From contig NZ_LT549890.1 of the NCBI RefSeq assembly GCF_900079115.1, positions 1,230,001-1,262,000 on the forward strand: a stretch of 32,000 nt of DNA. The letters run 5' to 3'. Within the stretch, counting starts at the first letter, position 1. Every line of letters begins with the position of its first letter. The stretch comes from Saccharolobus solfataricus. GTDB lineage: Archaea > Thermoproteota > Thermoprotei_A > Sulfolobales > Sulfolobaceae. Shown here in pieces: positions 1-32,000 of this stretch. A program made the translations under genes and the position numbers. Below the pieces are notes generated by a model, which was not told the origin of the DNA, did no database searches, and saw only the letters and a list, made by a program, of their open reading frames with translations.

Positions 1-1
1 A

Positions 2-259
2 GGTATTCCAGCTAGATATGTAATGGGAGTAGTTAATGATAATCCAAGAGCAACTCACGCTTGGGTTGAAGTGTTAACTCCAGATGGTACGTACATAGAT
101 GTTGATCCTACTAGAGGTAGGTTTTACAATTTAGATTATATAAAGTTCGCAGTTGGTAGGGACTTCAATGATGTAAGTCCAGTGATAGGGTTTTTCGTTA
201 GTTCTGGAAGGGGATGGCTTAAGGAAGTAAGAATAAAGGTGGAGAAAAGTGCTTCCTAA
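2..259 (+). CDS. transglutaminase-like domain protein, C-terminal fragment (5' end outside window)
   Basis: The frame is open from base 2 with no start needed. Translation GIPARYVMGVVND...THAWVEVLTPDGTYIDVDPT matches the His/Asp half of the transglutaminase-core signature. Confidence 0.7.
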   Translation, partial: GIPARYVMGVVNDNPRATHAWVEVLTPDGTYIDVDPTRGRFYNLDYIKFAVGRDFNDVSPVIGFFVSSGRGWLKEVRIKVEKSAS

Positions 260-650
260 AAGTATTGCGTATAAGATTTACTGGGCTGGAAGGTATTTGG
301 AAAGAATAGAGAACATATGTAGGATGTCGTTACTAGCCATTAATAACGGGTTAAATATTAACACTGTAGCTAAACAACTTGGATTTGATAACGAGTATGA
401 ATTGATAAATTATGTTAAAACTTCTTTCCAGTACTTAAGGGAGAACGTTAGAAGTTTTGCGGATGAGAAGGTAATTATTCAAGTGAATACACTTGAGTTT
501 CTGATAGACTCTGACAAATCCGATTTACAAAGTTACTTTACGCAACTACTTAATGGAGTATATAACGTTGGAAATAGCTTTGAGAAGTTCTTTGTAGAGG
601 TTAGGAGCGAGATGAGGATTAGACCACAGCAGGAAAATCAGCCAGAATAA
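249..650 (+). CDS. alpha-E domain (DUF403-like) protein, short form
   Basis: GTG start overlapping the upstream stop by 11 nt. N-terminus YWAGRYLERIENICR resembles the alpha-E motif (YW.GRY.ER.E). Its position next to a transglutaminase gene is the usual context. Confidence 0.5.
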   Translation: MLPKSIAYKIYWAGRYLERIENICRMSLLAINNGLNINTVAKQLGFDNEYELINYVKTSFQYLRENVRSFADEKVIIQVNTLEFLIDSDKSDLQSYFTQLLNGVYNVGNSFEKFFVEVRSEMRIRPQQENQPE

Positions 651-802
651 CGTCGGTATGTGGATTTCTTTTATCTTAAGATGAACTGGAGAATACTGAG
701 ATAATATTAAAATAATAGTAAATATTAACTTTAATAATTACAATCTAAAATTACCAATTGTATCAAATCTGGAATATAAAAATCTTATGAGGTTAGGAAG
801 TT

Positions 803-1606
803 TCACTTCCCTTTAAAATTAGGTCTTCTTTTCTCGAAGAAAGCTCTAGCGCCTTCCTTAGCATCCTCTGAAGCCAGAGCTTGATTCTGCATTTCTCTCT
901 CCAGAGCAAAAGCATTATACAACGGCAAATCCATTCCTTCATTAACTGCTAATTTTGCAAATCCCACTGCTAATGATGGACCTCTAGATATTTGCCTAGC
1001 AAACTCTAATGACTCTTCAAATAGTTTTTCTGGCTCTACTAACTTGTCTAGGATACCTAAATCATAAGCCTCTTTAGGAGAAAGTGTCTTGCCGGTTATC
1101 ATTAGATATATAGCCTTCGATCTTCCAACTAATCTAGCTAAAAACTGAGTTCCTCCCTCACCTGGGATTAAAGCTAAATTGGCTACTTCTGGCATTCCAA
1201 ATTTAATATTCTCATCATTGGCACCGAACCTCAAATCACAAGCAAGTGCCAGTTCTAAGCCCCCACCCATACAATGGCCATTTATGCTGGCTATTATCAA
1301 TTTCTTTGTTGACATCATTCTTAACATGACCTCTTTGCTAAACTGACTTGAGAGCCCTATGTATTCTGGTGATTTATCCTTTATTTCATTTATATCAAAT
1401 CCTGCAGAGAAAAATCTGGGAATTGCGCTAGTTATAATTAACGCTTTTACATTTTCATCAAAACGTGACTCCACAATAATGTTATCCAATTCTCTTAACA
1501 TTTCCAGATTATGTGCATTAGCTGGTGGTCTATTTAATCTTATTATCCCCACTCCATCTTCGACTTCTATTTTGAAATATTTTGGAGTCAATTCAGTTAA
1601 ACCCAT
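803..1606 (-). CDS. enoyl-CoA hydratase/isomerase (crotonase) family protein
   Basis: 267 aa with crotonase oxyanion-hole motifs FSAGFDINE and GHCMGGGLELALACDLR. It starts 10 nt downstream of the preceding PaaA-like gene. Confidence 0.9.
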   Translation of the reverse strand: MGLTELTPKYFKIEVEDGVGIIRLNRPPANAHNLEMLRELDNIIVESRFDENVKALIITSAIPRFFSAGFDINEIKDKSPEYIGLSSQFSKEVMLRMMSTKKLIIASINGHCMGGGLELALACDLRFGANDENIKFGMPEVANLALIPGEGGTQFLARLVGRSKAIYLMITGKTLSPKEAYDLGILDKLVEPEKLFEESLEFARQISRGPSLAVGFAKLAVNEGMDLPLYNAFALEREMQNQALASEDAKEGARAFFEKRRPNFKGK

Positions 1607-1616
1607 GAACTATCAC

Positions 1617-2402
1617 CTAAAATATTCTTCTATTCCTATTCACATCTGGTAACTCTAAACCTAAGGGTGCGATTAATTCTGCGACATCTTTTATGTATAA
1701 TTGCCTCATTTCATCATTCCTCATTCTCTTTATCCCATACTTATAAGCTAAGTCTATAGTATATGACTTAGAGTGTCCAAACATATCTAAACCTCTAGGG
1801 AACCATTTATTTATTAATGCTTGTGCTAAATCCCTTTTTCCCTCTTCAACTAGTCTCTTTATGCCAGTATATCCAAAATTAATGTGAAATTCCTCTTCCA
1901 TTAGCATTGTAGGAATTATTCTTGAAAGTGGACCAAAACTGGAATCCTCGAAGGCTAGTAGTTGATATAAACCTACCCTGTCTATTAAAAACGTAAAACC
2001 TAATGTGTCCTCCCACATATTAAAAGGAATATTAAACGCATCAAGCTTATGCCTACCCATTCTAGTCCACAATAGATTTTCGGCTATTTTCTTACCTTCT
2101 TCCCCGAATTCCTTTAGTAATTGAATAACTTGCCAACCATGCCTCATTTCATCAACCATAATCCTAGAAATTGTTACTCTATCTGATAACTTAGGTGCGT
2201 GGAATAACCACGGCATATGCTGTTCAATCGATGCGAACTCTGTATCTCCTTGAACTGTAAGTAGCTTTAACAAAACATCTACTGCTTCAAAGGGTAAATC
2301 GTATATTGATTCAAATTTCCTTAAACCCTTGTAATCTCCCCATCCAATAACTCTCTTAGGTTTCTTATATTCCACGGGAATCATCGATATATACTTACAC
2401 AT
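1617..2402 (-). CDS. PaaA/PaaC-family ferritin-like di-iron oxygenase subunit (aryl-CoA epoxidase-like)
   Basis: Two EXXH di-iron motifs (DEMRHGWQ and EEEFHINFG) with PaaA-like spacing. A TATA-like TTATATAT at about 2405-2412 fits a leaderless start at the internal Met (ATG ending at 2384) better than at 2402. Confidence 0.75.
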   Translation of the reverse strand: MCKYISMIPVEYKKPKRVIGWGDYKGLRKFESIYDLPFEAVDVLLKLLTVQGDTEFASIEQHMPWLFHAPKLSDRVTISRIMVDEMRHGWQVIQLLKEFGEEGKKIAENLLWTRMGRHKLDAFNIPFNMWEDTLGFTFLIDRVGLYQLLAFEDSSFGPLSRIIPTMLMEEEFHINFGYTGIKRLVEEGKRDLAQALINKWFPRGLDMFGHSKSYTIDLAYKYGIKRMRNDEMRQLYIKDVAELIAPLGLELPDVNRNRRIF

Positions 2403-2487
2403 TTAGATATATAACGTTTTCTATACGTAGACATGAAAAAGCGAAAAGCATAAAAGATTCTAAAAATTAGATATTAAATGAGAGAAC

Positions 2488-3192
2488 ATGCAAAAATTAA
2501 GGAGTGTGAAGGAAGTTCCACAAGATTTAACAAATACACTAGTAAACATAATCGAACTAAGAGCTGATTTTGAGCTTGCAATGGTAGAGCAATATTCTCC
2601 ATGGCTAGTAAATGCCCCAACGGTTGATAGTAGATTATTTGTAGCCAAACTGGTTTCAGATGAGCTAAATCACGGATGGCAACTGGTAAGATTGTTAGAG
2701 GAGTTCAAAGTTAAAGACGTAATTGAGAGGATTAGTAATGCGAGGTTGGGAATCCATAAATTAGAAGTATCGAACTTACCATTATTTAATTGGGAAGACG
2801 TTATTGCATTCACATTCCTAGTAGATGGAGCTGGGCTATATCAGCTAAAAATTCTTAAAGACTGTTCATTCGAACCCCTATCAACCCTAGCGTCTAGTAT
2901 GATTAAGGAAGAAGAGTCTCATATATTTTTCTCACAAAATGAACTAAGAAATTACCAAAATAAGAATAGAATGCAAGGTGCAATTAACTTCTGGTTCCCT
3001 AGAGCGGTAGAGATGTTACACATGACATGGTCATTAAACGAAACCCATTTGAGAGATCTGAATATTTCGGATCTAACTAAAAACGATTTAATAAATGGTT
3101 ATATAAAAACAACTAATGAGGAACTGAAAAAATGTGGATATAATGAAGTAAATTACGATAAGGCACTCCACTATAATGTTGTACTGAAGTAA
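2488..3192 (+). CDS. second PaaA/PaaC-family ferritin-like di-iron protein
   Basis: 234 aa paralog of the divergent gene. It also retains both EXXH motifs (DELNHGWQ, EEESHIFF). Confidence 0.7.
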   Translation: MQKLRSVKEVPQDLTNTLVNIIELRADFELAMVEQYSPWLVNAPTVDSRLFVAKLVSDELNHGWQLVRLLEEFKVKDVIERISNARLGIHKLEVSNLPLFNWEDVIAFTFLVDGAGLYQLKILKDCSFEPLSTLASSMIKEEESHIFFSQNELRNYQNKNRMQGAINFWFPRAVEMLHMTWSLNETHLRDLNISDLTKNDLINGYIKTTNEELKKCGYNEVNYDKALHYNVVLK

Positions 3193-3261
3193 AGTACGAG
3201 ATTTTTACGTATAACATTAACAGCGTAAACTATATAAATTGGTTTAAAAAATTAAATAATA

Positions 3262-4851
3262 ATGACAAGCCAGCATCGGAAAATTTTAAACATCACAGAT
3301 GAACTATTTTCAAGGTACGATAATAGTGAATCAGATAAAAGAATTGCAATATATTATAGGAATGAAATTTGGACATATAGAAGGTTGATTGATGAAATTA
3401 ATAGGGTAGGTAATACATTGAAAGACCTAGGTATAGAGAAAGAAAATAGGATCCTAATGATCTCATATGATAGTCCTTATTTCATATCAACGTTCTATGG
3501 TGCCGTGAAAATAGGTGCGATACCAGTACCAGTCAACACATATCTAAAGCCAGAAGAATACCTATTTTTCCTAGAGGATACTGAAGCAAAAGTGCTTGTA
3601 GTAGAACCAGAGATTTGGAATAAGTTATCACAATCCATTAAGAACAAGACCACTAAACTTAAGCATGTAATTATCTTACCGGGTATGTACAATATGATGG
3701 AGAAGATTGAAAGTACGCAATACATACCTCAATCATCATATACGGAGCTTGTATCAAAGGCTTCAGTAAAGCTGGAGGCTGAAAAGACGTCGCCAAACGA
3801 TATGGCTTTTTGGTTATATACGTCGGGTACTACCGGACATCCTAAGGCAGCACTTCACTTGCATAAAGATATTCTCGTAGTTCTTAATACTTTCGTAAAA
3901 AATATACTTAAGATTACAGAAAGAGATAGGTTATTTAGCGCTTCTAAATTATTCTTCGCATATGGATTAGGTAATGGATCTTATTTTGCTTTTGGAAATG
4001 GTGCTTCAGTAATTCTAATGCCGGAAAGAGTGGAACCCAAAAGAGTTTTAGAAACGATACATAAGTACAAACCAACTATTTTCTTTGGTGTACCTACTTT
4101 ATATAATGCAATGTTGCAAGTAGAAGAGTGGAAAAATTACGATCTAAGCAGCTTAAGGTTCTGTGTTTCTGCGGGAGAACCTTTGCCTCCTGCGATATTT
4201 AATAGATGGAAGGAAAGGTATGGGATAGAGATCGTAGATGGTATTGGATCCACTGAAGCGCTTCATATTTACATTTCTAATATTCCGGGGAACTGTAAAG
4301 CTGGTAGTAGCGGAAAAGTAGTTCCTGGTTATGAAGTGAAAATTGTTGACGAAAACGGTAATGAGGTACCCCCTAAGACAGTAGGCGATCTTTACGTAAA
4401 AGGAGATAGTATAGCCATGTTTTACTGGCGTGATTATGAGGCTACTAGAAGGAACATGGTAGGGTTTTGGTTTAGAACTGGGGATAAGTTCTTTAGGGAC
4501 GAGGATGGTTACTATTATTATGTTGGAAGATCTGATGATATGATTAAAACTTCCGGATTATGGGTCTCTCCAATAGAAGTCGAGGCGGTATTGTTATCTC
4601 ATCCAGCAATTTTGGAAGCTGCAGTAGTAGGTCTACCAGATGAGGTGGGATTGATAAAAGTAGTAGCATTTGTCACCTTAAAACAAGGATACTCTCCTAG
4701 TGAGGAATTAGCTAATAACATTAAAGATTATCTTAAAGAAAAACTGGACCATTACAAGGTTCCTAAGGAAATAAGATTCGTAAATGAGATTCCAAAGACT
4801 GCAACTGGTAAAATACAAAGGTATAAATTTAGACTGGGTGAAGTAAAATAA
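3262..4851 (+). CDS. AMP-dependent aryl-CoA ligase, benzoate/4-hydroxybenzoate-CoA ligase family
   Basis: AMP-binding motif YTSGTTGHPKAALH. The C-terminal block TGDKFFRDEDGYYYYVGRSDDMIKTSGLWVSPIEVE is typical of benzoate-CoA ligase relatives. Confidence 0.85.
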   Translation: MTSQHRKILNITDELFSRYDNSESDKRIAIYYRNEIWTYRRLIDEINRVGNTLKDLGIEKENRILMISYDSPYFISTFYGAVKIGAIPVPVNTYLKPEEYLFFLEDTEAKVLVVEPEIWNKLSQSIKNKTTKLKHVIILPGMYNMMEKIESTQYIPQSSYTELVSKASVKLEAEKTSPNDMAFWLYTSGTTGHPKAALHLHKDILVVLNTFVKNILKITERDRLFSASKLFFAYGLGNGSYFAFGNGASVILMPERVEPKRVLETIHKYKPTIFFGVPTLYNAMLQVEEWKNYDLSSLRFCVSAGEPLPPAIFNRWKERYGIEIVDGIGSTEALHIYISNIPGNCKAGSSGKVVPGYEVKIVDENGNEVPPKTVGDLYVKGDSIAMFYWRDYEATRRNMVGFWFRTGDKFFRDEDGYYYYVGRSDDMIKTSGLWVSPIEVEAVLLSHPAILEAAVVGLPDEVGLIKVVAFVTLKQGYSPSEELANNIKDYLKEKLDHYKVPKEIRFVNEIPKTATGKIQRYKFRLGEVK

Positions 4852-4923
4852 AATTTTTACAGCTATCATAGTACTTATAATACCCAAGAAAATTTTTTAG
4901 TATTTATTTAGAGGTTATTATTA

Positions 4924-5724
4924 ATGAAGATACAATCGTTATTCTTTACATTGTATGGAGATTACATAAAAGATGCGGGAGGAACGATAAGTTCCAAAAG
5001 CTTGATTATTATTCTTAAAGAATTTGGTTTTTCAGAAGGTGCGATTAGAGCTGGTTTACACAGAATGAAGAAAGCCGGTTTAATAGTCTCTGAAAGGGGA
5101 AAAGATAAGAAAATAAGATATAAATTGTCTGAAAAAGGGCTGTTGAGATTACTAGAAGGAACTAGGAGAGTCTATGAAAAGACTAGAAGAAGATGGGATG
5201 GCAAATGGAGGATAGTAGTGTATAACATTCCAGAAAATAACAGGGAGGTAAGAGATAGATTGAGGAGAGAGCTAAAATGGTTAGGATTTGGAATGCTAGC
5301 TCAGTCAACATGGATATCACCAAATCCTATTGAAGATACGTTAAGGAAATTTATCAATGATCTCTACAACTCGACCAATAGCGTGAAGGTAGACATTTTT
5401 GTGGCAGATTATTTAGATCAACCTAATCATTTGGTAGAAAGATGTTGGAATTTAGTTGAAGTCGAACAAGCTTACAAGTCTTTTTTAGAAGAATGGTCTC
5501 CAATGCTTAAAAAGGTCAACTCCATGAAAAGTAATGAAGCGTTTGTAACTAGGATAGAATTAGTCCATGAATATAGAAAATTTCTAAATATAGACCCTGA
5601 TTTACCAGAAGATTTATTGCCCCAGAATTGGATAGGTTATAAGGCATATGACCTCTTCATGAAACTGAGAGAGGAATTAACACCAAAGGCAAATGAGTTC
5701 TTTTACAAGGTGTATGAGCCATAA
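4924..5724 (+). CDS. paaX: PaaX-family transcriptional regulator
   Basis: N-terminal wHTH-like region (FGFSEGAIRAGLHRMKKAGLI) followed by the characteristic PaaX block WDGKWRIVVYNIPENNREVRDRLRRELKWLGFGMLAQSTWISP. Confidence 0.75.
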   Translation: MKIQSLFFTLYGDYIKDAGGTISSKSLIIILKEFGFSEGAIRAGLHRMKKAGLIVSERGKDKKIRYKLSEKGLLRLLEGTRRVYEKTRRRWDGKWRIVVYNIPENNREVRDRLRRELKWLGFGMLAQSTWISPNPIEDTLRKFINDLYNSTNSVKVDIFVADYLDQPNHLVERCWNLVEVEQAYKSFLEEWSPMLKKVNSMKSNEAFVTRIELVHEYRKFLNIDPDLPEDLLPQNWIGYKAYDLFMKLREELTPKANEFFYKVYEP

Positions 5725-6091
5725 AACTTTATGCTATCATTTAAAAAAGTTTAGTATATACTAATTTTCTTAAATTAAACAATTTTACTTCTTATATCTT
5801 ATTTAGCAATAGTATTAAATTAAATATAGCTTTTTTTGTATTGTCCCATATTTTTGTGTCAAATTAGTATCATGAAATCCCTCGATATGAAGAATCCAAG
5901 CTTATCTTCACCATTCTCCTATAAGGATATGTTAAAGATAATTCCTTGTGTGTTTGAAAAAATATCCTGCGGGCATTGTAATGTTGTCCTATCTATTACG
6001 TTAATCTTTTTAGGGAAAATATGGTTCAAAACACCTCTTGGCAGTCAATAATAAAAAATGAGTTAAGCGTTCCGTTGAACCACTTCTCGAC

Positions 6092-7495
6092 ATTACAAAA
6101 TACTGAAAGCCTTGCCCCTTCTAGGGCAGTGAGAAATTAGCAGTGCACTGAAAACCATTAACGTTAGACTTTATCTTAATGGGGGTTAAGGGGGCGGAAG
6201 ACCCTTCTGTAAGGGATGGATAGCCCCTTATATTTTAAATATTAAGAACTACAGATATACAATTAACGTCTGACGTAGGATTCCGCTTCCGCGCTTATAC
6301 TAACGAACAAGCATTGAGGGCGTTAAAAGCCCAGTTGAGGCTAGCATGTGAGGTATATAACACCCTACGTTGGGCAGACACCTATTTCTACCAAAGGGAT
6401 GGGAAAGGACTTACACAGACGGAGTTAAGACAGATGGCCCTTGACTTAAGAAAGCAGGATGAGGAGTACAAACAACTTCACTCACAAGTTGTTCAACAGA
6501 TAGTAGATCGTTTTTACGAGGCTAAGAAGAGGTTTATGGACGGGCTAGCACGCTTTCCAAGAGAAAAGAAACCGCACAAGTACTACTCGCTAGTTTACTC
6601 TCAATCGGGATGGAAAGTGTTGAGCTTAAGGGAAATAAGAAGAAAGAGTAATCACAAGAAGAAGTTAATGAAGCTCTACCTATCTCATCTAGGAGTCTTC
6701 AACGTGATAGTACACAGGGACTTCCCTCTAGATAAGGTGAAGAGAATCATAGTGAAGTTAGAGCCGTCTGGGAGAATATACATCATTTTCGTGGTTGATT
6801 ACGAGTTCAAGGCCCTTCCATCTACTGGAAAAGTTGTCGCGATCGACGTGGGAATTGAGAAACTCGTAACTACCTCCGATGGTCAGTATTTCCCTAACCT
6901 GAAGCCTTTTGAGAGGGCCTTAACCAAGGTAAGGGAACTTCATAGGTCTCTTTCGAGGAAGAGATTCCTCTCTCATAACTGGTTCAAAGCTAAGGTTAAG
7001 TTGGCTAGGGTTTATGAGCACGTGAAGAACTTGAGGAAAGATATTTACATGAAGCTCGGTAAGTATTTTGCAGAATACTACGATATCGTGGTAATGGAGG
7101 ATATTAGCGTTAAGAAGCTGGTTGGTAAGTCTCTCAAGGTGAGGAGGAGGCTTCACGATGTTGGTTTTTACGAGTTTAGGACGATACTGGAGTATCAACT
7201 AATAAAATACGGTAAGAAGTTCACTCTCGTCGATCCAGCATACACGTCGATGACTTGTGCTAGATGCGGATACGTCAGGGAAGATTTAACTCTCTTCGAC
7301 CGCGTGTTTGTTTGTCCTAAATGCGGTTGGATAGTAGACCGTGACTATAATGCTTCTCTCAACATCTTACGTAGATCGGGGTCGGAACGACCCTCAGTGT
7401 GGAGCTCTGCCTTCTACCGCTGGCAAGGTGGGGCTATGAAGCAGGAAGCCTTGTCCGTTAGGGGAGGGTAGTTCACCAGTATAGGGAGAAAAATA
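6092..7495 (+). mobile_element. IS200/IS605-family element of the tnpB-only (IS1341-like) type; ends approximate
   Basis: It contains a tnpB ORF and no tnpA. The left end carries the subterminal hairpin TGCCC-CTTCTA-GGGCA (6113-6128), and block 6092-6126 is shared with the second element at 22046-22079. The 3' end has the stem GGGTCG-GAA-CGACCC, consistent with an omegaRNA-type scaffold. Confidence 0.7.
6314..7471 (+). CDS. tnpB: TnpB (IS200/IS605 OrfB) RuvC-like RNA-guided nuclease family protein
   Basis: RuvC motifs [17 protein letters not shown] and [11 protein letters not shown]. Zinc finger CARCG...CPKCG. Typical archaeal tail [11 protein letters not shown]. The first usable start is TTG 6314, but conserved N-terminal coding continues upstream (see findings). 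Confidence 0.9.
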
Positions 7496-7500
7496 TCTTA

Positions 7501-8334
7501 CTAACTTACCTTCTTCGGTATATCTCTCCCCAAGAAGTTTATTATGGATAAAACCAATGGAACAAGGGAATATACCACAATCGACACAATAGCTAACCCC
7601 ACATTATTACTTATGGAAGGCAGAATGTTCAGTCCCCTAGCTATTGTTGAGAATGGTGAGTTCTGTAGTAGCATAAATGGTAACTCAGTGGAACCCCACG
7701 TTGGTAGATACTCTGAAATCATCTCGTAGCTTCTATTGTTGGTTAATAAAGACACGAAGACGAGTACGTCAGATACTATTATTGAGGCTATTAAGATGAA
7801 TCCACTAATTGTAAAGGATAGATTACTCCTCCTCAGTATTTCACCTATTGCAAAGGCGATGTTTAGGAAGACTAATGTTGAGAATACTACTGAAGAGAAG
7901 AGCTCTGGTAATAGTATTAAATCACTTTGTACTCCAAAGAGAAGAGATGAAAGGACTAAGGCAAGCACTACCATGAATAGGTAAATAATTAAAAGTAAGG
8001 AGAATGAACCAAGCCACTTCTCCATAACAAATCTCAACCTAGTTATTGGTTTTGATATGAAATAATCTACTGTTCCTTGTTCATATTCTTCTGCCATTGA
8101 TCCAGAAGCTATCGATATTGCTAAGAAGTGTATTAGGAGGACTTGTGGTAATAGTACCCCAAGAGCCCATAAATAGGGAGATAGGGGAATTATTAATGTC
8201 TTCAGTGACTTTGAAGGTACTAAATATATTGCTAAGTAAATGCCGAGTTCAAAGATGAACGTTATTATAGATAGTACTATGACCTTTTTCCTAGCTATTG
8301 CCCTTCTCCACTCGTAAAGCATGATCTCAAACAT
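7501..8334 (-). CDS. ABC-2 type transporter permease
   Basis: 277 aa, about six hydrophobic spans. It overlaps the upstream ATPase gene by 8 nt, which indicates an operon. Confidence 0.7.
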   Translation of the reverse strand: MFEIMLYEWRRAIARKKVIVLSIITFIFELGIYLAIYLVPSKSLKTLIIPLSPYLWALGVLLPQVLLIHFLAISIASGSMAEEYEQGTVDYFISKPITRLRFVMEKWLGSFSLLLIIYLFMVVLALVLSSLLFGVQSDLILLPELFSSVVFSTLVFLNIAFAIGEILRRSNLSFTISGFILIASIIVSDVLVFVSLLTNNRSYEMISEYLPTWGSTELPFMLLQNSPFSTIARGLNILPSISNNVGLAIVSIVVYSLVPLVLSIINFLGRDIPKKVS

Positions 8335-9220
8335 TTCCTAATGCCCTCATGTAAGCCTCTTCCAGGTTTAGGTCAATATAGAAACCCTTTACCTTAACAC
8401 CACTTGTAACCAAATCCTTTAACAATTCCTCTCTCCTATCCTCATTAAGTTTGGCTATTAATCTATTCCCATCGTTAAATATTCCTTTAACGTATTCTAT
8501 CCCCTTTAGCACTCCCTCGGCCTTTTCAATTTCGTCCGTTTCTACTACTACTTGTATACCTAAAAACTCCTTAACCATATCCTCAACAGTACCACTAAAA
8601 ACTATCTTCCCCTTATATATCATGAATATTCTATCAGATAGCTTCTTTACATCCTCTAACTCGTGAGATGTCATCAAAATGGATACGTTATCTTTTCTCT
8701 TCAACTTGTTTAGTAGCTCTCTTGTCTTCAGAGAAAAGATAGGGTCAATTCCCATATTTGGCTCATCCATTATTAGAATAGAGGGATTCCCAAGCAAGGC
8801 TTCAGCAATTGCTATTCTCTGAACCATTCCCTTACTGTACTTAACTATGGGATTATTTGCGTAATTCTCCATTTCAACAAATTCCAAAACCCTATTCACC
8901 TCACTTTTGTCCACTCCCCTTATCTTAGCTGAAAGTTCTAGCACTTGCTTTCCAGTAAGAAATGGTGGGTAATTGGGAATTTCTTGAACGTAGCCGACTT
9001 CCTTAAAGATTCTCTTACTCTTGAAAGGATTTTCCCCAAGTATTTGCACTTCTCCCCTATCTGGCTTCATGAGAGTGAGTAGGATTCGGATAAGTGTGGT
9101 TTTTCCCGCACCATTGGGGCCTATAAGTGAGACGAATTCCCTTTTCTTAACCTCTAATGAGACATTATCTAAGGCTATTTTATTGCCGTATTTCTTGACA
9201 ATATTGCTTACAACGATCAT
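8327..9220 (-). CDS. ABC transporter ATP-binding protein
   Basis: Walker A GPNGAGKTT, signature YSKGMVQR, Walker B ILIMDEP, H-loop TSHEL. Confidence 0.9.
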   Translation of the reverse strand: MIVVSNIVKKYGNKIALDNVSLEVKKREFVSLIGPNGAGKTTLIRILLTLMKPDRGEVQILGENPFKSKRIFKEVGYVQEIPNYPPFLTGKQVLELSAKIRGVDKSEVNRVLEFVEMENYANNPIVKYSKGMVQRIAIAEALLGNPSILIMDEPNMGIDPIFSLKTRELLNKLKRKDNVSILMTSHELEDVKKLSDRIFMIYKGKIVFSGTVEDMVKEFLGIQVVVETDEIEKAEGVLKGIEYVKGIFNDGNRLIAKLNEDRREELLKDLVTSGVKVKGFYIDLNLEEAYMRALGNV

Positions 9221-9313
9221 TTTACTATATATAATAATTCATAATCCTGTTTAAAAGCGTGTGTAATAGCGTGTTTGCAAAAAGTTTATTTGTTAACCAA
9301 AAGACTATAATGT

Positions 9314-10165
9314 ATGAATGCGAAAATACCCATTATTTTAACAGTTATTATTGTAGTCTCTGCGTTCATTGTAGTCTTCGCCAGCACGCATTCGACCACT
9401 CAAGAAAACTCTACGGCTGACGCATTCCACTACACTACATTAGGTGAAATACATACGTACAACATCTCACCTGTAACCAATTTCATCCTATATTATGTTA
9501 ATAATACTAATACAACACTTGCGTTATCACTGGCATCTCAAATAATTGGTAATGGTACAACAAATTTCATATCATTTAATAACACCTTCGCAACAATAGG
9601 CTATTTTAAGGCTTCCACTCCCTTGTCGTCATTTGCATTCACAATAATAAACAAAACGCTAGTGAAAAATGGCTTTATTTACGGTCAATATAATACCTTA
9701 CTTTATGATTATAAGAACACTACCGCGTTTGGATTTGATGGATATTACTTTTATATTATTAAGGACAACGCTAGCGTCAACACTACCCTATTTCTCCTAA
9801 AGTATCTTTACACCTCACAGAAGGTATCTGCACCTCAACCATCCAGCAATGTAATAGCCTATGGTAACACATCTTACGGTAGTTTTCAATTACTTTCATC
9901 AAATAGCCAACTAATATTGAAGGGTACTGGTAACTTCAGTAACGTGACTAAACTTTTGAAGTACTTCAATATAACCATAGGTAACTTTACTGTTGCAGGG
10001 AAAGTTGTTTATAATAACGCTACTGTCGTAATCTATTCAATAAGTGCCACTTACGATAACAAGAGCCTATTCGTGATGATAGGGATAAACAAACAAGAGA
10101 ATTACGGCGTTGCTGTAATATCTCATCAAGAAATAAGCTTAAGCGAGATATTGAAAGAATTATAA
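9314..10165 (+). CDS. N-terminally membrane-anchored extracellular protein, very rich in N-glycosylation sequons
   Basis: N-terminal hydrophobic helix IPIILTVIIVVSAFIVVFAS. More than a dozen N-x-S/T sequons follow (NST, NIS, NNTNTT, NGT, NKT, NAS, NTT, NFS, NVT, NIT, NFT, NAT, NKS). It is divergent from the ABC operon. Confidence 0.6.
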   Translation: MNAKIPIILTVIIVVSAFIVVFASTHSTTQENSTADAFHYTTLGEIHTYNISPVTNFILYYVNNTNTTLALSLASQIIGNGTTNFISFNNTFATIGYFKASTPLSSFAFTIINKTLVKNGFIYGQYNTLLYDYKNTTAFGFDGYYFYIIKDNASVNTTLFLLKYLYTSQKVSAPQPSSNVIAYGNTSYGSFQLLSSNSQLILKGTGNFSNVTKLLKYFNITIGNFTVAGKVVYNNATVVIYSISATYDNKSLFVMIGINKQENYGVAVISHQEISLSEILKEL

Positions 10166-10182
10166 TTTTTTCTTTTTTCTTT
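10166..10182 (+). terminator. oligo-T tract, candidate archaeal intrinsic terminator
   Basis: TTTTTTCTTTTTTCTTT begins immediately after the TAA stop at 10163-10165. Confidence 0.45.
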
Positions 10183-10532
10183 AAAAAAAGAACTGTTTAC
10201 ATTAATATTCTATTATTATTTTGTACCGAGATCAATCCTATTTTATTGAATTAAGGATGCGGAAAGAAATTTCACTCATTTTAAATACTTGCATTCATTA
10301 TCACTGCTTTCAATTAATCATTATATGTACAATTTACGTAAAAAACTATCGTGAAAGCTCAATAAAGCTCAATAAATTTGTAACTTATACTAATATTATT
10401 TAAAACTAACTGTCCATAAATACTATGCCCACTACTCTTTTGCTAACGTAATCTGAAACGAGCTCATAAATGAGTTAAAATTCCTCAAACCTTAGCTATT
10501 TTTTTATACTCTCTAACCAAGGAATATATTAG

Positions 10533-12184
<1,652 letters not shown>

Positions 12185-13486
12185 TTATAAGGATGAAGAA
12201 GAACCTATCTTCCTCACTTGATCCATTGCCCACATCATTGGACAATATCCACCACACATAGTACACGCTTTAACCTTCGGAATACCAAACTGAGTGTAGA
12301 CTTGATAAGCTCTTTGGGGATCTATGAGCCTAGAAATCATATTATCCCACTCTAACTTACCCCTATAATAGCTAACCTCATCATCCCATTTCCTAACTCT
12401 TCTCCCTAACTTAACCACATCACCAGCGTGAGCTGCAATTCTGTAAGCAATTGCCCCTTCCTCAACTTGTTTAACAGTTGGCAATCCCAAATGTTCGGCT
12501 GGAGTCAAATAGCACAATAGATCTGCACCAGCAGCTGATGATATTGCAGCACCTATTGCAGAGGCTATGTGATCGTATGGTGCACCGACATCTATCGGCA
12601 AAGGACCTAAAACATAATATGGTACACCACCAGTTAACTTCTTCATCAATTTCACATCCCATGCTATTTCATTTAATGGTACGTGTCCCGGACCTTCTAC
12701 CATTACTTGCACACCCTCCTTTAACGCACTTTTAACCAGTCTGGCCGTTTCCAAAAGTTCACCAACTTGAAATTCATCATGAGCATCCCCCGTTGCTCCA
12801 GGTCTCAATGCATCACCTAATGAAATCACTGCGTCATATTCCTTAAACATCTCCAGTAAGTAGCCCCAGTGCTTCCTATATGGATTTTCAGAATTATTGT
12901 GTATCATCCAACCAGCTATCATATCCCCTCCCCTTGATACTATTGGAATTATCCTATTGCTCTTCAACGCCCTTATGGCTAATTCCTTAGTTATCCCAGC
13001 GTGAATTGTCATAAAGGCTACTCCATCCTTTAAGTGCTTCTCCACAGTACTCAGTAATTCATCCTCAGTGAAATACGCACCACCAGATTTCTTCTTAAAG
13101 GACTCTATGAAAACTTGATAAACTGGTACTGTACCAACAGGCAATTCAGACGCCCTTATTATCTCCCTCCTTATGTCATCTAAATCACCTCCAGTCGATA
13201 GATCCATTAGTGTGTCTCCCCACCTATTAGCAACCTTTACCTTCTCCAACTCCATTTGTAGATTTACAACTTCATCCGACGTTCCAATGTTTATGTTAAC
13301 TTTAGTGGTCAACCCTTTACCAATTGGCACCAACTTTTTGCTAGGATACTTAGCGTTCCTAATTAGGATTATTTTACACTCACTTATCCTATTTCGCACC
13401 TTCTCTACTGGAATTCCCTCAAGCTTACTAATTTCCTTCATCTCGTCTGTTATTTGGCCACTTCTTGCTTCCTCTATTATGGCCAT
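12185..13486 (-). CDS. thiC: phosphomethylpyrimidine synthase ThiC (radical SAM)
   Basis: 433 aa. Conserved blocks MTIHAGI, VSRGG and [10 protein letters not shown], plus the C-terminal CX2CX4C cluster [10 protein letters not shown]. Confidence 0.92.
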
Positions 13487-13621
13487 AAGAAATATTCATA
13501 TAAGTGAGTTATAAACCTTACTATATACTATAAGATGGGAGAATCTCCTAGTAGCTAGAACTATTCAATTTGAATCATCACTACGTAGTATTTTTCATCC
13601 TTCTCCTCTATTGTGAACAAT

Positions 13622-13815
13622 AATTTTGTTAATTTAGTATTAAGTCATATACAGCATTAGCTTATTTTCAATTCAGCATACGATTTAGATGTTGAAAGAG
13701 GAAGAGAAAATCTAACAATTCTTAATCTTCATCAAAATTTTCGTTACACAGTTACTACTTAACGAGAGTGGTTTGAAGGAAGAATTTAAACTTAAAATGA
13801 GAGAAACTGTTGTCC
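13622..13815 (+). repeat. copy A of a 170-190 bp intergenic sequence family, oriented toward the nurA-like gene
   Basis: By-eye alignment to 17232-17067 (reverse complement) and 20403-20600. Shared core TTTTCAATT..CATA.GATTTAGATGTTGA. Block GGAAGAATTTAAACT (13778-13792) is identical in copy B. Confidence 0.75.
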
Positions 13816-13833
13816 TCACTCTATGGTGTAAAA

Positions 13834-13847
13834 ATTTTATTTATATA
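13834..13847 (+). promoter_or_regulatory. TATA-box-like element for the nurA-like gene (leaderless mRNA predicted)
   Basis: ATTTTATTTATATA lies about 20-30 nt upstream of ATG 13866. No Shine-Dalgarno-like sequence lies between them. Confidence 0.4.
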
Positions 13848-13865
13848 GAAAACTAATGATTATGT

Positions 13866-15038
13866 ATGAATTGGAAAGTAACAATAAAAAATACTATTGA
13901 GGAATTAGCGAAGCTCAAAAAAGATGTTAAAATAGAGAACGAGGGAGATCCAGAACATGAACTATCTGATGCAGAAGATAAAGTTATGAAAATAGAGTTG
14001 GAGGAAGAGTTTAAGCCAACGATGTACTCCTTATACGAATTTAAATCACTTAACGATAAAAGAATAGCGTCAATAGACTCCTCATCAAGGTATTTGAGGG
14101 ACTTCTCAGTTAACACATGTCTTATCGGTCTTTCAGTATATAGTAATAGAGAAGGTTTCATAGATGGTCCCTTTACTGTAGATATCCCATATATCGGAAT
14201 CAGTAGTTATAGGGAAATATTGGAAAGCTTAAAAATTGATGACATTAACGTTAGGTACAAGAATGTAGTGAACTACTATTACGTTAACGAGCCTAATAAC
14301 GAATATAAAATCGACGATATTGCGGATGAGTTGAGATTAGAAGCGGAAAACGTTGGGCTTAAAAGGGTTATTCAGAACCACGATATAGTTATTATTGACG
14401 GTCCAATATACCCAACACCATTGGAGCTAACTGAGGAAATAAACTTAGAGACAGAAGCTAGGAGAAAGCATAGATTAGCTTATGCCAAGCTAGTAAATGA
14501 GAGAATAGAATTACTAAACAATAACGTAATTGGAGTAGTGAAAAGATTAGAGAATTCAAAGAAGCTTTGGAGAGTTAAGGAAATTAATGAAACAATAGGT
14601 AACGTTAAAAGGATGAAGGACGTAACGATTATTGAACTAATAGACGAGCGTCTTTGTAGGAAAAACTATGAGTACGTATGCACTATAGGCCCATTTAAAA
14701 TTGAATATGCCCTAGAGGTTAAAGATGAAGATGGGAGAAATGTTATAGAAAAAGTTCCAACTAAGTACGCTTATTATGTCATCATTAGAAAAAAGTACTT
14801 CCCACCAACTTTTCTGAGAATAGAGAGTACTAATAAGAACCTAGACATCTCTCCAGTTTTATCTAGACTAACGGAGAGACTAATGCCCACTTACATTGAA
14901 ATCGTTGATAGGAGAAGTAAGAGAATATCGGCATCACTCTTTTTATACGCATACGAGATTGCCTCCAATTACTTAAACATCATTCACGACGATAAAATGG
15001 GCTACCTTAGCGTAATCTCACAGTTCACCTCTGAATAG
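13866..15038 (+). CDS. NurA-like nuclease domain protein (paralog, not in an mre11/rad50 context)
   Basis: NurA-like acidic motifs [20 protein letters not shown] and [10 protein letters not shown], with the expected order and spacing. It is paired with a HerA-like ATPase. Confidence 0.6.
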
Positions 15039-16815
15039 TCTTTATGGGAACCTCACTGAAATATATGGAATACACTATGGCCAATCCCGGTGTTGCATGC
15101 CTTAGAAAATCCTCATATTCCTCCAACCCTAATCTCCTCAGTACATGACTCTCATTTCTCATAACGACTTTAGTATTGGTAAGTTGAAGAACCAAGGGAT
15201 TTAAGTCCTCGGGGACATGAGTGGCTAAAACTACCCCTATGTTCCTAACCCTACCTAGCCTCATTATCCTATTTATTAACCCCTCTACAATGTCCTTTGA
15301 TACATTCTCTTGATCAGTCTGCGGGAAGTACTCGTGGGCTTCATCCATTATTACCAAAGTTAACTTAGTCGTCTCCTTCATCTTATATAGTTCATCCTTC
15401 CAGTTGAAGAAATCCTCTAGAAGCTTATACGCTATAGTGGCAACTGCCTCTATTGACGCTGATCTATTCATAACCCAACTTAAATCCACTACTACATCAC
15501 TATATGACGAAAAAACGTCTTTAGGCTTAAAGTCCACAGTACCGGGCACGGTGAAAATACCGTAACTATCATAAGCCTTTAAGGTTCTTAAAATGGCCTC
15601 TTTAGTCTGGTAGGGAACATCAAGGCGTTTCATAGCCTCTTCGAAAGCCTTCCCCATATTAATGGTCAACATCTTTTTACTCCCATCATAAGAGGAAAAT
15701 TGTTTAGATTTAGATCCAGAGACCATCTTCAAATCGTAAAACCCGCTGATCTTTCCAAGTAGGGATCCCGGGGTTAGTCTATCTCGTAGGAAATCGCTTA
15801 GCTGATCTTCGTAAAAGGTCTGTTTCTTATCAGCTAGCTCATAAAGGTCATATCCAATTATTTCAAACATGTTATTCACAATGGCCTCCCAATACATTGA
15901 AGCCTTTGGAGTGAAATACGGAGTAATCTTATTGAAATTTTTTAGAACAGAATAGAAGTTTATTGAATAGGGTATGAGGAATACCTCTGATCCATTACAT
16001 TCCTCTAAAACTCCATCCTCTTTAACGTCTAGTATATTATCACAATCATACCAATTGGCGAATTTTTCGGCGTGATCCTTTAGCGATATCGATCTTGAAG
16101 CCTCCTCAACTACTGGCATAATTACCGCAAATCCCCTTCTCTTTTCAATTAAGTAGTTAATGAAATCCCCTTGCCTATCGAAAATGAAAGTACCCTTATC
16201 GATTTCCTCACTGCTTATCATACTTTTTAACAAAGTAGTTTTTCCAGACCCAGTTGTGCCTAAAATTAACGTATGATGCCTTAGCGTATATTCGTCAAGT
16301 CTAACGCTAGCATCAGTCTCCTCTCCTCCTGAAAATATTTTGCCTATAGTTATGCCCCTACTTGGAATATTCAAGATCTTTTCTATTAAATCGTGGTTTG
16401 GAATGAAGACTGGACTTTGAGGATCAACTGGAGAAACTGGTGGTCTTATTTTTCCGTTCTCAATCTCAGCAATTGGCTTTAGCTCCACATAAGTTGTGGT
16501 AATAATGGTTGTTGGATCCTTAGGATAGCTCAATTCCCTAATTCCTAACTTAGATAGGGCATCAGCCCTTGTTATGGCACGAACTTGTCCTAAAATTGTA
16601 ACTGGCCTAGTTATACTTCTAATGGCTAAATATTGACCTTTCTTTACATCGGAGTTTAGATAATCCTCAAACGCTATATCAACACCAATCAACTCATTAT
16701 CCTTAAGGCTAACACTCTCAAATCTAGTTATTCTACCAATTAGTTTACCGAATTTTTTCGCATCTGCTTCAGCTTCGTTTAGTTTATCCCCTAACTTCTT
16801 TACTAACTCTTCCAC
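15025..16815 (-). CDS. HerA-like (DUF87/FtsK-HerA superfamily) hexameric ATPase
   Basis: N-terminal HAS-barrel-like region (GRITRFES...GQYLAIRS...[10 protein letters not shown]). Walker [15 protein letters not shown]. Walker [16 protein letters not shown]-terminal block [24 protein letters not shown] start. Confidence 0.85.
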
Positions 16816-16835
16816 AAATATAAAAAATGTAAGTG

Positions 16836-16846
16836 AAAAATTAAAG
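16836..16846 (-). promoter_or_regulatory. TATA-box-like element for the herA-like gene (leaderless from GTG 16815)
   Basis: On the minus strand CTTTAATTTTT spans -31 to -21 relative to the GTG start. Confidence 0.4.
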
Positions 16847-17066
16847 CATTTTCGTCTTCAAACTATAGATATGCTTAGTAGATCTGTTGAATATTTTTCC
16901 ATTCAATTAATGATAAGATGTACAATTTATGTTTGCTATCTCTCTTAACTCTTAGTGGAAATTCAACAATTCCACAAGAAGCAGTGTAGATGAGGAAAAG
17001 GATCAAGAACTATAACTTTGTTCATGTCTTTATACATTTGACTCGTTTGTTTTCTTGAAACTAAAT

Positions 17067-17232
17067 GTGAATGGCAATTTCATTCATTTCAGACTCAGTT
17101 TAAATTCTTCCGAACTACATTAGTTAAGTGCTTTAATTGTGTGACAAAATCCTTGGCAAATGGTTTAAAATTGTTACATCCTCTCCTCGTCAACATCTAA
17201 ATCTTATGTTAAATTGAAAAATAACGAATACC
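17067..17232 (-). repeat. copy B of the intergenic sequence family, oriented toward the herA-like gene
   Basis: The reverse complement reads TTATTTTTCAATTTAACATAAGATTTAGATGTTGACGAGG...GGAAGAATTTAAACTGAG... It aligns with copy A over its whole length (3 mismatches and 1 gap in the first 33 core columns). Confidence 0.75.
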
Positions 17233-17429
17233 TTTTATGGCCGTTGTTTTACACACTCCTTAGAAATACTTTAGCCTTACCCTCTCTCTTTTTTGAAATA
17301 TTTTCTTTGTCATGATAATAAAGAAGATAAAGGGAGTAGTGGTGTCATTTCCTTCAGAGAGGATAATGAGGGAGATAGTAGAAGAGTTAAAGGAAGATGA
17401 AAGCAAGAACAAGAAGTGAATTAACTTTT

Positions 17430-19109
17430 TTATTGTCCTCCTTTTTCTTTTTTCCATTTTTCTATTAATCTATTAAATTTATTTATATTATCTGGATTTA
17501 GTGTCCCTATAGTGGATCTTAAAACTTCAACGAACTTATATATATCAGAATTGTTGTCATCAAGACGGGAATATATATCCAGCGCTGTCTTTAAGCTAGC
17601 CGGTGAGATATTAAACTTTATTACCTTATCTTCTTTTTCATTTAGATTAACTCTAAGATATTTTACAAGATCCTTAACTTTATTCTTAAAGTCCTCACTA
17701 AAAGAAGCGTAAGTTTTAAGAAATTCATCTAAATCTTCGGTTTCTTTCGGATAATCAAAGTAAATTATCACGAACCTTCTTGCCAGCGCATCTCCAACAT
17801 AAAACAGATTTCTAGCATCGACTAAGTTTATTGTAGCAATAATTCGTATTCTTTTTAATGGTTCATTCTCTCTACTCTCCCTCTTTAACTTCTCATATAT
17901 TTCTAAGAAACTCTTGGTTACATTATCTATATTATCTCCATAACTCTTAATTTCCTCTATTAGAGCATTGGGAATTGACCATTCGCTAGGATATGGAGTA
18001 GAAAATATTGTCATTAATTCTCCAAATGCCTTATCAACGTCAGCCCTATTCAATTCATCAATTACGACGTAATAGTTCCCATCCTTTATTCTTGCAGCAT
18101 TTACGTAAGCTTCAATGAAAAGCCCGCTCTTCCACATTACAGATCCCTCTCTTATACTTTCTCCTCCTATCAAATTCCTTCTAAACCAAAGTGAATTGGC
18201 AGTAGCTACTTCATAACAGTTATCATTATTACCAGTTAAAGCTCTCACAGTCCTTATAGCTAAGCTAGTTTTTCCAGTACCAGGTGGGCCAGCTAGGAGT
18301 ACATTAGTAGTTTGTAGAGCTTTCAGTATAATGTTAACTGAATCTTGAGGAATATAGAAACCATTAAGATCTATTTGTGCGTTTTTATTACAAACTACTT
18401 CCTCTGATAGGTATTCTTTCTGAGTACTGAAACGAAACTTAGAATAAAATTCTAAAGTAGACCTAATTTCCTCTTTCTTCGATAGAATAAATTGTTGAAA
18501 AGCTTTAACTGCATCATTATTGTCTTCTGTATAGCATTGGTTTGATTGATTATTAACCCCTTCTAACTTATAATCTTCTCCCACCCATTTATTACTGTCA
18601 TTATAGTTTTTTCTTATGCTTTCGTGAAGCCAAAATATTTTTATTCTAAATCTTACTATCCAGACTTTGTCACCTTCCTTCCATCCTTTAAAATTCCTCA
18701 TCGCGTCCTTTGTGATATCCGTTACTACTCCGAATCCAATAATGCCTAGCTCTTTTGTTCTTAGAAGGGCTACCAGTATTTTATCGTTCTTAATTTCTAT
18801 TTTATTTTTATTCTCTGTATCATTTTTCTTATCTTTTCTCTTCTTATCTTCTCCAAAATAGATTTCGTCATACCTGTTTAAAATGCTACTAATATTGCTA
18901 CGATTTTCAGCCGAAGCACCCCATAAAGTATATCCTAATTCTCCATAAAAAGAATATTTTATAGATTCTACCCAATGAGATTTTTCACCTATAAAGAAGC
19001 AAGGAACAAAATTTCCTTTTTCAATATAATCGAGAAAAGTTTGCGCACTATCTTGAGAGTCTAGTAATTTTTTGAACTTGTCTCTGACTACTAACCAATC
19101 ACCATACAC
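17430..19109 (-). CDS. McrB-like AAA+ GTPase with a distinct N-terminal (possibly PUA/EVE-like) domain
   Basis: Walker A LLAGPPGTGKTSLA. McrB-type Walker B/sensor block YYVVIDELNRADVDKAFGELM. NxxD-type motif ATINLVDAR. The roughly 230-aa N-terminal region (FFIGEKSHW...LWG...LGIIGFGVVTD...GDKVWIVRFRIKIFW) has a PUA-like pattern, interrupted by a K/N-rich insert. GTG start. Confidence 0.85.
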   Translation of the reverse strand: MYGDWLVVRDKFKKLLDSQDSAQTFLDYIEKGNFVPCFFIGEKSHWVESIKYSFYGELGYTLWGASAENRSNISSILNRYDEIYFGEDKKRKDKKNDTENKNKIEIKNDKILVALLRTKELGIIGFGVVTDITKDAMRNFKGWKEGDKVWIVRFRIKIFWLHESIRKNYNDSNKWVGEDYKLEGVNNQSNQCYTEDNNDAVKAFQQFILSKKEEIRSTLEFYSKFRFSTQKEYLSEEVVCNKNAQIDLNGFYIPQDSVNIILKALQTTNVLLAGPPGTGKTSLAIRTVRALTGNNDNCYEVATANSLWFRRNLIGGESIREGSVMWKSGLFIEAYVNAARIKDGNYYVVIDELNRADVDKAFGELMTIFSTPYPSEWSIPNALIEEIKSYGDNIDNVTKSFLEIYEKLKRESRENEPLKRIRIIATINLVDARNLFYVGDALARRFVIIYFDYPKETEDLDEFLKTYASFSEDFKNKVKDLVKYLRVNLNEKEDKVIKFNISPASLKTALDIYSRLDDNNSDIYKFVEVLRSTIGTLNPDNINKFNRLIEKWKKEKGGQ

Positions 19110-19133
19110 AAAAAAGGGTAGGTAGTCTTGTAT

Positions 19134-20339
19134 TTAAATGTGTTCTTTCATTATCTTATCGATCTTCGATAAATTATTTTCATCTGACTCCAAAGGATCG
19201 ATGATAATCATATATAATAAATGACTATTATACCAAAAGTCTAGTATTCCGCTTTTTGCTCTGGCAATCCCATCCAATTCCATTGTAGCCTCATCTTCGT
19301 TATCGAAGTTAATTTGTTTAATTTCCAATCCAGGATAAACTAATACTGCTAATGAAGGATCATATTCATAAGTATAAGCCATAATTTTGAATCTACCCAT
19401 TGTAATATAACTAACTTTAGATGAGTACTTACATTCAAAGATAATCGGCCTTTCGTTAACAAGAGAAATATCCGGTCTTCCCTTATATTTCTCTATATCC
19501 TCTATATAATCAACCTTTCTTAGAGAGGATTGGCTAAGTGAGGCATTAAATATTATACTTAACCTCCTATTACCTCTTATAGCTATATATTTCTCTTCCT
19601 CCTTCTTTATTTCATAACCTTTAGATTCAAGGTAATTTACTACTAAGTAGAATACATAAAGCTCATATAATTTCCACATGATGAATTTTATTAATTTCTT
19701 GTTTATAGGCCTCTTGGGTGTCCTTATCCCTACCTTAATTTCCTCTAATTCTTTAGCCGTATAATACGCTTTGTATGCTCGTAATAACCAATCTGGGTCA
19801 GTATAGGACGGATCTCTAAAATAACCATCCGGAAATTCCTCCTTGATTTTATCGAGCTGAGAAAAAGTCTGGTCGAAATCATCCAAAAAATTAAAGTAAC
19901 GAGGTACTTGTTCTTTTCTTACTTCAATTTTACTTCGTTTTTCCTTAATAATGGAATAAATTCTTCTCGTAATATAGCCTAAGATTCCATATTCTGGAGC
20001 ATTATATCCCTCGGTAAAGCTATGATAGGCTACCAAACCCATAGAGTATACCGGAATACTTAGGTCTACATTCAACTCACCATAAAGGTCATTGGAGTAT
20101 TCAATTGAAAATTCTCTATAGGTTAATCTACTCTTTTTTGCATCCTCTGCAGATCTTACTACACTAGCTGTTATTAAGTACATAAGGTAATAATAAATAT
20201 ATGATAGTGTATAGTCATCTAGAGGGACTTCCTCAGTTCCATTAAAAGTTGAGAGCAACTTTTCAACATCTAAGATCCCCTTATATTGTAGATAATAACT
20301 TCCAACCTTTTTTAGAAGCGCCCTATCTCTCCTATTCAC
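19134..20339 (-). CDS. McrC-like PD-(D/E)xK nuclease subunit
   Basis: The C-terminal half carries YELYVFYLVVNYLE, then GRPDISL...RPIIFECKYS (a PD...ExK catalytic motif) and FKIMAYTYEY, matching McrC layout. It ends 24 nt upstream of the McrB-like gene on the same strand. GTG start. Confidence 0.65.
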   Translation of the reverse strand: MNRRDRALLKKVGSYYLQYKGILDVEKLLSTFNGTEEVPLDDYTLSYIYYYLMYLITASVVRSAEDAKKSRLTYREFSIEYSNDLYGELNVDLSIPVYSMGLVAYHSFTEGYNAPEYGILGYITRRIYSIIKEKRSKIEVRKEQVPRYFNFLDDFDQTFSQLDKIKEEFPDGYFRDPSYTDPDWLLRAYKAYYTAKELEEIKVGIRTPKRPINKKLIKFIMWKLYELYVFYLVVNYLESKGYEIKKEEEKYIAIRGNRRLSIIFNASLSQSSLRKVDYIEDIEKYKGRPDISLVNERPIIFECKYSSKVSYITMGRFKIMAYTYEYDPSLAVLVYPGLEIKQINFDNEDEATMELDGIARAKSGILDFWYNSHLLYMIIIDPLESDENNLSKIDKIMKEHI

Positions 20340-20358
20340 ATAAACTAATATGTTCTGG

Positions 20359-20367
20359 AATATTTAA
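20359..20367 (-). promoter_or_regulatory. TATA-box-like element for the mcrC-like/mcrB-like operon
   Basis: On the minus strand TTAAATATT spans -28 to -20 relative to GTG 20339, consistent with a leaderless transcript. Confidence 0.4.
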
Positions 20368-20402
20368 CCATAGATTCCTAAGTCATCATAAGTATGAATA
20401 AC

Positions 20403-20600
20403 AATTTTATTAATTCAGTACAAATCATATGAAGTGTTAATTCATCTTCAATTTAACGTATGATTCAAATGTTGAAAAGAGAAGAGGAGGCAATTTTTAA
20501 TTCTTTTTCAAAAATTTTATTACATAACTAAAGTATCTGATAAATGTGGCATTAGAGAAATTTAAACTTAGTTTCAAATGCATGAAATCGTTATCCATTC
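20403..20600 (+). repeat. copy C of the intergenic sequence family, oriented toward the ATPase gene at 20820
   Basis: AATTTTATTAATTCAGTA...CTTCAATTTAACGTATGATTCAAATGTTGAAAAGAGAAGAGG...AGAGAAATTTAAACTTAG aligns by eye with copy A from 13622 onward and with copy B. Confidence 0.7.
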
Positions 20601-20783
20601 TTAGGATTAGAAAAGTATTACAAACTTAAATTGAACATTTTTACATAAATTGAAAGGAACATAACAGTAGTGTGGTGGTAAAAAACAACTGATCGATAAA
20701 TCAGTATTCTTAAGAACGGTTTTATGTTTACGATGTTACTGGTTATTATTTCCAAGCAAGTCTTAATAAAGGGAAAAAATTAT

Positions 20784-20822
20784 AACTTCTGGGGCAGAAG
20801 TTGAATTCTGGGGCAGAAGTTG
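20784..20822 (+). promoter_or_regulatory. tandem palindromic operator-like repeat overlapping the ATPase start codon
   Basis: The 17-nt unit TTCTGGGGCAGAAGTTG occurs twice (20787-20803 and 20806-20822, period 19). The first copy sits in a perfect palindrome AACTTCTG-GGG-CAGAAGTT (20784-20802). An A/T-rich TATA-like AAAAAATTATAA lies at 20774-20785. Confidence 0.6.
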
Positions 20823-21881
20823 CTATTTGATGAAAGGCCTAAAGAAAACAGAGAAGACTTGTTTGATAGGGAAAAAGAGATTAAAGAAATAATGAGTAAC
20901 ATTAACAGGCCTTTGATTTTAATCACTGGAGTCCGAAGAATAGGTAAAACATCAGTATTAAAAGTCGCACTTAATGAGATAAAAATACCCCATGTCATAA
21001 TAGATTGTAGAAACTTACGCCCTAACTACAGTAGAGGGGATCTATACTCACTATTCTCTAACGCTTTTTCATCAAAACTATCCACCTTCCTTGACGTGCT
21101 AAGTAAGATAAGAGGGGTTAGCATTTTAGGTAACAGCGTTGAACTAAAATGGAAGGGTAGAGAATACGTCAGTTTATCAGATCTTTTTGATCATTTGAAC
21201 GAGAAAAGGATAGTAATAGGGATTGACGAAGCTCAAAAATTGAGGGGACCATTATCAAATGAAATAAAAGAAGCTATTGCTCATGCTTACGATTATGACA
21301 AAAACTTAACCTTTATTTTAACGGGCTCTGAGGTGGGACTACTTCATGACTTTTTAGGAGTAGAGGACCCCGGGTCACCGCTCTATGGTAGATACTATTT
21401 CGAGATAACGTTAGAAAGGTTTGATAAAGAAAAGAGTAGGCAGTTTTTAAGAAAGGGTTTCGAGGAGTTATCATTAAAGGTCGAGGAGAATGTAATACAA
21501 GATATCATCGCAATGGTTGATGGTATCCCGGGATGGTTAACTTTAGCAGGTAATCAATATTTCAATAATAGGGATTTGAAAAGAGTAAAGGATCTGGCAA
21601 TAAACGTTGCTTTGAACGAAATTAACAGCTTGATCTCGGTTAAAAATAACGTCTCTCCCATTGTAGCAAAACGTTACAGAACAGTCCTAAGGTGTATAGC
21701 TAAGGGAATGAATAGTTGGAGTAAGATACTCAATTGTGTACAAAATGAGGAAGGTAGTACAATTTCCACTAGTGTTCTTAGTAACATTCTAAATACTTTG
21801 AAGAAATTGAGCATCATCGACGAAAATTACCGATTTTTAGACCCAGTTTATAAGGAAGCGTCTAGGATGCTTAGAAATTAA
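20820..21881 (+). CDS. archaeal ATPase family protein (Arch_ATPase/PF01637-like P-loop with C-terminal DUF234-like wHTH)
   Basis: N-terminus LFDREKEIKEI, Walker A LITGVRRIGKTSVLK, Walker B IVIGIDEAQKL, and a helical C-terminal region. TTG start at 20820. Confidence 0.8.
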   Translation: MLFDERPKENREDLFDREKEIKEIMSNINRPLILITGVRRIGKTSVLKVALNEIKIPHVIIDCRNLRPNYSRGDLYSLFSNAFSSKLSTFLDVLSKIRGVSILGNSVELKWKGREYVSLSDLFDHLNEKRIVIGIDEAQKLRGPLSNEIKEAIAHAYDYDKNLTFILTGSEVGLLHDFLGVEDPGSPLYGRYYFEITLERFDKEKSRQFLRKGFEELSLKVEENVIQDIIAMVDGIPGWLTLAGNQYFNNRDLKRVKDLAINVALNEINSLISVKNNVSPIVAKRYRTVLRCIAKGMNSWSKILNCVQNEEGSTISTSVLSNILNTLKKLSIIDENYRFLDPVYKEASRMLRN

Positions 21882-22045
21882 TTTATAATTTTAAGTATTT
21901 CAACTCTTTTTTGAGAAAATCGTATCATTATATTGGTATATTCAGGACAATCTTGACCTTATATTAGGGACTTACTAGTTAACCTATTATTCATTTAGGT
22001 TTTACCTCCTTGGTGAGATGATTTGGCCATTCGTCAAAAGACTCT

Positions 22046-23190
22046 ATTACAAATGCTAAAAGCCTTGCCCTTCTAGGGGCTGGGATGAAAGTCTAAATAC
22101 ACCCTTTCTTCTTAAAATATTTCGTGGCTAGGAGGAGGGGTAAGAAAAACCCAATCAGAGCTACTGTTGCAATGAAGATTGGCCTCACTCAATCTCTCCT
22201 AGACCTATCAAACAACTATGTTAAGCATTAAGGTATTTGTTATTCTGGTTGAAAGAAAAAGGGGTGAATCATAACCAGAACAAGAAGAAACTCCTCGATT
22301 TAGTCCACCAAAGTGTTGGCGAACTACCAATATTGGTTATCCCAGAAACTTAAAGGAGTACTTGAACTGGAGAATGAAGGAAACTAAGCTTGTTATTAAA
22401 GGTGATGAGGCATACCTTAAAGTCGTTTTTGAGAAGGAAAGGGAAGAGATAATACCAAAGGAGAGTGTAGCAGTAGATATAATATGGATGACGTTGTAGT
22501 TGGGAAAGACGATGTTAAATACGTTAGGATCCCAACTAGACTGGCTGAGGCTCATCATTGGAAGTCATTAGCTGAGTCCCTACAAAGAAAGTATTCAAGG
22601 AGGTGGAGGAGTAATAGAGAGATTCTATTGAGGATTCGTTCTTTTCATTTGAAGGCTAGGAGGATTATGGAGGATTTTGCAAGGAAAGTTGGTAAGTGGG
22701 TTGTTGATGAAGCCAAAAGGATGGGTGCTAATGTGGTTAAGTTAGAGAGGTTAACTAATATGATTAAACGTTAGTGCTTTCAGAAAGTTTATAGCTTTAG
22801 GCAAAGGATATACCACTAGATCATAGTCTAAGAACTTTTCCAAAATACTAGTGTGAGGAACCTTTCGTCGGGGTTTAGGGATCGTCTCTATTTAATGCCG
22901 TATCGCCGTGTTCAGTATTGGGTTGAGTGGGAGGCAATGAAGTGTGGTCTTCTAGTAGAATTCGTTAACCCTAAGTGTTCTTCTGTCCTATGCCCTAAGT
23001 TTGGGAAAAAATGGAGGAAAGCGTACATCGTTGATTTCATTGTTCTTGTGGTTATGAGAATGATCGTGATGTTATTGCTGTAGTTAATCTTAATGGGAGG
23101 GGGTCTCTGACTCTCTTGACTGCTCCTCAGATGAGACCCGAATCGATAAGGGGAACCGCCATTTATGGCGTTGAGAAAGTCAGAAGACTA
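22046..23190 (+). pseudogene. tnpB: decayed IS200/IS605-family tnpB element (multiple stops and frameshifts)
   Basis: The left end ATTACAAATGCTAAAAGCCTTGCCCTTCTAGGGG is homologous to 6092-6126. tnpB fragments lie in different frames: [40 protein letters not shown]...[12 protein letters not shown], then [43 protein letters not shown]. The zinc finger and DRDV motif are broken by a frameshift. The tail reads [20 protein letters not shown]. Confidence 0.75.
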
Positions 23191-23644
23191 AACAATGAAG
23201 GTAAAGAATTTGTTCGAGAATATTAAACACTTAAAAAGAGAAGTGTGTCACTTCAAGGAGGTCAAAGGAGAGACTCGGAGGACATGCGTTAGAGAAGTTA
23301 CTAGTTGCAGCGTGGTTGACGATGGATAATTTGTATTTCAACTAGAACTAATTATGCTAGCATTTCCAGTATTTCTTATTCTTCATAATTCATTAATATA
23401 CTATTTATAAAGTCAGAAAAGCAAAGCAGATCTTCTTTCAACATTCTATTTTAAGATAAATTTATAATGTGATGTTACTACTATAAAAACTATGAAAGAT
23501 TCTATTGAAACTTATAATAATGTTATTCTCTATATTAAGTTGCATTTAGTTAAAGGCCTAGAAAACTCTAGGAAAGGCCATAATATGTTTAAGCCATATG
23601 TAACAAGTCACTTAGTAGTAAGTAAAAAATAGAGGAGTTCACCT

Positions 23645-25459
23645 ATGCCATTACCAGTAATACTACATGAAACTACTCAAGTTAAAGATTTAGTTACTGC
23701 ATATAGGGAAACGTTTAATGAATATCCTTCTGTTGAACAAGAAAACACGTGGAGAAGGCTCTTAGATATACTTAAAGGCCTTAATATATCTCATCCTATA
23801 ATCATGGAATATCCAATATTTACAGAAAGAGTTGACACTATCTTTGTAGATAAAAATAGAGCCTTAGTAGTTGAGGCTAAGGGTTGGAAGAAAGTAGAAC
23901 GAATAGATGATCTCACTATTAAGGCTGATGGAGAGCTTCACTTAGATCCATGTTATCAACTAAACAACTATGTGACTAAATTAAACACTTTCCACTCCTC
24001 AAGTATAAAATTTGATGGTACGCTCTTCCTTTATAACACTATGGACTATTCCTCCTCGGAATGTGAAGTGTTAAGAAACCCTAATGATCTGAAGAAGAAA
24101 CTTGATAACTATTCGCCGGGAGGCATACAAGATGCTGACAAAATAGTAAACGGGAAGTTTGTATTAACCAAGGACTTCATTAAATTTGTTGCTGAAGTAA
24201 AAGAACATTTAAAAGGGAACGTGGCTAAGGCAATTTTACCTTATGGTTTTGGTCTAACAGAGGAACAAGGTTTAATCTTAAGCAAAGTTTTGAAAGCTCT
24301 TGAAGATAAAGATGTGAAGAAGAACTTTCTTATAAGAGGTGGTAGTGGGTCTGGTAAGAGCTTATTAGCCGTGACTATCTTCCTTGAAGCGTTTAGTAGG
24401 GGCTATTTCACTATCTTATCTTATGTGAATCAAAGATTACTAAATACCATAAGATTACTACTAGGTGGAAGTGAAAGGAAACGTAAAGAAGGTAATATTT
24501 ACAGAAGTAAAGCACAAGCTTTATCCCAGTTTATTATGTTTTACTCGACGGGTTATGGTTTCGGAGTGGGAGAGGAGAAGTTCCCGGAGTGGTTTAAGAA
24601 AACCTTTGAAAGAGATGTAGACGATATAGACTTAATCGTATTTGACGAAGCCCAAAGGATGAATGTTAACGTAATAAAAAATTCTTCAAGAGGAAGGGTT
24701 AACGTGTATTTTTATGACGACTCTCAGATATTATTAGGAGATGAAGAGGGGACTGAAGAGACCTTTAAAAAGTATCTTACCAACGTGGAAGAATACCAAT
24801 TATCCTCATCTATAAGGGTACCAAAGGATTATATAGAGGCAGTGAAAGGCTTACTTGAAGGGAGGAAAGTTACGGTAAGGGGCTATGATTTTAGGATCTT
24901 CAATGATGTAATGAGTATGATAAATGAATTAAAGAAAAGGAAAGACGAGGGCAGAAAAGTGGCGTTAATATGCAGCTTCACGGAATCTGTGGGTGATAAG
25001 AAAAATAAGACAAAGTGGACTTTAGAAAACATAAGGATAGGGTATCCGTTACAATCTGGTTTCGATCTTTACAAGAATACCAGTTTAAGGGTTAAGTGGC
25101 TTATGGATGAGAAAACTGAATATCCTAAATACTGGAGAGGAGAATTAGATCCCCTACAATACTGTGCCTCAGTATATGGTGCGCAGGGATTTGAGGCAGA
25201 TTATGTGGGAGTTGTATGGGGAAGAGACATGATATGGAGGGATAGTTGGACCGTCAATCCAGACCTTACACCTATTACGGATTATGTGGGTGGAAGGGAT
25301 TCCTTAAAAAAAGTGTTAAAAAGACACAAAACAAAGGCGCTTAAACTACTAAAGAATAGATATTACATTATGTTAACCAGAGGGATAAGAGGAGTTTATC
25401 TCTTCTTCGAGGACCGTCAAACTGGTGAGAAAGTAGATGAATTAGTTGAGGTTATGTAG
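23645..25459 (+). CDS. DUF2075-type P-loop NTPase (SF1-helicase-like) with N-terminal PD-(D/E)xK-like nuclease domain
   Basis: N-terminal RVDTIFVD...ALVVEAKGWK (a D...ExK pattern). Walker A IRGGSGSGKSLLA. Walker B LIVFDEAQRM. C-terminal YYIMLTRGIRGVYLFFED is typical of DUF2075. GAGG lies about 10 nt upstream of the ATG. Confidence 0.75.
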   Translation: MPLPVILHETTQVKDLVTAYRETFNEYPSVEQENTWRRLLDILKGLNISHPIIMEYPIFTERVDTIFVDKNRALVVEAKGWKKVERIDDLTIKADGELHLDPCYQLNNYVTKLNTFHSSSIKFDGTLFLYNTMDYSSSECEVLRNPNDLKKKLDNYSPGGIQDADKIVNGKFVLTKDFIKFVAEVKEHLKGNVAKAILPYGFGLTEEQGLILSKVLKALEDKDVKKNFLIRGGSGSGKSLLAVTIFLEAFSRGYFTILSYVNQRLLNTIRLLLGGSERKRKEGNIYRSKAQALSQFIMFYSTGYGFGVGEEKFPEWFKKTFERDVDDIDLIVFDEAQRMNVNVIKNSSRGRVNVYFYDDSQILLGDEEGTEETFKKYLTNVEEYQLSSSIRVPKDYIEAVKGLLEGRKVTVRGYDFRIFNDVMSMINELKKRKDEGRKVALICSFTESVGDKKNKTKWTLENIRIGYPLQSGFDLYKNTSLRVKWLMDEKTEYPKYWRGELDPLQYCASVYGAQGFEADYVGVVWGRDMIWRDSWTVNPDLTPITDYVGGRDSLKKVLKRHKTKALKLLKNRYYIMLTRGIRGVYLFFEDRQTGEKVDELVEVM

Positions 25460-25887
25460 TTTATACTATCGGTTAGCTGAGTATTTTTAGAACGTCCGTT
25501 ATTATCATGATAGTAGTGGAATATGAAGGTCTTAAAGTATACTTGAAAGATGAGGAAAGTCTCAACACTTTTCTGTTAAAATACGGAATTAGTAGAGATG
25601 AAGTAAAGATAGTCTATTATTAGAGACTTGACTAACAATTTTTTGCCTACAGAGATGAGTGTGGATAGCTGGCTAGATTTGGGTTTTCAAGAACTCTTAG
25701 ACGGTTTACTGTTTGCAGTATATTTAGCAAGAGCTTCTATAACTGCTGGTTATAGCGTAGGAAGGGATCAAATTGATGAAAGCTCTTAGGGAAAGTTATA
25801 GATCATCAAGAAGAGATTGTGAATCTTATGAAAAATTTGCTGAAATCAATAAAGAACTCATAAAGAGGATGAATTAAATGACTTTAT

Positions 25888-26195
25888 AGAGGAAGGTGAA
25901 CTTCTCCGCCCTCACGATGGAGATTTCCTGCTTCTCAGATTAACCTCGATCCCCATAGCGGAGGTTCCAACGAACTGTTCTGTAATGCCCCGTGTGGAAG
26001 AGAGGTTACGGAGGGTTTGCTCTCCACAGGCGTCAAGGTTAGTCCCAAGGATATGACCCTAGCGCTTCCAGCCAAGGTTTGATACATTTTATCATTTTTC
26101 CACTAATAAACGTTTCCAGGGCTATCCATCCTTACGGAAGGGGATTTTCGCCCCCTAACTTCTGATAAGTTAAAAATACAGCTAGGAACGCATTA
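25888..26195 (-). mobile_element. MITE-like internal-deletion derivative of a tnpB-type IS (left-end segment fused to tnpB 3' tail/right end)
   Basis: The reverse complement of 26195-26125 (ACTTATCAGAAGTTAGGGGGCGAAAATCCCCTTCCGTAAGGATGGATAGCC) matches 6168-6224 of the intact element. The reverse complement of about 26060-25895 encodes a tnpB C-terminal tail ending AAGCAGGAAATCTCCATCGTGAGGGCGGAGAAGTTCACC. Compare AAGCAGGAAGCCTTGTCCGTTAGGGGAGGGTAGTTCACC at 7438-7476. Confidence 0.6.
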
Positions 26196-26736
26196 TCAAG
26201 AAACAAAAGTGAATGGCTTCCTTCTTGCATTCACTAAGATATGTCTTCTATTAGATATCGAATAAGACGACTGCTTGAGAACATTCCAAATTCTAAAATG
26301 CCTCTTGAATCTTCTGATTTTACATAAAGTATACTATAAAAATGTTTTTTAAACCGGAGAGCGGTAATTAAATTAATGATTGCAAAAGTATATTCATGTT
26401 TAGGTCCCATATATATTAAAATTGCAGAAGAGAAATGTGATGACATGGATAAAGTAATATCTGACTGGAAATATGCGTGCCTTATAGAATTCTTCGATGA
26501 GGAAGGGAATTTAGTGGAGTCAATAGATCCCAAGGAGTTATGAAAGAAAATAAGGGGGTAAAAAGAACTTTATTAAGGGCGATTCAGGTCTTCTTTGCGA
26601 ATTGTAATTTGTTAATAATGTCGATATAAAAATAACATTAGTAATAATACATCTCTACTATTAGTAGTTTTTCATCCAATTGAATTCGATCAATCTTTGA
26701 AATAAAGTGGGTTTACATTGAATACTTAAATCACCG

Positions 26737-28050
26737 CTATTTTAATACTTTCTGTTTTGCCTCTACAAACTGTTCAGCTTCAGTGGAACCTTCCATTGCA
26801 GTAGTGGACGCTTCTCCCCCAGACGCTATTGTTAACACTAGGTCAAAGTAATCTGTTCCAACCTCTCTCTGGTGGCTTACTGCAGTATAGCCTTCTGCTT
26901 GTGCTTGGAACTCTAACTCTTGTAGTCTTACATATGCTGGCATTCCTTCATTTCTATATGCTCTCGCTAATTTGAATGTATGGTAGTTAATTAAGTGCCA
27001 ACCTGCAAGAGTAATGAATTGGAATTTATAGCCCATTTCTCCCAATTCGTTCATGAACTTGCTAATTTTAGAATCATCCATAAATTTCTTCCAGTTAAAT
27101 GAGGGGGATAAATTGTACGCTAACATCTTACCTGGATAATGAGTGTGAATAGCCTCAGCAAATTGTCTAGCCTCTTCCAAATCTGGCTTAGAAGTCTCAA
27201 ACCACAATAGGTCAGCATAGGGTGCATAAGCTAATCCTCTAGCTATGGCGTATTCAATACCACCCTTTATCTCATAATATCCCTCTGATGTCCTCTTTCC
27301 TGTTAAGAATTGATTATCAGTCTCATCTACATCGTTAGATAAGTATTTAGCATTCAGTGCGTCTGTCCTTGCTATTAGTATTGTTGGTACTCCTAATACG
27401 TCAGACGCTAGTCTTGCAGCGTTTAGTACTCTTATAAATGCACTTATAGGGATCAGAACTTTCCCTCCTAAATGGCCACACTTCTTCTCTGCTGCTAATT
27501 GATCTTCGAAATGTACCCCTGCAGCCCCTGCCTCTATTAAGGCTTTTGTTAATTCGAAGGCGTGAATTGGACCACCAAAACCAGCTTCAGCATCTGCAAC
27601 AATAGGCAGTAAATAGTCAATATCATGTTTACCCTCACTCCAAGATATTTGATCAGCCCTTATAAGGGCGTTATTTAACCTCTTTACTAGGTTTGGAACG
27701 CTGTTAGATGGGTATAAGCTTAAGTCTGGATAAGTTTGATTTGATAAGTTGTTATCTGCAGCTACTTGCCATCCACTTACGTAAATAGCCTTAAGGCCCG
27801 CCTTTGCCATTTCCACTGCTTGGGAACCCGTTAATGCCCCAAATGTTGCCACATAGGGCTCAGTATTTAGTAAGTTCCAAAGTTTGTGAGAGGCTAACTT
27901 AGCTAAACTATACTCAATTCTAATAGATCCTCTTAATTTAACCACATCCAAGGGCTTATAATTTCTCTTTATTCCTCTCCACCTTGGATCTTCAGACCAC
28001 TCATATTCGAGACTTTTCTCCTCTTCAATCCATTTATCTCGGATGTTCAT
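26737..28050 (-). CDS. aceA: isocitrate lyase
   Basis: 437 aa with the ICL signature KKCGHLGGK and ICL/PEP-mutase-family sequence throughout. It lies downstream of malate synthase. Confidence 0.93.
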
Positions 28051-28511
28051 TTTTTCATCCTAATCTATATACACATATTTTAATATATAAACTTTAGCAT
28101 TAATAGTTTATGTCTTTCCCTATCCAATTTAAAGATATTTTATCAACTTCTTGGCAAGGTCTAAAAAGTATTTATATTTTAAGGAATTTATAGTCAACAT
28201 TTCCATGTAATATTGACAAAAAGAAATCTTTTAATACGTCCTAAAAAGCGAAATTATAGTTAGATCTTCAACGTCATTAGTAGAATTTTACTTGACTCTA
28301 ATTGAGAAAACTAAACACTTTTTAACGAAACTCTAGCTATAACTCGCATAAGCCTTTAGCTATGCGTTTACTTAACATAAAAATTAGAGAAAATAAAAAG
28401 TATTTAGATCAAGGCAGTAGAACGAGATAACCTTATGTAAATTACGATTTTTTTACAAAAAAGAAGAGTCCCCTTCATTTTTTGTTTAAAAAATAATAAG
28501 AATTAACCTAT

Positions 28512-30992
28512 TTACCAGTAATTGTCGTAAACGTAGTCGTATAACTCCAATACCCACTTATCCAGTTCTCCTCTTTTTACCTTATCTTCAATCATTTTTC
28601 TAAACGAGAATATGCTATCCATTACCTTTGACCTCCTCTCTGGATCCAATGGAGAGAGTATGAAGAGTATCTTCCCGCTATTCATTATGTACTTGGGATA
28701 TAACATCTCTTTCATTAATATTTCCATAATTACTGGGGCCATTGATCTGTCAAACCTCGGGGCCAAATTAATAAGCTCTTCCTCGATCTCAGAAGCGTTA
28801 GCGTTAAGGATTTTTGCCAGCTTCTGAGCAGCTTCTTTAGCAGACATCTCCCTAAACGGACCTGAACTATAAGCCTTAGATATTACCTTATACACCTCTT
28901 CCACCGTTGAAGCGTTATTTGTCTTTCCAAAGGTTTCAGCTATTCTCCTAGACGCTCTCATATCTTGTTCTTTGTAAAACTCATATGTCCAATCTAAGTG
29001 TAACTCCCACAACTTCTCGAATATATCCTTTACCTTCGTCCCCTTTGTGACCTTTAGAACGTCTTCAGCTGGAATTACACCATCCTTAGTTAGCTTTGGT
29101 CCCTTAATATATCCATCCTTTGTGAAGCTAGCATCCCTATTTATTACACTCCATAGCCAAGAAGTGAATATTCTATAGGTAGCTAAGTCGTTCATGAACC
29201 TTTGCTTTAATTCATAATCATCTATTGCCGCAGCTAAGTTGCCATTTAGCAATTGGAAACCGTAATTCGCTGCCATATAAAACGCGTGTTGAACGTGTTC
29301 TGGTGTAATGTCTCCCTCTGGGATGTCATATAACGAATGCCATAGGTCTTTTCCACCCCATAATTCCTTATTAAATAATAGCTTTTCTGGAGTGTTAATC
29401 ATTTCCTTGGTTATAACCCAAGGCGTTATTTTTCCTCTTTCATCAATTAGGCCAAGCTTTTGGAATAACGCTCTTTCTTCTGGTGTTAACCCACTATCCA
29501 CGGTGGGTAATTTGGTTCCCTCTACCTCAATGTAATTAATTGGTGCGTCAATCATTTTCTGTAACTCATCTAAACTTGCCCTTAAGGGTTTGCTCCCTGC
29601 CTCTACATAAGCTTCTTCCTTAGTCGCTACCCAACTCTGTCTGAACATATCGTAAAGTTTACCCTTTACTTTTCCGTTAACTATATCCTCTAAAGTGATT
29701 TTACCTTCAACTTTACCCTCTGCCACAAAGATAAGTCCTATTAGCCTCTCCCTTAACTTATCTAGCTTTATTCCCCTTAATGCCTTTAAGTTGTATCTAT
29801 TTCTCCCGAATGGGTCAGTTTGAGGGTAGAGCATTACTGCCGCCATACCACCTACTGGAGCAGCATCGGCTTCGCCGTTCTTCGCCCCAGCTAATAGCAT
29901 CATGAGTGCGTTGTACTTTTGATAAGCCATCATGTTTGGTGAGGTCATGGTAATGTTTTGGGGATCTGGAAGTACTTTCTCTTGTAACCACATCTCAATC
30001 AGACTTCCCAAATAGTCCCATCTACCGTTATTTGATTTTATGAGTCTCTCACGAAATATCCACAGTATTACAGGGAAAAATCTTCCAGCATTGACCTCCT
30101 CATAAAGGAGAGCGAGCTTAAGTGTACCTATCTTAAGTCCTAGTTTAGACTCGATTCTTCTCAAGATCTTTTCTATTATCAATGCCTCATCCGGTGTCTG
30201 GGTTTTAGGTAGATAGAAATATACTCCAGAACCCGCACTCTTCAGACTATTATAATTGTTTAGGGTATATATAACGGCAGAAACAATTATAGCCGGTACT
30301 GGTTTACCATTTAACGTTATATCGAAATCCAAGAGGTGTAATCCAGGGAGTCTGTGGAAAATCACTGGCCACTTATCCCTAGGTTTGTTTAAGCTGTACG
30401 TTTTTCCCTTCTCGTAATAAGGATTTGGAGCCTTACCGGAGAGGAAGAGTTTTACGTTCTTTCTTCCCTCCCATACGTCAGCAATTGTTTTACCAGAACC
30501 AAAGGGTATATACCATGCAGGTGAGGCGTCTTCCTCATCTTCCATAACACATGCTACGTCTGAGTTTATTTGATTATACGCCCTACTCAGAGGATACCAA
30601 GGTCCAGTGATTTCTAACCCTGGGTTATTGAGGGGATGTGCGTCCTTTGGTATTGGTACATTTTCATTTAACCTCCATTTTAGCTTTGACTGTACCCCGA
30701 GGAAGTTATCTATCATCCCTTGAATGATTTCCCTAAAGGTTCTCTTATTTCCATCAGCATCTACAAAGACTTCGTCAAAGGATGGAAAAGCACCTTTTGA
30801 GGTCACGGGGTCTTTTGATTCTAACCATAGTCGCCTTTTATTAATAACCTTTCTTATCTCATCTGAGAACTCAACTGCGAGCTCCTCAATTAGTTTTTCA
30901 ACACTTACAATCCTATCGTTTATGGTCTTTTCTCCGAATAGGTCACTATACTTTTGATAGATCTCCTCAGGGATTTTAAGGCTAGAAGACAT
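28512..30992 (-). CDS. aceB: malate synthase (large archaeal form)
   Basis: 826 aa. NNGRWDYLGS corresponds to the malate synthase CGRWDY motif and NDLATYRIFTSWLW to the D.AT.EI.R.Q.WQW block. Adjacency to isocitrate lyase supports the call. Confidence 0.8.
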   Translation of the reverse strand: MSSSLKIPEEIYQKYSDLFGEKTINDRIVSVEKLIEELAVEFSDEIRKVINKRRLWLESKDPVTSKGAFPSFDEVFVDADGNKRTFREIIQGMIDNFLGVQSKLKWRLNENVPIPKDAHPLNNPGLEITGPWYPLSRAYNQINSDVACVMEDEEDASPAWYIPFGSGKTIADVWEGRKNVKLFLSGKAPNPYYEKGKTYSLNKPRDKWPVIFHRLPGLHLLDFDITLNGKPVPAIIVSAVIYTLNNYNSLKSAGSGVYFYLPKTQTPDEALIIEKILRRIESKLGLKIGTLKLALLYEEVNAGRFFPVILWIFRERLIKSNNGRWDYLGSLIEMWLQEKVLPDPQNITMTSPNMMAYQKYNALMMLLAGAKNGEADAAPVGGMAAVMLYPQTDPFGRNRYNLKALRGIKLDKLRERLIGLIFVAEGKVEGKITLEDIVNGKVKGKLYDMFRQSWVATKEEAYVEAGSKPLRASLDELQKMIDAPINYIEVEGTKLPTVDSGLTPEERALFQKLGLIDERGKITPWVITKEMINTPEKLLFNKELWGGKDLWHSLYDIPEGDITPEHVQHAFYMAANYGFQLLNGNLAAAIDDYELKQRFMNDLATYRIFTSWLWSVINRDASFTKDGYIKGPKLTKDGVIPAEDVLKVTKGTKVKDIFEKLWELHLDWTYEFYKEQDMRASRRIAETFGKTNNASTVEEVYKVISKAYSSGPFREMSAKEAAQKLAKILNANASEIEEELINLAPRFDRSMAPVIMEILMKEMLYPKYIMNSGKILFILSPLDPERRSKVMDSIFSFRKMIEDKVKRGELDKWVLELYDYVYDNYW

Positions 30993-31435
30993 TTGATCCC
31001 CAATTTTAAAAAGTTGGAGAATACTATTAAATTTTTCTAAAAAAGTTTCAATTAGATATATGGAGTACCTTATGGAAGAACTTATTTCTTTTTTGAACGT
31101 GCTTTTTAAGTTTTTAAATAAGAAATTGTATCTTGCAGCTTGTAGAGAACTCTACGATTTAGTCTCTGTGAACTGTAAGGGGAAGAGAAAAACTTCTCTC
31201 AATATTTGAGCTTAAGATTAAGGATAAATTCGTCATTGTCTAAGATTGGTGTGAATGTAACAAATTTATCTTATCTATTGAAATCCTATATGGAGTTTTT
31301 ACTGGGAAACATAAGTATTTAAATTTTAAAATAATACATATATTTACCATGTCAAATAGTGGAGGAAAGGATTGGGTAACAGCGTTAAAGGTGGCCATAT
31401 CAGCCGTTGCCAACAGTTTCAGATAAACCGTAAAG

Positions 31436-31444
31436 TTTATATTA
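31436..31444 (+). promoter_or_regulatory. TATA-box-like element for the IS607-type recombinase gene
   Basis: TTTATATTA is centred about 27 nt upstream of ATG 31467. Confidence 0.4.
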
Positions 31445-31466
31445 TTTTGCCACAAACTCTTATACA

Positions 31467-32000
31467 ATGCTAAGATCAAAGGAAGCATGCCAAAGACTAG
31501 GAATATCCTATGCAACACTTAGAGAATACGTTAAGAAAGGATACATAAAACCAGTTATACTACAGAGCGGAAAATGGAGATTCAGAGAAGAAGACGTAGA
31601 GAGGCTAATGGGAATTATTAGAAAAAGAAAAGTAATACTTTACGCCAGAGTATCATCTTCCACACAAAAAGACGATCTGGCAAACCAAGTGAAATATCTA
31701 GAGGAACAAGTCAAAGAATACGACCAAGTAATCACAGACATAGGTTCCGGGTTAAACATGAAGAGAAAAGGATTCCTAAAACTACTGAAAATGATACTTA
31801 ACAACGAAGTATCACGCGTAGTTATTGCTTACCCAGACAGACTTGTTAGATTCGGCTTCGAAATCCTGGAGGAAGTGTGCAAAGCACATGGCTGTGAAAT
31901 AGTAGTAATAAACCAAGAGGACAAAGAAGAAGAATTGGTCGAAGACTTAGTCTCAATACTACTCTCATTCAGTGGGAAACTACATGGCATGAGAAGTCAT
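31467..32000 (+). CDS. tnpA: IS607-family serine recombinase (TnpA, MerR-like HTH + resolvase domain), 3' end outside window
   Basis: It is absent from the ORF track because no stop falls in the window. Reading from ATG 31467 gives MLRSKEACQRLGISYATLREYVKKGYIKPV...KVILYARVSSSTQKDDLANQV...VVIAYPDRLVRFGFE, i.e. an N-terminal HTH followed by the catalytic-serine resolvase core. Confidence 0.85.
   Translation, partial: MLRSKEACQRLGISYATLREYVKKGYIKPVILQSGKWRFREEDVERLMGIIRKRKVILYARVSSSTQKDDLANQVKYLEEQVKEYDQVITDIGSGLNMKRKGFLKLLKMILNNEVSRVVIAYPDRLVRFGFEILEEVCKAHGCEIVVINQEDKEEELVEDLVSILLSFSGKLHGMRSH

Follow-up and report, generated by a model that had tools for sequence, protein, structure and literature searches.

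Paralogs of HerA and NurA linked to cas cassettes have been described (PMC6546367, PMC3973734), and the McrBC literature includes the system of Thermococcus gammatolerans, in which McrB carries a YTH-like N-terminal domain (PMC7680126, PMC11090510). Among mobile elements, the Sulfolobus MITEs SM1-SM4 are known from S. solfataricus P2 (PMC10969869). Our analysis of a 32-kb window of the Saccharolobus solfataricus genome (the whole stretch of DNA analysed, 32,000 nt) indicated that the interval between thiC (SSO1324) and aceA (SSO1333), comprising SSO1325-SSO1332 at window positions 13487-26736, is a genuine accessory mosaic of defence type, its 13 kb made up of four nuclease/ATPase cassettes, each gained on its own, with transposon scars at the joints. 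We give a probability of roughly 0.7 to the reading of a mosaic accessory region made of four independent defence-island-type cassettes with mobile-element scars between them, and we infer its defence role from family membership and context. Genome regions of this kind are already known, and the thiC-aceA island is a well-built but fairly ordinary case. In the literature, we found neither papers describing the island nor published experiments tying any of its genes to virus or plasmid resistance.

As the original prediction had it, the interval is framed by housekeeping genes, ilvC (11141-12142, passing the TIGR00465 cut-off) and thiC (12185-13486; PF01964, 1e-166) on the left, and aceA (26737-28050; PF00463, 2e-113) and aceB (28512-30992; malate synthase A, partial match, 3e-37) on the right, all on the minus strand. 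SSO1324 is a thiamine biosynthesis gene (PMC5134839), and identical copies of its protein are found in AE006641.1 (P2) and CP050869.1. The further claim that every sizeable ORF inside encodes a nuclease and/or a P-loop NTPase was borne out for 6 of 6 large ORFs by family scans and fold comparison, along with the proposed identities (NurA-like with HerA-like, McrC-like with McrB-like, an Arch_ATPase/DUF234 protein, and a PD-(D/E)xK plus DUF2075 protein). Among the flank ORFs scanned, no defence-type nuclease or NTPase was identified outside the interval, the sole P-loop protein seen there being an ABC-transporter ATPase, and the 32-kb window held no tRNA and no Rfam family. The McrCB segment was indeed more A+T-rich than ilvC/thiC (32.3% GC for McrB and 32.7% for McrC versus 40-42%), but this does not point to a foreign origin because other genes outside the interval have 34.5-38% GC and the synonymous codon usage of the interval genes does not deviate from that of the host. 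With 34.8% GC for the interval versus 37.0% outside it, base composition and codon usage are host-like, and the low GC of McrCB is therefore no evidence of transfer.

The intergenic spacers had been called unusually long; they are indeed long (379, 614, 480, 602, 561, and 1277 bp), but spacers of 367-589 bp are also present outside the interval. The left flank, too, has IS elements and long spacers. The spacers of the interval are long because three of them hold decayed MITE copies, while a shattered tnpB and a plasmid/virus-related piece occupy others. The MITE copies, located by nhmmer with a profile built from 14 metagenome copies, belong to an element of 210 bp bounded by terminal inverted repeats: decayed copy A in the thiC-NurA spacer (13612-13821, plus strand; profile positions 4-210, E 2.5e-16), 5′-truncated copy B in the HerA-McrB spacer (17066-17238, minus strand; positions 38-207, E 2e-8), and copy C in the McrC-ATPase spacer (20392-20597, plus strand; positions 3-205, E 1.4e-23). 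The original prediction had overlooked these three copies, which explain the long spacers, as well as a small conserved gene beside McrB. Within the 32-kb window, MITE copies (n = 3) are confined to island spacers, and their scores of 58-82 bits against the 210-bp profile and mutual identity of about 72% mark them as old. Hot-spring metagenomes contain multiple copies of the family, many of the matches lying about 100 nt from contig ends, and some copies are flanked by 8-bp target duplications. Its terminal repeat is GAGTGTGGACAACAAT, and the parent is likely an IS about 0.8 kb long whose DDE match, of IS240 type, is weak. The predicted decayed tnpB of IS200/IS605 type was recovered at 22097-23223 (plus strand) as fragments across three reading frames that, once stitched, match PF07282 (1e-10) and PF01385 (7e-4). 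A G+C-rich non-coding piece of 266 bp (25910-26175) is common to Sulfolobus conjugative plasmids and an Acidianus virus: intergenic stretches of pARN4 and of a second plasmid record, NC_006425.1, match it at 77% identity, and Acidianus tailed spindle virus does so at 75%. The piece has no Rfam match, and its folding z-score is -0.76.

Synteny among relatives favours an accessory region. In Sulfolobus sp. E5-1-F, exo-ilvC-thiC and McrB-McrC are kept at 85-91% identity and McrCB adjoins thiC, NurA/HerA being replaced there by 44 bp of TIR-like filler, with a 43-nt frameshifted NurA stub left at the thiC site and a 65% identical NurA/HerA pair about 30 kb away from it. The synteny stops 144 bp upstream of McrC, at 20483, inside MITE copy C, and the sequence beyond McrC is wholly different. 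The cassettes occur in unrelated neighbourhoods in S. shibatae, Acidianus, Metallosphaera, Sulfurisphaera, and others; McrBC was found in six other unrelated contexts, and 3 of 9 McrBC loci have a DUF2075 gene nearby, each arranged differently, with one copy only 26% identical. These comparisons, together with the frameshift of the ATPase gene in strain P2, indicate that the four cassettes are independent of one another. No "empty" thiC-aceA site was found among the relatives compared, and, with exact copies on 33-42 contigs, the cassette set looks fixed within the species as sampled. That the cassettes are not co-inherited, that breakpoints coincide with MITE copies, and that IS elements and long spacers extend into the left flank would also fit a recombination and insertion hot spot that collected dispensable genes and transposon debris, forming no functional island and sharing a nuclease/NTPase theme by coincidence. 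We consider this unlikely, given that all six large ORFs are of defence-island type, that several match PADLOC models, and that three genomes have McrBC and DUF2075-type genes close together; moreover, such a hot spot overlaps the usual account of how defence islands form and is therefore more a mechanism than a rival.

The first cassette of the mosaic consists of a NurA-like nuclease of 390 aa (13866-15038, plus strand; PF09376, 2e-39; PADLOC NurA "Type III coevolved", 4e-12) and a HerA-like hexameric ATPase/translocase of 596 aa (15025-16815, minus strand; DUF87/HerA_C; PADLOC HerA "Type III coevolved", 1e-48). The two ORFs are convergent, with 3′ ends overlapping by 14 bp, and this constant layout, kept in 4 of 4 genomes, is a new detail. 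Nearly all of the 39 NurA homologs come from Sulfolobales. An assignment of HerA to housekeeping repair failed, the protein scoring 36-46 bits against cut-offs of 800-970 for both repair equivalogs, short by a factor of about 20. Judged by these profile matches, the pair appears to represent paralogs of the CRISPR-associated type and not repair orthologs. The label applies by homology only, because neither cas genes nor repeats of CRISPR type turned up in family scans and a repeat search, which covered mainly the interval and its immediate flanks. Directly upstream of the pair in S. tokodaii is a gene for Csx1 (CARF-HEPN).

The second cassette pairs an McrB-like GTPase of 559 aa (17430-19109, minus strand; AAA_5; NCBIfam McrB, 6e-16; PDB E. 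coli McrB, 2e-14) with an McrC-like nuclease of 401 aa (19134-20339, minus strand). McrB retains the invariant motifs GPPGTGKT, DE..NR, and N428..D431 in its AAA+ domain, which follows a predicted YTH-like reader domain (residues 1-240; 18390-19109, minus strand); the latter has no sequence match in PDB, and the top 50 Foldseek matches of its model (pLDDT 84) are YTH domains (E 2e-4, probability 1.0). Searches of Pfam, PADLOC, NCBIfam, and PDB sequences found no match to the McrC-like protein, and all 58 of its homologs (n = 58) are annotated as hypothetical. Its AF2 model (pLDDT 82) has McrC chains as the top four Foldseek matches (E 8e-7 to 7e-4; best probability 1.0), the invariant residues E226, P289-D290, and E302-C303-K304 of the family form a PD-(D/E)xK motif (PD..ECK), and its profile matches the Cas4 nuclease 4ic1 (E 0.016). 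The protein is a very divergent McrC of a Sulfolobales-specific family, recognisable only by fold and motif. PADLOC returned no system-level match for the pair, and the gene order varies among genomes (McrC-McrB or McrB-McrC). A small gene of 35 aa, MIIKKIKGVVVSFPSERIMREIVEELKEDESKNKK (17312-17419, plus strand), lies tail-to-tail with McrB. Convergent genes of this kind, of 35-43 aa, adjoin McrBC in 7 of 9 Sulfolobales loci, irrespective of the order of McrB and McrC, and they are a new detail; substitutions per codon position follow the order 3>1>>2. The small gene has no family match, and its exact sequence is not in the S. solfataricus gene-call/protein collection.

The third cassette is an "archaeal ATPase" (ATPase_2) of 353 aa with a C-terminal MCM-type winged helix (20820-21881, plus strand; PF01637, 2e-20; PF21100, 5e-9; PADLOC candidate PDC-S27, 1e-9), whose gene is frameshifted in strain P2, forming two fragments versus one gene in CP050869.1. 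The fourth comprises a nuclease-helicase of 604 aa (23645-25459, plus strand; PF09848, SLFN-g3/DUF2075, 1e-72). Its N-terminal NERD-like PD-(D/E)xK domain, with residues E55, D64, and E76-A-K78, falls just below the cut-off (1e-3; 20.1 versus 22.1 bits), and PADLOC AbiO and Nhi each match at 1e-13 over only about 100 residues. To our knowledge, no defence phenotype is known for archaeal DUF2075 nuclease-helicases. An ortholog in S. shibatae is 75% identical, and proteins with the same architecture over their full length are encoded on many bacterial and archaeal plasmids, at 21-23% identity. A 38-aa ORF directly 3′ of the gene (25507-25623, plus strand; no family match) and a 55-aa ORF (26376-26543, plus strand) share 84% and 70% aa identity with positions 17135-17245 and 17692-17853, respectively, of the S. 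shibatae locus (L021), where the homolog of the 55-aa ORF is also downstream of the DUF2075 gene.

SSO1331, one of the proteins encoded in the interval, was reported to bind ssDNA-SSB complexes (PMC10003305). That pull-down, the host-like composition, and the name "DNA double-strand break repair nuclease NurA" given by NCBI to several homologs could be taken to mean that the genes are spare housekeeping repair functions. NurA/HerA would then be a second machine for end resection, SSB would recruit the DUF2075 protein as a helicase-nuclease for repair, and the McrB-like protein would be a motor acting on chromatin or in repair. This reading seems quite improbable, as HerA misses both repair equivalogs by a wide margin, the distribution within Sulfolobales is patchy with neighbourhoods that differ per genome, NurA/HerA is deleted at the thiC site in E5-1-F, and the ATPase gene is broken in P2. 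The canonical herA-mre11-rad50-nurA operon, moreover, sits elsewhere in Sulfolobus. That a single plasmid or virus integrated here and then decayed, leaving its cargo genes, as the 266-bp piece and the IS and MITE debris throughout the interval might suggest, is hardly credible, since the interval yielded no integrase, tRNA, att-like repeat, or plasmid/virus core gene, the McrC-like protein has no match among 72,556 plasmids, and the cassettes are found singly in chromosomal contexts elsewhere and are therefore not one unit.

Under the mosaic reading, the cassettes would have been gained or lost separately. HerA, as a hexameric DNA translocase powered by ATP, would feed the NurA nuclease. The second cassette may constitute a type IV (modification-dependent) McrBC-like restriction system, in which McrB would recognise a modified base by its YTH-like N-terminal domain and translocate by its AAA+ GTPase ring, with cleavage left to the PD-(D/E)xK site of the divergent McrC; the 35-43-aa protein is a likely third part, possibly regulatory. 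The third would be a winged-helix ATPase of PF01637 standing as an orphan, and the fourth would join a putative NERD-like nuclease to a DUF2075 helicase in one Nhi/AbiO-like protein, followed by two small downstream ORFs. The IS/MITE family and the IS605-type element presumably inserted between the cassettes, and these insertions may account for one or more deletions, and probably for one rearrangement, in relatives.

Compared with known systems, the NurA/HerA pair resembles the CRISPR-associated paralogs of Crenarchaeota (Vestergaard 2014; Shah 2019, clusters 57/58) in that exactly these are the best PADLOC models and that both genes are always paired, but no cas gene is adjacent here, in E5-1-F, or in S. 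tengchongensis, and the two genes converge, their 3′ ends overlapping, instead of running in the same direction. The ATPase is like the PF01637/DUF234 family (PADLOC candidates PDC-S27 and PDC-S01) in joining ATPase_2 to a C-terminal winged helix; that family is large and paralogous, and its PADLOC entries are candidates, not proven systems. The nuclease-helicase shares with Nhi/AbiO and other DUF2075 (SLFN group-3) proteins the fusion of an N-terminal PD-(D/E)xK/NERD-like domain to the helicase, although it differs from Nhi/AbiO in the short span of the PADLOC matches and in a NERD score below the Pfam cut-off. As with SM1-SM4, the island MITE is short, non-autonomous, and multicopy, with terminal inverted repeats, and, like Sulfolobus MITEs and small IS elements, it has ends in common with an IS of about 0.8 kb. 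The McrBC pair differs from known McrBC in a McrC family lacking detectable sequence similarity to Pfam, NCBIfam, and PADLOC McrC models, in its variable gene order, and in its convergent small companion. It is, like the type IV restriction systems of E. coli and T. gammatolerans, a two-gene unit whose McrB has Walker A, Walker B, and NxxD signatures and an N-terminal reader of predicted YTH-like fold, and whose partner carries its PD-(D/E)xK motif in the C-terminal part and is most similar in fold to solved McrC chains.

Our ORF map and family scans bore out every gene call of the original prediction for the interval between thiC and aceA (13487-26736), along with the housekeeping flanks ilvC, thiC, aceA, and aceB, and the reading of this interval as an accessory island of defence type was supported by the patchy, mosaic contexts of its genes in relatives and by their family matches. 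The thiC protein of the window is identical in S. solfataricus P2 (AE006641.1) and CP050869.1; the latter, with an intact PF01637 ATPase gene, is closer to the window than P2, where that gene lies in two pieces. P2 coordinates equal window coordinates plus 1,141,604 for window positions above about 10,000. We take aceA to be SSO1333. On the other side, thiC is SSO1324 (PMC5134839). The interval therefore corresponds to SSO1325-SSO1332. The expected A+T-richness of the McrCB segment held against ilvC and thiC (32-33% GC for McrB and McrC versus 40-42%); other flank genes lie at 34.5-38%. Given these flank values and the ordinary synonymous codon usage of the island genes, composition is silent on origin, and foreign composition was rejected as evidence of transfer.

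NurA (13866-15038, + strand) and HerA (15025-16815, - strand), both identified by family scan, are convergent in the window with a 14-bp overlap of their ORFs. The convergent layout recurred in all four genomes compared (the window, its relative Sulfolobus sp. E5-1-F, S. tengchongensis, and S. tokodaii; comparison loci L027, L028, and L029), with overlapping 3′ ends in three of the four, which suggests overlapping antisense transcripts. The NurA/HerA operon of DNA repair, by contrast, is co-directional. HerA also failed both repair equivalogs, scoring 46 bits against NF040819 (cut-off, 970) and 36 bits against NF040937 (cut-off, 800), and neither mre11 nor rad50 adjoined the pair in any of the four genomes, the window included. 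A reading of the genes as spare repair functions fits less well than a defence-type island. The best PADLOC models were cas-linked for both proteins (HerA, PDLC01055, 1.1e-48, 164 bits; NurA, PDLC01056, 4.3e-12), the next-best HerA models reaching 1e-17 or worse. Such cas-linked clusters stem from surveys describing HerA/NurA paralogs beside crenarchaeal CRISPR-cas cassettes (PMC3973734, PMC6546367). No cas gene was seen beside the pair in E5-1-F or S. tengchongensis, nor among those ORFs of the window that the family scans covered; S. tokodaii alone has Csx1 next to the pair, a CARF-HEPN gene that stops 38 bp upstream of NurA. Judging from the family, a HerA hexamer would translocate DNA into the NurA nuclease.

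Homology to E5-1-F covers 10497-13908 (85%) and 16982-20483 (91%) of the window, and 44 bp stand in E5-1-F where the window has NurA/HerA. Because E5-1-F retains the NurA start codon with about 14 frameshifted codons, and because the 44-bp filler starts with GAGTGTTGTCAACAATTT, a near-copy of the terminal repeat of the MITE/IS family described below, the difference points to a transposon-linked deletion of NurA/HerA in E5-1-F, not to an insertion in S. solfataricus. A second NurA/HerA pair, 65% identical, lies about 30 kb away in E5-1-F. On the right side, the homology ends at 20483, and glycoside hydrolase genes come next in E5-1-F. Elsewhere the McrBC genes have unrelated neighbours. In S. 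shibatae they are surrounded by IS elements, and an intact tnpB and the DUF2075 block come after them; in Acidianus sp. HS-5 they adjoin toxin-antitoxin genes and a DUF2075 protein of 26% identity; and those of Metallosphaera sedula, Sulfurisphaera javensis, and GCA_000245275.2 are found in other surroundings. A single decayed integrated element fits these mosaic contexts less well than a defence-type island. The comparison contexts were drawn from loci of island-protein homologs; thiC-based synteny in one-genome-per-species contigs yielded only relatives of at most 87% identity, with no neighbour in common with the window. No relative with thiC directly beside aceA was seen among those examined.

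The original prediction of unusually long spacers held for the island itself (379-1277 bp), but spacers of 367-589 bp occur outside the interval too. Three island spacers share 50-nt matches in a repeat search, extending to more than 200 nt on alignment. A copy of the same element in S. tokodaii (L029 4629-4841) carries perfect 18-nt terminal inverted repeats, and a pattern scan of metagenome contigs recovered 38 further stretches (L030-L067) with unrelated flanks, many of them about 100 nt from a contig end, where a repeat that breaks assemblies would be expected. The element is thus common in hot-spring metagenomes. From 14 full copies, we derived a 210-bp consensus with the terminal inverted repeat GAGTGTGGACAACAAT, and 8-bp target duplications flank the copies in L035, L041, and L050. 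This element, being short, non-coding, and multicopy, with terminal inverted repeats and target duplications, is a MITE. A shared promoter, operator, or non-coding RNA was rejected as the source of the repeated segments, given the lack of an Rfam match and given that copies in metagenomes have perfect repeats at their termini but flanks that are unrelated. Six other stretches hold only the right end of the MITE; three of these are bounded by the left repeat about 0.8 kb away, and one such element has an ORF of 238 aa that weakly matches an IS240-type DDE domain. This IS of about 0.8 kb is probably the parent of the MITE. A profile search found exactly three MITE copies in the window, all in island spacers: A (13612-13821, +), B (17066-17238, -), and C (20392-20597, +). 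Of the E5-1-F breakpoints, one lies inside copy C, and the others are 88 bp away from copy A and 85 bp away from copy B. Four MITE families, SM1-SM4, have been described in P2 (PMC10969869).

The remaining long spacers are due to a tnpB wreck and to the stretch 25460-26736, in which a G+C-rich insert of 266 bp and two short ORFs with conserved sequences are found. The decayed tnpB was real, with fragments in three frames (22097-23223) whose stitched product matched PF07282 at 1e-10. The left flank has an intact tnpB (6314-7471), but an origin of the debris from it was rejected: the two show no tblastn similarity, so the debris belongs to a different subfamily. The intact tnpB has 44.7% GC (GC3, 0.53), against 36% for the window, and the most deviant codon usage among all genes scored; its counterpart in P2 is interrupted by another IS (DDE_Tnp_1). 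A mere junkyard also fits the interval less well than a defence-type island.

The McrB-like protein (17430-19109, - strand; family scan) has an AAA+ core matching AAA_5 at 1.6e-12 and, among PDB sequences, E. coli McrB chains at 2e-14. Its Walker A motif GPPGTGKT (G274-T281) and Walker B residues D351-E352 are invariant in 22 full-length homologs, as are N428 and D431 of the signature T-I-N428-L-V-D431-A-R-N. The canonical McrB signature motif is NxxD, MNTADRS in E. coli (PMC11090510). With 6e-16 and 58 bits in the NCBIfam McrB model, the protein missed the 637-bit cut-off of equivalog NF008457; it is a distant family member and no ortholog of E. coli McrB. Residues 1-240 had no sequence relative in the PDB. 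For an AlphaFold (AF2) model of this region built from 17 homologs (pLDDT, 84; pTM, 0.83), the 50 best Foldseek matches were all YTH m6A-reader domains (E about 2e-4; probability, 1.0), with target-normalised TM-scores of 0.45-0.57, and several Trp and Tyr residues of the domain are invariant among homologs. The McrB of the archaeon T. gammatolerans has a YTH-like N-terminal domain too, with which the predicted YTH-like domain of our McrB fits.

The 401-aa McrC-like protein (19134-20339, - strand) was without a family match. Its gene adjoins McrB in the window and in each of nine further Sulfolobales loci, ten in total, and its 58 homologs, all from Sulfolobales, are all named hypothetical. 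No family of Pfam, NCBIfam, or PADLOC, their McrC models included, matched the protein at E≤0.01, and 32 homologs had no family in common at E≤1; no Pfam domain was found on any of the 58 homologs. The McrC side of a McrBC-type restriction system is thus invisible to Pfam, NCBIfam, and PADLOC. The residues invariant in 32 aligned sequences (E226, P289-D290, and E302-C303-K304) form a textbook PD-(D/E)xK site in the C-terminal part, which a PDB profile search brought into alignment with the Cas4 nuclease 4ic1 (E, 0.016). The top four Foldseek PDB matches of the AlphaFold model (pLDDT, 82) were McrC chains from E. coli and from T. gammatolerans (6hz4_M, 6ut7_G, 6ut6_G, and 7vsr_M), at E values of 8e-7 to 7e-4 over about 420 columns. 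The TM-scores were only 0.30-0.39, which we attribute to the flexible two-domain shape. The predicted model has the overall McrC fold, N-terminal finger domain included. Given the motifs and matches of McrB together with the PD-(D/E)xK site and fold of its partner, we regard the two as a restriction system of type IV, dependent on modification. Behind a distant McrBC pair on a metagenome contig (L071 7245-13248) come genes for a PAPS-reductase-like protein, a PDDEXK_1 protein, and an SF1 helicase, which resemble a further cluster of defence type that may be related to DNA modification.

In related McrBC loci, a gene of 40-43 aa was called time and again directly behind the pair, in the opposite orientation, and the window holds a corresponding 35-aa ORF (17312-17419, + strand) 10 nt from the McrB stop codon, tail-to-tail with it. 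This ORF corresponds to about 1,158,916-1,159,023 of AE006641.1. Other copies lie at L021 12984-13106 (S. shibatae), L022 12907-13032, L024 9330-9452, L025 9248-9373, L026 11547-11678, and L020 about 12930-13040. An HMM built from six copies detected the small gene beside McrBC in seven genomes (7/9 loci), with both gene orders, McrC-McrB and McrB-McrC; it was absent from two McrBC loci, the most distant of those compared, and had no match elsewhere in the approximately 0.9 Mb of compared loci. Differences among the closer copies by codon position (e.g., 3/2/10, 7/0/11, and 12/2/14) are those typical of a gene that is translated and subject to purifying selection. In its exact S. solfataricus form, the protein was absent from a collection of 15 billion gene-called proteins, so no gene call in that collection holds this product, and full-library phmmer returned the S. 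shibatae copy only. The protein belongs to no detectable family: AbrB/MazE-like and ribbon-helix-helix identities were rejected for lack of a Pfam match, and hhalign gave a probability below 1% against MazE-type and VapB-type antitoxins. A 38-aa ORF after the DUF2075 gene was rejected as a member, the HMM giving no match even at E≤10. This small gene travelling with McrBC was previously unannotated.

Collectively, the Sulfolobales McrBC genes might constitute a three-part type IV system, with a YTH-like-reader McrB, an HMM-invisible McrC, and an obligatory 35-43-aa protein, encoded tail-to-tail with the pair, that controls the nuclease, a tentative reading to which we give about three chances in ten. 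Such control could be exerted by direct binding to the complex or by 3′-overlapping antisense transcription. If this three-part reading is true, a whole clade of archaeal restriction systems has been missed by standard defence finders, and the small proteins are a new class of regulator.

The third cassette is an ATPase of family PF01637 that has a winged helix of MCM type (20820-21881, + strand; family scan; compared with L017 1607-2667) and whose PADLOC matches were to candidate families only. Its gene is intact in the window and CP050869.1 and forms two ORFs, a pseudogene, in P2; because it is split there, the ATPase is dispensable in at least one laboratory strain. The fourth is a 604-aa protein (23645-25459, + strand; family scan) with a near-threshold NERD region and a full DUF2075/SLFN-g3 helicase domain, matching PF09848 at 1.1e-72 over the full profile. 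The NERD match of its N-terminus scored 20.1 bits, under the 22.1 cut-off, and the pattern E55, D64, and E76-A-K78 was read there from the sequence. PADLOC AbiO and Nhi gave weak, partial matches (1e-13), and full-length relatives occur on many plasmids at 21-23% identity. Downstream of the gene, the window has ORFs of 38 aa (25507-25623) and 55 aa (26376-26543), and both recur behind the 75%-identical ortholog of S. shibatae (L021 17135-17245 and 17692-17853), with 84% and 70% amino acid identity. Given this shared block, the three genes appear to form a unit. One paper reports the recovery of SSO1331 together with ssDNA-SSB complexes and the lack of a homolog in S. acidocaldarius (PMC10003305). 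Going by the order of locus tags, SSO1331 (somewhere in 22000-26700) would be the DUF2075 nuclease-helicase or else a fragment of tnpB; in the former case, the finding would hint at recruitment by SSB.

An insert including a piece related to plasmids and viruses sits between the 38-aa and 55-aa ORFs in the window. This G+C-rich, non-coding piece (25910-26175) is 75-77% identical to intergenic DNA of pARN4 (L068 1501-1791), NC_006425.1, and Acidianus tailed spindle virus (L069 1501-1771). It is thus common to a chromosome, two S. islandicus plasmid records (NC_006425.1 being the second), and a bicaudavirus, with indels that are not multiples of three. A structured RNA was rejected, as there was no Rfam match and the folding z-score was -0.76 against shuffled controls; the three sequences are too few for covariation. 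A scan of viral contigs for the core of the piece gave no match.

S. solfataricus is a main model for archaeal virus-host biology, and its innate defences beyond CRISPR are poorly charted; the interval brings together four candidate systems that can be tested. With its cassettes, MITE/IS scars, and a transposon-linked deletion in a sister strain, it also illustrates clearly how archaeal islands of defence type are assembled and worn down. No current ideas are overturned by these findings. Each cassette is of a known kind, and the new details are an HMM-invisible McrC family, its small companion gene, a constant convergent NurA/HerA layout, and a MITE-scarred architecture.

Follow-up and report, generated by a model that had tools for sequence, protein, structure and literature searches.

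The closest described relatives of the locus studied here belong to a CRISPR-linked family of NurA/HerA paralogs known since 2012 (PMC3396285, PMC3973734, PMC6546367). A nurA-csm6-herA cluster was reported in Pyrobaculum (Bernick 2012, PMC3396285), Tagg_0814/0815 is a Cas NurA/HerA pair (Vestergaard 2014, PMC3973734), and clusters 57 and 58, termed 'Type III coevolved', are Cas NurA/HerA (Shah 2018, PMC6546367). The family was again listed among putative CRISPR auxiliary genes (PMC10910872). In the literature searched we found no experimental function for a Cas NurA/HerA pair, cas-embedded members included, and no study of the Saccharolobus solfataricus pair under SSO1325/SSO1326 or alternative names.

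Several other systems resemble the pair in part. Repair HerA-NurA (4d2i, 2ygk; T. kodakarensis 9x1l-9x1p) has the same two folds and a matching catalytic logic, with an RNase H-like D-E-D-H/D nuclease and a HAS-barrel plus RecA-like ATPase, and presumably operates by the same mechanics; however, identity to our pair is only ~12-14% (TM 0.4-0.5), and our pair is not in an mre11/rad50 operon. Bacterial HerA-effector systems (SIR2-HerA/Nezha, HerA-DUF4297; 8wof, 8j4u, 8xau, 8zit, 9c1m) likewise combine a HerA-family ATPase with a nuclease or toxic effector, and the HerA of HerA-DUF4297 is the best solved-structure sequence match of our HerA-like profile (69.7 bits), but here the partner is NurA rather than SIR2 or DUF4297 and the lineage is archaeal. 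A second Sulfolobales pair (SiRe_0094/0095 = SiL_0094/0095, Saci_0148) also consists of non-repair NurA/HerA paralogs in the same organisms; in S. islandicus, Csa3a and a viral RHH regulator are reported to bind the SiRe_0094/0095 operon (PMC5587795, PMC9976892). That locus is distinct, as the REY15A ortholog of our pair lies at ~540 kb of CP002425 and not near gene 94. It is also a co-directional operon, unlike our pair; the distinction drawn here is one of locus and gene orientation. Finally, TdtA with a NurA-like protein in Thermus thermophilus ICETh1, and CedB/CedD in Sulfolobales, also use a HerA/FtsK-clade ATPase for DNA processing outside repair. To these, our pair gives weak domain-level matches only, and it comes without membrane segments or transfer genes.

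A convergent nurA-like/herA-like pair

The 32-kb window (the whole stretch of S. solfataricus DNA analysed, 32,000 nucleotides) matches AE006641 at 99.98% identity, and the pair lies in it with the following layout.

13866..15038, + strand: nurA-like gene, 390 aa, ATG start (accession AAK41562)
15025..16815, - strand: herA-like gene, 596 aa, GTG start (accession AAK41563)
15025..15038: 14-nt 3'-3' overlap of the stop-codon regions of the two genes, from ORF coordinates

The genes are probably SSO1325 (nurA-like) and SSO1326 (herA-like); the tag SSO1325 is assigned only because thiC is SSO1324. An earlier note on this DNA described a convergent pair with overlapping 3' ends, away from mre11 and rad50, and the ORF coordinates agree exactly, with the nurA-like stop TAG at 15036-15038 and the herA-like stop TGA at 15025-15027 (- strand). 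Neither mre11 nor rad50 is among the annotated ORFs of the window, and Mre11/Rad50 family matches were absent from the window and from every related locus examined.

The convergent pair recurs elsewhere and marks one Sulfolobaceae subclade, being common to four genera (Saccharolobus, Acidianus, Sulfurisphaera and Aramenus). The genes are co-directional in S. acidocaldarius and in cas-embedded relatives. Across the genera with a convergent pair the overlap measures 14, 20, 38, 53, 53, 56 or 71 nt, and in S. islandicus the convergent genes are separated by a 42-nt gap. Orthologous loci vary from no overlap at all to 71 nt, so the 14-nt overlap looks incidental. The antisense interplay suggested by the earlier note is therefore not supported: the variable overlap falls on poorly conserved C-terminal tails, and some relatives are co-directional. 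It should be noted that bacterial-type scans, which are uninformative for archaea, found no hairpin terminator at the overlap and promoter matches below shuffled expectation.

Folds and active sites of the two proteins

The 390-aa protein matches Pfam NurA (PF09376) over the whole profile (residues 66-353; 2.3e-39, 135.8 bits, cut-off 21) and is labelled 'DNA double-strand break repair nuclease NurA' by NCBI. Neither its sequence nor its family profile retrieved a solved NurA, 2ygk included, from PDB sequences at E <= 1 to 10, and a fold search was therefore needed. Its AlphaFold (AF2) model (pLDDT 90, pTM 0.90) has NurA structures as all of its best 12 Foldseek PDB matches (probability 0.97-1.00), headed by S. 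solfataricus NurA 2ygk (1.8e-7). The NurA fold proposed for this protein is thus recovered, although at TM values of only ~0.4 and identities of ~12%.

Three acidic residues are invariant in alignments of 26 and of 100 relatives.

14076-14078, + strand: codon of D71, invariant column
14346-14348, + strand: codon of E161, invariant column
14397-14399, + strand: codon of D178, invariant column

E155 and D348 are nearly invariant among the 100 relatives. The active site of PfNurA consists of Asp51, Glu105, Asp126 and His411 (PMC3300031), and from their order and secondary structure we infer that the conserved acidic residues of the NurA-like protein correspond to these. The protein therefore has an RNase H-like fold with a predicted Asp-Glu-Asp set and a fourth His/Asp metal ligand.

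The 596-aa protein contains a Pfam DUF87/HerA central domain (6.4e-11, 43 bits, cut-off 23). With its AF2 model (pLDDT 86.8), all 50 of the 50 matches listed by Foldseek are HerA-family ATPases (3e-23 to 3e-20). The nucleotide-binding motifs lie in conserved columns.

16234-16260, - strand: Walker A GTTGSGKTT, residues 186-194
15334-15345, - strand: Walker B DEAH, residues 491-494

Arginines R519, R522 and R524 are also conserved, and the Walker A, Walker B and arginine positions are invariant across 28 relatives. The HerA-like fold and active-site motifs thus stand on the DUF87 match, the uniformly HerA-family structure matches and the conserved Walker motifs, and the protein has the barrel plus RecA-like core, Walker A/B, arginine finger and HerA fold of the HerA/FtsK clade.

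Separation from the repair proteins

Foldseek does not set repair HerAs apart from defence HerAs (all 1e-23 to 1e-20). Against NCBIfam, the HerA-like protein scores 46.1 bits for helicase_HerA (cut-off 970) and 35.8 bits for HerA_Thermprot (cut-off 800), and it also falls below the two HerA_antiphage equivalogs (28.9 and 20.7 bits; cut-offs 800 and 850). Its profile gives only 34.7 bits to 4d2i, the S. solfataricus HerA, and 69.7 bits, nearly full length, to 9c1m, the HerA of the HerA-DUF4297 complex. Judged by these sequence comparisons, the pair is paralogous to the S. solfataricus repair genes, which we take to be SSO2251/SSO2248 (HerA/NurA), and does not represent those genes themselves. 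The view that it is no repair duplicate is upheld by scores far under the repair-HerA cut-offs, the missing 2ygk sequence match and the absence of mre11/rad50.

A specialised or back-up repair or recombination paralog, resecting chromosomal ends or processing stalled forks under particular conditions, with the CRISPR context of its relatives due to a borrowed repair module, is possible but doubtful. Folds and catalytic motifs shared with the repair complex would suit such a role, as would the NCBI name, and a repair role has been discussed for other NurA/HerA paralogs of Sulfolobales (PMC5587795). However, the repair-HerA equivalog cut-offs are missed by a wide margin, no sequence similarity to solved repair NurAs could be detected for the NurA-like protein, and neither mre11 nor rad50 is nearby. 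SSO1325 was not UV-induced in array data, which also speaks against repair, but canonical Sulfolobus repair genes are likewise not UV-induced, so this evidence is weak.

Relationship to Cas NurA/HerA

The HerA-like protein matches the PADLOC model 'HerA Type III coevolved' (PDLC01055) at 1.1e-48 and 164 bits, whereas every other PADLOC HerA model gives <= 63 bits. The NurA-like protein matches 'NurA Type III coevolved' (PDLC01056) at 4.3e-12, and 90 of 100 NurA-like relatives match the same model, the best at 2e-127; PADLOC models carry no curated cut-off. Neighbor-joining trees of the two proteins agree in placing cas-embedded pairs as sister to the Sulfolobaceae clade; both were midpoint-rooted, with no support values and no repair sequences as outgroup. 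On the strength of these HMM scores and midpoint-rooted trees, both proteins can be assigned to the CRISPR-associated Cas NurA/HerA family. Pairwise distances of the NurA-like and HerA-like proteins correlate (r = 0.94), indicating that the two genes have co-diverged. For a predicted hexameric HerA-like ring that would bind a NurA dimer, this is at most indirect support.

Linkage to cas genes or CRISPR arrays is present in related loci L018, L021, L022, L031/32, L033 and L034, with the following gene orders.

L022 and L034: Csa3, then Csa5-Cas7-..-Cas3-..-CsaX-NurA-HerA (L022 also with a 114-repeat CRISPR array)
L031 and L032: Cas4-Cas1-Cas2, then NurA-HerA-Csx1, then Csa1
L033: Csx1 and APE2256 <= 6 kb from the pair
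L018: Cas4-Cas1-APE2256-Cas6-NurA

In S. tokodaii, csx1 lies directly upstream of the nurA-like gene (38 nt), and in UBA167 a Csx1 HEPN fragment is upstream. A 259-aa gene upstream of the S. islandicus pair was considered as a CARF sensor and rejected, as it matches only the winged-helix part of Csa3/CasR models. Through these relatives, the two proteins are linked to CRISPR-Cas and defence contexts, not to mre11-rad50. The S. solfataricus window itself is free of cas genes, CARF genes and CRISPR arrays, and any CRISPR link would therefore have to act in trans.

The S. solfataricus pair resembles Cas NurA/HerA in its HMM families, in its sister-group position in both trees, in the CARF/Csx1 neighbour kept by some members, and in the constant pairing with the partner gene, which holds in most loci. 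It differs in lacking both cas genes and an array over 32 kb, and in orientation: the family is co-directional (nurA->herA), whereas in S. solfataricus herA is inverted and the convergent 3' ends overlap. A further difference is the surrounding island, which encodes a McrB-type pair, an ATPase_2 protein and a Schlafen-type helicase.

The pair behaves like an accessory module, with a genomic neighbourhood that differs in every genus. Mostly metabolic genes flank it in S. islandicus and S. acidocaldarius, and some genomes of S. islandicus, A. infernus and UBA167 carry truncated copies. Metabolic neighbourhoods would fit the repair paralog considered above, as would a gene tree that roughly tracks genus relationships, which suggests long vertical retention of the pair. 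The sister clade within cas operons and the truncated copies in some strains argue against it. Lost cas linkage and truncated or frameshifted copies might instead be read as signs that a once cas-linked module is decaying and no longer functional. We consider this extremely improbable: both ORFs are intact here, many S. solfataricus assemblies have them at 100% identity, none of the catalytic and ATPase motifs varies among 26 to 100 relatives at 20-70% identity, and the two proteins co-diverge (r = 0.94).

Genes of the surrounding island

The earlier note placed the pair in an island with McrBC-like genes. The neighbouring genes are as follows.

17430..19109, - strand: 559-aa McrB-type AAA+ protein (AAA_5, 1.6e-12)
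19134..20339, - strand: 401-aa protein, presumed partner just upstream of the McrB-like gene
20820..21881, + strand: 353-aa ATPase_2/MCM-type winged-helix protein (Pfam; PADLOC candidate-system models PDC-S27 and PDC-S01)
23645..25459, + strand: 604-aa Schlafen-group-3-type helicase (Pfam SLFN-g3_helicase, 1.1e-72)

The McrB half of the claim holds, as the AAA+ domain of the 559-aa protein is genuinely of McrB type: the protein matches E. coli McrB structure sequences (2e-14) and NCBIfam McrB (6.3e-16; whole-protein 58 bits, below the 637-bit cut-off), and no family was assigned to its ~240-aa N-terminal region. The McrC half finds no support, since the 401-aa protein has no match in Pfam, PADLOC, NCBIfam, or PDB sequences or structures, and no McrC similarity was detectable. 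The order of the two genes is partner, then ATPase. At locus L025, a 55%-identical McrB-like homolog and a 60%-identical homolog of the 401-aa protein are paired beside a different NurA/HerA pair. As this is the only other locus type, with the genes on the opposite side of a different subfamily, the McrB-like pair was rejected as an obligate NurA/HerA partner. Defence-type neighbours recur in other genera: S. acidocaldarius has a 31%-identical homolog of the 353-aa ATPase_2 protein 3.6 kb from its pair, and Acidianus manzaensis a 49%-identical Schlafen-type helicase homolog 3 kb away.

Gene content also bears on a function in intercellular DNA exchange, with the HerA-like protein pumping and the NurA-like protein processing DNA as in CedB/CedD or Thermus TdtA/NurA-like. 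Weak matches, at 2.4e-7 to the TrwB/T4 coupling-protein DNA-binding domain and at 42 bits to CedD, point this way, as do the Ced system and the HerA-like and NurA-like genes placed in DNA transfer in published work (PMC5365140). We nonetheless judge it very unlikely, given a CedD cut-off of 600, no membrane segment in either protein (maximum 19-residue hydropathy 0.99), and the absence of pilus, channel and conjugation genes from the window and from the related loci examined.

A repeated ~190-nt element and candidate promoters

Three copies of a conserved element lie in the island, 65-78% identical overall and ~75% between c1 and c2; nhmmer E-values for c1 and c2 are against their joint profile.

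13631..13817, + strand: copy c1, in the thiC/nurA-like divergent intergenic region (nhmmer 6.9e-50; inverted-repeat pairs I1 and I5)
17066..17255, - strand: copy c2, inverted relative to c1 (nhmmer 1.7e-54)
20415..20597, + strand: copy c3 (nhmmer 6.2e-18; three-way alignment)
13836..13847, + strand: TATA candidates TTTATTTA (-30..-23) and TTTATATA (-26..-19) of the nurA-like gene (background 2.7% at <=1 mismatch)
16838..16845, - strand: weak TATA-like TTTAATTT (-30..-23) of the herA-like gene (two mismatches, background 17%)

Copies c1 and c2 do lie upstream of the two genes, as the earlier note observed, but only c1 is close (49 nt ahead of the nurA-like ATG). The gene-proximal end of c2 is ~250 nt upstream of the herA-like start, and the third copy precedes the 353-aa ATPase gene by ~220 nt. 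Orthologous loci in other species lack the element, which is S. solfataricus-specific. Considered as a shared promoter of both genes, it was rejected on this species specificity, on the position of c3 before an unrelated gene and on the 250-nt distance to the herA-like start. Separate leaderless TATA boxes had also been proposed. For the nurA-like gene this is reasonable: TTTATATA is a perfect TATA-box match, and both candidates are compatible with a leaderless or near-leaderless mRNA. The herA-like box is weak by comparison, and better boxes at 16817-16826 (-11..-2) are too close to the GTG.

Other identities of the element were also considered. Rfam gave no family for the whole window at gathering thresholds or for the c1 region at E <= 1, and the window contains no tRNAs. 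A structured RNA was not supported by RNAalifold, which gave a weak consensus for the three copies on both strands (-12.5 and -8.4 kcal/mol) from too few sequences, and a classical MITE was rejected as the ends carry no terminal inverted repeats. No conserved ORF was seen on reading the copies, and plasmid and phage collections gave no match. Three metagenome matches to a 31-nt core, all one sequence, involve the AT-rich core only and were judged irrelevant or due to chance. This core match falls inside an ORF of a phage-like contig, the translation of which resembles an ssDNA-binding protein.

The arrangement could reflect a mobile or invertible cassette bounded by inverted 190-nt copies, in which the element, not the proteins, would explain the architecture. 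Copies c1(+) and c2(-) flank nurA/herA, and c2(-) and c3(+) similarly bound the McrB-like and 401-aa genes; the element is missing from orthologous loci of other species, and at L025 a different NurA/HerA pair has the McrB-like cassette on its other side. However, the copies are only 65-78% identical and end without terminal inverted repeats, no recombinase is in the island, plasmid and phage collections lack the element, and the convergent layout of four genera is far older than the element. We therefore regard a cassette of this kind as improbable.

The element also features in a reading of the convergent pair as an autonomous, CRISPR-independent, DNA-degrading defence with NurA as effector, in which S. 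solfataricus cassettes would be wired by the 190-nt cis-element. The three cassettes would be nurA, herA and the ATPase_2 gene, with the McrB-like pair between element copies, and the element would co-regulate or shuffle them. We think this rather unlikely; if true, archaea would have in this pair a counterpart to the bacterial HerA-effector systems.

Proposed function and significance

Taken as a whole, the data are best explained, with somewhat better than even confidence, by a Cas-family nuclease-translocase that processes or degrades foreign DNA. The NurA-like and HerA-like proteins would be subunits of one machine, in which the HerA-like ring ATPase would pull double-stranded DNA through its pore, and the NurA-like protein, with its RNase H-like fold, would attach to this ring and cleave the strands, resecting or destroying linear or broken DNA. 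The pair would represent a Sulfolobaceae branch of Cas NurA/HerA and not the housekeeping HerA-Mre11-Rad50-NurA system. In some sister lineages that family closes type I-A interference operons as their final two genes (Csa5-Cas7-Cas3-CsaX-NurA-HerA), and in others it is found between cas4-cas1-cas2 on one side and csx1 on the other. An inversion of herA and departure of the pair from the cas locus presumably took place in Saccharolobus, Acidianus, Sulfurisphaera and Aramenus; in S. solfataricus the pair now lies in a variable island with the McrB-type ATPase pair, ATPase_2 and the Schlafen-type helicase. Its most likely role would be to process or degrade foreign DNA, either in trans with the host CRISPR system (pre-spacer generation or target clearance) or alone.

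The immune or plasmid-conflict module proposed in the earlier note gains from paralogs with CRISPR- and defence-linked relatives, but it is not new in kind, as the family is already in PADLOC. A defence role is thus plausible on sequence grounds. The pair described here is a free-standing, re-oriented Sulfolobaceae branch of a CRISPR-linked NurA/HerA family that was itself already known.

Cas NurA/HerA has appeared in lists of accessory modules since 2012, and the S. solfataricus pair is a close, free-standing branch of it that is separate from the essential repair operon. For such genes, the database label 'DNA double-strand break repair nuclease NurA' should be treated with caution. Genetically tractable hosts (S. 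solfataricus, S. islandicus REY15A and, in the co-directional form, S. acidocaldarius) carry this branch, so the question of its role is testable: such machines may feed CRISPR adaptation, finish targeted DNA, or act alone.

A convergent NurA-like/HerA-like gene pair in a variable island

The nurA-like and herA-like genes, together the pair, are located as follows.

13866-15038, plus strand: nurA-like gene, 390 aa, ATG start
15025-16815, minus strand: herA-like gene, 596 aa, GTG start

The stop codons at the convergent junction (TAG at 15036-15038 for the nurA-like gene; TGA at 15025-15027, minus strand, for the herA-like gene) reproduce exactly the coordinates and the 14 shared nucleotides described in the earlier note. 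Homologs back the GTG start: M1 is nearly invariant among them and the N-terminal helix is conserved. The proteins have GenBank entries AAK41562 and AAK41563. Since thiC, directly upstream of the pair, is SSO1324, the two genes are probably SSO1325 and SSO1326; neither tag was found in the main text of the searched literature. The HerA-like protein sequence is identical in AE006641.1, which aligns to the window over 19.6 kb at 99.98% identity. In AE006641, tnpB (6314-7471 in the window) is broken by a ~1.4-kb insertion with a DDE_Tnp_1 transposase gene, absent from the window, and one indel besides this separates the two sequences. The ATPase_2/MCM-wHTH gene (20820-21881), an intact 353 aa in the window, appears in AE006641 as two calls of 162 and 182 aa. 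These differences show that the window stems from a different S. solfataricus strain or assembly.

The rest of the window holds a paa cluster, tnpB, an ABC transporter, a PolB-exo-like ORF, ilvC, thiC, the variable island, isocitrate lyase and malate synthase. The PolB-exo-like ORF (203 aa, 10533-11144, plus strand) lies between a 283-aa unannotated ORF and ilvC and weakly matches a PolB-type 3'-5' exonuclease domain (DNA_pol_B_exo2, 1.6e-5). A two-gene module at 17430-20339 (minus strand) encodes a 401-aa protein with no family detected, then a 559-aa McrB-type AAA+ protein with a ~240-aa N-terminal region that has no family match. Judged by eye, the 401-aa protein ends in a PD-(D/E)xK-like "RPDISL...FECKYS" motif. 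Several assemblies annotate a 65-aa ORF (17260-17457, minus strand) overlapping the McrB-like gene at its 3' end; the ORF belongs to no family detected and is probably spurious.

Predicted folds and conserved residues

The NurA-like protein matches the Pfam NurA profile over its whole length (2.3e-39). An AlphaFold model built with 26 homologs (pLDDT 90, pTM 0.90) predicts a NurA fold, the absence of which the earlier note had named as evidence against its reading. When the model was compared with the PDB using Foldseek, the best 12 matches were all NurA structures, including S. solfataricus 2ygk (1.8e-7), T. kodakarensis 9x1m, T. maritima 1zup and P. furiosus 3tal, with identity to solved NurA structures of only ~12% and TM of ~0.4. 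Residues D71, E161 and D178 never vary among the 26 close and 100 distant relatives, and E155 and D348 are nearly invariant. From order and secondary-structure position, rather than superposition, we infer that these acidic residues match the PfNurA metal ligands Asp51, Glu105, Asp126 and His411.

The HerA-like protein matches the HerA central domain of Pfam, and all 50 Foldseek matches listed for its model (pLDDT 86.8) are HerA-family ATPase structures (~1e-22), among them T. kodakarensis HerA-NurA, HerA-DUF4297, SIR2-HerA, S. solfataricus 4d2i, D. radiodurans HerA and TdpAB. Neither protein of the pair has a membrane segment, and a role in DNA transfer seems highly improbable. Walker A (GTTGSGKTT, 186-194), Walker B (DEAH, 491-494) and three arginines are conserved across 28 relatives. 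UBA167 and some genomes of S. islandicus and A. infernus do carry truncated HerA-like genes; that the S. solfataricus pair, with these motifs in place, is itself a decaying relic has in our judgment only the slightest probability.

The pair is distinct from the repair HerA-NurA

Sequence scores, HerA equivalog scores and window content agree that the pair are paralogs and not the repair genes, as had been proposed. Against solved structures, the NurA-like sequence retrieved no NurA at E <= 1, although the same-species 2ygk was in the database, and the family profile retrieved none at E <= 10, again with 2ygk included. The HerA-like protein scored 46 and 36 bits against NCBIfam repair-HerA equivalogs with cut-offs of 970 and 800. 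Its family profile gave S. solfataricus HerA (4d2i) only 34.7 bits, whereas the HerA of the HerA-DUF4297 complex (9c1m) received 69.7 bits over nearly its full length. No Mre11 or Rad50 family was found among the ORFs of the window, in line with the earlier observation. The canonical S. solfataricus repair operon is SSO2248-SSO2251. Published work gives SiRe_0061-0064 as the counterparts in S. islandicus.

A specialised repair paralog with the same two folds is a rival explanation. In a published UV time course SSO1325 was not induced (log2 ratios -0.34 to -0.10); as evidence this is weak, since UV does not induce Sulfolobus repair genes either. We regard this explanation as unlikely, though deserving serious attention.

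The pair probably belongs to a CRISPR accessory family

Defence-system models place both proteins in the Cas-type NurA/HerA family. The PADLOC model "HerA, Type III coevolved" matched the HerA-like protein at 1.1e-48 (164 bits, with all other HerA models at <=63 bits), and "NurA, Type III coevolved" matched the NurA-like protein at 4.3e-12. Both models derive from CRISPR accessory clusters 57/58 (Shah et al. 2018, PMC6546367). A Pyrobaculum nurA-csm6-herA cluster was reported earlier (Bernick 2012, PMC3396285), and "Cas HerA/Cas NurA" have been described as "always associated with each other" (Vestergaard 2014, PMC3973734). When 1.84 billion representatives were searched exhaustively with the profile, no more than 175 NurA relatives came up at E <= 0.001 (40 at <= 1e-30); by sequence this is a small, distinct subfamily. 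The Cas-type NurA model matches 90 of 100 relatives taken from the 175 (best 2e-127).

Several relatives lie among cas genes.

Gene order at cas-associated relatives (L-numbers denote loci compared)
L022 and L034: Csa3, then Csa5-Cas7-..-Cas3-..-CsaX-NurA-HerA
L031/L032: Cas6...Cas7...Cas3-HD, Cas2-Cas1-Cas4, NurA-HerA-Csx1, Csa1
L033: NurA-HerA and a large DEAD helicase; Csx1 and an APE2256-family gene 6 kb off
L018: Cas4-Cas1-APE2256-Cas6-NurA

A 114-repeat CRISPR array follows the L022 operon. In S. tokodaii, which belongs to the window's own clade, the nurA-like gene is preceded on its strand, at 38 nt, by a gene for a full Csx1 (710 bits to a CARF-HEPN model). UBA167 has a Csx1 HEPN fragment upstream, and A. 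manzaensis a minimal CARF gene 4 kb away.

Other neighbours were also seen. In L033, a 1050-aa DEAD/Helicase_C protein (3212-6364) is encoded co-directionally after the pair, which suggests a three-gene variant of the module. In S. islandicus REY15A (L020, 13075-13854), a co-directional gene 42 nt upstream of the nurA-like gene encodes a 259-aa protein matching only the winged-helix part of Csa3/CasR-type CRISPR regulator models, its C-terminal half having no assignment; possibly the protein is a regulator dedicated to the pair. The Desulfurococcales outgroup pairs with a ~680-aa HerA (L023 5370-12040 and L017 7306-12887) are not beside cas genes and share a conserved neighbourhood, adjoining a DHH-family phosphoesterase gene; L023 also carries histone-deacetylase-family, CYTH and PD-(D/E)xK genes nearby.

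Layout and neighbourhood across relatives

We compared loci from about 20 distinct organisms or contigs. Among them, the S. islandicus REY15A locus lies at ~538.5-541.5 kb of CP002425, and the S. acidocaldarius pair has accessions AAY80480/AAY80481.

Orientation of the two genes at related loci
Convergent and overlapping: S. solfataricus (14 nt), Aramenus (20 nt), A. manzaensis (38 nt), S. tokodaii (53 nt), UBA167 (53 nt), L008 (56 nt), A. hospitalis (71 nt) and, in a separate subfamily, L024/L025 (20 nt)
Convergent with a gap: S. islandicus REY15A (42 nt)
Co-directional herA->nurA, overlapping: S. acidocaldarius and L014 (14 nt each)
Co-directional nurA->herA: cas-embedded and Desulfurococcales relatives
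Two Stygiolobus-type loci (L011 9893-11161, L012 9776-11008): NurA-like gene, no HerA-like gene within 10 kb

The last two are from a Stygiolobus genome and a related Sulfolobaceae genome. HerA-like proteins of the same family, encoded elsewhere in Stygiolobus species, were among the hits, and therefore the pair may be split there.

Neighbour-joining trees of the two proteins (midpoint-rooted, without support values or a repair outgroup) agree with each other. In both, the Sulfolobaceae clade divides in two, with the convergent pairs in one subclade and S. acidocaldarius and Stygiolobus in the other; the cas-embedded pairs are part of the clade's sister group, and the ~680-aa Desulfurococcales pairs fall outside. 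The pairwise distances of one protein track those of the other (r = 0.94, from 91 non-independent pairs), so the two are inherited as a unit.

The neighbourhood of the pair differs in every genus. Homologs of the window's other island genes recur: in A. manzaensis a Schlafen-type helicase of 49% identity is encoded 3 kb from the pair, in S. acidocaldarius an ATPase_2/MCM-wHTH protein of 31% identity 3.6 kb from it, and on a metagenome contig (L025, 13524-16398) the McrB-like/401-aa pair (55-60%) stands beside a different NurA/HerA subfamily. This fits a variable, defence-type island rather than a fixed multi-gene system.

Repeated element, promoters and 3' overlap

The repeated element of ~190 nt thought to precede each gene of the pair is real, but it has a third copy before the ATPase_2 gene, and the copy near the herA-like gene stands well off it.

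13631-13817, plus strand: copy c1, 49 nt before the nurA-like gene
17066-17255, minus strand: copy c2, ~250 nt before the herA-like gene
20415-20597, plus strand: copy c3, ~220 nt before the ATPase_2 gene

Orientations alternate, so that inverted copies bracket two cassettes, NurA/HerA (c1 and c2) and McrB-like/401-aa (c2 and c3). The copies showed no Rfam match, convincing RNA fold, terminal inverted repeats or conserved ORF, and no copy was found in plasmid or phage collections or in orthologous loci of the other species examined. Among these loci the element is specific to S. solfataricus; being much younger than the convergent layout, it cannot have caused it. That the pair is cargo of a repeat-bounded cassette is compatible with the other explanations and, as an account of its own, rather improbable.

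A TATA box had been proposed for each gene. The nurA-like gene has two candidates, TTTATTTA spanning -30..-23 and TTTATATA, a perfect match, spanning -26..-19 (a match with <=1 mismatch at such a distance is expected by chance in 2.7%). The case is weak for the herA-like gene, which has only a two-mismatch box at the same distance (17% by chance); its stronger boxes at -11..-2 cannot serve a GTG-containing transcript.

Some 3' transcript overlap is likely because the termination signals of each gene must fall inside the other. Nothing supports a selected function for it: the overlap ranges from none to 71 nt, involves poorly conserved C-terminal tails and is lost in co-directional relatives, contrary to the suggested antisense interplay.

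Interpretation and significance

Taken together, we lean modestly towards a joint reading in which a HerA-like ring and a NurA-like dimer would form one machine that resects or destroys linear DNA, in which the pair would descend from a CRISPR-Cas accessory NurA/HerA module and now be free-standing in Sulfolobaceae, and in which the target of the machine would be foreign DNA, attacked in trans with host type I-A and type III systems or autonomously. In trans it would supply pre-spacers or clear targets, roles proposed for the Cas NurA/HerA family (PMC3396285, PMC5587795). The earlier view of an immune or plasmid-conflict module and not a repair duplicate is partly supported; both the literature and defence-system HMM libraries already contain its core idea. 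Three things appear to be undescribed: the stand-alone Sulfolobaceae clade, the derived convergent layout of this clade, and the fact that genetically tractable hosts carry it.

Follow-up and report, generated by a model that had tools for sequence, protein, structure and literature searches.

The gene pair

What might the two neighbouring genes at positions 17430 to 20339 on the minus strand of a 32,000-nt stretch of the Saccharolobus solfataricus genome (the whole of the DNA that was analysed, hereafter the window) encode, and what would their products recognise? We consider it quite probable that the pair encodes an McrBC-type restriction complex, that is, a type IV, modification-dependent system, because a YTH-like reader is predicted on an McrB motor and an McrC-like protein with a PD...ExK motif is encoded on the same strand 24 nt away. 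The first-pass annotation, made from the sequence and its open reading frames (ORFs), had proposed a type IV-like module with a non-canonical sensor. The module is upheld by the YTH fold, the McrC fold and the McrB motifs, but there is nothing unusual in an McrB with a PUA-like sensor (PMC7641849, PMC7680126). The pair is thus a divergent member of the known McrBC defence nucleases and no new kind of system.

The first gene, which is mcrC-like, lies at 19134..20339 (minus strand) and encodes 401 aa; the second, mcrB-like, lies at 17430..19109 (minus strand) and encodes 559 aa, and a 24-nt spacer separates them (19110..19133, minus strand). That both genes begin with GTG and stand 24 nt apart, as had been read from the ORFs, agrees with every line of evidence on the starts: each GTG is the earliest possible start downstream of the preceding stop, the homologues share the first residues of both proteins (MNRRD... 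and MYG[DE]WL...), and the public gene calls have coordinates identical to both ORFs. Database relatives, numbering 622 for the 559-aa protein and 58 for the 401-aa protein, are conserved over the full length, and by such sequence comparison both ORFs are real genes. Similar spacers of ~22-25 nt occur at three other loci with the McrC→McrB order (L001, L002 and L020). Because a separate promoter cannot fit in the 24-nt spacer, the two genes are presumably co-transcribed. The sequence TTAAATA, a candidate archaeal TATA box read off the sequence at 20361..20367 (minus strand), has its centre ~25 nt upstream from the GTG of the mcrC-like gene. Leaderless transcripts are known in Sulfolobus, and on this ground we regard TTAAATA as a candidate promoter element.

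An McrB-type AAA+ motor

The McrB-type AAA+ GTPase module, together with the C-terminal region, spans aa 247-559 of the second protein (17430..18371, minus strand, stop codon included). The AAA+ motifs that had been claimed for it are all present: Walker A, GPPGTGKT, at aa 274-281 (18267..18290, minus strand); Walker B with the McrB motif, IDELNRAD, at aa 350-357 (18039..18062, minus strand), within the stretch IDELNRADVDKAFGELM at aa 350-366; and NLVD, which corresponds to the NxxD signature of the McrB family (defined in PMC11090510 and PMC7680126), at aa 428-431 (17817..17828, minus strand). Across 53 McrB-like homologues, G274, P276, G277, K280 and T281 of Walker A, D351, E352, N354, R355, A356 and D357 of the Walker B region, N428 and D431 (family consensus T-M-N-x-x-D-x-R-N) and an RR pair are invariant.

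Searches with the 559-aa protein point the same way. Pfam gave AAA_5 at 1.6e-12, and the best NCBIfam match was a partial hit to the McrB model at 6.3e-16; the score fell short of the equivalog cut-off of that model (58 vs 637 bits), so this protein and E. coli McrB are not equivalogs. In a phmmer search of the PDB, 6hz4_A (E. coli McrB) scored 2e-14 and 6ut6_A 5.9e-14, and the best sequence matches are the McrB proteins of E. coli and Thermococcus gammatolerans. The AAA+ domain of E. coli McrB aligned to aa 247-384 and 420-481, with IDELNRAD set against E. coli IDEINRAN and NLVD against NTAD of E. coli MNTAD. The motor therefore resembles that of E. coli K-12 McrBC (EcoKMcrBC) in its aligned Walker A, Walker B, NxxD and RR motifs, whereas sequence similarity to T. 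gammatolerans McrB is confined to ~25 residues round Walker B (6ut3_A and 6ut5_A, E ~1e-4). Judged by its motifs, the 559-aa protein is an McrB-type AAA+ protein of the NxxD clade, and a GTPase by sequence family.

A two-part McrC-like partner

The 401-aa protein and its homologues are called 'hypothetical' wherever a source names them, and no match to the protein was found in Pfam, NCBIfam or PADLOC. Moreover, none of 37 McrC-like family members matched an McrC model in any of these libraries at E values up to 10, the DUF2357 and McrBC models of Pfam included, and the distant McrC-like proteins of Caldivirga, Thermocladium and the Desulfurococcaceae matched no McrC model in the libraries. What, then, argues for McrC? 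First, the PD...ExK motif that had been pointed out from the letters is fully conserved. It lies in the sequences RPDISL (aa 288-293) and IIFECKYS (aa 299-306), with invariant columns at P289-D290 (codons at 19470..19475, minus strand) and E302-C303-K304 (19428..19436, minus strand); G287, Y305, S306, R316, F317, K318, A321 and Y322 are likewise invariant in the 37 sequences. Second, when the AlphaFold2 (AF2) model of the protein (pLDDT 83.4) was searched against the PDB with Foldseek as a check on the nuclease fold, the best matches were McrC chains, with E. coli McrC first (6hz4_M, 2.2e-7), T. gammatolerans McrC second (6ut7_G, 1.4e-6), then 6ut6_G (3.2e-6), and also 7vsr_M (5.7e-4). These alignments cover the full length, running over ~410-430 columns, and thus include the N-terminal half, which in the model consists of helices and, at aa 73-110, a beta-sheet; the TM scores are low (0.29-0.36) because the arrangement and orientation of the domains differ. 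The Can2 nuclease also scored against the model (1.6e-4). Third, the family profile matched the Cas4 nuclease 4ic1 weakly (E 0.022) through the same motifs, and hhalign paired D290/E302/K304 with D244/D257/K259 of E. coli McrC, again weakly (E 0.047, probability 1%).

By its model and conserved columns, the 401-aa protein is a predicted nuclease built in two parts like McrC, and its PD...ExK site is intact. Its PD-(D/E)xK nuclease domain occupies aa ~241-401 (19134..19619, minus strand). The N-terminal half, aa 1 to ~240 (19620..20339, minus strand), we infer to be the McrB-binding finger and stalk, equivalent to DUF2357. A ring-binding N-terminal region followed by a PD-(D/E)xK nuclease is also the plan of T. 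gammatolerans McrC. In McrC a basic finger residue, K157 in E. coli, repositions the NxxD motif of McrB; R75, R125 and R175 are nearly invariant here and are candidate counterparts.

A YTH-like sensor

How might the complex choose its target? The N-terminal region of the 559-aa protein had been described as a PUA-like pattern, with LWG (aa 62-64), GIIGFGVVTD (aa 122-131) and GDKVWIVRF (aa 146-154), and this was borne out when the fold itself was searched. The AlphaFold2 model of aa 1-250 (pLDDT 88.3, pTM 0.85) found only YTH domains among its best 50 Foldseek matches in the PDB, the best at 4.9e-4, with probabilities of 0.9-1.0 and target-normalised TM scores of 0.40-0.58; against viral structures, one nameless match (1.2e-3) and weak matches to other PUA-like folds (ASCH, DUF3850, SRA) were obtained. 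The model supports a YTH-like fold of the PUA superfamily, with a predicted core at aa 34 to ~167 (18609..19010, minus strand). The proposal that a K/N-rich low-complexity insert splits this region held in part: the stretch is present at aa 87-110 (18780..18851, minus strand), but it lies in the loop between helix alpha2 and strand beta3 (pLDDT ~56) and lengthens that loop without splitting the fold. It is only ~10 residues longer than the matching loop of other homologues, and only S. solfataricus and the relative closest to it have the extra length.

At the level of sequence, the domain stands by itself. The YTH, EVE and ASCH models of Pfam matched none of 32 domain sequences at E values up to 10; nothing in Pfam, NCBIfam or PADLOC matched the domain in any member of the family alignment; the sensor profile found no YTH or EVE domain among PDB sequences, where CopM alone matched, spuriously; and hhalign of the profile against the YTHDC1 sequence gave no significant similarity. 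Hence none of the solved YTH structures, that of T. gammatolerans McrB included, is matched by the sensor at the level of sequence. A profile search of 1.84 billion proteins returned only 48 cluster representatives; nearly all of those longer than ~450 aa carry McrB motifs behind the sensor, and the rest are fragment-like. The identifiable members in the searches run belong to the Thermoproteota. Relatives whose AAA+ modules are 44-56% identical have unrelated N-termini, and a paralogue at locus L005 is without the YTH-like domain; by these comparisons the sensor is a swappable module.

The conserved residues of the domain suggest what it might do. G59, W63, G64, G127, D135 and W143 are invariant, W46 is nearly so, and W150 is the majority residue at its position. 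The elements of the model follow the order beta1-alpha1-beta2-alpha2-beta3-beta4-loop-beta5, which we take to be that of YTHDC1. Of the two invariant tryptophans, W63 belongs to beta2 and W143 to the loop that joins beta4 and beta5; by element order they would presumably correspond to the YTHDC1 cage residues W377 and W428. By this analogy W63 and W143, probably together with W46 and W150, could form a modified-base pocket, a candidate YTH-type cage.

We considered two other roles for the domain. It might be a sequence- or shape-specific DNA binder on an otherwise McrBC-type motor nuclease, so that the complex would cut unmodified foreign DNA or use a self-protection partner. LlaJI/LlaI-type McrB homologues bind DNA in this way through a B3 domain, and non-canonical McrB homologues with site-specific DNA binding are on record (PMC7680126; bioRxiv 10.64898/2026.08.31.748284). 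The missing sequence-level link to YTH or EVE, and a pocket geometry predicted from element order, also leave room for such a binder. However, the fold matches are YTH domains, the literature consulted treats YTH and EVE domains as readers of modified bases (PMC7641849), several invariant tryptophans sit where a YTH-type cage would need them, and no methyltransferase gene was seen adjoining the pair in the window; we judge this role quite unlikely. Alternatively, the domain might read modified RNA, such as m6A in rRNA, tRNA or viral transcripts, with RNA or a ribonucleoprotein as the target of the complex. The best structural matches of the sensor are indeed eukaryotic RNA m6A readers, and RNA targeting has been suggested for one branch of the McrBC systems, the CoCoNuTs, whose YTH-like domains are predicted to target RNA (PMC11090510). 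That branch is marked by NxD, whereas the GTPase here has NxxD (PMC11090510); a Pfam scan found no HEPN, cold-shock or coiled-coil domain; the partner, its catalytic residues intact, is simply a PD-ExK McrC; and the sole characterised archaeal YTH-McrB binds DNA (PMC7680126). An RNA target therefore seems extremely improbable, and we return to a reader of modified DNA bases.

Relation to known systems and predicted mechanism

The fusion of a PUA-like reader to an McrB GTPase places the protein beside the EVE/YTH-McrB fusions in the survey of Bell, Wolf and Koonin, where no EVE architecture of defence systems is commoner than EVE-McrB and the YTH-like versions are described as rare and mostly archaeal (PMC7641849). 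It differs from the surveyed fusions in that the Pfam EVE and YTH models miss its sensor, which forms a small family of its own. A close parallel in build is McrBC of T. gammatolerans, also archaeal, with a YTH-like sensor fused to an NxxD McrB AAA+ GTPase. The N-terminal domain of that McrB is a solved YTH fold that binds 6mA DNA (PDB 6ut3-6ut8; PMC7680126). The YTH-fold McrB is thus already known, and NCBI already gives several homologues of the 559-aa protein the name 'McrB family protein'. E. coli McrB carries the 5mC-binding domain DUF3578 where the S. solfataricus protein has the YTH-like fold. Both E. coli McrBC and the present pair are two-gene operons, but in E. coli mcrB precedes mcrC with a 1-nt overlap, whereas here mcrC precedes mcrB with the 24-nt gap; relative to T. 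gammatolerans, too, the order is reversed.

By analogy with these two McrBC systems, the YTH-like domain would read a modified base in invading DNA, and the AAA+ modules would assemble as a GTP-bound hexamer. The N-terminal region of the McrC-like protein would enter the ring and stimulate GTP hydrolysis; an McrC dimer would then bridge two complexes, and the PD-ExK sites would cut the DNA. Which base is read is a guess: T. gammatolerans McrB binds 6mA DNA, and N6-methyladenine is our best guess for the S. solfataricus sensor as well. No GATC methylation was found in S. solfataricus DNA (PMC11033074), so that the host's own DNA would not necessarily be attacked by a reader of 6mA.

The assignment proposes a function for ~60 'hypothetical' proteins of the Sulfolobales and other Thermoproteota, as McrC nuclease partners of 'McrB family' proteins, and assigns a YTH-like fold, undetected by present HMM libraries, to the sensor of this McrB lineage. 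A modification-dependent nuclease of this kind could limit how well S. solfataricus and related archaea are transformed by DNA that was grown in E. coli and so is Dam/Dcm-methylated, and it could influence the virus range of these model organisms. The pair also offers a second, very distant archaeal case in which to study how a YTH-like reader is wired to an McrB motor.

Gene order in relatives

Is the order of the two genes a peculiarity of this genome? The nuclease gene had been reported to lie upstream of the GTPase gene, the reverse of the classical arrangement, and a survey of homologous pairs confirmed this and limited it: the McrC→McrB order is confined to a subclade of Sulfolobaceae with McrC identity of at least 60%, and McrB→McrC is kept in more distant relatives, namely Caldivirga, Thermocladium, Desulfurococcaceae and other Sulfolobaceae. 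As far as this comparison of loci goes, the McrC-first order is a real, derived rearrangement within one Sulfolobaceae subclade. The two genes are adjacent in 11 of the 14 genomic loci, the exceptions being L003 (another system between), L012 and L006 (divergently oriented), and they are also adjacent in L015-L018, L020 and L021; their linkage is kept across the Thermoproteota in either order.

The rearrangement need not alter the mechanism, and for McrBC systems generally the upstream position of McrB is stated to hold only 'in most cases' (PMC11090510). We also considered that the sensor might read something other than 5mC or 6mA, such as N4-methylcytosine or a hypermodified base of Sulfolobales viruses or plasmids, and that the McrC-first order might change assembly or dosage in the subclade. 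The Sulfolobaceae family would then be a functionally distinct type IV system; we think this rather unlikely.

Inverted repeats flank the mcrC-like/mcrB-like pair. They were rejected as the cause of the swapped order, because inversion of a whole cassette leaves the gene order relative to transcription unchanged.

Genomic context

The neighbourhood of the pair is a defence-type island that contains a HerA/NurA pair, a gene for an archaeal ATPase_2-family ATPase, a NERD-SLFN helicase and a TnpB remnant. HerA and NurA adjoin the pair here and lie near it at the Metallosphaera yellowstonensis locus L001, and deletion of McrBC in Thermococcus kodakarensis changed growth (PMC13385129). One might therefore suppose a housekeeping or repair-related motor nuclease that is partnered with HerA/NurA and has no defence role. 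The 13 other related loci scanned have no HerA/NurA, and because the co-occurrence is limited to this locus and L001, HerA/NurA was rejected as a general part of the system. In addition, the pair occurs in few species among the genome sequences searched, is duplicated or disrupted in some loci (L005, L002), and sits among mobile-element remnants and other defence-type genes, a pattern that fits accessory defence genes. We consequently regard a housekeeping role as very unlikely and favour the McrBC-type restriction complex. An Rfam scan of the window returned no RNA family. The island is flanked by ThiC and isocitrate lyase.

Results

The two genes lie side by side on the minus strand as the first-pass annotation had described them: an mcrC-like ORF of 401 aa (20339..19134) is followed, after a spacer of 24 nt, by an mcrB-like ORF of 559 aa (19109..17430), both with GTG starts, and the motifs quoted there were all found in place. 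In each ORF the GTG is the earliest start available after an upstream stop codon, homologue N-termini coincide with these starts (MNRRD... for the 401-aa and MYG[DE]WL... for the 559-aa protein), and the genes annotated in public S. solfataricus genomes have identical coordinates. An identical 559-aa protein is encoded by S. solfataricus P2 (AE006641.1, ~1,159,034-1,160,713) and by other S. solfataricus assemblies. Upstream of the mcrC-like GTG, centred ~25 nt away, is a TTAAATA box, a placement that fits the Sulfolobus promoter of a leaderless transcript; because the 24-nt spacer is too short for a second promoter, we infer that the genes are co-transcribed. A 65-aa low-complexity ORF (17260-17457, minus strand), overlapping the mcrB-like gene at its 3′ end and annotated in some assemblies, is probably spurious.

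What do these genes encode? The McrB-type AAA+ GTPase read from the 559-aa sequence is upheld by database comparison. Pfam recognised AAA_5 only (1.6e-12, aa 269-370). The top NCBIfam model was E. coli McrB (6.3e-16), with a score of 58 bits, far short of the equivalog cut-off of 637 bits. In a phmmer search of PDB sequences, E. coli McrB came first (2e-14 to 6e-14) and Thermococcus gammatolerans McrB next, and the alignment with the former pairs GPPGTGKT with GPPGVGKT, IDELNRAD with IDEINRAN, INLVD with MNTAD and ALARRF with ALRRRF. Across 53 homologues, the Walker A G/K/T, Walker B D351-E352, N354-R-A-D357, N428, D431 and R444-R445 are invariant, and the family consensus around NxxD, T-M-N-x-x-D-x-R-N, is the McrB signature. 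In a census of McrBC systems, NxxD defines McrB-like GTPases and NxD marks the unusual CoCoNuT branch (PMC11090510); by this criterion the 559-aa protein falls in the ordinary NxxD group. Several close homologues are already named 'McrB family protein' by NCBI.

The N-terminus had been proposed to be a PUA-like reader of modified bases, and structure searching bears out the fold. Residues 1-250 had no Pfam match in 32 family members at E-values up to 10, and a profile of this sensor region found nothing relevant among PDB sequences. An AlphaFold2 model of residues 1-250, built on the 32-sequence alignment, was confident (pLDDT 88.3, pTM 0.85), and its best 50 Foldseek matches in the PDB were all YTH domains, namely YTHDF1/2/3, YTHDC1/2, Mmi1 and CPSF4-YTH (best E 4.9e-4, probability ~0.9-1.0, target-normalised TM 0.40-0.58); weaker matches in a viral structure library included the PUA-like folds ASCH, DUF3850 and SRA. 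The elements run beta1 (34-41), alpha1 (43-55), beta2 (60-66), alpha2 (67-85), beta3 (111-118), beta4 (122-134), a loop and beta5 (150-161), which we take to be the YTH order. Two invariant tryptophans, W63 (beta2) and W143 (beta4-beta5 loop), presumably correspond in position to the YTHDC1 cage residues W377 and W428; W46 is almost invariant, and most homologues have W150. The K/N-rich insert reported at first reading is present at aa 87-110, but this alpha2-beta3 loop, modelled with low confidence, exceeds its counterpart in other homologues by just ~10 residues.

The sensor behaves as a swappable specificity module, because in relatives AAA+ modules of 44-56% identity are joined to unrelated N-termini, a paralogous system in Metallosphaera yellowstonensis (L005) is without the YTH-like domain, and the sensor profile matched just 48 of 1.84 billion cluster representatives. 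Nearly all sensor-bearing representatives longer than ~450 aa carry McrB motifs behind the sensor, and the remainder are fragment-like.

The upstream partner had been read as a PD...ExK nuclease. Pfam, NCBIfam and PADLOC gave no match to the 401-aa protein, to 37 aligned family members or to distant members from other orders, and among 58 database relatives all named ones are 'hypothetical protein'. The family nevertheless has an invariant motif set, G287-x-P-D290 ... E302-C-K304-Y-S ... R316-F-K ... A321-Y, and the sole match of its profile among PDB sequences, the Cas4 nuclease 4ic1 of S. solfataricus (E 0.022), is aligned over precisely this set. The best Foldseek matches of an AlphaFold2 model (pLDDT 83.4) in the PDB were McrC chains: E. 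coli 6hz4_M (2.2e-7), T. gammatolerans 6ut7_G (1.4e-6), E. coli 6ut6_G (3.2e-6) and 7vsr_M (5.7e-4). These alignments each span ~410-430 columns and thus take in both halves of the protein; Can2 nucleases come next (from 1.6e-4). TM-scores against McrC were low (about 0.3), which we attribute to a different orientation of the halves relative to each other. A profile alignment with E. coli McrC (hhalign), statistically not significant at E 0.047, places D290/E302/K304 on D244/D257/K259, RFKxMAY on LYQLMNY and LVYPG on LIYPH. Although HMM searches failed to recognise it, the catalytic motif, fold and gene neighbourhood agree, and on that basis we assign the protein to McrC, as a highly diverged representative from Thermoproteota.

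The McrC-first order noted at first reading is real and confined to one Sulfolobaceae subclade. McrB lies upstream 'in most cases', wording from which exceptions are known in general (PMC11090510), and in E. coli mcrB precedes mcrC with a 1-nt overlap. Among homologous loci, McrC precedes McrB, with a spacer of ~22-25 nt, in the window and other S. solfataricus loci, in M. yellowstonensis L001, in L002 and L004 (McrC identity to the window protein 60% or more in these three) and in S. islandicus-type L020/L021. McrB comes first in L005, L007 and L008 (Sulfolobaceae and relatives), L009 (Caldivirga), L010, L011 (Thermocladium), L013 and L014 (Desulfurococcaceae), with genes overlapping or up to ~45 nt apart where read, and with McrC identities of 26-42%. 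The pair is head-to-head in L006 (39%), and in a MAG locus (L019/L003, 51%) McrB is at the front, with three other genes between it and McrC. Because the pairs distribute by subclade in this way, the canonical McrB-McrC order is ancestral in the lineage and the reversed order derived.

Two of these loci have further features. M. yellowstonensis scaffold NZ_JH597761.1 carries two paralogous systems of opposite gene order ~13 kb apart: L001 (6001-8876, McrC first, YTH-like sensor) and L005 (2649-7230, McrB first, different N-terminal domain), the McrB reading frame of the latter being broken by ~1.2 kb. In the MAG, Thermoprotei archaeon JBMFJH010000026.1 (L019 1270-10928, L003 2725-7254), ~7 kb lie between the genes and encode a 1748-aa DEAD/ResIII helicase and a 453-aa protein as well as, from the opposite strand, a 514-aa (537-aa ORF) methyltransferase-like protein. 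The insert is reminiscent of an archaeal system of helicase-nuclease, methyltransferase and DUF499 that PMC7641849 refers to.

In the window, the pair belongs to a region of roughly 12 kb (about 13.8-25.5 kb) that looks like a defence island, with ThiC (12185-13486) on one side and isocitrate lyase/malate synthase (26737-30992) on the other; G+C is slightly reduced at 17-21 kb. The region includes a second-type NurA (13866-15038, plus strand; Pfam 2.3e-39) and HerA (15025-16815, minus strand; PADLOC 'HerA, Type III coevolved', 1.1e-48), which among the surveyed loci stand beside the pair solely here and in L001. The two are convergent, with 3′ ends overlapping by 14 nt, an unusual arrangement compared with the normal single-operon pair. 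Divergent from the mcrC-like gene is an archaeal ATPase_2-family gene (20820-21881, plus strand; 353 aa, TTG start, C-terminal MCM-type winged helix; PADLOC PDC-S27 and PDC-S01), whole in the window and in two pieces (162 and 182 aa) in S. solfataricus P2. TnpB/Cas12f-like fragments (22484-23083, plus strand; ORFs of 96 and 76 aa; Cas12f1-like TNB domain, 3.1e-4) are probably a decayed IS200/IS605-family element. A 604-aa NERD-SLFN-type helicase (23645-25459, plus strand; Schlafen-group-3/DUF2075 helicase domain, 1.1e-72) has a weak NERD nuclease-like N-terminus and PADLOC matches to AbiO and Nhi; a similar gene directly follows the pair in L020 and L021.

Discussion

T. gammatolerans McrBC is the known system closest to this one: the domain plan (YTH-like reader, NxxD AAA+ GTPase, two-part McrC) is the same, although at sequence level hardly any relationship remains. 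Among defence systems, EVE-McrB is the commonest EVE architecture, and YTH-like versions are described as uncommon and mainly archaeal (PMC7641849); in Thermococcus kodakarensis, McrBC pairs restrict transformation (PMC13385129). The novelty is confined to annotation and evolution: a 'hypothetical' partner family is identified as McrC, a sensor undetected by any HMM as YTH-like, and the gene order as flipped within one Sulfolobaceae subclade.

How might such a system work? Architecture, motifs, folds and gene linkage are established by the comparisons above, while oligomeric state, nucleotide specificity, ligand and cleavage are predicted from the E. coli and T. gammatolerans complexes of known structure (PMC7680126, PMC6624300). 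On this model, the YTH-like domains would bind a modified base in foreign DNA and the AAA+ modules would assemble into a GTP-loaded hexamer; the McrC N-terminal region would enter the ring and trigger hydrolysis through the NxxD motif, and a McrC dimer would bridge two hexamers, its PD-ExK sites cutting the DNA. As ligand, 6mA is the leading candidate, if a tentative one, because the sole characterised archaeal YTH-McrB, that of T. gammatolerans, binds 6mA DNA (PMC7680126) and S. solfataricus DNA is reported to be without GATC methylation (PMC11033074); 4mC, 5mC or a virus-specific modification could be read instead.

An intergenic element of ~130-150 nt occurs in three copies in the window, at 13600-13760 (plus strand), 17125-17285 (minus strand) and 20380-20540 (plus strand), with 76% mean column identity and the core TTCAATTYARCRTAHGATTYARATGTTGA; shuffled sequence yielded no chance matches. 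Other S. solfataricus assemblies carry the element at these three sites too; in the loci of other species it was not found. Inverted pairs of copies flank the NurA/HerA genes and the McrB/McrC genes, and all copies face the same way with respect to the gene that follows downstream (NurA, HerA and the ATPase_2-family gene). The element may represent either shared regulatory sequence or a MITE-like remnant.
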